The notes: generated by a model from the letters alone, not told the origin. 64,000 nt of DNA from Tubulanus polymorphus (GCF_964204645.1 NC_134032.1:4984175-5048174), one strand, 5' to 3'; shown: positions 1-64,000, numbered from the stretch's first letter. Program-made: numbers and translations.

Positions 1-109
1 CCATAACAGACCCGGCCGCTATAGAAATGAACTGTTTATAGATTTTATCATATTTTACAAAAATGACCCGGCCGCTGCGGAGAAACAAGGTATCATTTTT
101 GTTTAGCCT

Positions 110-559
110 AATAGATTAAAAGTTGTTGTTAAAGAGTTAATACTAAAACCAAAATCTGACATATCACTAAAAGATAGAATAAAATTATTATTTAAGTTTG
201 AAGGAATAACAATTCTTTCAATTCTAACAGCTGTAACTATGTTATTTACAACAATTGGTTTAGCAATATCAAATGCTTTAAAATCTACTCCTACTCCAAA
301 TAAACCTGATAAACCCCCAGATAATAATTCTATACAAGATAAAGTTAAGGATGGTTTAAAGAAATTAGCAAAATATTTATGGGAACTATCTAAAAAATCT
401 GCTGCAGCTTTACCAGGAATTATTGCATCAATTGTTGGTTTTATATTGAAATCTGCAGGAAACATTATTAACTTTGCTGCTGAACATATTATTTTATTTT
501 TAATTACAGTTGTAAGTGCAATTATTTTTGGGTTAGTAAACATGATAAAAAATAAATAA
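110..559 (+). CDS. C-terminal part of a Polinton coiled-coil/membrane protein (ORF 239-559)
   Basis: Near-identical to 58350-58802; hydrophobic segments ITILSILTAVTMLFTTIGLAI and IILFLITVVSAIIFGLV. Confidence 0.7.
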   Translation, partial: NRLKVVVKELILKPKSDISLKDRIKLLFKFEGITILSILTAVTMLFTTIGLAISNALKSTPTPNKPDKPPDNNSIQDKVKDGLKKLAKYLWELSKKSAAALPGIIASIVGFILKSAGNIINFAAEHIILFLITVVSAIIFGLVNMIKNK

Positions 560-579
560 TTAATTTTTTTGTTAAATAA

Positions 580-1814
580 ATGACTGGGAGTTATATCAAT
601 CCTTCTAAGAATCATAGAATATCTAATGCTATTAAAGCAGAAAGATCACATCATATAATTACTCATCCCAATGAAACTTTATATGTTAGAATTCCTCGAT
701 TAACACAAAATACTTTTTATGTTCCAAATAGTATTTATTTATCAGCCGATATAAAAGTAATCGGTAATAATAATAATTATGTTGTTGATAATGTTGGAAG
801 ATATATTTGATTAAAAAATTAACTATAAAGATGGGCCCAGAAACAGTTTTCTCATTAGATGATTATAATTTATTTATGCATTATAAAGATTTATGGTTAA
901 CTAAAGAAAATAGAAATAATATGATATTTCAAGGAATCCAATCAGAAAACCAAAATAAATTAAGATCAGAAGCACATAATGCAATATTAACTAATGCTGT
1001 AGATAAATTGATAAAAAGTATATATGGAAGCAAATATAAAATTCCATTAGACTTTGAATTGATAAATAACAATGCACCTTTATATAAATACGCAATTCAA
1101 GAAGACGTTATATTTGAGATAACATTTGCTGCTGTTAATGAAATCGTTATATCTAGCGTTAATAAAGATATGAGTTATAAATTATCGAATATATGTTCAG
1201 AATATGATACAGCAACTGATGAAAATATTTCAAGTATAATTCAAACTAAATCCAATCAAGCATTTTCATTATTATATGATTATATTGTTAAATTTAAAAC
1301 TGTAACTATTAATGCAAATGATGAAATTATTAATGAGAATATTAACTTCCCAAGAAGATCTATTAAAGGTATATTAATATATTTTTTTATAATTGCAACA
1401 TATACTAATGGCGCAATAAATGTTGATAATTATTATAATCCTGAAATAACAAAAGTTGAAATAACTATCGAAGGAATAGCAAATAAAATATTTTTTCAAG
1501 GAATGAGAATGATTGATCAATGGCCAGAAATTAGAAAACATTTAATGAATGAAAAAGTAAAATCATCTGAAAATTGTAATATTAATCAAATTGATTATTT
1601 TACCGGTAATAAATATACATTATGATTAGATTTTAGAACAACAGAAGATAATTCATTACATGGTTCTGGAAAAAAATTACAAAACACTAAAGATGGAATA
1701 CAATTATTCATGACAAAGAATAAAGGAATCAAAAATTTTAAAATGCACATTTATATAATATCTGACGCGCAATTAAATATTGTAAATTCTCAATTAAATA
1801 GTGTTATGTATTAA
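580..1814 (+). pseudogene. Major capsid protein (double jelly-roll), disrupted
   Basis: ORFs 580-810 and 807-1625 join through a 2-nt frameshift; reading continues past TGA 1623 (LDFRTTEDNSLHGSG) to TAA 1814. ~410 codons with Polinton capsid-like beta-rich motifs (LYVRIPRL, YVPNSIYL, VGRYLIKKL). 18-bp deletion relative to copy C near 665. Confidence 0.75.
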
Positions 1815-1846
1815 AATTTTAACTTCAATAAAAATTTATATAATAA

Positions 1847-2780
1847 ATGGAAGGAGGTAAAGTATATAAACATATTCCATACATCGATAGACATGAAAAT
1901 AATGATGGTTTATATTATGTAATACCTTGTAATATAGCTTTGATATATAGCTTTGATATTTGATCCTATTTTCAAAATTTATAAAACTAAACTAATAGAA
2001 ATAGATAATAATAAAAGTGAAGTTGTTGATAATTTAAGTAATGTAATTGATAATAATGTAATACCTTTTACATCTAATAATGTAATACCTACTACATCTA
2101 ATAATGTAATACCTACTACATCTAATAATGTAATACCTTCTACATCTAATAATGTAATACCTTCTACATCTTATAATGTAATACCTTCTACATCTAATAA
2201 TGCAATAATATTAAATGTTAGTGAAAATAGAAATTATTGTGATTATTGTAAAGGCGAATTTTCAAACGCTCCATCAAATTGGAATAATCATATGAATACA
2301 AAGGTACATATTACTAATGTAATAGATCGTGTTGGTAAAAAAGAATTTATAGAACACCCATTTAGATATGTTACAAAGTTTGTTTCAAATCAAAAAGTAA
2401 ATGGTGAAAAAATTAATGAAGATTTATTATTAGCAACACCTAATAAAGATGAATTAGATTTAACCGATGCTATTAAATTAATATCAAACATTGTAAATGA
2501 AATATTAGGAGCAAACACTAATAAAGATAATAATGAAAATGGTGCCGTATGGCACCCACATGGTGATATAGTTACAGGAAAGCGCATTGATAATAAAGAT
2601 TCTTTGAAACTTAAATCAGAAAATAAAGATATAGTTGAGATGACTAATAAGTATATCAATAAACCAATTATTTATGAAGATTCGGTAGAGCATTTGAATA
2701 AATTGTTAGGGTCTGATGATGAATTGGAGAGTGATGATGAAAGTGATTCAGAAAGTAATTATCTAACACTCAAAAAGTAA
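1847..2780 (+). pseudogene. Polinton ORF with 8-aa repeats and a zinc finger (5' frameshift)
   Basis: TAAATG start at 1847; ORF 1953-2780 has TSNNVIPx repeats, CDYC...H...H and an acidic tail. Confidence 0.6.
2050..2200 (+). repeat. 24-bp coding tandem repeat (TSNNVIPT), ~6 copies
   Basis: ACATCTAATAATGTAATACCTACT repeated; also at ~59470-59620. Confidence 0.9.
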
Positions 2781-3135
2781 TAAAGGTTGAAAATTGTATA
2801 AAATAATAGTAAATAAAAAAGGGGGTTTTAAGTAATAAGGTATCTAATACATATCTAATACGTATCTAATACGTATCTAATACGTATTTAATACATATTA
2901 TTTGAAAATACCTTAAAATATATTTCTTTTTTAAATTTATATTGAAACCTCAGTAATAATAAATAACCTTTATTATTTTCAAATTTATTCATATATTAGT
3001 TGAAAAAATAAAAATAAATTGGTTAAAAACTGTATGAATAATATTTATTTTAAAAATGGGGTTTTAAGATTTAATGTATTTAATACGTATTTAATACGTA
3101 TTTAATACGTATTAGATTGATAGATATATAAATAG

Positions 3136-3747
3136 TTATTTTATAAATTTATATTCATATGGAAATTGTAATCTCAGTAATAATTTTGAACCTTTATTAT
3201 TCTTTAATTTATTCATAGATTCATCATGTAATTCAGTGGGTATAATTTGATTTTCTTCCAATGATTGTTGCATAGATTTTCTATCTTTATTGTAGAATAA
3301 AACTAGAAATCTTATATTCTCCGTAAAGTCTTTAACAATTGAATTATATTTTAGATTTAAAACCCATGTTGTTATCCCAAAATGTCTCCCAGAGAAAGCT
3401 AAATAACATAACTCACTTTCTCTAACTTTTGAATCATGTAAATTTGCGCAATCATCTACAATGAATAATGTATTTGATCCTTTATAAGTATCAATTGCTT
3501 TTTTTATACAATTATCTAAATTTTCTTTTACTGTTTTAGGATCTAATATAATAAACTTTTTTATCTTAACTATATCTCTATTATATGTTTTATTCATTTC
3601 ATAAGTAGGACAGAATAATATTATATTATCAAAATGATTCTTATAAATAGTTTCTAACAAATCTAATATGAAATGTGTTTTACCACAATTGGTTACACCA
3701 GTAACTAACATATTATGCGGTTCGAATATAAATAAATCTTTATTCAT
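3136..3747 (-). CDS. A32/FtsK-like DNA-packaging ATPase
   Basis: Walker A GVTNCGKT, Walker B LFIVDD, GRHFGIT motif; start overlaps the integrase stop. Confidence 0.92.
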   Translation of the reverse strand: MNKDLFIFEPHNMLVTGVTNCGKTHFILDLLETIYKNHFDNIILFCPTYEMNKTYNRDIVKIKKFIILDPKTVKENLDNCIKKAIDTYKGSNTLFIVDDCANLHDSKVRESELCYLAFSGRHFGITTWVLNLKYNSIVKDFTENIRFLVLFYNKDRKSMQQSLEENQIIPTELHDESMNKLKNNKGSKLLLRLQFPYEYKFIK

Positions 3748-4825
3748 TTATTCTTTTAATTTTGCTAGATAAAATCCATTCATTAAATTTATCATCATAT
3801 CCTTTATATTTCACCAAAGAATACTTTTTTCCTTTAAGAGTTTTTGATTTCAATACTTTTTCTATTTTGTATTCTATTTCATCTGGATTTGGTACAAGTG
3901 ATAATTTTTGTACATAGAAATAACCTAATATTTCTTCATCTTTTAGATCTTCTAATTTATAAACGAAAGGTTTAGTTAATATTATCTTTTTAATCTTAAA
4001 TATTTCTTCAGTAAAATTTGGAGTATAACCTTTATAAAATGTTTTTCTATATTTAGATATTCTGACGTGTTGTCCTATTTTAAATTTGGGTTCTCCGAAA
4101 TCATGTGTAACAAACACACCATACAAATTATTCCAAACTATTTCCGAATTATCTTCTTTTCTAGCTTGTATAGGTTTCATATTTATAGAACTATGTTTAG
4201 AATTATTATAACCTTTCACTAAATCATCTAATACATCGATATATTTATATGTTTCATTAGCAGTAAAGTATTTCCACATTCTAGTTTTCAATGTTTTATT
4301 AAATCTTTCTATAATAGATGCTTTTTTATCTGAATGTGTTGAAAAATAATCTACATCGTTATCAGATAATAGTTTTTTGAAATGTTTGTTATAAAATTCC
4401 TTACCTTCATCAAATTGTATCTTATCTGGAATAGCTTCTTTAAATATAGATTTAAAAGCATTTGTTACTTCTACACCAGTTTTATTTTTGATTGGAACTG
4501 ACCATGCGTATCGACTGAATATGTCTATAACATTTAATATCCAGAAATATCCTTTGTTGTATTCCTCTAAGTTCTTCATGTCAATTAAATCAGCTTGCCA
4601 TTGTTGATCGATATATGAAACCATAACTTTTCTTGTTAAATAAGTTTTATCCATTTTCTTGTGGATTTGATACGTTGGTTGATTTTGTAACCACGATTTT
4701 AATTCGCTATATTTTATATTTTCCTTATCAGATTTAATTTTACCCCATAATTCTGAAACGTTAGAATATGATACTTCACTTTCTGGGTTGTAATAGAAAT
4801 CTTTCAAATATTGTTCTTTTTTCAT
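3740..4825 (-). CDS. Retroviral-like (rve, DDE) integrase with C-terminal chromodomain
   Basis: WQADLIDM, IDIFSRYAW, IQFDEGKEF, IERFNKTLK; chromodomain YKIEKVL...LVKYKGYDDKFNEWI; intact 361 aa. Confidence 0.96.
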   Translation of the reverse strand: MKKEQYLKDFYYNPESEVSYSNVSELWGKIKSDKENIKYSELKSWLQNQPTYQIHKKMDKTYLTRKVMVSYIDQQWQADLIDMKNLEEYNKGYFWILNVIDIFSRYAWSVPIKNKTGVEVTNAFKSIFKEAIPDKIQFDEGKEFYNKHFKKLLSDNDVDYFSTHSDKKASIIERFNKTLKTRMWKYFTANETYKYIDVLDDLVKGYNNSKHSSINMKPIQARKEDNSEIVWNNLYGVFVTHDFGEPKFKIGQHVRISKYRKTFYKGYTPNFTEEIFKIKKIILTKPFVYKLEDLKDEEILGYFYVQKLSLVPNPDEIEYKIEKVLKSKTLKGKKYSLVKYKGYDDKFNEWILSSKIKRINE

Positions 4826-5201
4826 CTTATTTTAATCCATTAATAATAATTTACATTTAGTTTCAATGACTTTATGATTTGACTTATTTTCTGGTATAAT
4901 AGATTTATTGTCTTTGGAATCATCTTTATCATCAGATTTGAATTTTGATTTATAAATTACACCGGATAATATAATAACTGTTACTAATCCAATTGTAATA
5001 TATATCAGTTAATTTCTTTTTCTTAGCTTTTTTTAATTCTGAAGATCTTTTACCTAATTCTCTTGCCCATTTAATTTGTTTCTCGGATCTAGGCTTTTTC
5101 TTAACGCCATCACTCATTTATTTTAGTTAATTTTTGTTCTGATTCATTTTCTGTTTCGACGTTTGGTTGAGTACATCTGTTTCGTTCTTACCTGATTTAT
5201 A

Positions 5202-5711
5202 TTACATAGGTTTGATGTTCGAAAATGTTATGACGCCAGTAGAAATTAATGTAATAACCGATCCTAATTGAAATGAAGCATAACCAACCCATTTTTGTAA
5301 TTCAGTCATTTCTAAATAGTCATTTTTCAAATCACTATATAATTTATTTTCATCATTAATTGGTATTAACTGGTTACATAACTTAGAATAACATTTGGCA
5401 ATACCATCTGAATTAGAATCATTTATTCGGGCTAATCTTGCCTCTTCATAAATCTTAAAATGTTTTATTACTTTATCGGGTTTCATAGAGTCTAATTCTT
5501 GAAAAGTAATACTTCTATTTAAAAACTCTTTAGATTTTCCGCCAGCAATCAATAGTTCTAGATGATGCTTACAATATAAATAGTATTCATAATCAATATT
5601 ACAATTAACTTGAGCACAATTAGTTCCAACTGTATCTTTATTATCACTAATACCCAAATCATCTAATGTCTTTTCAATATCAATACTATTCTTACTCGAT
5701 TTCTTTGACAT
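5202..5711 (-). CDS. Polinton hypothetical protein, 169 aa, hydrophobic C-terminus
   Basis: Open ORF with TAAATG start context, same strand as the integrase. Confidence 0.6.
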   Translation of the reverse strand: MSKKSSKNSIDIEKTLDDLGISDNKDTVGTNCAQVNCNIDYEYYLYCKHHLELLIAGGKSKEFLNRSITFQELDSMKPDKVIKHFKIYEEARLARINDSNSDGIAKCYSKLCNQLIPINDENKLYSDLKNDYLEMTELQKWVGYASFQLGSVITLISTGVITFSNIKPM

Positions 5712-6432
5712 TTATATTAGAGAAATTTAATAAGAAAAAATATTATAAGTATTACAAAATGATACTAGATAGTTAAAGTTAAAGAATTCTAGTATTGACT
5801 ACTGATACTAGCTATTTGAATTTAAAGAATTTCTATTTGAATCTATTCAAAATATAAAGTATTCTTTTTTGAAAAGAAAATATTAAAAATATAATAGAAT
5901 TCACTAGCTAGTTGAAGTTATTGTTTTTTAAATACTTTTTATTTAAAATCTATTTGATATCTCACTACTTTTGTTTATCTATTAGGAGCAGTAATTATAA
6001 CTGTCCAGATAAGTCATTTCGGATCCTTGATATCAAATTCCTCAACGTATTGTTCATTATTTGGATCATTGTTCCATTGATCAATAAATTTCTTTGCCTT
6101 TGTTAACTGTTCTAAGTATAACTGTAAATCTAGTTTATTAGATTAGATTTTATTTTCTTTCTTTTCAAGAGGTCTTAAATTTTTCAAATTCCAAATAAGT
6201 TTTTTATTGTATTCATCATTCCTTTCCATTTATAAATCAAATTTTTATTAAAATTAACATTTTAGAATCCTCTTCCATTTTTTCGACAAACGTCATCCTT
6301 TTTCATTCCTCGCTGCTTTTGATAAGTCATTTCGGATCCTCGATTAAAAATCCTCAACTGAAAATCAATTCAACGAAACGACTGGTGGAAATATCATTTC
6401 ATAAACACATATATTTATTATGTAAATTTTAG

Positions 6433-6790
6433 CGATCGATAATAGAACAATGGAGAACAATAGAAAAGCGGTCCAATCGGACCGGTTATTGCGCAATACA
6501 CAGTTATATTTTTATTCTGTAAACTACAACATTCAAACATAGAACTGTAACCAATCAATATTGAGCAGCTGTTTCCGTCAACAACGATCAATAATAGAAC
6601 AATGGAGAACAAAAGAAATGCGGTCCAATCGGACCGGTTATTGCGCAATACTTAGTTAACAGTAAACAATCAATACAGAACAACCGCCGCCATTAACAAC
6701 GATCAATAATAGAACAATGGAGAACAATAGAAAAGCGGTTCAATCGGACCGGTTATTGCGCAATACTTAGTTAACAGTAATCAATACAAT
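6433..6790. repeat. Subterminal array, 3 copies of a ~65-bp core with palindromes
   Basis: CGATCAATAATAGAACAATGGAGAACAATAGAAAAGCGGTCCAATCGGACCGGTTATTGCGCAATAC at ~6435, ~6585, ~6700. Confidence 0.85.
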
Positions 6791-6854
6791 ATTAAAACAG
6801 ATATGTACAATCGAGATTACATTTTTTGATATCTAAGACCTTCAGTGTTATGAT

Positions 6855-7259
6855 TTATAATTTTGTCCAGAATTCTTTAATTACTGGATTGTTTCCAATC
6901 ATTTCTTCAATTTCTGGTAAATATCTGACTACTTCACTAAATGCTAATCCTAATATTTTGAATTTTTCATATTTTATTAATCCACCTACTCTTCTCAGTT
7001 TTCTTTCAAAACCGGCACTGATATCTCCACTCATTTTCTTAGTTTTCGATTCTTTGAGTCCCAACAGCAATTTATGTCGCATTGCTGGTAGTTTTGGTAA
7101 TTGTAGTTCGCGCGGTAATTGTTTATTATGTATTACGTCACTCAGAATTTTCACCATTTCTTGATGATAATCTATTGATTCCTGAGTTTCACTATCCAGC
7201 AGCAATCGTTCCTCACCCGTTGGTTGGCTTAGAATTTCTGGTTGATCTCTGTATTCCAT
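6855..7259 (-). CDS. Polinton subterminal hypothetical protein, 134 aa
   Basis: Open ORF; a degraded, divergent counterpart appears at ~62490-62800 in copy C. Confidence 0.45.
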   Translation of the reverse strand: MEYRDQPEILSQPTGEERLLLDSETQESIDYHQEMVKILSDVIHNKQLPRELQLPKLPAMRHKLLLGLKESKTKKMSGDISAGFERKLRRVGGLIKYEKFKILGLAFSEVVRYLPEIEEMIGNNPVIKEFWTKL

Positions 7260-7612
7260 TTTAATCTAAAAGATAAAAAAACGTGAAAATGAATTACTGT
7301 ACTTTAATATGTTTAAAGGTTTCCCTACTTCATAATAACTACAAAAAACGGTACTTACATTTAGATTTAGAACTGTAAACTGTATTTTGAGAGAGAATAT
7401 CCAATACGTACTATGTATGTGAAAGTTGATTTCTAACTGCCGACGTGGCGCACGTTCGACCAAACTAATTCTTTCTGCACAGATGTTCTTTATGATGAAG
7501 TTAATTAATTCTTTAGAATTGAAAACAAGATATATTTGGCAACATATGTTTTAGTAGTAAGCAAAAGCTATGTATTATAGACATACAAAGCTCAAATAGA
7601 ATTGCCAGCTTT

Positions 7613-8273
7613 CTAACCACTGATTAAAACCTCAGAACGCGGTTGATTCTGTGAAATACTATTCCATAATTCAACAAATGTCTTTGCTTTATCCAGTTGA
7701 TCTAAATATAACTGTAAATCTAGTTTATTAGATTTAATTATGTCTTCCTTCTTTTCTAAAGGTCTTAGATTCTTCCAATTCCAAATAAGTTTTTTATTGT
7801 ATTCATCATTCATGTCAAATTTAGAAATCGACAACACGTGATCAATATGAAAGTATTCGCCATAATTATCTATACTCATTTTATCGTCGAATTGATATAT
7901 TATCCATGATTTGAGAAATTCATCTGAACAACCCAACAAATTAGATAATGTTTCTGAATGTGTTTCTTTGTTGAATAATTGTGTTAATCTAGATCTTAAG
8001 CATTGTTTTAATCTAAAATTAAGATCTGTTTGATATCTTCCTCTCATGTATTCTGTCATATAATCATTGTAAGCTTCTCTATTATCTTCTCGATATTGTT
8101 TGGTATATAGTTTAGTACAAGTTTTACAGCAATATTGAAAACCATCTTTGCTAATCTTACGATTCTGTTATAGCTAATTTATCTAATTCACATTTAGAAC
8201 ACTTCTAGTAGTATATATTTATGACACCAGTGTTATTTGTAATATTGATAGTTTGTGGTTGTTCTGATTCCAT
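7613..8273 (-). pseudogene. HNH endonuclease with N-terminal zinc ribbon (frameshifted)
   Basis: HIDHVLSISKF...WNWKNLRPLEKKEDIIKSNK; homologous to the intact ORF 61023-61682. Confidence 0.8.
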
Positions 8274-8291
8274 TTATTATACATATTTTTT

Positions 8292-8688
8292 TACTAAATT
8301 GATTTTAGAAGTTCAATGATTTATATCATGTATTATTTCAATCACACTTTACTAACACTTTTAATGTTTAAAAATCTAACTCATACAAATATAAATATTG
8401 AAATAATGTTGTAAATATATCTATCTATATATTCTATAAGAGCTCACACTTTTATATTGAATTATCTGTCAATTTAAATGTTATTCATGTATATGATTAT
8501 TTTAAGAGTAATAGGGGTAATAGGCTTTCAGGTTAAAGGTTGAAGGGGCAAGTGAGTAAAAATAACAATAATTTACAGTTGAATTAGCAGTGTGCGCGAC
8601 TAATTCAACTGTAAATTATTGTTATTTTCATTTTTTTACGAGCTCGACCCTTCGACCTTTGATCTGAAAGCCTATTATCCCTATTACT
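8292..8688. repeat. Right TIR of copy A; outer 182 bp (8507-8688) is a self-complementary hairpin
   Basis: Reverse complement matches the left end of copy C (48828-49279). Starts AGTAATAGGGGTAATAGGCTTTCAG at 8507 and ends CTGAAAGCCTATTATCCCTATTACT at 8688. Confidence 0.92.
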
Positions 8689-11600
8689 CACGTGGCTGGT
8701 TATGTTCGAACAGAATTCAAATAACATCAAAATTCAACGCCGGCGAACCTCTGCAGAACATTCGAAATTACTGTTTTCATATCGTCACACGTACGCACGT
8801 GTTCAGTTTTCAGACTTTTTCACGTCGTGCAACTCAAGTTTTCACGTTTTCGCGGTGGATGAAGTTAATCACCCTTCAGCATATGTGTTTTCTAGAAATT
8901 CGGAGGACCAAATTTAAATGGACAAGAGGGCATCTGTTACCCTGATATAAGTCACATATTTTATAATCATACGTATCTACAGTTTCATATCGAATGGTTC
9001 ATAATATTTCATATCTCTTACTACATGAAATGCTTAATAGTGATAATAATATCAATAATATGATAAAACTTATGAATATAGTATCAATATATGCTTTATC
9101 GTAATCAACATGTCAGACTACTCGATCTGTATTCATAGTAATTAGCTCTAGTCAGTGCTCATCAATAATTAATTAATTAATTAATAATTAATTAATGTCT
9201 CTTAGACATGTCACTGGGAGTAAGTTTGTGAGTCCTGTTGTCAACAACTTGTCTGACACCTAGTTCTCACATTATACTCATGATTCTGTATATAAAGACT
9301 ATGTAAAGTTATACTAATCTTCTCATTCCGGGATGCAATACAGATTGTAGATATAAGGTTTAAATGCCCTGTTGTTCCTGATGGATGGAATCCTGTAACG
9401 CTGGTATAAATGCTTGTTCCCCAGCCAGCCTGCCGATACAGTTCACAGTTTACTCGGTGTTAAATGAATTGTCAGTCCTGTGTGAAATGATGTTGTTAGT
9501 TTAAGGAGAATTGCATAAGACTGCTTGCCTTTTTGCACAATTTACTTGTATCCTACAACTTACATCATAATATAGAGAAATTGAATAATGATAATGATTC
9601 AGATTTTCTTTTTTATAGAGCATCTCAAAACATCGATAGTTGAGTAGAATAATTCACTCTCTAATGAGATACTAACCATAGACAAAGATAAAAAAGAAAT
9701 ATAATGAAAAAAATATGCACAAACCCAAAACAATAAGATTCTCTAAACAAATATGCCTGTTCAGATTTTTTGTTAAGAAAGCATGTTTTCCCGAACAAAC
9801 ATCATAACACATAATGATACTATCAAATCAAGATAATCTGAAACCCCTTTTAGGTATTTGTTTATAATTCCCTATAATTTGAGAAAAAAGGATTTAAACT
9901 GGGAAGAACCTTGGTCCATTGATTTTAGAGGTATTTGTTTTTCTTTTTAGACTCTCAAAACATTCTTGCCGGATATGTTATCGGCGAACTATGGTTATAT
10001 CATGAACATAGCATCAATGGCTGGATATCATGCAACATCCTATCTGACTGATTACTGGTAAGCACTGATGAACTCCCGTATTCATTCTGACGACTTATCA
10101 TTTTTTTCTGATGTTAGTTGTATTAACGGATTAGCTCTGTTCATCAAAATTATCACTTTTGGTAAGTTTGATACTTTAGAACGACCTTTTTCTGCCGTAG
10201 AACTCCGTAGGGCCAGGTCAGGTATGATGTCATGTACGGGTCGATAATACAGGGTGGCTCCGATGATATCGAAATCATGAGGCTATACGTTCCAGGATCG
10301 ATCTTCATCTCCTTATCAAGTTAATTCGAAAAAGTTAATTCGAAAGGAATTATACTTTACACCGTTCTTTTACCAGTTCTAAACGTATTAGTGTCACGAT
10401 TGTTTCAATCAAGTCGAGTGGAGTATGCATTTTAGTGATCCAAACCAGGCAAAGCCAAGATATCCAACAGCATTTTCTCCCACTCATGGCAAATGCAGTT
10501 ACTGTGGTATACATTGGCTAGCCCCTAGTCATTGTAGGCCCAAGTTTAATCAAAATGACATATGGCCCGTTAAAGCCCAGTATGGCCTATGCCAGTATAT
10601 TGGATCCAAAGTCCAAATGTTCCTACACATCTCATTTTGAAAGTAAATTCAAATTTAAATACCGTTCACGTAAAATATTAAAAACAACTGAATAAATCAT
10701 ATAACAATTTTCTATTATACCCTTCAACATAGCGTCGCCAGATTTTTTATTTAATGTCTAAATCGTATATTTACTCTTTATATATACCACATTTAATTAT
10801 GTGGATGATGAGATGGGGTTGAACAATAGCGTACTGATCATATATTTCAAATTATAAAAGAAGTGATGCATAGGCTAGCCTACGTCAATCCGTTTATATT
10901 GGATACATTGAAACCATATTGCTTTAACTAACTGATTTCTGACGACAAATGCAAAAAACTTTCAAAATTGGACGAATATTTCATAGAAACACGTTCGCCA
11001 ACGATCCTGGCGAGCTCTCGAGAGCTCTCGTTAACTAATGACATTCTGATATGATTACTTCGATATTTCGCTGGGACGGACATCATGAGGCAGGCGCCGG
11101 CGGAACGTTAATTGCGTTTTTCGTGAATGTTGAAAAAATATTGGCATGTCCCGGAATCGGTGACCACAAAAGCACGTCGTTCGGCAACAAAAAATTGTTG
11201 ATGGAACAGGACAAAGTCGTCGTAGCTACCCGATCAATCAAAACGTATATATGGCCAAGCGTTCAGTAAACACACATATAATATAGATTATGTTATTCCT
11301 GAGCGCAATTAATGCCAATTACTCGTGTAGTTTAACATATTAAATGGGAATTTCATTAAATTTTGGATCGCTAGATTTTGCTTTATTTTTGACAAAAAAG
11401 TTTGAAAAAAATATCCGGCTTGCAGACTTTTAGACTTCTCTACGCTTAACTAGAATGTTTTCGATGGTGTCTGATAATCTTGATACTCTAGGGTCGAAAA
11501 GGCACTCCTTTATGTCGATATCTTAACTAGAGTAATAGGCATTTATTATATTTGTAAACAAAACTATAACTTGTATCTTGTTACAGTGCATCCAAGTTTG

Positions 11601-11932
11601 CAGTCCGTGGATTCACTTTGGGTCTCGAACATGAAATACGAGTTTGCCATAAAAAAGACTACGTTCACGTGACCGGAGTTTACCCGATGTTTGTTGACAC
11701 TGGAATGACATGGTATCCTAAGTCTAGGTCAGTATCACTTGGTAAAATTTGTGTGAAGTAAAACTGTTGAGTCATCCTAGTCTATACATGAGTACATACG
11801 TATATTCTCCACCGATACTCCACTGATTGTGTTTACAGTAGAATAGGAAACATAAGTAATAGGAAAAGTAGGCTTTCAGATCAGAGGTCGAGACACCTCT
11901 CATCACCACAAGTAATTTTTTTTCCCTTATTA

Positions 11933-14900
11933 ATGGAGAATGAACAACAGCCAGAAAACAATAATGTCAATAAAAATCAATATTATTGCCCATATTGTAA
12001 CAAATACATCGATAAATCACAAAAATCACGACATGAAAAAACTGCAAATCATATAAAAAATGTAATAGATTTTGAAACTCCAGAAAATTCCAATGAAAGA
12101 AAAGAACGATTAGAAAATATGAATGTGGATGAAATAAAATGTGAAGTTTGTAATGAATTTATAACAAAAAGGAATTATAAAAGACATCTCAAATCACAAA
12201 AACACCACCAAAATTTGAGTAATAATGTTTTAGGAAAAGATTATTTCGATGATAAACCTCAAAAAGTAAAAAAAAACAACTTCAAAAACTAAATCCATTT
12301 CAAATAAACCTTACATGGAAAATGTTAGAAATTATATTGATTCACTAGAAATAAAAGATAAAATTGAAATTTTAGAAACATTACGTAGTAAAATTGGTCC
12401 TGCAGCTATTATATTTAGATTTTTTAAAGGAATAACAATAGAAGATTATAGTAAATTTAATGAAATAATAGAAAAAATACTAGATTTGATAACAGATGTT
12501 GAATATCCAAAAATTAGTATCTCTGGGAAAGTAAGTTTTATAAAGTCAGAAGAAAAAATGGATTATAATATTCAAACACTCTCCGAAGAAATAATTTCAA
12601 AAAACGCAAATAAGAGAAATTAGAAAAAATATTTAATGAATTTAAACGTCATATTGAAGAAAGATATTTTGAGGGTTCTGGCTTAACATTGAATGAAATT
12701 ATATATTTAGATTTATATGTTTATAATACAAAAAGAAATAAAACATCAAAAAGTAATAAAATGTTTAAAAAAGATTCAAACTTTACAACAGAAAAGGATA
12801 TTAAAGCATCATCTTATATTAAATTACCATTTACAACAAAAGCCGTAATAAATATTCAAAATGAAGATAATAAATGTTTTCTATGGTCAATTATTAGTTG
12901 CTTACATCCAACACAGGAAAATGTTTGTAGAATAACATATTACCGGAAATATGAAACATTATATAAAATTGATCAGTATCCAGTAACTATAAAAATGATA
13001 CCCAAAATAGAAAAAATTAATAATTTAAAAATAAATGTATTTGAATTAATGCAATTACCAAATACAAAAGGTGAAAATATTAAAGATTATACATTGGAAG
13101 CTTTATATTTAACAGAATATTATGATGATGAAAATGCTATAGATTTGTTATGTTACAAAAAAGATGAAAATGAACATTATATGTGGTTAAAACAAATTGA
13201 TTTATTCTTTAGAACATAAAGTGATCACCATAATAAAAATTTATCTATGTAGAAAATGTTTATCTAAATTTATGACTGAGAATACATTATTAAAACATAA
13301 AGAATTATGTGATAATAAAGATTTTTGTAAATTAATAATGCCAACAGAAAAAGATTATAAATTGAAATTTACTAATCATAAATTTAAGAATATTGTTCCA
13401 TTTGTAATTTATGGGGATTTTGAATCGTTGAATAAATAATTAACTGATCAAGATAGAAAAGAAATATATAACAAAAAGCAATTATTAAAATCAATGGATA
13501 AAGGAAATGAATTAAATGAAGACACAATACAAGACCCACCAATTATAAATACAATTAAAAAATCTCATCAAAGAGCTGCTGCTTGTGGAATTTACATAAA
13601 ATCAAATTATCCTGAATTATATGAAAGTCAATATATTTCTTTTAGAGGTGAAGATGTAGTTAATAATTTTTGTAACAAAATAATTGAATTAGAAAGTGAT
13701 TTTGCAGAATTATTAAACAAAAATAAAAGAATAGTTATGACAAAAGAAGATGAAATTGATTTTAATTATGCAACTCATTGTTGTTATTGTGAAAAACGTT
13801 TTTATTCATTTGATAAAAAAGTTAGAGATCATGATCATTTAAATTCAAAATATCGTGGAGCTGCTCAAGAAGATTGTAATTTACAAGCTAAAAACGTTAA
13901 TTTCGTTCCAATATTATTTCATAATTTATCAGGTTATGATACCCATCTATTTATAAAACAATTATCGGGAAAATTGGGCGCAATTAATCAAGAAATAGAA
14001 GAATATAATGCTATGAATGGCGTAAATGTAAGAAAATATGATTTTAAACTATTAGCTAAGACATCTGAAAATTATATTTCATTTCAATTTGGTTGCATTA
14101 CATTTTTAGATTCTTATAGATTTCTAGCAAGTTCATTAGATAATTTAGCAAAAAGTTTAGTTGATAATGATTTTGTTATAACTCGATATTATTATCCAAA
14201 TGAACAAGATTTTAAATTATTGAGATATAAAGGCGCAATACCTTACTCATTTTATAAAACGCATGATGATTTCAAAGAAACAAAATTAATGAAAGAACAA
14301 TTTTATGATCAATTAAAAAATGAGTACGTGAAAGATGAAGTTTTTGAAAGAACAATTAATATATGGAATCATTTTAGAATAAAAACCATGGTAAATTAGT
14401 AGATTTATATTTAAAATCTGATGTAATAATATTTGCTGACATATTTGAAAAATTTAGAGAAGTCAATTTGAATCATTTTAATGTTGATCCCTGCTATTGT
14501 TATTCATCACCAGGTTTAACATGGCAATGTGGTTTGAAATTTACAGATATAAAAATGGATTTGTTAACAAATATAGATATGGTATTATTGTTTGAAAAAT
14601 CTATTAGAGGTGGGATTAGTGGTGTTATGGGAGATAGATATTTTAAAGCAAATGATGAATATAAATTATTATATATTGACGCCAATAATTTGTATGGTTG
14701 GGCAATGATGCAACCTCAACCATTCAAAAATTTTATATTAACAGAAGTTGAAAATGGTGATAAACCTGATTGGGAAAGCGCAATTGCGAGTTTAAAAGAT
14801 GAAGCACCAATTGGTTATTTCTTTGTAGTTGATTTAGAATATCCTGAAAATATGAAGTTTAAAACAAGAAACTTACCTTATTGCCCAGAACATTTAGTCG

Positions 14901-16977
14901 TAGATGATAGTTATTTAACTGAATACCAGAAGAAAATAAAACCAAAAGATCATGTTTTTACAGAAAAATTAATACTTACTCAAAATAATAAATACAATTA
15001 TATTGTTCATTATAGAATGTTAAAATTTTATCTAAAACAAGGAATGAAATTAAAGAAAGTACATAGATATATTGAATTTAATCAATCGAAGTGGTTAGAA
15101 AAACATATAGATTTTGATACTCAACAGAGAACCATATCTAAAACAGATTTTGAAACAGATTCTTCAAATTAATGAATAATAGTTTTTATGGTAAAACATG
15201 TGAAAATATTAGAAATAGAAATGATATTGAATTAGTAAATAATTCTGAAAGATTAAGACATTTACAATCAAGTCCTAGACATTTAGGAAATAAAAGATTT
15301 GAAGATTATTTAACCGCGGTAAAATTAAAAAGAACGTCAATGAAATTTAATAAACCTATATTCATTTGTTCAACTGTTTTAGACGTATCAAAATTATTAA
15401 TGTATGATTTTTATTATAATGTTTTACAACCACTTTTTGGGGAATAGCATGTTGAAATATTATATTTTGATTCTGTAACAGCTGACACCCCAATATTATT
15501 AAAATGTAATGATAAAATATTGATAAGAAGAATTTCAGAAATAATTCCAAAACAAAATGAACTTTATATTTCATATGGTGAAAAAGAATTAATACAAATA
15601 AATGGTTTAATGGATGTTTGGACAAGAAATGGATGGAAAAAATTAAAGAATATTATTAGGCATAAAACAAATAAGAAAATCTATAGAGACTGAACTAAAT
15701 TAGGGTTTGTAGATGTTACAGAAGATCATAGTTTAATTAAACGAAATGGCAATGAAATGAAACCAACTCATATAAAAATTGGAGATGAATTATTACATAA
15801 AAGATTTTTCCAAAGAATGAAAAATATGTCATTCGATGAAATTATTAATTATATTTATAATATAGAACCTGAAACATTAGAAGAAAAAGAATATTTTATC
15901 AAAGGATTTTTCATGGGTGTGTATAAATATGTTAATCGCACTCAATATCGTTGGTATTTATGCAATCAAGATTTGAAATTATTAGAAAGAATAAAGAAAT
16001 TCTGCGAAGAAGTTTATTCACATAAAACATTTAGAATCGTGGATCATATGAAATCATCCGCGGTTTATAGAATATTTGTAAATAATCCTAAAGATTTTGC
16101 TACAAAATATAATGATGAATTCTATATTCATGCAATAGTTAAAAGTAATACTTCAACTAAAGAAAAGATAGTTCCAGATTATGTATTAAATGCAAAAAAT
16201 AATTTAAGAAAATGGTTCTTCATTGGATTCTATGCTGCAGATGGTTCAAAAAGTTTCAAAAACCACAAAACAATATCTTAACCTCAAAAAGGAAAAGTTG
16301 CTATATCAGGGTTAAATATATTATGTAATTCATTAGGCTTCAATATGAATATTGGATTGATTAAATCTAAACCAAATTGCTTTAATTTAAACCATGTAGA
16401 AAATGAGTTAACAGAAGAAGTTAAAGATTTATTTGAAATATATAACCCAACGGATTATGTTTACGATTTATTAACTGAAGATGGTACATTTAACTGTGGA
16501 TTTCCATTAATTGCGTTCAATACTGACAGTTACATACTAAAAATCAAGACAAATGACATAACAAAAGACTTAAAAACATTAAAACATCATTTTGATTTTA
16601 GCAATTATCCCAAAGATCATGAACTATTTAGCAATGATAATAAAAAGATTCCTGGTAAATTTTAAGATGAATTAGGGGGTGATGAAATGATTGAATTTGT
16701 TGGGATAAGAAGTAAAATGTATAGTTACAGAACAAAAGATCATGAAGCTAAAAAGTTAAAAGGAATAACAAAACATGTGGTTGATAAACATATAGAATTT
16801 CAAGATTATATAAAGTGTTTATACAACTCAATTGTAATGAAACACAAAATGAATTGTTTAAGATCAGAAGATCACGAGATGTACATTAATGAAGTTCAAA
16901 AAACTAGTTTGAATCCATTTGATGATAAAAGGCATATTTTAGATGATGGTATAAAAACATTACCTAATGGTTATTAA
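11933..16977 (+). pseudogene. polB: Protein-primed DNA polymerase B with intein, fragmented
   Basis: N-terminal zinc fingers; OTU-like NEDNKCFLW...EHYMWLK; exonuclease VIYGDFES and FHNLSGYD; EndoVII/HNH insert VRDHDHL...RGAA..CNL; polymerase motifs YIDANNLYGWAM, MNNSFYGK and YFD|TDS. Many stops and frameshifts. Confidence 0.95.
15472..16521 (+). mobile_element. Intein with LAGLIDADG homing-endonuclease domain at the pol-c site of pPolB (350 codons, two internal stops)
   Basis: In-frame 1050-nt insertion between YFD and TDS that is absent from copy C. Block A SVTADTPILL, block B VDVTEDHSL, EN motifs YFIKGFFMGV and WFFIGFYAADGS, block F YVYDLLTEDGTF, block G IAFN, +1 Thr. Confidence 0.95.
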
Positions 16978-18299
16978 ATTATAAAATCAATATCATCAAA
17001 CTCGAAATCACTATTGGTTTCTTCTTTTTCATTTAATTGTTCTTGTATAATTTGTTTAGGTTCTTCCATTTCATTTTTCTCATTTAAATAACGTGTTATA
17101 TTGTGCCACATTTCATCTCGCTCTCTTTGTTTCTTTTTGTTTGTTAATTCATCAAATGGAATTATAATATCGATGTTTAAATAATTTACAATCTTATTTA
17201 AAAAGAATTCATAATTAATTGAATCTGTTATTCTATTTTCTAAATAATACATTAATATTTGTTTGAATGTTTTTTTTTATATTTTCTATATCTTCTTCTG
17301 TTAATTTAGGTTTTTCATAATAATCGTTAAATAATAAATATAAATACATTTTTTTTTCTTGTGTGTTAAATGTTGATGGAATAATTGTTTTTATAATATC
17401 TTTTTTAGTTATTTCACCATTTTTATTTTCTATTATTTTCATTTTTTCAAGCCATTGCATATATTCTGGTGTATGATCTATAGAAAATATTTTAAAAATT
17501 TAATCTAGATAATTTAATTTTGGTTCTATGAGAAAATCTCTAGTTTTTTCTTCACCTCATAAATTCCTTTACCATCCACATTCATTACAAAATAACACAG
17601 TACCTTCTTGTCTTAAGGTCGCATAACTACATCGTGGGCATTTTGTTTATAATTTATTGGTAATAGATCTTCATTAAGCTCTTGGTATTTTCTTACGTTT
17701 TCTTTATGTTTTATTGTTCTATTATGTAGATTTGAATTACTTGTTGTAATAATCAATTTACAATATTTACAATAATATGTTTTTCTTGTTAATTCATTAT
17801 ATTGTTTTTCTAACTTTTCAACTGTTTCTTTATTATCTGGTAACGTTTTCTCATATTTTATTTTTTCTAATAAACTATTTTTTCTTTCATTGAATTCTGC
17901 TTCAAATTTATTAGAAATTTTATCTATATGTACTTTACGAAATTGATGATTCTCCCAATCTTCTATATTTTCAGGGCTATATTTCATTCGACAAGGCTCA
18001 CAGAAATGATCTTTTATATTATCCTTATCATAGAATAAGAAAGGTCTTTTCCAAATAATTTCAGGTTCAACTTCAACAGAATTACTATTACTTTCGTTAC
18101 TATCAACATTAGCCGTTGCACCATTAATTTTACACTTCTCTGAATGTTTTTTAAAATAATTTCTTGAGAATAATTTATTACATTTTGGGCAGTTTATTTT
18201 AGGAAGTTTATAATTTTCATCATGTTTTTTCATATGTCGAGCCATATTACTTTTTCTTAGAAGTTCACCACAAATTTCGCATGGTATCTTCTCATCCAT
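16974..18299 (-). pseudogene. Multi-zinc-finger protein convergent with pPolB; probably one broken gene (17613-18299, 17233-17460, 16974-17252)
   Basis: CEIC..H..H, CPKC..H..C, CEPC..H..H, CKYC..H..H; TAAATG start; absent from copy C. Confidence 0.65.
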
Positions 18300-18367
18300 T
18301 TATTTAGGAAAGATTTTATTAAAATTAAATTTTAGTGATGAGCGGTAATTTTTTTATGTTATAAATA

Positions 18368-19146
18368 ATGGTAGAAATAAAAGAATACAGAAGATTTGTT
18401 GATTCTAGAAAACTTTTAAATTATAAATCACATAATTTACTAATACAATTAGATAGAGAATTTAAGAATTGTGTTGATTTAAAATTATTAAATATAAATT
18501 TATGTAACTCATTTTACAATATATCGGATAAAAGTCTAGAACATTTAATTTTTTCAATCTTTTACAAAAAAAGGAATAAATGGTTTTTATATATTTAAAA
18601 CCAGGATTATATAATTTAGATACATTAGCACAAGAAATTAATAGAAAAGCTCGAGCTTAATTAGGAAGTTAGGATTCCGGATTTAGTATTAGATTTTCAA
18701 AAAGTGATATTTATAATAAAATAAAGATTAGGTTGGCTCATGAAGAACAATTTAAATTTACAGTAAGAAAACCTCTAGCTTAACTGTTAGGAATTAACCC
18801 AGATATTGTTACAGTAAACGCAGAAGGTAGATCAAATTTAATGCCTTTAACACACTTTTATATTTATTGCAATTTAATTGATCCTACAAAAACATTTAAA
18901 GCAACTAAAGATACAACATGTATTTCTAGTATACTAAAAATTTTACCATTAAAAAATGTTAAAAAATTTGGGACGCAAATAAATTATAATTTAACAGAAT
19001 GTGATTTTAAACCTTGCATTCCACATTTCAATAATTTCAAAATAGAAATAAGAAATCATAATGGTTATTTAATTGATTTAAATAACTTTCCTGTGATATA
19101 TGAATTAGTTATGAGATGTAGAGTAATTTTTTCAGTATATAAATGA
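18368..19146 (+). pseudogene. Minor capsid protein (penton), disrupted
   Basis: FVDSRK, NSFYNI, KPGLYNL, YIYCNLI, IRNHNGYLIDLN resemble the Polinton penton pattern. Confidence 0.72.
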
Positions 19147-19501
19147 ATATAACTGTTGGACCGAGTATATGTTTTGGATTTGATTTTAAACGTGAGAAAG
19201 AAATGAAATTTAACATTACTGATGTATTATTATACATATTAAAAATATTGCATTTTCTAATGAAACAACATTTGAGTATGAAACAACAATAGATAAAGAA
19301 ACTTTAAATGTAGAAAAGATTACTAATTTAATTAGAGAATCTTTAAGATTTTATGAATTAGATGAAGATTTTATTATAGATGATATTAAAAAAATAATAA
19401 TTGAAATATATACAAATGAAACTAGTAATGAAATAAATGTTGAAATAATCATCACTAAGATAACTAAATATTTTAAAGATGTTAATTTTTTTGATTAATA
19501 A

Positions 19502-19723
19502 ATGAGTGATAATAAGTGGATAATAACTGGATTATATAATGGAGCATTACTATCAGTTGGAACTGTTGGTTATTCAATGGTATTAAAAAAAGTATTTAAA
19601 ATGGGAAGTGTTAATGTTGATAGATTTGATATAAATGATATTTTAAAATTAACATTAGCAGTTACTTTATCTAATTTAACTATTGATTATTTGGAAAAAC
19701 AAAAATATATTCCTCCCATATAA
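19502..19723 (+). CDS. Small hydrophobic Polinton protein, 73 aa
   Basis: TAAATG start; conserved in copy C (54871-55091). Confidence 0.65.
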   Translation: MSDNKWIITGLYNGALLSVGTVGYSMVLKKVFKMGSVNVDRFDINDILKLTLAVTLSNLTIDYLEKQKYIPPI

Positions 19724-19748
19724 ATACATAATTATTTTGCTAAATAAA

Positions 19749-20171
19749 ATGGCTTCTGCAGTTATAACTATTATAGGATCGGCAATTGTTAACGCTTTAG
19801 CATTTACTGGTGGTGGTTATTTATTTAAGCATATTGATAAAAATGGATCATTAACAGAACAAAAAAGACATAACTTAGCATTAGAGAAATATAATAAAGC
19901 AGCAGAAGAATATAGAGAAAAGAGACAAAACTATATGGATTATATTAACAAAGAATTATATGATCAGAAGATTTCACATAGAGATTTTCAATCAGTTGAT
20001 GATGCAATGAGTTATTATAACGCGGTAACCAATGAAGAAAAATTACATCTACATAAACCTACAATATCAGATTATTATACCCCAAGTAATGAACAGAAGA
20101 AATATGAAATAATATGGATTTTAGGTGGAACAGTTATTGTTATATTTGTAGCGTATAGATTTACTAATTAG
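19749..20171 (+). CDS. Polinton membrane-anchored protein (MASAVITIIGSA...)
   Basis: Hydrophobic N- and C-termini; conserved at 55116-55514 and in copy D. Confidence 0.7.
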   Translation: MASAVITIIGSAIVNALAFTGGGYLFKHIDKNGSLTEQKRHNLALEKYNKAAEEYREKRQNYMDYINKELYDQKISHRDFQSVDDAMSYYNAVTNEEKLHLHKPTISDYYTPSNEQKKYEIIWILGGTVIVIFVAYRFTN

Positions 20172-20190
20172 TAACTTTTTTGACAAATAA

Positions 20191-20614
20191 ATGGATGATA
20201 ATATTGATATTATTCCTCATGATATAAATAAAACTAAATTAAAAACATATTTAGAAAAACAAATATTAGAATTTGAAAGAGACTTAAAGATAAAAAAGAA
20301 AAAATATTTAAAAAGTAAAATTATATATTATTTGATTATAAGTGGTTCGGTTATAATTAGTTCTGTAATAACATTTCTAGCAATATTCAGTCCATTAACA
20401 CCTTTAGCTATATCAATTGGTGTGTTAGGATTATCATCGAGTGTTTTAACCGGCATAAGTTAAAATTAAATATAAAAAGTAATAAAGAAAAAATTAAAAC
20501 TAATATAAAAGAAATTAATAAATTAAAAAATTCACTAGATTATATAATAAGTTGAAATGGTCATATAACAGTTGAAGAACAAGATATATTATTAAAAGAA
20601 TTAATAAATTATTA
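20191..20614 (+). pseudogene. Polinton two-transmembrane protein, disrupted
   Basis: Two hydrophobic helices; homolog at 55535-55960. Confidence 0.6.
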
Positions 20615-20631
20615 ATTTTTTAATTATATAA

Positions 20632-21915
20632 ATGGTAGATAGTTTTCCAAAAGCTTTCCAATATAATAAATCAATTAAATATAATATTCCTGCAATAGAT
20701 TTTAATAAAGATATTTCATATAGAAATGAAGTTTTAAATTCATTTATTGATTTATATATTTATGTTACTGAAAGTAATAATTTTCATGTAAAGATGGAAA
20801 ATATATTTCATGTGTATACAATTAATTTTAAAAATTTAAATGAGGCAAAACAATGGTTAGTAAAATCTAATATGAAGTATTGGCAGAACCAATTAAATTT
20901 TGCTGTTTATTGCGCAACAACAGGATGTGGAATAAGTTGGAATGATCATTTAAACAAACCAAGTTTACCATTGATGTTATCACTCTTTAGATTTCATATT
21001 TATTTTCAAATAAAATTAATATTAGATGAATTAGAATGTCCTTTACCAGGTTCAAAATATCTTAAAGAACTAAATAATAATGTTAATCTTTCTAAGTTTT
21101 ATAAAATATGTAATGAATTTAATATTAATTCAAATAAAGATTTGAGAGCAAAAATTGGAACAATGGGTGGATTAGGAATATTATATACTAAAGAATTTGG
21201 AAAAATAATGACAAATTCAGATATAAGAACACTAAATTGGAATGAATTACAAAGAATAAATCAATCAATTAGAACTTATTTGATATGTATTTTAGGTGCG
21301 CAAGTTGAAACAAGATCCCCAACAGTTGGAAATGATAACACTTCATTTGATGCGCAGAAACAATTCAAAGTATTATTTGAAGATTCCATTCATAATGATA
21401 AAAATAGATCGATTCCAGAAAACATTGTAAGATATCAAAATTATTTAGATAAATCACATATCAGATTAAATTATTGTATAGGTCCTAATCTATTAATTAT
21501 TTCTAATGATTTAGTATTAAAGATGGGAAACATAATTGGTTACAATAATCTAATTAAAACTGCAACAATAAATAATTCATTTGGATTAAATGATATAAAT
21601 AAACAGATTATCACTGCTCCAAAATTAATGGAAGGTGAAAAAAATAAAAAACATATTCAATCAACTGAAACTAAAACTAAGAATATTAAATTGAATAATG
21701 ATTCTAAACCGGATTATAATACATCAGAAAATATTAAAACTGATAATATTCACCATGATATAATTAAACTAAATGATGGCAATAAATCCCATGAAAATGC
21801 TAAATTAGCTTTAACTTGTATAGGAATTGTAATCGGAGGAATATTATATTTTAATTTTTTTTATTATGTAAATGGCAGAAGGTTGAGAAGATTTTACAAT
21901 GGATCCTTTAGATGA
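20632..21915 (+). CDS. Conserved Polinton protein of unknown function (~400-430 aa)
   Basis: WQNQLNFAVYCATTGCG motif; near-identical to 55983-57137 but missing ~35 internal codons; exact 3' end uncertain. Confidence 0.7.
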   Translation: MVDSFPKAFQYNKSIKYNIPAIDFNKDISYRNEVLNSFIDLYIYVTESNNFHVKMENIFHVYTINFKNLNEAKQWLVKSNMKYWQNQLNFAVYCATTGCGISWNDHLNKPSLPLMLSLFRFHIYFQIKLILDELECPLPGSKYLKELNNNVNLSKFYKICNEFNINSNKDLRAKIGTMGGLGILYTKEFGKIMTNSDIRTLNWNELQRINQSIRTYLICILGAQVETRSPTVGNDNTSFDAQKQFKVLFEDSIHNDKNRSIPENIVRYQNYLDKSHIRLNYCIGPNLLIISNDLVLKMGNIIGYNNLIKTATINNSFGLNDINKQIITAPKLMEGEKNKKHIQSTETKTKNIKLNNDSKPDYNTSENIKTDNIHHDIIKLNDGNKSHENAKLALTCIGIVIGGILYFNFFYYVNGRRLRRFYNGSFR

Positions 21916-22217
21916 ACCTGGTATAAGTGATGAACAACCGCCTGATTTTGGTGAAACAAGTTATAGTAACGATAATAAAACAAAATTTAAATACTAATTT
22001 ACCAGAAGTTGTTCCTGGTTCTAAAGCCCCATCAACAGATGAATATATTAGAGGAGCTAAATCGAGAATAGATATTGAAAATCAACATCCAGAAATAACG
22101 TTAAAAGATAATAATGTTAAAAAGATCTGGTTTCAATATAACAAATAAAGGTATGAATTATTTAGTAAAAGATTTAAAATATTTAGATGGTGATTATTAT
22201 AGGAATTTGAAAGGTAA

Positions 22218-22380
22218 TTAGGGTTTTCTGTTACATCACAGAAAACCCTATTGATATCCGCGTGATTATTAGGGTTTTCTGTTACATCACAGAAAACCCT
22301 ATTGAGATTCGCGTGTTTCTTATTATTATTAGGGTTTTCTGTTATTTCACAGAAAACCCTATTGATATCCGCGTGATTAT
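22218..22380. repeat. Three copies of a palindromic unit at the breakpoint of copy B
   Basis: TAGGGTTTTCTGT-N6-ACAGAAAACCCTA at ~22219, ~22270, ~22330. Confidence 0.85.
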
Positions 22381-22939
22381 TATTATTATTATTTTCTTCC
22401 ACACTATTTTTACCAAAAGAACATAGGCTTTGTTACCTTACCGCTGTTTCATATACAATCCATATAATATCGTTCAGCACACTGAGATCTACAAATAGCC
22501 CGCGTGTTTTTTCACGAATCATCGTTACAAAAGCGCTGTCTGGCCGTAAACATCGAAAATTTAGCCCCATTCAATGGGGCGACATGTTTTTCGTGTCGTC
22601 ATCCCGAAATCAACCCGCAGGCCAACTGTCACTTCGATTATCAATTCAAGTATAAATGAACTAATTTATTGCCGCAGACTTCACATTCAGTCGCGGTCTT
22701 CAAACAGTGATTTTAACAATAGCCCATTTCCTCATCAAATCATATTACCGATACACTGGAAATTTACTACTTTAGATTTTAAAAGCACTGTCGAGCCGTA
22801 AACATCGACGAATCGACGTGTGTTACTACATCGTCGTTCCGGGGATCAGCTGCGAGTTTCTCCTCATCATGAGAATCAAATCGAGTACAAATTAATTTAT
22901 TACTACCAGTGATTTGGCTGCGGGTTTCAAGGAGTTAGT

Positions 22940-23685
22940 ATAACAATACCTATTTTTCTTTACCGAATTAACCGTGTATTTACTAAGATAAATCTTTAGT
23001 GTACCGGGGAATCGTAGGCCTAAAGTAAACACGCCGAAGAGATATAGCGGAGAAAAGCTGTTATGTCGACGAGGTATCAAAATAAAAGAATATATTACTT
23101 TATTCGGCCGCGGGCTTCAACCTCTATATCAATACTCTATATTTCCTACAGTACATACCGATCATTGTCAAATGCACAAGGTATTTACTAAATACAAGTA
23201 TATAACACACTCCTATCCGTATGCTGGACTCACGCTTGACATTCGGAGTAAGCGTTCGCTGTGGGGGAAAGGGATCGTTCGCTGTGTCGCTTGAAGTGTT
23301 TATCGAGTTTGACGCGGCTTTAGGCCTACCGGTACTGAGCTTTACTGTATCAAACAAACACAGTACAATTGTTGCGTTTATTAACGGACTCATTGGATTG
23401 AACTTCAAAAAAAAATTTACGATATTTAGGTGGGTTGTTATTCAATAGGCCTACGACCAATCTGTCCGGATGTTAGGCCTACATAGGCTAGTAGCCTTTA
23501 CTAGGTTAAGCGTTCGCTGTGGGAGAAAGGAGATCGTTCGCTGTGTCGCTTGAAGTGTTTATCGAGTACGCGACCTAAAGGCTTTAGTATGGTGGCTGAT
23601 AAGGGCCGTGCGTAAAAAAACACGTATATGCAAATGAGGGCGACATTATGAAAAAACGACAAAACTAAAATAACGCGACAAATCA
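22940..23685 (+). repeat. Interspersed repeat (unclassified non-autonomous element) preceding the satellite
   Basis: Copies at ~26725-27278 and ~29045-29595; internal duplication of AAGCGTTCGCTGTGGG...GTGTTTATCGAGT. Confidence 0.8.
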
Positions 23686-25280
23686 ATAATTTTGGTTTTG
23701 TCGCCCGCGACAATTCATTATTTTGGTTTTATCGCCAGCGACAATTCATTATTTTGGTTTTATCGCCCGCGACAATTCATTAATTTGGTTTTGTCACCCG
23801 CGACAAAACAATATTTTTGGTTTTATCACCCGCGATAAAACAATATTTTGGTTTTATCGCCCGCGACAATTCATTATTTTGGTTTTATCGCCCGCGACAA
23901 TTCAAGATTTTGGTTTTATCGCCCGCGACAATTCAATTTTTGGATTTGTCGCCCACGACAATTCAATATTTTGGTTTTATCGCTCGCGACAATTCATTAT
24001 TTTGGTTTTATCGCCCGCAACAATTTTTTTTCTTTTTGTCGCGGTTTTATCGCCTGCGACACTTCAATATTTTTGTTTTATCGCATGCGACAATTCATTA
24101 TTTTGGTTTTATCGCCCGCGACAATTCATTAGTTTGGTTTTGTCGCCCGCGACAATTGAATATTTTGGTTTTGTCGCCCGCGACAATTCATGATTTTGGT
24201 TTTATCGCCCGCGACAATTCATTTTTTTGGTTTTATCGTCTGCGACAATTTATTATTTTGGTTTTATCGCCCGCGACAATTCATTAGTTTGGTTTTGTTG
24301 CCCGCGACAATTGAATATTTTGGTTTTGTCGCCCGTGACAATTCAATATTTTGGTTTTATCGCCCGCGACAATTTATTATTTTGGTTTTATCGCCTGCGA
24401 CAATTCATTAGTTTGGTTTTGTTGCCCGCGACAATTGAATATTTTGGTTTTGTCGCCCGTGACAATTCAATATTTTGGTTTTATCGCCCGCGACAATTCA
24501 TTATTTTGGTTTTATCGCCCGCGACAATTCATTATTTTGGTTTTGTCGCACGCGACAATAGCGACATTTCAAGATTTTGGTTTTATCGCCCGCGACAATT
24601 CAATTTTTGGATTTGTCGCCCACGACAATTCAATATTTTGGTTTTATCGCCCGCGACAATTCAATTTTTGGATTTGTCGCCCACGACAATTCAATATTTT
24701 GGTTTTATCGCCCGCGACAATTCAATTTTTGGATTTGTCGCCCACGACAATTCAATATTTTGGTTTTATCGCCCGCGACAATTCATTATTTTGGTTTTAT
24801 CGCCCGTGACAATTTTTTTTCTTTTTGTCGCGGTTTTATCGCCTGCGACACTTCAATATTTTGGTTTTATCGCCTGCGACAATTCATTATTTTGGTTTTA
24901 TCGCCCGCGACAATTCATTAGTTTGGTTTTGTCGCCCGCGACAATTGAATATTTTGGTTTTGTCACCTGCGACAATTCATGATTTTGGTTTTATCGCCCG
25001 CGACAATTCATTTTTTTGGTTTTATCGTCTGCGACAATTTATTATTTTGGTTTTATCGCCCGTGACAATTCATTAGTTTCGTTTTGTTGCCCGCGACAAT
25101 TGAATATTTTGGTTTTGTCGCCCGTGACAATTCATTACTTTGGTTTTATCGCCCGCGACAATTCATTTTTTTGGTTTTGTCGTCCGCGACAATTCAATAT
25201 TTTGGTTTAATCGCCAGCGACAATGGACTATTTTGGTTTTATGGCCCGCGACAATTAATTTTTTTGGTTTTGTCGCCTAT
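23686..25280. repeat. 31-bp tandem satellite, ~50 units
   Basis: ATTTTGGTTTTATCGCCCGCGACAATTCATT head-to-tail with no spacers. Confidence 0.97.
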
Positions 25281-25369
25281 ATTATTAGCATTTGAATAAT
25301 TAGGCCAATTAATAACGTAATAAAGACTGATGCTTTCGCCTATTTTGAAGTCGAATAATCTGATATAGT

Positions 25370-25787
25370 TCGTAAGCGATAAAGGGCCTCGAGTTGTCGC
25401 GTTCAAACTCGACAAGTCGCCATATTTATGTCGATATATTGCGATATATCGTGTCAAGTCCACATGAATATGTCTACATATCGTGACGTTTTCACGACAA
25501 ATTTCGCTTATTTGCTCATTTTCCACGGGACAAGCCGTCATTTGAAGACATGTCTAAATGTAAGATGAGGACGCCAGTAATATGACGACTGAGTTTCAAG
25601 TCGTCATGAATATGTCGACTTGTCGTGAGGAAAATGGTTGAGAAAACGAAATATGTCGTCAAAACGTCACGATATATCGACATATTCATGTTGACTTGAC
25701 GCGATATATCGCGTCAAGTCGACAATAATATGGCGACTTGTCGAGTTGGAACGCGTCATCTCGAGGCCCCTTATCGCTTCCGTAGAT
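25370..25787. mobile_element. MITE-like element with ~120-bp inverted arms; a third arm at 25879-26005
   Basis: AAGCGATAAAGGGCCTCGAG...GTGACGTTTT versus AAAACGTCAC...CTCGAGGCCCCTTATCGCTT. Confidence 0.7.
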
Positions 25788-26024
25788 GTAGTGTCGAATA
25801 TTAAGGTCATTTTGGCAGATTCCTTTTTTTTAAAAGTGATATTAAAGCGATCATTCAAGTGATCCTACTTAATGAAAGATCTACGGAAGCGATAAAGGGC
25901 CTCGAGTTGTTGCGTTCCAACTCGACAAGTCGCCATATTTATGTCGATATATCGCATCAATTCGACATGAATATGTCGACATATCGTGACGTTTTGACGA
26001 CTTGAAACTCAGTCCTCATCTTTC

Positions 26025-26540
26025 AGCAACGCCAGTCACATGGAGTCGTACGTGTTCTACTTTCTGCGACGCGACACGACTGTCACAACCAACCGACGCG
26101 CTCTTGCGACTGGCAGAAACTAGTCGCACACAATCGTATTGCAAGCGACTTGCATCGAAACTTGCGATGCAACGCGAGGATCGCATCGTGTCACAAGAAC
26201 AACCTACGTCTGGCTTTAAGTTACTGCAGAGCATCAGAAATATCTTTTTTTTCGTTCAAAAGACCTTTCGCTTGAAAATTCTTTCGTCGGAACAAAATTT
26301 ATTTCGTTCGAACCAATAATATTCTATACAATTGAACCAATTTGAAAAAAATCGTTAGAACAAAGTTGAACAAACTTTCTTTTGTCCAAACGAAAGGTTT
26401 TTCGTTCGAACAATCATTCAATTGAACAGAATGGTTTTAATTTGAACAGAATTTTCTTGTCAGAACAATAAGTTTTTCGTTCGAACAAGTATATTGAAAA
26501 AAGTTTTTTCTCCGAACCGAAAGTATTAAGTATTTCAGAA
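26025..26540 (+). repeat. Interspersed repeat rich in TTCGTTCGAACA units; second copy ~27620-28140
   Basis: The two segments are directly similar. Confidence 0.75.
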
Positions 26541-29500
26541 CGATAACCACACTCAAACGTGGTGAACGGATGATAAGATAAAATCCCACTATTTACAGAT
26601 TAAAAGAATTTAAAAACAAGAATTTATTTATTAAATCTAAAATATTTAAAAGACACGACGTCTTTTTAAATCACGACCAGTTTCTCCAAAGTAAATTTTA
26701 TCAAACATTTTTTTTAAAACTATACCTATTTTTCTTTATCAAATTAACCGTGTATTTACTAAGATAAATCATGAGTGTACCGGGGAGTCGTAGGCCTAAA
26801 GTAAACACGCCGAAGAGATAGAGCGGAGAAAAGCTGTTATGTCGACGAGGTATCAAAATAAAATAATATTACTTTATTACTTAATTACTTTATTCGGCCG
26901 CGGGCCTCAACCTCTATATAAATACCATCAATACTCTATATTTCCTACAGTACATACCGATCATTGTCAACTGCACCAGGTATTTACTAAATACAAGTAT
27001 ATAACACACTCCTTTCCGTATGCTGGAGTCACACTTGAAATTTGGAGTAAGCGTTCGCTGTGGGGGAAAGGAGATCGTTCGCTTTGTCGCTTGAAGTGTT
27101 TATCGAGTTTTACGTGGCTTTAGGCCTACCGGTATTGAGCTTTACTGTCTCAAACAAACACAGTATAATTGTTGCGTTTATTAACGGACTCATTGGATTG
27201 AACTTCAAAACAAAATTTTCGACATTTAGGAGGGTTGTTATTCAATAGGCCCACGACCAATCTGTCCGGATGTTAGGCGGTTAAAGCTAAGTTCACTGTA
27301 AAGGAGGAGTCAGGTTTATTAAAGTGCATGTTAATTAGTGATTTACTGGTTCTGACTTAAACGATCAATCACAATTATCAATTTTATTGACAAAAATGAA
27401 GATTTTTTTGAAAATTTCTTCTGAGCAGACAGCTTTATAAGCCAGACTTTTCATCATAAATGAAACTGGTATTTCCTTAATTCCTATGACTTAAGCCGAG
27501 GGTGGGTCGGCCTTGCGATGGCTTGTGACTCACTGCGAGGCCATTCACTGCAACCGCCAGCGACGATTGTGTCGCAACGATTCATCGACCTACGCTCCCT
27601 TGCGACAGGTTGTGACTGTCAGCAACGCCAGTGACAAGGAGTCGCACGTGTTCTACTTTCTGCAACGCGACACGACTGTCACAACCGACCTACGTGCTCT
27701 TGCGACTGGCAGAAACTAGTCGCACACAGTCGCTGACAATCGTATCGCAACCGATTTGCACCGAAACTTGCGATGCAACGCGAGGATCGCATCGCGTCAC
27801 AAGGCCAACCCATGTCCGGCTTTGAGTTACTGCGGAGCCCCAGAAATATCTTTTTTCTCGTTCAAAAGACCTTTCGCTTGTAAATTCTTTCTACGGAACA
27901 AAATTTATTTAGTTCGAACCAATAATATTCTGTTCGATTCAACCAATTTCAAAAATCGTTAGAACAAAGTTGAACTATTTTGTTGAAACAAAAGATTTTT
28001 TCGTTCGAACAATCGTTCGATCTAACAGAATCGTTTAAATTTCAACAGAATTTTCTTGTCAGAACATTAAGTTTTTCGTTCGAACAAGTATATTGTAAAA
28101 AGTTTTTTCTCCGAACCAAAAGTATTAAGTATTTTGTTCAATCGAACAGAATTTTTTTTTCATTCACGAAAAAATTGTTTTCGCTCCACCAAATTTTTTG
28201 CCGGGACAAAGAGTTTTTCATTTCAACAATGACATAGCTTTCAGAATGAAGAAAAGTTTTGGTTCAAACAAAAAGCGTACAAGATTTTCTTGTCGGATCA
28301 TTAAGTTTTTTGGTCGAACAGCGTGTTAAGGTCGTTTTGGAAATTTACTCGGTCTGGTATATTTTGGATTACTGTGTATGTCATTTGTCAGGACATTAGA
28401 AGACGACTTAGTATACTACCTTGCGTGACTCCAGTAGTTAGACCGACTTATTCCAAGATGAGGCGTTCCGTTGATTTCGGCTACAAGTTTTCGTTCAGAT
28501 ATAATGCTGAGCCAATTCGGCAACCTATTGATACTGTTTCCTAATAGCCTTCTTTAGTAATGGCTGATGTTGTACCTTATCAAATGCTTTGTCGAAATCA
28601 TAAAGAGTAATTATCGCCTAACAGTCGATTTTCCAGAGTCAAATAGGACATCAAGTCCAGTTGTCCATGGTTTCAAGAAGGTCTAATGGACTGTTTGTCG
28701 AGCTTCCTCTTATAAAACTGTGTTAACCATTGAACAGAATTCAAAGACTGTGCAGAAAACCCGTTATCGCTGCTTTGCAGCTATATTTATTATTATTATT
28801 TTTTTCCACACATTTTTTGTCAAAAGTACATAGGCTTTTTTACATTACGGCTGTTGCCGATACAATCCGTCTGATATCATTCAGCTCAGTTCGATCTACA
28901 AATACTCCGTGCGAATTTTGAAGAATCAACGTTACAAAAGCACTGTCGGGCCGTAAACATCGAAAATTGAGCCCCATTCAAAGAGCCGACATGTTTTTCT
29001 AAGTCGTCTTTCCGAAATCTACCGCACGTTTCTTGTCACATTGATAATTGTCAAATGCACAAGGTATTTACTAAATACAAGTATATAATAACACAATCCT
29101 TTCCGTATGCTGGACTCACACTTGACATTCGGAGTAAGCGTTCGCTGTGGGGGAAAGGGATCGTTCGCTGTGTCGTTTGAAGTGTTTATCGAGTTTGACG
29201 CGGCTTTAGGCCTACCGGTACTGAGCTTTACTGTCTCAAACAAACAGAGCATAATTGTTGCGTTTATTAACGGACTCATTGGATTGAACTTCAAAACAAA
29301 ATTTACGATATTTAGGTGGGTTGTTATTCAATAGGCCTACGACCAATCTGTCCGGATGTTAGGCCTACGCATATACATAGGCCTACATAGGCTAGTAGCC
29401 TCTACTAGGTTAAGCGTTGGCTGTGGGGGAAAGGAGATCATTCGCTGTGTCGCTTGAAGTGTTTATCGAGTTTTTCGCGACCTTAAGGCTTTAGTATGGT

Positions 29501-29595
29501 GGCTGATAAGGGCCATGCGTAAAAAAAACACATATATGCAAATGAGGGCGACATTATGACAAAACGACAAAACTAAATTAACGTGACAAAACAAT

Positions 29596-30296
29596 AATTT
29601 TGGTTTTGTCGCCCGCGACAAATCATTATTTTGGTTTTATCGCCCGCGACAATTCATTATTTTGGTTTTATCGCCCGCGACAATTTATTATTTTGGTTTT
29701 GTCGCACGCGACAATTCATTATTCAATTTTCTTTTTGTCGCAGGCGATAAAACCAATTTTTTTTTTGGTCGCAATTTTATCGCCAGCAACACTTCAATAT
29801 TTTGGTTTTATCGCCTGCGACAATTCAATATTTTTGTTTTATCGCCAGCCATAATTCATTATTTTGGTTTTATCATCCGCGACAATTCATTAGTTTCGTT
29901 TTGTCGCCCGCGACAATTCAATATTTTGGTTTTATCGCCCGCGACAATTCATTATTTTGGTTTTATCGCCCGCGACAATTAATTAGTTTGGTTTTGTCGC
30001 CCGCGACAATTCAATATTTTGGTTTTATCGCCCGCGACAATTCAAGATTTTGGTTTTATCGCCCGCGTCAATTCATTTTTTGGTTTTGTCGCCCGCGACA
30101 ATTCAATATTTTGGTTTTATCGCCAGCGGCAATTAATTATTTTGGTTTTATCGCCCGCGACAATTCATTTTTCGGTTTTGTCGCCCGCGACAATTCAATA
30201 TTTCGGTTTTATCGCCAGCGACAATTGATTATTTTGGTTTTATCCCCCGTGATAATTGATTATTTTGGTTTTATCGCCCGCGACAATTAATTTTTT
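29596..30296. repeat. Second array of the 31-bp satellite (~22 units)
   Basis: Same unit and same upstream flank as 23686-25280. Confidence 0.95.
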
Positions 30297-32380
30297 TGCA
30301 ATCTGGCTTTACTGGTACTGAAAAGTAAGCATCTTTCAAATCAATGACCGTAAACCAAGATCCCTATTTAGTCAAAGCCAACACATCCTTTATAGTGTCC
30401 ATTTTAAAGCGGTGGTGTTCCACGTATTCATTGAAATACTTTAAATTTAATATCATGCGGTAAGTACCATCCTATTTAGGGGTAAGGGAAATGTTTGAGA
30501 TAAAGCTATCTGCAGAGTATTCACACACCTCCAATATCCCTTTCTCATGGAGACTGGAAATAGTCTGATCCACCAATAATTCCATTTTAGGATTATATTG
30601 AGCACTATTCGGCAGAACCCTTTGGGTAGGTAATTCGTTAAGTTCAATATCATAACCAAGAACAGTGGATAAAATCCAGGGATCACTAGTAATTTTGCCC
30701 CAATTTCAATGAGCCAGGGCTATTTACCAGCTACAAAATTACCTGCCGTATTTACGAACCTTCTTACCTGATGACGAGTTATTTCTTGGGTTGACTTAGT
30801 TGCCGTTTGCTGCATCCTCCCGAGCCGGGTAGGCTGTTGGAATATACACTTCTGTTTCCACCCTGTGGAGCTGAGTACTGAGGCGTTGACCTATAAAATT
30901 GTTACTGAACACACATCTATTCGGAGGCATACTATACGGCTGATGACGGATCGGTTTGTAAAAGCCCTGTTGCATTACAGGAGTCCTGAACGCAGTTGAA
31001 CCTGTTTTCTTCAGTTTTTTGCCGATGGATTCTGCGTCGGCAATGTCTTTGATTTCTTTGTTAAGCTCGTCGCCAAACAAGAACACTTTACCAATTGGTC
31101 GAGATGCATTACATAACTTTGTGAATGGAGGCGCTAATTTGTTTTTAATTTGCTCTCGCCTGAAAATACATGTTTTAGTGAACAGACAGGACATGATACG
31201 CAAACTGTCAGCCAGCAGCAGTCTCATTTCGTTTCGTGACACCAAGTCAGCACCTTGTGGCAAAGAATCAAAAGCTCTAACCAGCGGCACCAGTCCCTTC
31301 AGATGAAGTTTCTGCAATTTTTGGATCGAGTTATCCGAGAATCGCGATGGTTTACGCATTTTGTCCCAAATTAATGAATTTATAGCCGAACTACCATCAT
31401 ATCAACGTTCTTGGGAACCATATACTTTTCCAAGACTCTATCTTAGAGTCCTGCATTGAGTGCCTTGGCGACATCAGCACGAACCGGGTTTCCATCAGCG
31501 ACCTCTGGGGAGAAGAAATGTAATAAGTCAGGCACGATGGCATCATCTTCACCCGGCTGACGATCGGAGTACAAAGACGCAAAAGGGTCGGAACCCAAAA
31601 CAGGATGATCAACCCGGCAAGCCGGACTCGGTTGAGATAATTGAGTCTGAGACCGTGGTGGAGACAAATCATTCTCAGTCAACTGGCATTGAGAATCATC
31701 AATATCATAATCATACTGACCCTGGAGATCAACCACTTCTCCTTCCTCCGATAAAGGGAGAAAACCGCGACTTTTCCCCAATCCATCTAACCTGTCCAGA
31801 ATCAGTTGAAGAACATCACCCGAAGGCGAAGAGGCTGGGAAATCAACACTGGCATTTTGACTTAATATTACTAGCGCAAGATGGCTGACTTCTGGGTACG
31901 ATGGCGCCACTAGCTGAAGACTGAGCCGCGCTACATCTCCCACGTGTACGGGAAGCAATTTTTGATTTTCCCTTATCAATTTTATAATCCTTGATTTTAG
32001 CCCTACTCTCCTTAACAGGAGCAGGAAGGTCATCAATCTGAGGCCCCGAAACGGGGAAGGCTCAGCGACCGAATCCGGGATAACTGGATGAGTGTCCGAC
32101 TTGCCCATCATCACGGAAAAACGATTGTCACAACAATCGAGAAAAATCAACTCACGAGGAGTAAAACAGCTACAGAAGCACACAATAAAAGAAACGAAGT
32201 CTAGATAACGATATAACTAATCCAGAACGTCACACAAGCGAAAAAACGTGGAATAAAATCCAAGATAACGAGCAGCAATTACACCCACGTGTATCCGACC
32301 AGCAGGAAAATGGCGTACTGACTTACAGGAGTGAGTGACGTCATCTCATGGAATACCGGAGTATAGCGAGTGAAGTGAAA
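30297..32380 (-). mobile_element. DIRS-type retrotransposon, 5' portion (gag and start of RT), degraded
   Basis: Minus strand DGTYRMILNLKYFNEYVEHHRFKMDT...IDLKDAYFSVPV (RT); gag-like RREQIK...LCN...FLFGDELNKEIKDI (30796-31359). No recombinase portion is present. Confidence 0.85.
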
Positions 32381-32381
32381 T

Positions 32382-32745
32382 GATTCTTAAGATCCATCAA
32401 CAGACGAGTTTAGAAGAACTAAATCGAGAATAAATCCTGATAATGAAAATCCAGATTTAGTAAAACAAAATTTAGAATATAATGAATATATTTACCATTT
32501 CAAACTTATATTTGAAAAATCTGGATATAATGTAAATGATAGAGGTGCCAGACATTTAGTAAGAGAATTACAGTTTTTAGATGGTAAATATTATTATCAT
32601 TTGAAAGATGATTATTATATTAATATCTCCTGTAAATATCAAAATAAGATATTAGCAGAACCAACTTTGAGTAAATTAGAACCACCTAGAATTAAAAGAA
32701 TAAGTAATAGTAATGAAATAGAAAATGTTACCGACACAGAAATGA
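32382..32745 (+). mobile_element. Polinton copy D fragment; continues at 39692-40150 after the transposon insertion
   Basis: Homologous to ~57470-57830 and to the reverse complement of ~40960-41330. Confidence 0.8.
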
Positions 32746-33941
32746 CACGGCTGTACGGCGTTTCGCTTCGATTGTCAATAGCGATTATTGATCCACGGCG
32801 GGGTCACGTGACCATCGCGCGTATGCTCCAAATGCTTAAGTACGCGATCTAACGGTTTTTCCTAGCTCCCTTAGTGTGCTTAAACGAACGAGGTTGACTT
32901 GATGCAATCCCCTGTAGCAGGTTCTTGAGTATATAGATTAGTTCGTAAGGGTATTAAACGCCATTTACCTGCGACTCTTTTGCCGCCGGACCGCTTCAAA
33001 GTGGAGAGAAAATTTAACGACTCGGGCGATACAAGTCTTGGGTAAGATACTTTATATATCGAAAATATAGTACGATGGATCGTTTATAATTTTCGTCTAT
33101 GAACTATATGAGCTTTTTAGCTTTCGTTTGATGTATAAAACGTCGGCCTTCCCTATCGATGATGGGAGAACAAGTGGAGCTCAACCCGACTCGGCCGTGG
33201 TAGGCTATGGCTAATTATTTAGGCCACTCGAGATGCGAGCTCGTCGCATTAGGCTATTTACCTGTTTACAATCCAGCACACTTCTTCACTTTCCGGATCG
33301 ACCACAATACCAAAAGGCCTATTCAAACTATTACTAAGTACTGTGGTCACTCATTGGGCCAGTATTATTTTTTCAAATCTAGGCCAGGCCTCTTATGTCT
33401 AATAAGTAGGGTTTTCGGTATTATTTTCAGTTTCTTTTTTATTGCTATTACGCATGTCGGTAGGCTGGTGGATGAATGGCCTTGGGTGTTTGAATTCGAA
33501 CCCTTAAGCTCGACATCTTTCCACTTTGGTAAGTAGGGCTAAGCTTCCTAATCAGAAATTGTCTATAAAATGCACAACTACCCTATGATTTTTGGAATAT
33601 TTTCAGTTTTCTCGTTGGAAATAATTTGGAGTTCGTCGAATTCAGCCCCTTACTCAAAATTTTGTTGTCGCTCCAGTTAGTATTCCTAATCAGAAATTGT
33701 CTATAAAGCACACAACTAAGCCTACTACACGGAGTTGATATATATTTTCAGTTTTCTCGTCGGTCTACTTCAACTCTCACTGTTTGAATTCAGACAGTTG
33801 CAGTTGCAGACATTTTGTCGTCGCTCGGTAAGTATTCTATTACTAATCAGAAATCAGAAATTGTCTAAAAATGCCAAGCTGCATGAAGCTGATTTTTCCA
33901 AATATATTTTCAGTTTTCTTGTCGACTTCTACAACTTCAAA

Positions 33942-36900
33942 ATGTCACAACACTCTGGTAAGTTGAGCAACAACAAAATTAATTTTTTAGTTCATATGGA
34001 TGAAATTGAAAGATCTTTAAAAACATTGCTATTTCTATTTTTCAGGTGGATCGCTTGGTTCAAAAGTTGGCGCTGGCGGGAAAAAACGACGGTTCGGCCA
34101 AAAAAGAAGAAACTGTGAGTCTAAATTTCATGAAAAACTCTTGTTGACTTTATGATACTAATAAAGAATTCCTTAAGATATTCATTGTTCCTTTAATTCA
34201 TTCATTGCATTTTATTTCTGCGAATGGTTTCTGGTTCGTGTTTCACATGAATGATCATGCATTTGTAAGTTCTAGATTTTCAGTAACCTTGAATTTGTTA
34301 TTCAATCCAGAAAGCTTACTCTTATAAAAAGATACATGTCTTATTCAAATTTTGGAATACTCTGTTCCAGTTCATGGGAATCCAGGATGAAGTCATAATT
34401 TTAGGGATTAGAAAATCCATATCGGGGTTGTAGTCACGTAGTGATATTTTTTGGGAAAATAGATTGAATAAATAAAACCTTGAATATCCTGGGCCCGGTT
34501 TCATAGACTGAGTACCAAATAATCCTCAATCGGTGTGACAACCACCATAGTGAAAATGAGAAACCATGGTTATAACTGACAATTTTCTAAATGTTCCGAA
34601 ACTATTTTGCTTCCACACATCTCTGAAACCCAGCCCTGGTGTAGAAATGAACTCAAATAAAATCACAAACAGATCAAGCTTCAAATGATTAATAACAAAT
34701 GTCATACATGTACTGAATTTTATCAATTATGACGATTTATTTCACTGAGATATAGTTAGATATAGAAAAACTTGCACTTAATTGTGACGTAGTAAAATAC
34801 ATTTGATTATTAATCAATTACTCTAGAATTATGAATTGTTTTGCCTCTATCTTCTTCACTCTTACTCATCTTCAACTTCAATTTGCCTAGGTAAAAAAAA
34901 ACTGGAGTTCATAAATTCTCCACCCCATAAAGATGAGTCAACTTTGACAGAGCCATGCTTAGATACTATAAGCATTACAACTGACGAAGAATCAAATTTC
35001 TGGCAAAAGTCTGACTCAACAAGAATCATTGAATTGGAAAATGAAGTTTCAACTTTGAGAAATCAAATAACAGAAAAAGACAAAATAATCAATCAGCAAA
35101 ATATAACTATTTCTTCATTACAATCTCAATTAAACTCAAATGTACCAGTAATCCGTACCCCGTCAGTGTCAGCATCTAGAAACACGCTTAATAGTCGCGC
35201 AGATAAATTGAAAGATTTTGTTGAAGGAATATCATCACCAGAAAGTAACGTCCAAGATTCTGCTTGTACACTCGCCAAATTTTTCAAAAGGTATCCGACG
35301 GTAACGAATGCAGCCTTACGTGAAGCTGATATCAAACTGTTCCACATGCTCACCCCAAAACAGGCTGTTGACATTAAGTTGAGGCAACGAATGCCAATGA
35401 TTCGTCTTCTTGATTTGAAGAGAGATTTAAAAAACTTCGACATTCCTGTATTTCCAACTGTGGCAGAAATTCGAACTGAAATAAAAAACAGAGAAATGTC
35501 ATTTGCCCCTTATGTCATTGCGGGTGAAGAAATCCTAGAGATTAATTCCCGTACACACGAAAGAAAACTTGCGCCCTATGTAATCATAGATGATTTTCAC
35601 GCACAAGCTCAAAGACATGCAGAACATCTGCACAAAATTGGAAATCTCTTATTCCATCAAAACTTTCACGATGAAATATGGATTAAGACAGGAATTGATA
35701 AGGGGGGTGGGAGTACAAAAATGGTTTTTTCCATAGTTAATGGGCTATCACCCAATAGCCCCGATAGTTGTGAATTGGTCGGTTATTTTGAAGCAACTGA
35801 TAATGCTGAAAACTTGAAGATGATTTTCGGGCCATTAAAAGAGGCATTAGAAACCCCATTCACAATTTTTCTAGATGGAAAAACAATACAAGCTCGAACT
35901 TTTTTCATCGGGGATCTTGCATATCAAAGCACAATGATGGGTCATCAGGGCTCAACAGCATCTTATCCATGTCTTAAGTGCATGGTGCCTCTTGATCATC
36001 TGAGAAAAAAAGATGGCACCTCTCATTCCGCGAACACTTATCAAAACCGTAGTATTAACCACTATATCGAAAGTTCTAAATTAATCGAGACGGCACCAAC
36101 CATGATTGGCCCGTCATCGCACAGTATTAGTGGTCCTATGCTGTATAGGCCACTTGATTTAGAACACTTAGTACCACCTCCTCTTCACATAACATTAGGA
36201 ATCGGACTAAAAATCTATGATATGGTCGAAGACAAATGTAAAGATCTCGACCATTCAACATTAGGGAACAGAGACCCAGAACTGTACCATAAATGGAAAA
36301 GTGTATCAAACGTAGTCCAAAATCTTGTAAATGAATTGGAAGATTTGAAATTAATACTCGCACAAAATATCGAGACTATAGATGTATTGAAAAGAGCAGA
36401 TCAGAGGCGACGTTCACCATTTCATTGTGGTGCCCCAATTTGTGTCATACAGGAAATAGAAAATGGAAATGTTAACAACTTTGAATACTGTACCTCTTGT
36501 GATTCACCGTACCACACTGACTGCATTTCGATTTATGGCACTGTGGAAGCGTTTAAGTGCATAAGGTGTCTCAAACCCAATAGTACAGGCCATAAGTTCT
36601 TGAAAAACCTCGAATCTGAAACTAATAAAATCAAATCTGACATAAAGGCAAAGAAAGATCAAATAAGACCTAGAAAATTAAAGCTAGATGAAATTTACAA
36701 AGAGGTTTGCTCAAAAATGGGTCCACTACAGTCAGCGCTCAATGAAAAACTGCATGAAATTGGGATAGACAGACAGGCTTACCATTCACTTTCATTCAAT
36801 GGTAACCATATCAACAAGCTGTTGAACATAAACCCTGATAAAGGAATAAATAATCCGGTTAAATTACTATCTGTACTATCAGATTACCCAGACATTCAGC

Positions 36901-37361
36901 TCATATACCAAGAATTATTTCAACGGTTCGCACAAATGTACAAACTGTATTCTGCATGTAGATTTTTATCAGATGAAGAAGTGGCAGATTTGGAAACCTT
37001 TTGTAAGGATTTCGGTGCTTGGTTTCCAAGAACTTTCCCGGAACAAACAATAACACCCAAAATGCATATGTTAATTTTTCATGTGCCTGAATTTGTCAAT
37101 ATCTGGCGTTCTCTAGGAATGTTCGGGGAACAGGGCTTGGAAAGCAAGCACGCTAGCATGAATAGGGATGTCCGTGTTTATTCATGCTTGAGAAATAAAG
37201 TTACACGAGCGAAACTGATGTTTATCAACCAGGGTTTGTATAGTACTAAGTCCAAAACCGATGTCCGCGTTACACGAAAATGTTTTTGTGGAGGTTTCTA
37301 CAAAAAAAATGGAGACACACGTTCTTGTAAATTATGTTTAAATATTGCAAACATACATTAG
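33942..37361 (+). CDS. DDE transposase, predicted exons 33942-33957, 34046-34114, 34891-37361 (851 aa), with PHD finger
   Basis: GT-AG splicing keeps frame: MSQHSGGSLGSKVGAGGKKRRFGQKRRNCKKKLEF (basic NLS-like). Motifs GIDKGG, FIGDL, YPCLKC, PPPLHITLG, TPKMHMLIFH, GEQGLESKH. Confidence 0.88.
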
Positions 37362-37387
37362 TCTTGCTTGTGTAACATGATTTACGG

Positions 37388-38150
37388 CTGTCTATCTGTC
37401 TGTTTGTCTGACAGTAGAGAAGTGGATGGGAAATGGGCAACTCTATGGTTTTTAAACCATAGAGTTATGTTCGGGTTTAATCCCTCCCGCTCGCTCTACT
37501 GTCAGCCGATTAAATATTAATGTATTCTGTTTGTCTATGTCTGTCTGTCTGTCTATCTGTCTGTTTGTCTGACAGTAGAGAAGTGGATGGGAAATGGGCA
37601 ACTCTATGGTTTTTAAACCATAGAGTTATGTTCGGGTTTAATCCCTCCCGCTCGCTCTACTGTCAGCCGATTAAATATTAATGTATTCTGTCTGTCTATG
37701 TCTGTCTGTCAGTCTATCTGTCTGTTTGTCTGACAGTAGAGAAGTGGATGGGAAATGGGCAACTCTATGGTTTTTAAACCATAGAGTTATGTTCGGGTTT
37801 AATCCCTCCCGCTCGCTCTACTGTCAGCCGATTAAATATTAATGTATTCTGTTTGTCTATGTCTGTCTGTCAGTCTATCTGTCTGTTTGTCTGACAGTAG
37901 AGAAGTGGATGGGAAATGGGCAACTCTATGGTTTTTAAACCATAGAGTTATGTTCGGGTTTAATCCCTCCCGCTCGCTCTACTGTCAGCCGATTAAATAT
38001 TAATGTATTCTGTCTGTCTATGTCTGTCTGTCAGTCTATCTGTCTGTTTGTCTGACAGTAGAGAAGTGGATGGGAAATGGGCAACTCTATGGTTTTTAAA
38101 CCGTAGAGTTATGTTCGGGTTTAATCCCTCCCGCTCGCTCTACTGTCAGC
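37388..38150 (+). repeat. 161-bp tandem repeat, 5 units (last partial), each a nested hairpin
   Basis: GACAGTAGAG at 37410, 37571, 37732, 37893, 38054. Confidence 0.96.
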
Positions 38151-38496
38151 GGCTGTAAACGTTTCAATAAAATCTTAATCTACTTACAACAATCCTTTCT
38201 ACTTCACATCGGCATCACTTGAATTTAACTCTTGGAAATATCGCATCATCGCAGTATGTCATCTCCAGTAGGCTATGTCCTAATGAGTACAACAACAAAA
38301 ATTTAGACAAAATATCGAGGTCAAGGGACTGACTAGCACAAAGCTGAAATAATTTTTGTGACAGCTTCTTTTTACAAATTGATTCACTTATGGCACCTCA
38401 GACTCAAAGACAAATTTCGCTAGTCCCAGTCAGACGAATCTCGCCACCCGGCCCCCCACAGTCCCAGTCCCGAATGACAAGAATTTTTAATTTCAT

Positions 38497-38967
38497 CACA
38501 GGCACTTGAATATGGGCTTTGACCTTGTTGGTGTGTTAAAAATGATAAAATTTATTGTAATTTACGATAAAAACACCACGAAGTGGCATCGCAAATTTTC
38601 AAAAATCAATTTTGTTGCCAGTTGAAATCTTTAACGGAGCTAAAACAGTGTCAATATTTCCAAAAAATCATCTACAATTGAAATTATGGGCGCTCCTTGT
38701 ATTTCAGGATTAAAATTAACACTTGGGACGTACTTCGGCAATCATCGGCAGTGTTCGGCTGTCCCGATAGTTGCGGGTAGATTTAAGCATTACGGAGATA
38801 GGAGCGTTTCCAGCCTTTCTGTATAGTATAGTTAGACGAGGGGCACGCGTTGCATCACGGGTAACTTCATTATAAAACATGGCGGATTATCGAAGTCAGG
38901 AATAACATATCGCTGGTGAATTATTAAATATTTATCCATTATCAAAGCCCATATTCAAGTGCCTGTG
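38497..38967. mobile_element. 471-bp MITE with 26-bp TIRs and 7-bp TSD (P-superfamily-like), nested in the transposon
   Basis: CACAGGCACTTGAATATGGGCTTTGA / TCAAAGCCCATATTCAAGTGCCTGTG; ATTTCAT on both flanks. Confidence 0.85.
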
Positions 38968-40269
38968 ATTTCATAGGCTAGGCCTATTCCAATCATGTGG
39001 CCTAAGGATGACATGTAAGTAAGACAAATTGGCTTTCCTTTTGTCTCTTTCTCTGAGAAAACCACAGGACATTGGGGCCTAGGCCTACTACTATTTGCTG
39101 CTCTAATCGCTAAGTAGACTGTCTGTGCCAACTTACTCGACCCGACAACTGACGAACTGTTAGTGTTCCCTGCTATTTTAGGCCTACACTACTACTCGCT
39201 TTTGCCACACACAGCGCTAGTCGGAGCTAAAAAGTGCATGCTCCGATCAGCAGTAGACTCTTCCCGGACATATATGTCGTAAAATACCCTTTGAGTAGTG
39301 TTATTACTATTTTCCGAGGATTTTAGGCCTAAACAAAGTGAAACAGCTGAGAGTTACTTCCGGGTAGCAACGCGACTAAAAGATGGAGATTAAGTTTATT
39401 TTCGCTTGCCGGTGGAGATTAAAACGGGTAAATTCTTAGAGGAAATTAATTATAAATACTACTCACACATATTACAACTATATTGTGTTTTTACTTACTA
39501 TACATTTTCGAAATATAATCGACTGTTAAGGATCGGTATTGAACGCTCGCGCCGGCTTGCCGACTGCTTGAAGCGGCAGCCATTACAGATACACGGAATA
39601 TTCCCAGCGGCCTTTGCGAATTTCTTAGAAAAGCACCTTGCCGCAGGTGGTTGTGGCAGGTGCGAGTTGACACTTTGTACAGCCGTGATGAATCAAAACT
39701 TTTACGGAATGGATTACTTGATGCAACAGATCAAGAATTAGAAGAATTAGATATATTTTCTGATAACACAATTAGATAGGTTATTAGTATAAGGCTTGCA
39801 TCTGATAATAGATTAATAGTAATTTTCATAGATTTGTTGATAGAAATTAAATTCTCAAATAACATTAAAAGATAGAAAAAAATGATTACTTAAGTTAGAA
39901 GGTATAACAATTATTTCAATTCTAACAGCTGTGACTGTGGTATTTACAACAATAGGTTTAGCTATTTAAAATTCATTAAAATCTACACCAAATCCAAATA
40001 AACCAGATTAACCACCACAAGATAATAATTCTATACAAGATTAAGTTAATGATTTGAAGCAAATTAGCAAACTATCTATGGGAACTATCTAAATATCTGC
40101 TGCAGCTTTACTTGGTGTTATAGCATCAATTCTTAGTTTTGTTTTAAAGTCTGCTAGAAACATTATTAGTTATGGGTAAATATATGATGAGATCTTTCTG
40201 CTTTAATTGCAGTAGATATTCTACAATTCTTAGAAGGATTTATATATAACTCCCACTCATTTATTTAAG

Positions 40270-41735
40270 AAGGAAAAATGAATTATTTATCATATTCACT
40301 AAGCTAAAAATAATTGCACTGACAACTGTTATTAAATATAAAATTATATGTTCAGCGGCAAAACTAATAATGTTTCCAGCAGGATTTAAAACAAAACTAA
40401 TAATTGATGCTATAACACCAGAAAAAGCTGCAGCAGATATTTTAGATAGTTCCCATAGATATTTTGCTAATTTTTTCAAACCATCATTAACTCAATCTTG
40501 TATAGAATTATTATCATTTGGTGGTTAATCTGGTTTATTTGGATTTGGTGTATATTTTAATGAATTTTAAATAGCTAAACCTATTGTTGTAAATATCATA
40601 GTTACAACTATTAGAATTGAAATAATTGTCATACCTTCTAATTTAAGTAATTATTTTATTCTATCTTTTATTGATATTTCAGAATTTAATTCTTATCAAC
40701 AAATCTTTAAAAATTACTGTTAATCTATTATCAGATGCAAGCCTTATACTAATAATTTATCTAATTGTGTTATCAGAAAATATATCTAATTCTTCTAATT
40801 CTTGATCTGTTGCATCAAGTAATCGATTCCGTAAAAGTTTTTCAGTTTCAGTTACTAGTTTGGGAAGTTACATTCTGTTCAGAAGTTGTTTCCGTTTCTA
40901 AATCATTATTGATTGTTTCAAATAATTCATCAATTCTTTGTTTACATACTCTTTTATTTTGATTCACTTCTGTGTCGGTAACATTTTCTATTTCATTACT
41001 ATTACTTATTCTTTTAATTCTAGATGGTTCTAAATTACTCAAAGTTGGTTCTGCTTATATTTTATTTTGATTTTTATCAGAGATATTAATATAATAATCA
41101 TCTTTCAAATGATAATAATATTCACCATCTAAAAACTTTAATTCTCTTACTAAATGTCTGGCACCTCTATCATTTACATTATATCCATATTTTTCAAATA
41201 TAGGTTTGAAAAGATAACTATATTCATTATATTCTAAATTTTGTGTTACTAAATCTGGATTTTCATTTTCAGGATTTATTCTCGATTTAGTTCTTCTAAA
41301 CTCGTCTGTTGATGGATCTTAAGAATCGTTATCTGCTAAATTAAAATTGTATTTTGTATCATAACCATTATCAAAATTAGTTTCATTAAAATCAGGTTGT
41401 GGTTCATCACTTATACTAGGCTCATCGAAAGTATCCATTGGAATATCTTATCCACCTTCTACATCCATTTATATCTTATAAAAGTTAAAAATTTAAAATA
41501 TAAGATTCCTCCTATTATAATACCTACACAAGTTATAGCTAATTTAGTATTTTCATGTGATTTATAATCATTATTACTTTTTTGTGCTGATAATGAACCA
41601 TTTTTAACTATATGCTTAAAAAATATCCACCACCTGTAAATGCTAAAGCGTTAACAATTGCCGATCCTATAATAGTTATAATTGCAGATGCTATTTATTT
41701 AACAAAAATTATGCGTTTATAGGAGGAATATATTT
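40270..41735 (-). mobile_element. Polinton copy D, inverted and internally deleted derivative
   Basis: Reverse complement joins the start of the MASAVIT ORF to the end of the ~430-aa ORF, then a shortened coiled-coil/membrane ORF. Confidence 0.82.
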
Positions 41736-42712
41736 TTAGCATTGGTTGACGTCCATGACGTCATGCCAATGCTAGTAAAATGGATCGAAAATAGTAGTAC
41801 GAAAAAAATAGCTCCTACTCCTCTCATTTTCATAGTAACTTCAAATTTTCACTCCGTTCTCGTAAAACATTAGAAACATCTGAAAATGATTAAAAAATGT
41901 TTCAATTATTCCCCACAACATAGCGTCGCCAGATTTCAGATTTTATGGTCCAAAAAGTTATTAGATCGCATTTTTCTCGTTCATTATCTGGTTGATAAGA
42001 GCAGGTTAAACAATCGCGTAGCGATATGTCCGCATTGACATTGGCAGTAAAGAATGGGGAACAGCCTCTTCTGAATAGAAAAACATAAAATTATGTACCT
42101 CCGGTTTATAAATATCACAGTGTTTGGATATCACTGTTATTCCAACTATCAGTATCCATGGGATTATTTGGGATTAATTCTCAGTGTCAGAATACTTATT
42201 TCTAGAGCAGTGGAACGGCAGCCTACTCGTGACTGAAACCCGTATGTGATCGTGCGGGAACGCCGTCACTAAAGTTAAAACCATTTCATGATGACACGAA
42301 ACGGTAAACGGTAGGCTACCACCATGACACGATATCACCAATAAAGATAGATCATATTATTCAATTTTACTAGGGTTGTTTATTGGAGGAAAATATCATT
42401 GTTAAGTACGGCGAGAACAACCATGTTGTATTATCAATCAGTTGACTGACATTGTAAAATTCGATTTGGCTGTATTGTGATAGAAGCCTACTTTTTAGGA
42501 CGCCCTACCCGCCTGCTGCGCACTTATTAGGCGGTAGCACCCTCTTACGCACTCGGCAGAGATTCGCTTTGTAATGCGCGCCGGGAAAAAATACCTTTTA
42601 TTATCTTTTCCATGCGTTAAACAACAGTGATTGAACTTACGCGTCGTTTGTCGTAAATTGCAATATTGCGATGGTTATTTGCCGCTGCTGTAAGTTTTTG
42701 GAATTGAATCGA

Positions 42713-42810
42713 GCTGTCTCGGTAGCTCAGTGAGATAAGGCGTGATACTTTTGAATCCACTATCAATGCTGAATTACAAGTGGGTTCGAGTCCTGCTGGC
42801 TGAGAACAGT
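42713..42810 (+). ncRNA. tRNA-derived sequence (SINE head or tRNA pseudogene)
   Basis: A box TAGCTCAGTG and B box GGTTCGAGTCC; cloverleaf imperfect. Confidence 0.45.
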
Positions 42811-44964
42811 GTGCGGGCAACACCTCAAAGGCCATACCGTCGTGATGTTAAATGAACAATCCAATAGGAATAGTCTTGGGAAATCAAGATCCAAACGACG
42901 TACGTAAAGCCAAACAAACAAAAAGACAAACAAACAATCATCAGCCGGCCTCAGTGCCACCACGCCGGCATCGCTCTCTGCGACGTTTAGCATGCGTGCA
43001 TGCTCTAAGAGCATTGGAGCTCTAAGATCCGAGGATCTTGCAATTGCATTCAGAAAAATCGTTCTGTTTTGTTTTCATTACTCAGTGGGGCCTAACAGTT
43101 TATGCGTAAAAATGGGTTTTTGTATCCAAATCTTGATTGATATAAATATCTTGGCTGGGACATGATAGAAAACATCAGAATAAACTAGTTTCGTCTTTTT
43201 AACAGAATCGCATTAATGAGGTTTTACAGTACTAGCCTAGGCTAAATCGTTCGGCAGAAAATAAATTCATTTTCAGGAATAAAATCCTACTAGACAATAG
43301 ACCTTTAAGTCTGTGGTCCTCCCAATCAACATCGTCATAGAAGATTTGCCGGCAGATGTAAAACATTATAACCACTTAATCCCACAGTATAATCTACCAA
43401 TCTTTTAAGGCCCATGGGCCTCTTGTTGTTTTTTCAAATAATCATTAGTTAAATTAGATAAAGTAACTGCTAACGTTAAAATGTCATTTATATCAAATGT
43501 ATTAACATCAGTATTAACCGTCGCTCATGTTTGTTCTTTACCACGTGGATTCAGTGGTTTTACCAGTGCGCGTGTCGTACCAACGAATTTCTCCCGATTT
43601 ATAAACAATGAATAATAGATATCAGCTCAGATTAAGTTAATGTTCACCTGGCAGGACCTATTTTATTTCTTAATTAAATTTTACGCCTGGTCATGAGAAG
43701 GCGTATTGTTATATTAATGGGTGTATGATTTCATCAGAAGCGGCAGGCATAAATAGAAATGATAAGTAAATCGGATTATTCAGTCAAAATTGTGGATAAA
43801 CGATGCGGAAGTCTGATATAAAAGCAAGACCCTGACATGGGAATGCTGGTTGAATGACGAAGCTATCTACGATCTGTGTAGGGCCGGCGTGAAGTTTTTC
43901 GGGTGCTACAATATCGGCGGCGGTTAATATAAAAATTTGTAAACATATAATTTCAATATTTAAATGTTTTAGAAAATATGTTCGATAAGGGGTATGCAGG
44001 TTTTGCAGGTTTCAGGAGAACGACCCCGATAAGAAATTTATAATAGCACGGCTGTCGTATACGGCTTCGCCTCCTCTGACTGCATGTGTATCAGGTGACA
44101 ATGTAAGAAGCAGTATGCACAGGCTCTCGCCGATATGCTTGGGATATAGTTCCCGGGGTTTTTGAGAGTGTATCTGTGTTTTGAGTGGGTATTCTGCAAA
44201 AAATCAGAGAAAAAACGTCTTGCTATTGATACGTTTAAAAAGATAATGACCGCTGGCTCCACACACGGTGACATCACAAAATACTAACAAATTTCGTTTT
44301 TGAATAAACAAAATAAGACTTTTATTTTACATGACACTTACTTGTAATATTAGCATATTATTCACACTGGCCAGTGTCCTCAGCTCCGCGGTAGTTAAGG
44401 ATGGGTAGCGATCGAGCCAATACCCTGTTATACGTTAAAATGTGGTTTTAATTTTTTTTTAAATCCATTCCTACTACATAGAATATTTCAACTAAAAACC
44501 ACTCGTGACCCACACGAACTCAAACGACATGCACCACTCGAGATCCAAACGAAGACTTATCGCTATGCTGATCACACGTGACCAGTGTGAATAGTATGTT
44601 ATTCACACTTACCTCTAAACTCAAAAACTGACTGAAAGGAGGAGCAAACTGAAGAATATAACTAATGACACATACACGCGAACACTTCAAAACGACTAGA
44701 CCATCATAACACCGCAGTACCCACTATGAGCGACATTTGTATTCAATAAAATGCTGTCCCAAATCGCGTCATTACTCTGTTGTGATGCCTATCAACACCG
44801 TTGGCTTTCCAAAACCATAACTGAAAACCTTTGACAGTTTCATTTGATGAAGCTAGGACGACCGGACTGATCCACAAACCAACACGCAGACAATCAGAGC
44901 CAACTTTGAAAGAAACCATGACTCGAGAATGTACTGGTACGTGTACGCGTTTCTTCAAGTCGGG

Positions 44965-45359
44965 TGTTGACGCCACGTTTCGGCTCTTGTAGTTTAAAGT
45001 TTGTATGGTTACTTCAGTTCGAAGTTTGTAACTTCATATGTCTGCATTGTGCTGCCACCTATTATTCTTATAATTTTTCGGCTTTTTTACGTCATTCTTG
45101 GTAGCCATATTTGAACGCAGCTGGTTTTTGGTTTAGCAATATCTTGTCAAAAGGCTCAATTGTTCCGTAAGTTTAATTCAAGATAATTCGTAACTTTATT
45201 TATCAGTTGCATATTAGAAGTAAGTTTTCTGTATATTGAATCACAAACTTGTAAAGTTTCATTTCATATTGTAGAAACGTCTTTTCGTCTTGGTCGATAT
45301 GGTCGAATAAAGTCAGTTTGGAATTTGAGAAACAAAATTCTTGGTTGTCAGTTGCAACA
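44965..45359 (+). repeat. Putative 5' LTR of the BEL/Pao element
   Basis: TGTTG...CAACA inverted termini, AATAAA at 45306, ends 26 bp before the gag ATG. The 3' LTR is outside the window. Confidence 0.6.
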
Positions 45360-45385
45360 TTGTTTGGAACAAGTAACTTGCTATA

Positions 45386-48300
45386 ATGGATTCGGACAAG
45401 GAAGATAAGCTCAAGAAGTCGAGAGGTGGTTTTAAAGCTCAAGTGACCAGTAGGAGCAATAAACTGCGAGCTGCGTTAAAATTGAAATCCGGAAACGATG
45501 AAGTCGATAAGCTACTTATGGATTTAACTGACGCGTGGACAAAGTTTGAGGAATCCCACGACCAGTATCATGGTTTAATTCCGGAAGAAGATGTGGATCG
45601 CGTTGAGGAATCGTTCGTGTATTTCGAAAGGGAAGAAGATAAGTACCATGAACTCAGGAAAAAGGCAAAATGCTATCTTGCTTTTAACGTTGTCGATCAA
45701 AAGCAGGGACAATCCCTCACCGAAGAGCGCAGTAAAGTTATGCCAGACGCGGTTAACAAGGCCGGTTCTTGTCAAAGCGATATTGACCATGACCGGTCAC
45801 GGTCTACTGCTGTTCGTAGCGAAGAGGACTTGAACTCTTTGGTGCAAAATCTCGTTAAGATGTCCTTGCCGAAACCTGAAATGCCGGTTTTTAGTGGTCA
45901 TCCTAGTGACTATTGTTACTTCGTAAATGCTTTCGAAAACTTGATCGAATTGAAAACGTCCTGTAGTCGCGAAAGATTGTATTATCTTGTTCAATACACA
46001 AGAGGTGATGTACAAGAACTAATTAAAAGTTATCTCGTTAACGATCCAGATGAAGCCTATCCAGAGGCTAGGCTTGCTTTGAAAAAGCGATTCGGAAGTA
46101 ATTACGCAATTGCGACGGCTTTAGTTGATCGTATAATCGATGGTCCCGTGATTAAGTCGGAGGATGCGAATGCATTAATGAACTTGAGTGTGCAACTATC
46201 AAGCTGTCATAATACTTTACGTGAAATCGGCTTCATGAGTAAAATCGAAAACCCCGATAATCTTAGGCGAATTATTGCTAGATTGCCATATGATTTGAAA
46301 AAGCGCTGGCGTACTAAGGCGGACTATATTTTCTTTTCTATGTCGCTTTTGAATGTCGCGAGATACTTTTGGAGGATATATCTGTTTTCGTGGAAAATGA
46401 AGCCCGCATCGTCAACCATCCTATTTTCGGTAAAATTGCAGATGGCCCCCGGGATAAAAAATTTCACGGTGTTGCTAGTTTGGGTAAACAGAAGAGTTGT
46501 GCTGCGAATTCTCAACAAGTGCAGAATGTTACCGTCACGCCACGGTCATTAAACCCGAATAATAGCTCGTGCTTTCTGTGTAAACAAGACCATCTCTTGT
46601 CAAACTGTTTAAGTTTTAAAGACAAACTCATGCATGACAGATTAGCGTTTTTAAGAACCAACAATCTGTGTTTCAATTGTTTCGGCGTGCATCATCGGGC
46701 ACGTAATTGTCGAAAAATGCCATGTGGCGTGTGTGGTTATAGACACAATATTCTATTGCATCGTTACGCTCCTGCGCCCAACATTTCGCCTACTGATAAC
46801 TCGCCTACGGATGTCGCTGTTCAACAGAATCGTACTACGAGTTCTTTCATCAAAAAGCCACATGTTGCTGTTGGTATGCCTATCGTGCCTGTCAAGGTTA
46901 AAAGAATGTCTAATGATTTATGCGTGATGACGTACGCTCTTCTCGATACGGGATCAAATTCAACATTCTGTTCAGAACAATTGCTAAGCGATCTAGGGTG
47001 CTGCTCGAGTGATAGGCGAGTTGCTCACTCCTTGTTTACATTGAACTTTTTGGATCGCGAATCGGTCTCTCTTGTCGCTGATCTTCGCGTTTATGATTTG
47101 GAGGAAAACTCAATGCTTGTTTTTAATGATGTTTATTCGCAGCCAAAGTTACCAATTGATCGTAGCGATATTCCTAGGCAGGAGGAAATAGACAGATGGG
47201 TACACTTAGACGGTGTACTTCTATCACGAGTTGATGCCGAGGTGAGTCTAATTATTGGCAGTGACAACAGCTTAGCTTTAGAGCCAATTGAAGTTAGATC
47301 GAGTTCTCGCGGTGGTCCGTATGCGGTGAAAACAATTTTCGATTGGGCGGTCAATGGTCCATTATGCACGAAGAATAATCGATCGCAGCCTAAGTCATGT
47401 TCAATCAAGTCTTGTTCAATCAAGTCCGACGAAAGTCTAAACAAACAGTTCGAGGTTTATTGTAACATGGAGTTCAACGATTTGAATACGAACAACTTAT
47501 CCGATACGTCGTATGATGATAAAAGAGCGCTAACTATCATGGAATCAACTGTTAAGCTGACCGACGACGGTCACTACAAGTTAAGCTTGCCCTGGAAACA
47601 TGATAAACCGAGCTTGCCTAATAACCGCGCTTTAGCCAAGCATAGATTTGATTTGCTTGAACGTCGTTTCGATAAGGATCCTAAGCTAAACGTCGAGTAC
47701 ACCGCATTCGTCGATAAGATGATTAATTGCCGGTTTTGCGAATTGATTCCTGATGAAGATTTAAATCGCAATGATGGGCTCGTTTGGTACCATCCGCATC
47801 ACCCTGTATACCATCCGCGAAAAAACAAACTCAGGTTCGTCTAAATTTCATGGTATTTCACTCAATGATAATCTCCTGCAAGGACCGAATCTAACTAGCC
47901 TATTAATTGGCGTATTGATACGTTTTAGGCAAGAACGAGTCGCTTTTATGGCTGATGTTGAAGGGATGTTTAATCAAGTTCGGGTAACTCCTATGTGCGA
48001 TGTTCTTAGATTCCTATGGTTCTCATCGAGTCACGAGATAGTAGAGTATAGAATGCGTGTACATTTATTCGGTGCTGCGTCCAGTCCTAGTTGCCCTAAT
48101 TTTGCTATTCAGAGATCCGCGATTGACAACCGCGACGTGTTTGGTGACGATGTTATAGATACTGTGTTGCGCAATTTTTACGTGGACGATTGTCTGAAGT
48201 CTGTATGCTCCGATGAGTCTGCCGTTGATCTCCTATCTCATGTGATAAAAGTTTTAGCGATGGGCGGCTTCAGATTAACTCAAGTATCTTCGAATTCGCG

Positions 48301-48827
48301 TCGCGTCTTGGAGTCTGTTCCGGAAGCTGATAGAGCTAAGACAGTTAAAGATTTAAGTTTTGATCAGTTACCTTTCGAACACGCTCTCGGTGTCTTGTGG
48401 AATATGGACACTGATGAGTTTTGTTTTAAAGTCAACGCACGAGAGGATGCAAGGAAAACGCGTCGCGGTATATTAGCTAGCGTTAGCACTCTGTATGACC
48501 CTATCGGTTTTACGGCTCCTCTAACTCTGCGCGTTAAATCGCTCCTGCAGGAGCTTTGCCGTCTTAAGCTTGGATGGGATGATCCAATACCCGACCGGTA
48601 CGGAGCGATTTGGTTGTCATGGTTAACTGACATATCTAAGATCGAAAAGTTAGCAATCGAGAGATGCTTTAAGCCTTGCGAATTCGGAGAGGTTAAGTCG
48701 GTTCAGCTGCATCATTTTTCTGATGCTTCAGAGGCTGGTTACGGTTCTGTGTCTTATATTCGCCTATTGGATGATCGCGACCGTATTCATTGTAGTTTCG
48801 TAACGGGAAAATCACGAGTAACTCCTC
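45386..48827 (+). pseudogene. BEL/Pao LTR retrotransposon gag-pol (gag, zinc knuckles, protease, RT, start of RNase H)
   Basis: CFLCKQDHLLSNC, CFNCFGVHHRARNC, CGVCGYRHNILLH; LLDTGSN; SLNDNLLQGPNL; FYVDD; HHFSDASEAGYG; two frameshifts. Confidence 0.95.
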
Positions 48828-49246
48828 AGTAATAGGGATAATAGGCTTTCAGGCCAAAGGTCGAACGGTCGAGCTCGTAAAAAATGAAAAACATGAAAAT
48901 AATTACAATTTCTACTTGAATTACTCGCGAAACTCATAAAAATGAAAAATAAATTCTCACACACTCGAATTTATTTTTCATTTTTATGAGTTTCACTCCT
49001 AATTCAAGTAGAAATTGTAATTATTTTCATGTTTTTCATTTTTTACTCACCCGCCCGTTCAACCTTTAAACTGAAAGCCTATTATCCCTATTACTCTTAA
49101 AATAATCATATAAATGAATAACATTTAAATTGACAGATTATTCAATATAAAAGTATATATTTACAACGTTATTTCAATATTCATATTTGTGTGAGTTAGA
49201 TTTTATACATTAAAAGTGTTAGTAAAGTGTGATTGAAATAATGCAT
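48828..49246. repeat. Left TIR of copy C; outer 268 bp (48828-49095) forms a hairpin
   Basis: Reverse complement of 63187-63606 with about 8 differences counted by eye. Confidence 0.96.
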
Positions 49247-49300
49247 GATATAAATCATTGAACTTCTAAAATCAATTTTAATAAAAAATTTAGTATTAAA

Positions 49301-52300
49301 ATGGAAGCAAATAAGTACTACTGTCCAACATGTAATATCAATATAGATAAATCCCAAAAAGCAAGACACAATAAAACTAAAACACATTTAGAGAATAAAT
49401 TGAAATTAGAATATAAACATGATATATTAGAAACTAAATTAGATGAATTAAAGAATGAAAAAGAAACATACAAATGTGATACATGTAATCAATCATTCAG
49501 TGATAAAAGATATTATAATGAACATTTAAAATCTAAAAGTCATATTAGAAATATGAATAATGATATTTTAGGTGAAGATTATTTTGATAAAGATAATGAT
49601 AAGAAACAGAAGGCAATTAAAAGCATAAAAAATAAATTAAACAATAAAAGACCATACATGGAAGATGTAAGAAATTATATTAATTCATAAGATAATAAAA
49701 AAGATATAGAGATAACCGAAGCATTCAAAAGTGATATTGGCCCAGCAGCTATCGAGTTTAAATTTCATAAAGGAAAAACATTAGAAGAAAATAAAAAACA
49801 TTTAGAAAATATGTAAGAAATAATAAAAATAATAACTGATGTTGAATATCCTAAAATTAGTATATCAGTTAAAGTTAAATTCATAAAATCTGAAGATAAA
49901 CCAATATATAATATAAATTCTCATTCACAACATATTATATCTAAACAACATATAGATGATAAATTAGATAAATATTATAATGAAGTAAAAACTAAAATAG
50001 AAGAGACATATTTTGAAGGATCTGGTTTAATATTTGATGAAATAATATTTATGACTTTACATGTTTATAACACAAAATATAATAAGTTAACTAAATCAAA
50101 ACCAATTGATGAAAATAATGTATCATATTATAAAGAACCAGATATTGAAGCATCGAGTTATATTAAACTACCATTTAAAACTAATGCTGTAATATATGTA
50201 CAAAATGAAGATGATAAATGTTTTCTATGGGCTATAATAAGTTGCTTACACCCAGTTGAAGATTATAATAAACATACTATAGATTAACTCATTATAAACC
50301 ATTTAAAAATAATTATAAGATAGATAAGTATCCTTATAGAATTAAAAACGTCCCAAAAATAGAAAGAGATAATAATATAAAGATAAATGTATTTGATTTA
50401 AACAAATTACCAAATACAAAAGGTAACAATATAAAACATTATTGATTAGAACCTTTATATTTATCAAAAGATTATGATTCAAATGATGTTATAGATATAC
50501 TATATTATGAGAATCATTATATGTGGATTAAACAAATCGATTTATTTTTTAAATCAGAAAAAGATCACCATAATAAAATATATCTATGTAGAAAATGTTT
50601 ACATAGATTCAGTAATGAAAGTACATTATTAAATCATAAACAATTATGTGAAAATCATGATTATTGTAAATTAGTTTTACCAAATGAAAAAGATAAAATA
50701 TTAGAATTCAAAAAATATGATTACAAAAATAAAGTACCATTTGTAATATATGGAGATTTTGAATCACTAAATAAAGAATTAACTGATCAAGATAGAAAAG
50801 AAATATATTATAAAAGAAAGAAATTAAATTCTAATGAAAATGATTTTTCAGATGAACCACCAAAAACAAATACTATTAAAAAGATTCATCAATCAGCTGC
50901 AGCTTTCGGGTTATATATTAAATCTGATTATCCAGAACTAATCAAAAGTGAATATTATAATTATAGAAATGAAAATGTTATCAATCATTTTTGCGACTTA
51001 TTAATTGAATATGAAATGAAGTTTAGTAAACTATTAGATACAAATATAGAAATTACAATGACAGAAGAAGATAAAGAAGAATTTGAGTTTTCAGATAAAT
51101 GTTATTATTGCGAAAAACTATTTAATCTAACAGATAAAAAAGTAAGAGACCATGATCATTTGAAAGGAAAGTTTAGAGGCGCCGCGCATGAGAATTGTAA
51201 CTTACAAGCGAAGAAAATTAATTTTGTACCAGTTATATTTCATAATCTATCAGGATATGATGCACATTTATTCATCAAACAGTTATGTCATAAAATAGAA
51301 GAAATTAATAATGAAATAGAAAGATTAAATTCAAATAGATCAAAAGATAAAAATACCAACTTATAAATTTAGAATGTTAGCTAAAACATCTGAGAATTAT
51401 ATATCATTCCAATTTGGGTGTTTAAGATTTATAAATTCATATAGATTTTTAAATAGTTCATTACATAACTTATCAAAATCATTAGTTGATGATGATTATA
51501 ACAACACTATCCAAAACAACACTATCCAAATAATGATGATTTTCAATTAATGAGATATAAAGGCGCAATTCCATATTCTTTCTATAAAAATCATAATGAT
51601 TTCAATATAACTGAATTATTAAAAGAACAATTCTATGATGAATTAAAAAATGAATATGTTAAAGATGAAGTCTATAATAGAACATTGAATATTTGGAATC
51701 ATTTCAAAATAGAAAATCATGGGCAATTAGTAGATATATATTTAAAATCAGATGTATTATTATTAACCGATATATTCGAAAGGTTTAGAGATGTTAACCT
51801 AAGATATTTTAATATTGATCCATGTCATTGTTATTCATCACCAGGTTTAACATGGGATTGTGGATTAAAATTTACAGATATAAAAATGGATTTGTTAACA
51901 AATATAGATCAATTACTATTATTTGAAAAATCTATAAGAGGAGGAGTTTCAGGTGTATTAGGTGATAGATATTTCAATGTAAATGATAACCCTGGATATA
52001 AGTTATTATATATAGATGCAAATAATTTGTATGGATGGGCAATGATGGAACCACAACCTTATGGAGTATTTGAATTAACTGAAGTTTTACAGAATGAAAA
52101 TAATGACAAATTTGATTGGAAGAAAAGAATTCTAGATATTGCAGATGATTCAGATACTGGTTACTTTTTTGTTGTAGATTGAGAATATCCTGAACATATT
52201 AAATTTAAATCTAGAAATCTAGCATACTGTCCAGAACATAAAACTGTAACTCATGAAGAATTATCGAATTACCAAAAAAGAATTAAACCCGAAAATCATA

Positions 52301-53350
52301 TTCATACAGAAAAGTTAATGGTAACTCAAGAAGATAAATATAATTATGTAGTACATTATAGAATGTTAAAGTTTTATTTGAGTCAAGGAATGATTCTAAA
52401 AAAAAGTACATAGATATATTTCATTTAGTCAATCTAAGTGGTTAGAAAAATATATAGATTTTAACACCAAACAGAGAACTGAAGCTAAAACTGATTTCGA
52501 GAAAGATTTCTTCAAGTTAATGAATAACGCATTCTATGGTAAGACTTGTGAAAATATTAGAAATAGAAATGATATTGAGTTAGTAAGTAATGGCAAAAGG
52601 ATAAGGCATTTACAATCATATCCTAAGTTCATTGGTAACAGAATATTTGATGAAAATTAAGCTGCAGTTAAGATGAGAAGAACATCAATGAAATTTAATA
52701 AACCAATCTATGTTGGAGCATCAGTTTTAGAATTATCAAAATTACTTATGTATGAATTTGATTATAACATATTACAACCACTTTTTGGAGAAAAACATAT
52801 AGAAATATTATATTTTGATACCGACAGTTACATATTAATGATAAAAACTGATAACATAACTGATGATTTAAAAACATTAAAACATCATTTTGATTTTAGT
52901 AACTATCCTAAAGATCATGAATTGTTTAGCAATGATAATAACAAAGTTCCAGGGAAGTTTAAGGATGAATTAGGTGGTGAAGAAATGATTGAATTCATTG
53001 GTATTAGATCTAAAATGTATTCATATAAAACTAAAGAACATGAATCTAAAAAGTTAAAAGGAATAACTAAAAGTGTAGTAGAAAAGAATATTCATTTCAA
53101 AGGTTACATCAATTGTATATTCAATGGAGAAGTTAGAAAACATGAGATGAGATGTTTAAGATCTGAAGATCATGAAATGTTTATTGCAGAAATTGAAAAG
53201 ATAAGTCTAAACCCATTTGATGATAAAAGATATATTCTGGATGATGGAATTCATACAGTTGCTTATGGTTGTAATTTAGATGAATACTTAAAATTTAAAA
53301 GAGAAGAAACAAAAGAGAACGAGATAATGAAAAGAATTCTAACGTGTTAA
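49301..53350 (+). pseudogene. polB: Protein-primed DNA polymerase B, intein-free, fragmented
   Basis: NEDDKCFLW, VIYGDFES, VRDHDHLKGKFRGAAHENCNL, FHNLSGYD, YIDANNLYGWAM, KLMNNAFYGK and uninterrupted YFDTDS at ~52811. Confidence 0.96.
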
Positions 53351-53379
53351 TCAAATTTCAATAAAAATATGTATAATAA

Positions 53380-53721
53380 ATGGAGAGTAAACAAGCACAC
53401 AGTGAATTCTTAAATAAAATAAAAGATACTTCAAATGTCAAATCAGTAGATTATAAATTTAAGAAGTTAAAAGAATTAATAATCCATAAGAAATATCTAA
53501 TTACAAATATTGATACAGTTACTAACAAATATGGAGATAAATTAGTTATACACTTAGAATATGAACGATTAAAAGGAAGTACACATAAATTCAGAACATA
53601 TTTACCGGATAGATTTCATAGATTATCAAGTGAAGATTTAGAAGAAATATGTTCTGGAGATTTCTATTTCGTATACAAAGGTAAGAATGAAAAGGGGCAC
53701 CATGAAATAGATTTCGAATAA
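53380..53721 (+). CDS. 113-aa protein, possibly an OB-fold ssDNA-binding protein
   Basis: Intact, directly after pPolB, beta-rich pattern (TNKYG, YLPDRF, FVYKG). Function is a guess. Confidence 0.55.
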   Translation: MESKQAHSEFLNKIKDTSNVKSVDYKFKKLKELIIHKKYLITNIDTVTNKYGDKLVIHLEYERLKGSTHKFRTYLPDRFHRLSSEDLEEICSGDFYFVYKGKNEKGHHEIDFE

Positions 53722-53738
53722 GAAAATATGTAAAATAA

Positions 53739-54498
53739 ATGGCGGAATTAAAAGAATACAGAATATTTGTTGATTCAAGAAAACTTACAAATTATAAATC
53801 TCATAATTTACTAGTACAATTAGATAGAGAATTTAAGAATTGTGTTGATTTAAAATTAGTTAATATAGGTTTATGTAATTCTTTTTATAATATAACGGAT
53901 AAAACTATTGAAGATAATGCTTTTATGATTCATATTAGAAATGTAAATAAATGGTTTCACCTAATTTTAAAACCAGGATTATATAATTTAGAAACATTAG
54001 CTCAAGAAATTAATAGAAGAGCACGGTTGAAAATTAGAAGAGATGATAAATTTTTAATCAGATTTATAAAAAGTGATAGCACAAATAAGATTAAAATAAA
54101 GGTATATGATGAAAGTCAACATGCATTTATGGTAAAAAAAACCATTAGCTAAATTGCTAGGAATTGCACCAGATACTGTTACAGGAAACATAGATGGTAA
54201 TTCAAATATAATACCTTTTACACACTTTTATATTTATTGCAATTTAATCGAGCCTACAAAAACTTTCGAAGCAACTAAAGAAACAATTTGTAGTTCTGGT
54301 ATACTAAATATTTTACCGCTGAAAAATGTTAAACAATTTGGAACTCAAATAAATTATAATTTAACATAATGTGATTTTAAACCTTGTATTCCTAAATTTA
54401 ACAATTTTAAATTAGAAATAAGAAATCATAATGGATATTTAATTGATTTGAATAACTTTCCTGTAATTTATGAATTAGTTATAAGATGTAGAGAGTAA
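53739..54498 (+). pseudogene. Minor capsid protein (penton), disrupted
   Basis: Homolog of 18368-19146. Confidence 0.72.
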
Positions 54499-54514
54499 TT
54501 TTTTCACTATATAA

Positions 54515-54870
54515 ATGAATTTAATGTTGGACCGCGTATATGTTTTGGGTTTGATTTTAAACATGAGAAAGAAATGAAATTTAACATTAATGATGTAATT
54601 TCACATATCAAAAATATTACATTTTCTAATGAAACAACATTTGAGTATGAAACAACAATAGATAAAGAAACTTTTAATGTAGATAAGATTACTAATTTAA
54701 TTAGAAAATCTTTAATATTTTATGAATTAGATGAAGATTTTATCATCGATGATATTAAAAAAATAATAATTGAAATATATACAAATGAAACTAGTAATGA
54801 AATAAATGTTGAATTAATCATAAATAAGTTAACTAAATATTTTGATGATAGTAATTTTTTTGATAAATAA
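54515..54870 (+). pseudogene. Acidic small Polinton ORF
   Basis: Homolog at ~19143-19498 in copy B. Confidence 0.5.
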
Positions 54871-55115
54871 ATGAGTGATAATAAGTGGATAATAACTGGA
54901 TTATATAATGGAGCATTACTATCAGTTGGAACTGTTGGTTATTCAATGGTATTAAAAAAGTACTTAAAATGGGAAGTGTTAATGTTGATAGATTTAATAT
55001 AAATGATATTTTAAAATTAACATTAGCAGTTACTTTATCTAATTTAACTATTGATTATTTAGAAAAACAAAAATATATTCCTCCCATATAAATGCATAAT
55101 TATTTTACTAAATAA

Positions 55116-55514
55116 ATGGCTTCTGCAGTTATAACTATTATAGGATCGGCAATTGTTAACGCTTTAGCATTTACTGGTGGTGGATATTTATTTAAACATA
55201 GATTAAAAAGACGTAACTTAGATTTAGAGAAATACAATAAAGCAGCAGAAGAATATAGAGAAAAGAGACAAAACTATATGGATTATATTAACAAGGAATT
55301 ATATGATCAGAAGATTTCACATAGTGATTTTCAATCAGTCGATGATGCAATGAGTTTATATAACGCAGTTACCAATAAAGAAAAATTACATCTATACAAA
55401 CCTAAATTATCAGATTATTATACCCCAAGTAATGAACAGAAGAAATATGAAATAATATGGATTTTAGGCGGAACTGTTATTGTTATATTTGTTGCTTATA
55501 AGTTTACTAATTAG
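55116..55514 (+). CDS. Polinton membrane-anchored protein
   Basis: Homolog of 19749-20171 with a small deletion. Confidence 0.68.
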   Translation: MASAVITIIGSAIVNALAFTGGGYLFKHRLKRRNLDLEKYNKAAEEYREKRQNYMDYINKELYDQKISHSDFQSVDDAMSLYNAVTNKEKLHLYKPKLSDYYTPSNEQKKYEIIWILGGTVIVIFVAYKFTN

Positions 55515-55982
55515 TAATTTTTTTTGCTAAATAAATGGAAGATAAAGTTGATAATATTGATATAATTCCTCATGATATTAATAAAACTAAATTAAAAATA
55601 TATTTAGAAAAACAAATATTAGAATTTGAAGATAAAAAAGAAAAAATATTTAAAATCTAAAATTATATATTATTTGATTATAAGCGGTTCGGTTACAATT
55701 AGTTCTGTAATAACATTTCTAGCAATATTCAGTCCATTAACACCTTTAGCTATATCAATTGGTGTGTTAGGATTATCATCAAGTGTTTTAACCGGCATAA
55801 GTTCTAAATTAAATATAAAAAGTAATAAAGTAATAAAGAAAAAATTAAAACTAATATAAAAGAAATTAATAAATTGAAGAATACACTAGATTATATAATG
55901 AGTTTAAATGGCCATATAACAGTTGAAGAACAAGATAAATTATTAAAAGAATTAATAAATTATTATTTTTTTAATAAAATAA

Positions 55983-57310
55983 ATGGTAGATAGTTTTCCA
56001 AAAGCTTTCCAATATAATAAATCAATTAAATATAATATTCCTGCAATAGATTTTAATAAAGATATTACATATAGAAATGAAGTTTTAAATTCATTAATTG
56101 ATTTATATATTTATGTTACTGAAAGTAATAATTTTCATGTAAAGATGGAAAATGTATTTCATGTGTATACAATCAGTTTCAAAAATTTAAATGAGGCAAA
56201 ACAATGGTTATTAAAATCTAATATGAAGTATTGGCAGAACCAATTAAATTTTGCTGTTTATTGTGCAACAACAGGTTGTGGAATTATTTGGAATGATCAT
56301 TTAAACAAACCAAGTTTACCATTGATGTTATCACTTTTTAGATTTCATACATATTTTCAAATAAAATTAATATTAGATGAATTAGAATGTCCTTTACCAG
56401 GTTCAAAATATTTTAAAGAATTGAATAATAATATTAATTTTTCTAAGTTTTATGAAATATGTAATGAATTTAAAATTAATTCAAATAAAGATTTTAGAGC
56501 AAAAATTGGAACAATGGGTGGATTAGGAATATTGTATACTAAAGAATTTGGAAAAATAATGAAAAATTCAGATAAAAGAACACTAAATTGGAATGAATTA
56601 CCAAAATATTATAATAATATACAACAACAAAATAATAATGGTTGGGTTAATTTCATTTTAGAAAATAGTGAAGGTTTTACTAAAGCTGGAATACAAAGAA
56701 TAAATCAATCTATTAGAACTTATTTGATATGTATTCTAGGTGCGCAAGTTGAAACAAGATCCCCAATAATTGGAAATGATAACACTTCTTTCGATGCGCA
56801 GAAACAATTTAAAGTATTATTTGAAGATTCAATTCATAATGATAAAAATAGATCGATTCCGGAAAACATTGTAAGATATCAAAATTATTTAGATAAATCA
56901 CATATTAGATTAAATTATTGTATAGGCCCTAATCTATTAATTATTTCTAATGATTTAGTATTAAAGATGGGAAATATAATTGGTTATAATAATCTAATTA
57001 AAACAGCAACAATAAATAATTCATTTGGATTGAATGATATAAATAAAAAGATTATTACTGCTCCAAAATTAATGGAAGGTGAAAAAAATAAAAAAACATT
57101 CAATGAACTGAAACTAAAACTAATAATATTAAATTAAATAATGATTCTAAAATTAAAGATTACAATACATCAGAAAATATTAGAACTGATAATATACAAC
57201 ATGATATAATTACACGAACTGATGATAATAAATCCCATGAAAATACTAAATTAGCTATAACTTTTATAGGAATTGTAATCGGAGGAATATCATATTTTAG
57301 ATTTTAATTT
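55983..57310 (+). pseudogene. Conserved Polinton protein with 3' frameshift
   Basis: Homolog of 20632-21915. Confidence 0.68.
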
Positions 57311-57323
57311 TTTTATTATGTAA

Positions 57324-58802
57324 ATGGCAGAAGGTGGAGAAGATATTCCAATGGGTACTTTTGGTGATGAACCCGGTATAAGTGATGAACCACAACCTGA
57401 TTTTAATGAAACTAATATTGATAATGATGATGAATCATCATATAATTCTAATTAAGCAGATAGTGGTTCTAAAGCCCCATCAACAGATGAACATGATAGA
57501 AGAACTAGATCGAGAATACCTACTGAAAATTTAGACCCAGGTTTAGAAAGAGAAAATATAGAAAATTATGAATATATTTATAAATTCAAACCTGCATTTG
57601 AAAGATCTGGGTATAATATAAATGATAAAGTCGCCAGATTTTTAGTAAAAAAATTAAAACTTTTTAAAGGTAAATATTATTATCAGTTGGATGGTGGTTA
57701 TTATATTGATATCACTGATCAAAGAACAAAACTAAACAAAATATTAGCAAAATCAACTTTGAGTGATTTAAAAATATCTAGAATTAAAAGAATAAGTAAT
57801 AGTAATGAAATAACTGATATTACACAAGAAGAAAAAGATGATAATATAAGAGTATTTGGTGAAAGAATTGATGACTTATTTAAAATAATCAATAAAAATT
57901 CAGAACCAGAAACAATTCCTAAAGAACCAGAAACAATTCCTAAAGAAGTTATTAATTCCAAAACTAGTAAACTTAATTCAAGAGAAGTTCAAACTGAAAA
58001 ACTTTTACCGAAGGGATTACTTGATGCAACAGATCAACAATTAGAAGATTTAAATATATTTTCTAAAAAAACAATTAGAGAAATAATAAGTATACGAAAT
58101 GAAACTGATAAAATTGCGCGCGAAAAACATATTAGATATAATAAAATTAAACCTTTAGAAAATAAATTATTTGACACCAGAAAAGAATTAGAACAATTAG
58201 AATTAGATAGAGAATTTAAAGTTATTGAAGAAATTGAATTTAAAAAAAGAAATGCATATTTAGAAAAAGAAATTGATGATTTAGAATATAACATAGAATT
58301 TGAAAAAGAAAAAATGAAATTATTATTAAAATCATATGATTATTGTATTAATAGATTTAAAGTTGTTGTTAAAGAGTTGATACTAAAACCAAATTCTGAC
58401 ATATCACTAAAAGATAGAATAAAATTATTATTTAAGTTTGAAGGAATAACAATTCTTTCAATTCTAACAGCTGTAACTATGTAATTTACAACAATTGGTT
58501 TAGCGATATCAAATGCTTTAAAATCTACTCCTACTCCCAATAAACCAGATAAACCCCCGAATGATAATAATTCTATACAAGATAAAGTTAAAGATGGTTT
58601 AAAGAAATTAGCAAAATATTTATGGGAACTATCAAAGAAATCTGCTGCAGCATTACCAGGAATTATTGCATCAATTGTTGGTTTTATATTGAAATCTGCA
58701 GGAAACATTATTAACTTTGCTGCTGAACATATTATTTTATTTTCAATTACAGTTGTAAGTGCTATTATTTTTGGGTAAGTAAACATGATAAAAAATAAAT
58801 AA
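57324..58802 (+). pseudogene. Polinton coiled-coil protein with C-terminal membrane segments, disrupted
   Basis: TAAATG start; ORF 57687-58484 rich in E/K heptads; the 3' part matches 110-559. Confidence 0.65.
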
Positions 58803-58822
58803 TTAATTTTTTTGTTAAATAA

Positions 58823-59444
58823 ATGAGTGGGAGTTATATAAGTCCTTCTAAGATTTCTAGAATATCTAATGCTATTAAAGCAGAAAGATCACATCATATA
58901 ATTACTCATAACCCTTCTAATATTAATCCCGATGAAACTTTATATGTTAGAATTCCTCGATTAACACAAAATACTTTTTATGTTCCAAATAATATTTATT
59001 ATCAGCCGATATAAAAGTAATCGGTAATAATAATAATTATGTTGTCGATAATGTTGGAAGATATTTGATTAAAAAATTAACTATAAAGATTGGTCCAGAA
59101 ACAGTTTTCTCATTGGATGATTATAATTTATTTATGCATTATAAAGATTTATGGTTAACTAAAGAAAACAGAAATAATATGATATTTCAAGGAATCCAAT
59201 CAGAAAACCAAAATAAATTAAGATCAGGAGCTAATGACGCAATAGTAAACTCGTACCGCAGATAATTTGATAAAAAAGATTTATGGAAGCAAATATAAAA
59301 TTCCATTAGACTTTGAATTGATAAATAATAATGCGCCTTTATATAAATATGCAATTCAAGAAGACGTTATATTCGAAATAAAATTTGCTCCTGTTAATGA
59401 AATTGTATTATCTAGCGTTGTTAAAGATATGAGTTATAAATTAT
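58823..59444 (+). pseudogene. Major capsid protein, 5' half only
   Basis: Matches 580-1184, then jumps to the equivalent of ~2020 (deletion of about 0.8 kb). Confidence 0.75.
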
Positions 59445-60625
59445 GGTGTTGTTGATAATTTAAGTAATTTAATACCTACTACATCTAATAATGTAATACC
59501 TACTACATCTAATAATGTAATACCTACTACATCTAATAATGTAATACCTACTACATCTAATAATGTAATACCCTCTACATCAAATAATGTAATACCTACT
59601 ACATATAATAATGCAATAATATTAAATGTTAGTGAAAATAGAAATTATTGTGATTATTGTAAAGGTGAATTTTCAAACGCTCCATCAAATTGGAATAAAC
59701 ATATGAATACAAATTCACATATTACTAATGTTATAGAACGTGTTGGTTTAAGAGAATTTATAGAACACGCATTTAAATATGTTACAAAATTTGTTTCAAA
59801 TAAAAAAGTAAATGGTAAAGAATTATATGAAGATTTTTTATTAGCAACACCTAATAAAGATGAATTAGATTTAACCGATGCTAATAAAATATTAGGATCA
59901 AACACTGTAAATGAAATATTAGGAGCAAACACTAATAAAGATGATAATGAAAATGGCGCCATACGGCACCCACATGGTGATATAGTTACAGATAAGCATA
60001 TTGATAATAAAGATTCTATGAAACATTAAGTAGTAACTATTGATGATGTGATAGAAAGGATGAATAAGCATAACAATGAAACAACTATTGATGATGCGGT
60101 AAAAAGGGCGAAGAATTAGTATAAAAATAATGAAGAATTAGAAGAAGATTCGGTAGAGAAATTGAATAGCTTGTTAGGGTCTGATAGTGAAAGTGATTCA
60201 GAAAGTAATTATCTAACAATCAAAAAGTAATAAAGGTTGAAAATAATAGTAAATAAAAAAGGGTGTTTTAGGTATTAAGGTATTTAATACATATCTAATA
60301 CGTATCTAATACGTATCTAATATGTATCCAATACATATTATTTGAAAATACCTTAAATTATATTTCTTTTTTAAATTTATATTGAAACCTCAGTAATAAT
60401 AAATAACCCTTATTATTTTCAAACTTATTCATATATTTGTTGAAAAAATAAAAACAAATTGGTTGAAAATTGTATAAATAATATTTATTTTAAAAAAGGG
60501 GGTTTTAAGTATTTAAGGTATCTAATAGGGTATCAGGTATTAGGGTATCAGGTATTAGGGTATCTAATGGGGTATCAGGTATTAGGGTATCTAATAGGGT
60601 ATCTAATACATAGATATATAAGTAG

Positions 60626-60922
60626 TTATTTTATAAACTTATATTCATAGGGAAATTGTAGTCTCAGTAATAATTTTGAACCTTTATTATTCTTTAATTT
60701 ATTCATATATTCATCATGTAATTCAGTAGGTATAATTTGATTTTCTTCCAATGATTGTTGCATAGATTTTCTATCTTTGTTATAAAATAAAACTAGAAAT
60801 CTTATATTCTCCCTAAAGTCTTTAACAATTGAATTATATTTTTGATTTAAAACCCATGTTGTTATCCCGAAATGTCTTCCAGAGAAAACTAGATAACATA
60901 ACTCACTTTCTCTAACTTTTGA
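60626..60922 (-). pseudogene. Packaging ATPase, 3' remnant
   Basis: Matches 3136-3432, then jumps to the equivalent of ~5858 (deletion of about 2.4 kb including the integrase). Confidence 0.88.
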
Positions 60923-61022
60923 GTATTCTTTTTTGAAAAGAAAATATTAATAATATAATAGAATTCACTAGCTAGTTGAAGTTATTGTTTTTTAATATTT
61001 TTTATTCAAAATCTATTATTCT

Positions 61023-61682
61023 TTAACCACTCATTAAAAACTCAACGTATTGTTCATTATTTGGATCATTGTTCCATTGATCAATAAATTTCTTTGCCTT
61101 TGTTAACTGTTCTAAATATAACTGTAAATCTAGTTTATTAGATTTAATTATGTTTTCCTTCTTTTCTAAAGGTCTTAAATTCTTCCAATTCCAACTAAGT
61201 TTTTTATTGTATTCATCATTCATGTTAAATTTAGAAATCGGTAACACGTGATCAATATGGTAATAATCCCCATAATTATCTATATTCATTTTATCATCGA
61301 ATTGATATACAATCCATGATTTGAGAAATTCATCTGAACAACCCAATAAATTAGATAATGTTTCTGAATGCGTTTCTTTGTTGAATAATTGTGTTAATCT
61401 AGATCTTAAGCATTGTTTCAATCTAAAATTAAGATCTGTTTGATATCTTTCTCTCATATATTCTGTCATATAATCATTATAAGCTTCTCTATTATCTTCT
61501 CGATATTGTTTGGTATATAGTTTAAAACAAGTTTTACAGTAATATTGAAAACTATCTTTGCTAATCTTACGCTTACTAAATTCTGTTAAAGCTAATTTAT
61601 CCAATTCACACTTCTTGTAATATATATTTATAACACCAGTGTTATTTGTAATATTGATAATTTGTGGTTGTTCTGGTTCCAT
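61023..61682 (-). CDS. HNH homing-endonuclease-like protein, 219 aa
   Basis: HIDHVLPISKF...NWKNLRPLEKKENIIKSNK; partial N-terminal Cys motifs; open ORF. Confidence 0.82.
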   Translation of the reverse strand: MEPEQPQIINITNNTGVINIYYKKCELDKLALTEFSKRKISKDSFQYYCKTCFKLYTKQYREDNREAYNDYMTEYMRERYQTDLNFRLKQCLRSRLTQLFNKETHSETLSNLLGCSDEFLKSWIVYQFDDKMNIDNYGDYYHIDHVLPISKFNMNDEYNKKLSWNWKNLRPLEKKENIIKSNKLDLQLYLEQLTKAKKFIDQWNNDPNNEQYVEFLMSG

Positions 61683-61804
61683 TTATTATATGTATTTTTT
61701 ACTAAATTGGTTAATATTTTAGAATCCTCTTCCATTTCTTCGACCAACGTCATCCTTTTTCATCCTTCGTTGCTTTTGATAAATTGTTTCGATTCCTTGT
61801 TATC

Positions 61805-62450
61805 TAAATAATACCACTGGGCAAAAGCGCGCATTCATGCGCGCTTTTGCTTAATGCGCATGCGTTAATCATAATTATATATTCATTCTATAAATTCTGT
61901 AAAATAGAAACAACACATGCGTTACATGCGTCACATGCGGCCATTGATGTCCGGTTTTGCTTAATGCACATGTGTTAATCATAATAGAAACAACCGACAT
62001 GAAATATCTAAATAATACCACTGGGCAAACCGCTCTTATAGGAGCGTTTTTGCTTAATGCGCATGCGCTAATCATAATTATATATTCATTCTGTAAATTA
62101 TGTAAAATAGAAACAACCGAACACAGAAAATATCAAAACGTGTTCGCATTAGGCAAAAGCGCGCATTCGTGCGCGGTTTTGCTTAATGCGCATGCGCTAA
62201 TCATAATTATATATAATTATGTAAATAGAAACAACCGACATGAAATATCTAAACGTGTTCGCATAAGGGAAACCGCGCATTCATGCGCGGTTTTGCTTAA
62301 TGCGCATGCGCTAATCATAATTATATTTACATAATGAATATATAATTATGTAAATAGAAACAACCGACATGAAATATCTAAATCATACCACTGAGCAAAC
62401 CGCGCATTCATGCGCGCTTTTGCTTAATGCGCATGCGCTAATCATAATTG
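61805..62450. repeat. Subterminal array of ~6 units (~120 bp) with GCGCATGCGC palindromes
   Basis: GCGCATTCATGCGCGGTTTTGCTTAATGCGCATGCGCTAATCATAATTAT repeated. Confidence 0.9.
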
Positions 62451-63186
62451 AAACGAATCATAATTGAAACGACTGAACATAAAAATTCACCAAACAGATT
62501 TACACAATACATTATACAAGTTGTTCGGCCGTTTCTTCCAATACATCATTTGATTTCTATAAATACAATTTATAATTACAAACATTTTTCAATTGCCGGT
62601 AAATATTTAACTACATCAACAAATGTTAAACTTAATCATTGGAGTCTTAATGTTTTTGAAATTCTTATATAGTTTCTTCGTCGATCTTTTAGCGATTCTT
62701 GTGCTAATTTCTATTGGTTCGATATCCATTGCTGTTGATTCCTCAGTCAGAAAGAGTATCTTGAGTTTCTCTATCACTTCTTGATGCGTATGGCGTTTTA
62801 TTAATCTAAAAGATATTAGCGGCAACTCCAGCCATCTAAAGGATATACTAAATACACTTAAATATATCTAAAGGTTTCATATTTAATAGCCCTAATAACT
62901 ACAAAAAACAGTACTTACATTTAGATTTAGAATTGTAAACTATAGACTCCTAATTTCGTTTCGAGAGATAGAATATCCTGAGCATAATGTTACAGCGCCT
63001 GTTCATTTCTTGCCACGTCATCTGGTTCCGGTTCTAGAGTGTTCTCTGCACGTTTGTAATAATGACTCATATGTCTCGGCGTCATAGTAACAGCTGTAAC
63101 AGCTGTGAATTTATAGATTTATTCAATAGTTCATTACATGAAATGTATATAGGCTCAAATAGAATCATGTTCTAGTATAAACAGCT

Positions 63187-63606
63187 ATGCATTATTTCAA
63201 TCACACTTTACTAACACTTTTAATGTTTAAAAATCTAACTCACACAAATAGTAATATTGAAATAATGTTGTAAATATATACTTTTACATTGAATAATCTG
63301 TCAATTTAAATGTTATTCATTTATATGATTATTTTAAGAGTAATAGGGATAATAGGCTTTCAGGTTAAAGGTTGAACGGGCGGGTGAGTAAAAAATGAAA
63401 AACATGAAAATAATTACAATTTCTACTTGAATTAGGAGTGAAACTCATAAAAATGAAAAATAAATTCGAGTGTGTGAGAATTTATTTTTCATTTTTATGA
63501 GTTTCGCGAGTAATTCAAGTAGAAATTGTAATTATGTTCATGTTTTTCATTTTTTACGAGCTCGACCGTTCGACCTTTGGCCTGAAAGCCTATTATCCCT
63601 ATTACT
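63187..63606. repeat. Right TIR of copy C; hairpin at 63339-63606
   Basis: Reverse complement of 48828-49246. Confidence 0.96.
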
Positions 63607-63612
63607 CTCCTC

Positions 63613-64000
63613 TGAAGTTTACGACTATTCCGCGTCTCGAGTTAGCTGCTGCAACCGTATCGATTCGCCTAGATTGCATAATTACGAGAGAGTTAGACTT
63701 TGATGTTGATAAGACGTTCTATTGGACTGATAGCACATCGGTGTTGAAATATATTCGTAATGAGGATAAGCGATTTCAAGTGTTCGTTGCTAATAGAGTT
63801 GGCGTTATTCGTGAGCATTCGGAGCCTTCTCAATGGAACTTTGTTGATGGAAAGCTAAATCCTGCTGATGACGCCAGCCGCGGTTTAAGTATCGATGAAA
63901 TGAATCGTGATTGTCGATGGCTGAAAGGTCCTGATTTCTTATGGAAAACTAAGGAATCGTGGCCGACACAACCTGATTTAGGCGTCGTCGAATCGTCGGA
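63613..64000 (+). pseudogene. Continuation of BEL/Pao pol (RNase H)
   Basis: Removing copy C and one TSD restores KSRVTP-LKFTTIPRLELAAA; downstream FYWTDSTSVLKYI, VFVANRV, NPADDASRG. Confidence 0.96.

Follow-up and report, generated by a model that had tools for sequence, protein, structure and literature searches.

A LAGLIDADG intein splits the catalytic motif of a protein-primed Polinton DNA polymerase in a ribbon worm's nuclear genome

The host locus and its Polinton copies

The window, meaning the whole 64,000-nucleotide stretch that was analysed (NC_134032.1:4984175-5048174), comes from Tubulanus polymorphus, a palaeonemertean ribbon worm, and lies on a 16.7-Mb contig. Two exons of a 17-beta-HSD13-like gene are present (Table 1), and both are 100% identical to the RefSeq proteins XP_074656354/5 of this species, so that an initial annotation, made from the DNA sequence and describing an animal-like genome, was right on this point. 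The remaining exons of isoform X1 are absent from the window. A Polinton, here called Polinton A, starts 125 nt past the second host exon, within the following intron. The last exon of RefSeq isoform X2 lies within Polinton A (21877-21915), a predicted exonisation of viral sequence, and because this isoform ends inside copy A, the annotated assembly has Polinton A at this locus. We conclude that Polinton A, which carries the intein described below, resides in animal nuclear DNA and is contiguous with a spliced metazoan gene.

Two further copies of the same family occur in the window. Polinton A and Polinton B share the same left terminus and are collinear at ~74-89%. In Polinton A, a truncated element, neither a right terminal repeat nor an integrase was found. 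Polinton B sits in a Bel/Pao pol gene, encodes an intein-free protein-primed family B polymerase (pPolB) and is missing its integrase segment; its terminal repeats are themselves hairpins (129-nt arms, 90%), and its target duplication is perfect. The third copy is represented by its right part. Across the three collinear copies the Polinton hallmarks PF03175, PF00665 and PF04665 were found, together with the terminal inverted repeats and target site duplication of copy B. The open reading frames (ORFs) at 792-1625 and 18784-19146, which we take to be candidates for the double jelly-roll capsid, penton or adenain protease genes of the family, gave no Pfam, PHROG or PDB match, and the one model obtained had a pLDDT of 42.6. 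Free-standing endonuclease VII-like ORFs were located on the minus strand near the family's right end (7613-8167 and 61023-61682; phrog_1035, E 5e-9), and rearranged, partly palindromic family fragments lie in the opposite orientation at 39695-41740. Elsewhere in the window are an open 844-aa DUF1280/PHD ORF (34827-37361), with RAG1-like RNase H clusters among its atlas neighbours (scores 0.81-0.83, leads only), and tandem arrays of 31-nt and 161-nt units (23600-25300, 29500-30300 and 37229-38172).

Pfam and tblastn evidence identified the gene surrounding the insert as a Polinton pPolB, as initially annotated. A PF02945 match lies within it at 13440-14396, and because the polymerase bears an endonuclease VII/HNH insert, we place it in the divergent Beta class, following the terminology in the available part of PMC8502044. 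With the open relative P0250 as reference, 5 frame changes and 4 stops were counted in polymerase A outside the intein, and 4 frame changes and 5 stops in polymerase B. We conclude that the polymerases of both copies are dead.

Table 1. Coordinates of features in the window (a slash marks the intein insertion point)
Feature	Position	Strand	Remarks
Third family copy, right part	1..8688		right terminus at 8688
A32-type packaging ATPase, third copy	3136-3747	-	
rve+chromo integrase, third copy	3740-4831	-	
Host exon, 17-beta-HSD13-like gene	9951..10057	+	AG...GT borders; XP_074656354/5
Next exon of the same gene	11587..11729	+	
Polinton A	11855..22220	+	left terminus AGTAATAGG at 11855; collinear with Polinton B to ~22.1 kb
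Beta-type (endonuclease VII/HNH-bearing) pPolB gene of Polinton A	11975..16977	+	tblastn with P0250, P0002 and P0004
N-extein end, YFD	15463..15471	+	first Asp of polymerase motif C
Intein	15472..16521	+	350 codons, 1,050 nt; in frame with the family B polymerase gene
C-extein start, TDS	16522..16530	+	+1 Thr and catalytic Asp of motif C
Polinton B	48828..63606	+	377-nt terminal inverted repeats (98%); 6-bp target duplication CTCCTC; same family
Empty intein site in Polinton B	52811..52828	+	YFD/TDS at 52819/52820

Borders, residues and fold of the insert

An in-frame insertion of 1,050 nt had been annotated as splitting YFD/TDS. The insert begins with SVTADTPI and ends with Asn, and is preceded by EILYFD and followed by TDSYIL, which supplies the +1 Thr. 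Global alignment of Polinton A with Polinton B needs a single gap, of exactly 1,050 nt, and the borders are therefore set by an empty allele rather than by motif guessing. The empty allele in Polinton B thus bears out the annotated insertion.

The splicing residues expected of an intein, as listed in the initial annotation, were all present: a Ser start, block B TEDH (residues 83-86), block F YVYDL, a terminal Asn and a +1 Thr. The splice residues of the window intein are S1, T83-H86, D332, N350 and +1 T. All 119 extracted full-length family members likewise begin with Ser and end with Asn, with TEDH and the block-F Asp conserved. The penultimate residue of the window intein is Phe, not the usual His. 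Because the penultimate pair across the family (n = 119) is KN in 52 members, HN in only 46 and FN in 4, a penultimate His is not defining for this allele family. Two LAGLIDADG-like helices had also been reported, of which the second held up, motif 2 (FIGFYAADG) being whole, but the first did not: compared with the other 11 Polinton inteins in the motif table, motif 1 lacks its acidic core, 15 nt having been deleted in frame. In all 11 of these, both motifs are whole and their acidic residues are kept. The window copy had been called dead, and stop codons interrupt it at 15691 and 16279 as claimed; the extein is broken too. We conclude that this copy of the intein, with its two stops and deleted motif 1, is a pseudogene.

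Profile searches and structure prediction addressed the identity of the insert. Read with X at its stops, the insert matched TIGR01445 (intein N-terminus; E 8.7e-5) and PF14890 (E 8e-4), so the proposal that reading through the stops would return intein profiles succeeded in finding matches but not in reaching curated cut-offs, both scores lying below them. Pfam gave no match to three stop-free pieces of the insert, and phmmer gave none between the single insert sequence and PDB; a profile search matched PI-PkoII (E 5e-15). An AlphaFold model built with 46 aligned sequences had a pLDDT of 87.5 and a pTM of 0.88. The best PDB matches of the model by Foldseek were all to inteins that contain an endonuclease, namely the TliVMA, PI-PkoII, PhoVMA, PI-SceI and PI-PfuI inteins (E 2.8e-15 to 2e-9), and the best viral structure matches (BFVD) were PolB inteins of phycodnaviruses, Pandoravirus, Megavirus and Marseillevirus. 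Model, Foldseek and profile matches together indicated a Hint fold split around a central domain, with the Hint N-part at residues ~1-110, the LAGLIDADG domain at ~135-310 and the Hint C-part at ~320-350. Moreover, the insertion point is the pol-c site, xD/TDS of family B motif C, and the insert is kin to other pol-c inteins. That Mimivirus and archaeal PolB inteins use this site, as the initial annotation had stated, agrees with the available part of PMC549080, where it reads YGD/TDS.

Three other identities were rejected: a spliceosomal or group I intron on account of the codon-exact insert, the splice-residue ends and the Hint fold; a Hedgehog-type Hint domain on account of the empty allele and the endonuclease; and the known HNH/VSR inserts of Polinton polymerases, which occupy a different site and are without Hint. 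We conclude that the insert is a Hint and LAGLIDADG class 1 intein, an identity supported by profile matches and by the predicted fold.

Relatives, trees and allele states

Among longer proteins, 295 of 3,258 candidates were homologous to the intein at E<=0.001. The best 120 of these 295 comprised 8 pPolBs with an insert at the same site and, for the rest, mostly conventional PolBs, together with 9 topoisomerases and a few others. The best relative, P0002, is a pPolB with 60% intein identity at the same site (E 2e-128), and P0003-6, P0008, P0010 and P0011 are pPolBs with inteins at that site at 38-47% identity. Among proteins of similar length, 33 of 1,640 were related (identity up to 73%), and the flanks were pPolB-type in the six that were checked (P0164-P0167, P0169 and P0170). 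A full-length intein in an open reading frame is found at the same site in P0002, P0004, P0005, P0010 and P0011; PF14528 scored above its cut-off in P0002, P0004, P0005, P0010 and P0164, as did PF14890 in P0004. In a metagenome scan, 80 loci were recovered, with best-segment identities of 29-52%; the 5 whose neighbours were scanned look like giant-virus contigs. Neighbour genes at 5 PolB loci encode PCNA, D5 helicase, Hsp70, adenine methylases and ubiquitin enzymes, which would fit a giant-virus origin of those loci. Pattern-based, weak scans of IMG/VR with P0002 and P0170 returned no related locus.

The wider family extends to other proteins. DNA polymerase delta of the green alga Chloropicon primus (P0093/P0153/P0154) carries a pol-c intein of this family at YGD/TDS, also in a transcript-derived record, and its C-terminal zinc finger is of the family found in true Pol delta. 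Type II topoisomerases carry inteins of the same family at DQD/TDG or DAD/TDG (P0007, P0077, P0080, P0091, P0096, P0099, P0105, P0110 and P0121), and P0030, an ADP-ribosylglycohydrolase-family protein, carries one at GGD/TDT, suggesting that non-allelic moves of the intein may be guided by a D-T-D codon context. The PolB P0013 has two inteins two residues apart in motif C (YGD/intein/TD/intein/S).

Phylogenetic analysis was performed with IQ-TREE under a mixture model on 56 of the 119 inteins, including 12 Polinton inteins. The 12 form one side of a branch with support of 91/71 (88% of bootstrap trees; not starred), and together with two long-branch phage-type PolB inteins they are split at 98/98 from 42 PolB, topoisomerase and other inteins. 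FastTree on all 119 inteins agreed with this grouping. The phage-type PolBs P0090, P0100, P0116 and P0119 (phrog_262) have a long-branch intein at VGD/TDG, and the grouping of such inteins with those of Polintons (98/98) is possibly due to long-branch attraction. An outgroup of three non-allelic inteins was not monophyletic and rooting failed, making the root unreliable; with this tentative outgroup, the Polinton branch arises from a polytomy of PolB inteins. The closest relatives of the window intein all reside in other Polinton polymerases (60-76% identity), and giant-virus-type PolB inteins are, by these comparisons, the closest large group. Between giant-virus-type PolBs and the window copy, inteins are 36-45% identical and exteins 19-23%. 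We conclude that intein exchange between Polinton pPolBs and conventional PolBs is clear at the level of sequence. An origin from a giant-virus PolB, as initially proposed, thus stands as far as kinship to PolB inteins goes, but its direction is not supported, the Polinton inteins forming their own branch under an unreliable root. Similarly, of the two tree placements expected in the initial annotation, the extein did fall with Polinton pPolBs, whereas the intein is not a twig within one giant-virus lineage.

Among Beta pPolBs, intein and flank identities were 62/58, 66/69, 77/83 and 50/44, and because the two track each other, they indicate long residence of the intein. We conclude that the intein has, on this evidence, long resided in a single subclade of Beta-type pPolBs. 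In P0005, a member of the archetypal PF03175 Alpha class, the intein is 48% and the extein 28% identical to the window copy, and the intein was placed inside the Beta inteins (95/87 with the outgroup, 82/32 in the 56-intein tree), making one jump between the Beta and Alpha classes likely. The best 150 50%-representatives comprised 77 empty pPolBs, 3 filled pPolBs and 70 other inteins; because the query was filled, the pPolB sample is centred on a filled copy. In an extein tree of 93 rows (the 77 empties with 4 additional ones, plus 12 filled rows, and excluding P0256 and P0005), every filled row fell in one 30-row subtree. There, 8 changes of state were needed, at least 7 of them forced by starred branches, compared with 11.4 changes when filled and empty states were shuffled (1/500 shuffles was as low as observed). 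We conclude that the intein appears to have been repeatedly gained or lost among Beta pPolBs, with at least 7 changes.

Filled and empty alleles were compared within clusters of near-identical polymerases. The P0004 90% cluster has 136 members, and among the 15 listed, 7 are filled and open (1,537-1,539 aa), 6 are empty and 2 are too short. In a divergence profile of the 7 filled against 5 empty members, from which the more distant P0135 was left out, the two classes differ by 0.4-1.1% over residues 1-1030, by 38% in the 11 residues that precede the site, by 29% and then 14% in the two windows that follow it, and by 3-4% beyond. Within the intein, filled copies differ mutually by 2%. Co-conversion of flanks, or selection for empty sites that cannot be cut, would leave divergence confined to the site in this way. 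Such divergence was seen, at the protein level, in one of three filled/empty comparisons: in the P0008 cluster the single empty member, P0142, has flanks identical to those of the filled P0139, and divergence between Polinton A and Polinton B is no higher at the intein site than elsewhere. Among P0122-P0135, from an assembly whose contigs reach 1 Mb, at least three variants of the empty site occur (YTD/CDS, YFD/TDA and YGD/TDA), as co-conversion or resistance to cleavage would predict; ~50 residues around the site are divergent and the rest ~99% identical. Many copies on long contigs suggest that the clusters of P0004 and P0008 come from eukaryote genomes.

Copy number was estimated from run X5, raw reads from another study labelled as the same species (12% of the run; 85% likeness); runs X1-X4 are possibly the source material of the window and were left out as independent evidence. 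Mean depth was 188 over six intein bins and 3.5 (median 2.9) over 12 host bins between 9505 and 11758, from which two repeat-bearing bins were left out, placing the intein at 53-64 times single copy, a rough figure that could include free viral DNA. The mean over 14 polymerase bins was 359, and with the intein at 188 (ratio of intein to flank, 0.52), this indicates that the intein is present in roughly one of every two related copies. Moreover, 26 reads join the extein flanks without the intein, and 471 reads end at the element terminus at 11855 with unlike flanks. At the first stop, 209 of 218 reads are without this copy's letter (short reads cannot phase the lesions), and contigs of three other runs continue through the motif 1 deletion point. 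Run X7 yielded no sequence over the upstream stretch, a result neutral as regards expression. We conclude that the intein is apparently present in tens of copies in Tubulanus polymorphus. A single transfer into one dead copy, as first envisaged, is therefore too narrow a description, given repeated gain and loss, unbroken multi-copy families and these tens of copies.

Proposed history and known systems

It is highly probable, in our judgment, that the window contains a broken LAGLIDADG intein at YFD/TDS of a Polinton pPolB, in an intron of a Tubulanus gene, and that its unbroken relatives, predicted to splice, likely home to empty copies. Position, borders, fold, splice residues, host locus and the co-occurrence of filled and empty alleles in one genome were established directly. 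Class 1 inteins splice by an acyl shift at Ser1, transfer to the +1 Thr and Asn cyclisation. By analogy, an N-O shift at Ser1, aided by the block-B Thr and His, would be followed here by transfer to the +1 Thr and cyclisation of the Asn. Because the intein splits the catalytic DTD and only a spliced polymerase would copy the element, splicing would be kept under selection while the element replicates. Homing endonucleases such as that of the yeast VMA1 intein PI-SceI are the model for the remaining cycle: an unoccupied site in a different Polinton copy, whether integrated or free, would be cut by the LAGLIDADG domain, and the intein, along with some flanking sequence, would be copied in when the break is repaired with a filled copy as template. 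We suggest that in the distant past one Beta pPolB subclade acquired the intein in an exchange with pol-c inteins from conventional PolBs, most likely of giant-virus type, that cycles of gain and loss and at least one jump to an Alpha-type pPolB followed, and that the animal germ line was reached as cargo of the element, integrated by its integrase. A multi-copy element would supply many empty alleles per nucleus, which an essential single-copy animal gene cannot.

One way in which a real intein could show this distribution is as a passive passenger that spliced while the lineage replicated, whose endonuclease no longer homes in animals and whose mixtures of alleles reflect precise loss and subfamily recombination. 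The tracking identities and the agreement of intein and extein trees at depth are consistent with such a history, as are the identical flanks of P0142 and P0139, the lack of site-specific divergence between copies A and B and the deletion of motif 1 in the window copy. Nevertheless, the acidic residue of both LAGLIDADG motifs is kept in 11 of 11 other Polinton inteins despite 40-60% divergence, divergence is limited to ~50 residues around the site in polymerases otherwise 99% identical, and the intein likely jumped into an Alpha-type pPolB, so that we regard loss of homing as improbable. Still less probable is a recent, one-off transfer from a giant-virus PolB to the Polinton of this worm. Most homologues are indeed giant-virus-type PolB inteins at the same site, and the Polinton branch emerges among PolB inteins with the tentative outgroup, but the closest relatives, in other Polinton polymerases, are on a branch separate from the PolB inteins, and the G+C content of the intein (25%) matches that of its extein (22-26%); the "recent and one-off" transfer is largely refuted.

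An assembly artefact or contamination, in which protist or free-virus sequence was joined into an animal scaffold, would account for close relatives coming from metagenome assemblies, and no contig spans the whole junction by a 31-letter rule. The RefSeq identity of the host exons, the RefSeq exon inside Polinton A, the presence of three family copies, one of which has a perfect target duplication, interleaved with exons of the host and a Bel/Pao element, and the independent run, with high intein depth and element ends in diverse flanks, argue so strongly against it that we give it almost no weight. Returning to an intein that homes among Polinton copies, we think it rather probable, with less confidence than in the identity and setting of the window intein, that a living homing-intein family inhabits animal germ lines, splicing from Polinton pPolBs, homing among their copies, engaged in an arms race with resistant sites and trading with giant-virus and phage polymerases.

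Metazoan genomes are described as being without inteins in the available parts of PMC6805012 and PMC5784728, one of which calls this "a puzzle yet to be explained". The literature search, with subscription journals, Repbase and supplements outside its scope, found no paper that describes an intein in the polymerase of a Polinton or in the nuclear genome of an animal, in agreement with the initial annotator's knowledge of no such case. A multi-copy intein in nemertean nuclear DNA is a direct exception to the stated absence and makes the puzzle testable. If inteins in animals occur only within multi-copy viral elements, the barrier would be a lack of opportunity for homing in single-copy genes and not splicing chemistry in animal cells, and if the homing family is living, metazoan genomes are not intein-free and Polintons would be a bridge for intein entry. 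Within the literature searched, this is also the first bona fide intein in a protein-primed polymerase. It provides sequence evidence for gene exchange between Polintons and viruses with conventional PolB, even where the site surroundings are only ~20% alike, and a natural source of inteins of the Ser/Thr type and of LAGLIDADG nucleases that evolved in the nuclei of animals, their activities being predicted. We conclude that a real, conventional intein occupies an unreported setting, in Polinton pPolBs with many copies in an animal nuclear genome and with signs of a homing cycle.

Comparison with known systems defines that setting. Iridoviruses infect animals. In free iridoviruses, 14 inteins were counted in the available part of PMC5784728, which also treats animal Hedgehog/Hint proteins; these share with the window intein a Hint fold in an animal genome but, as described there, cleave without ligating two exteins and have neither an endonuclease nor an empty allele. 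The giant-virus and archaeal pol-c inteins, as far as the available part of PMC549080 describes them, resemble the window intein in their motif C site, length (~350 aa), Ser, Asn and +1 Thr residues and LAGLIDADG domain. They differ in that the host here is a protein-primed polymerase with flanks only 19-23% identical to theirs, in an integrating element in an animal nucleus, and the intein is on its own branch. HNH/VSR inserts in Polinton pPolB2 (bioRxiv 10.1101/2023.08.22.554363; PMC11161782) likewise place a nuclease in a Polinton polymerase, but the available parts of these papers describe them away from motif C and with no Hint or splice residues, whereas the window insert is a complete intein in that motif. 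One sentence in the available part of PMC11161782 proposes intein invasions as the source of such nuclease insertions, and in the main text of the nematode study (bioRxiv 10.1101/2023.08.22.554363) the words "intein", "Hint" and "LAGLIDADG" occur 0 times. The window polymerase carries an HNH/endonuclease VII insert as well, the intein being a second insert, in the catalytic motif. Endogenised giant-virus polymerase inteins and Anaeramoeba nuclear inteins, in the available part of PMC10710043, are parallel in having a viral polymerase intein on a nuclear scaffold and viruses as carriers; the hosts there are algae or protists and the carriers giant-virus PolBs, whereas here they are a bilaterian animal and a multi-copy Polinton. 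Finally, yeast VMA1 PI-SceI has the same Hint and LAGLIDADG architecture, patchy filled and empty alleles and repeated gain and loss, but PI-SceI homes between alleles of an essential host gene, whereas homing here would be between paralogous copies of an element.
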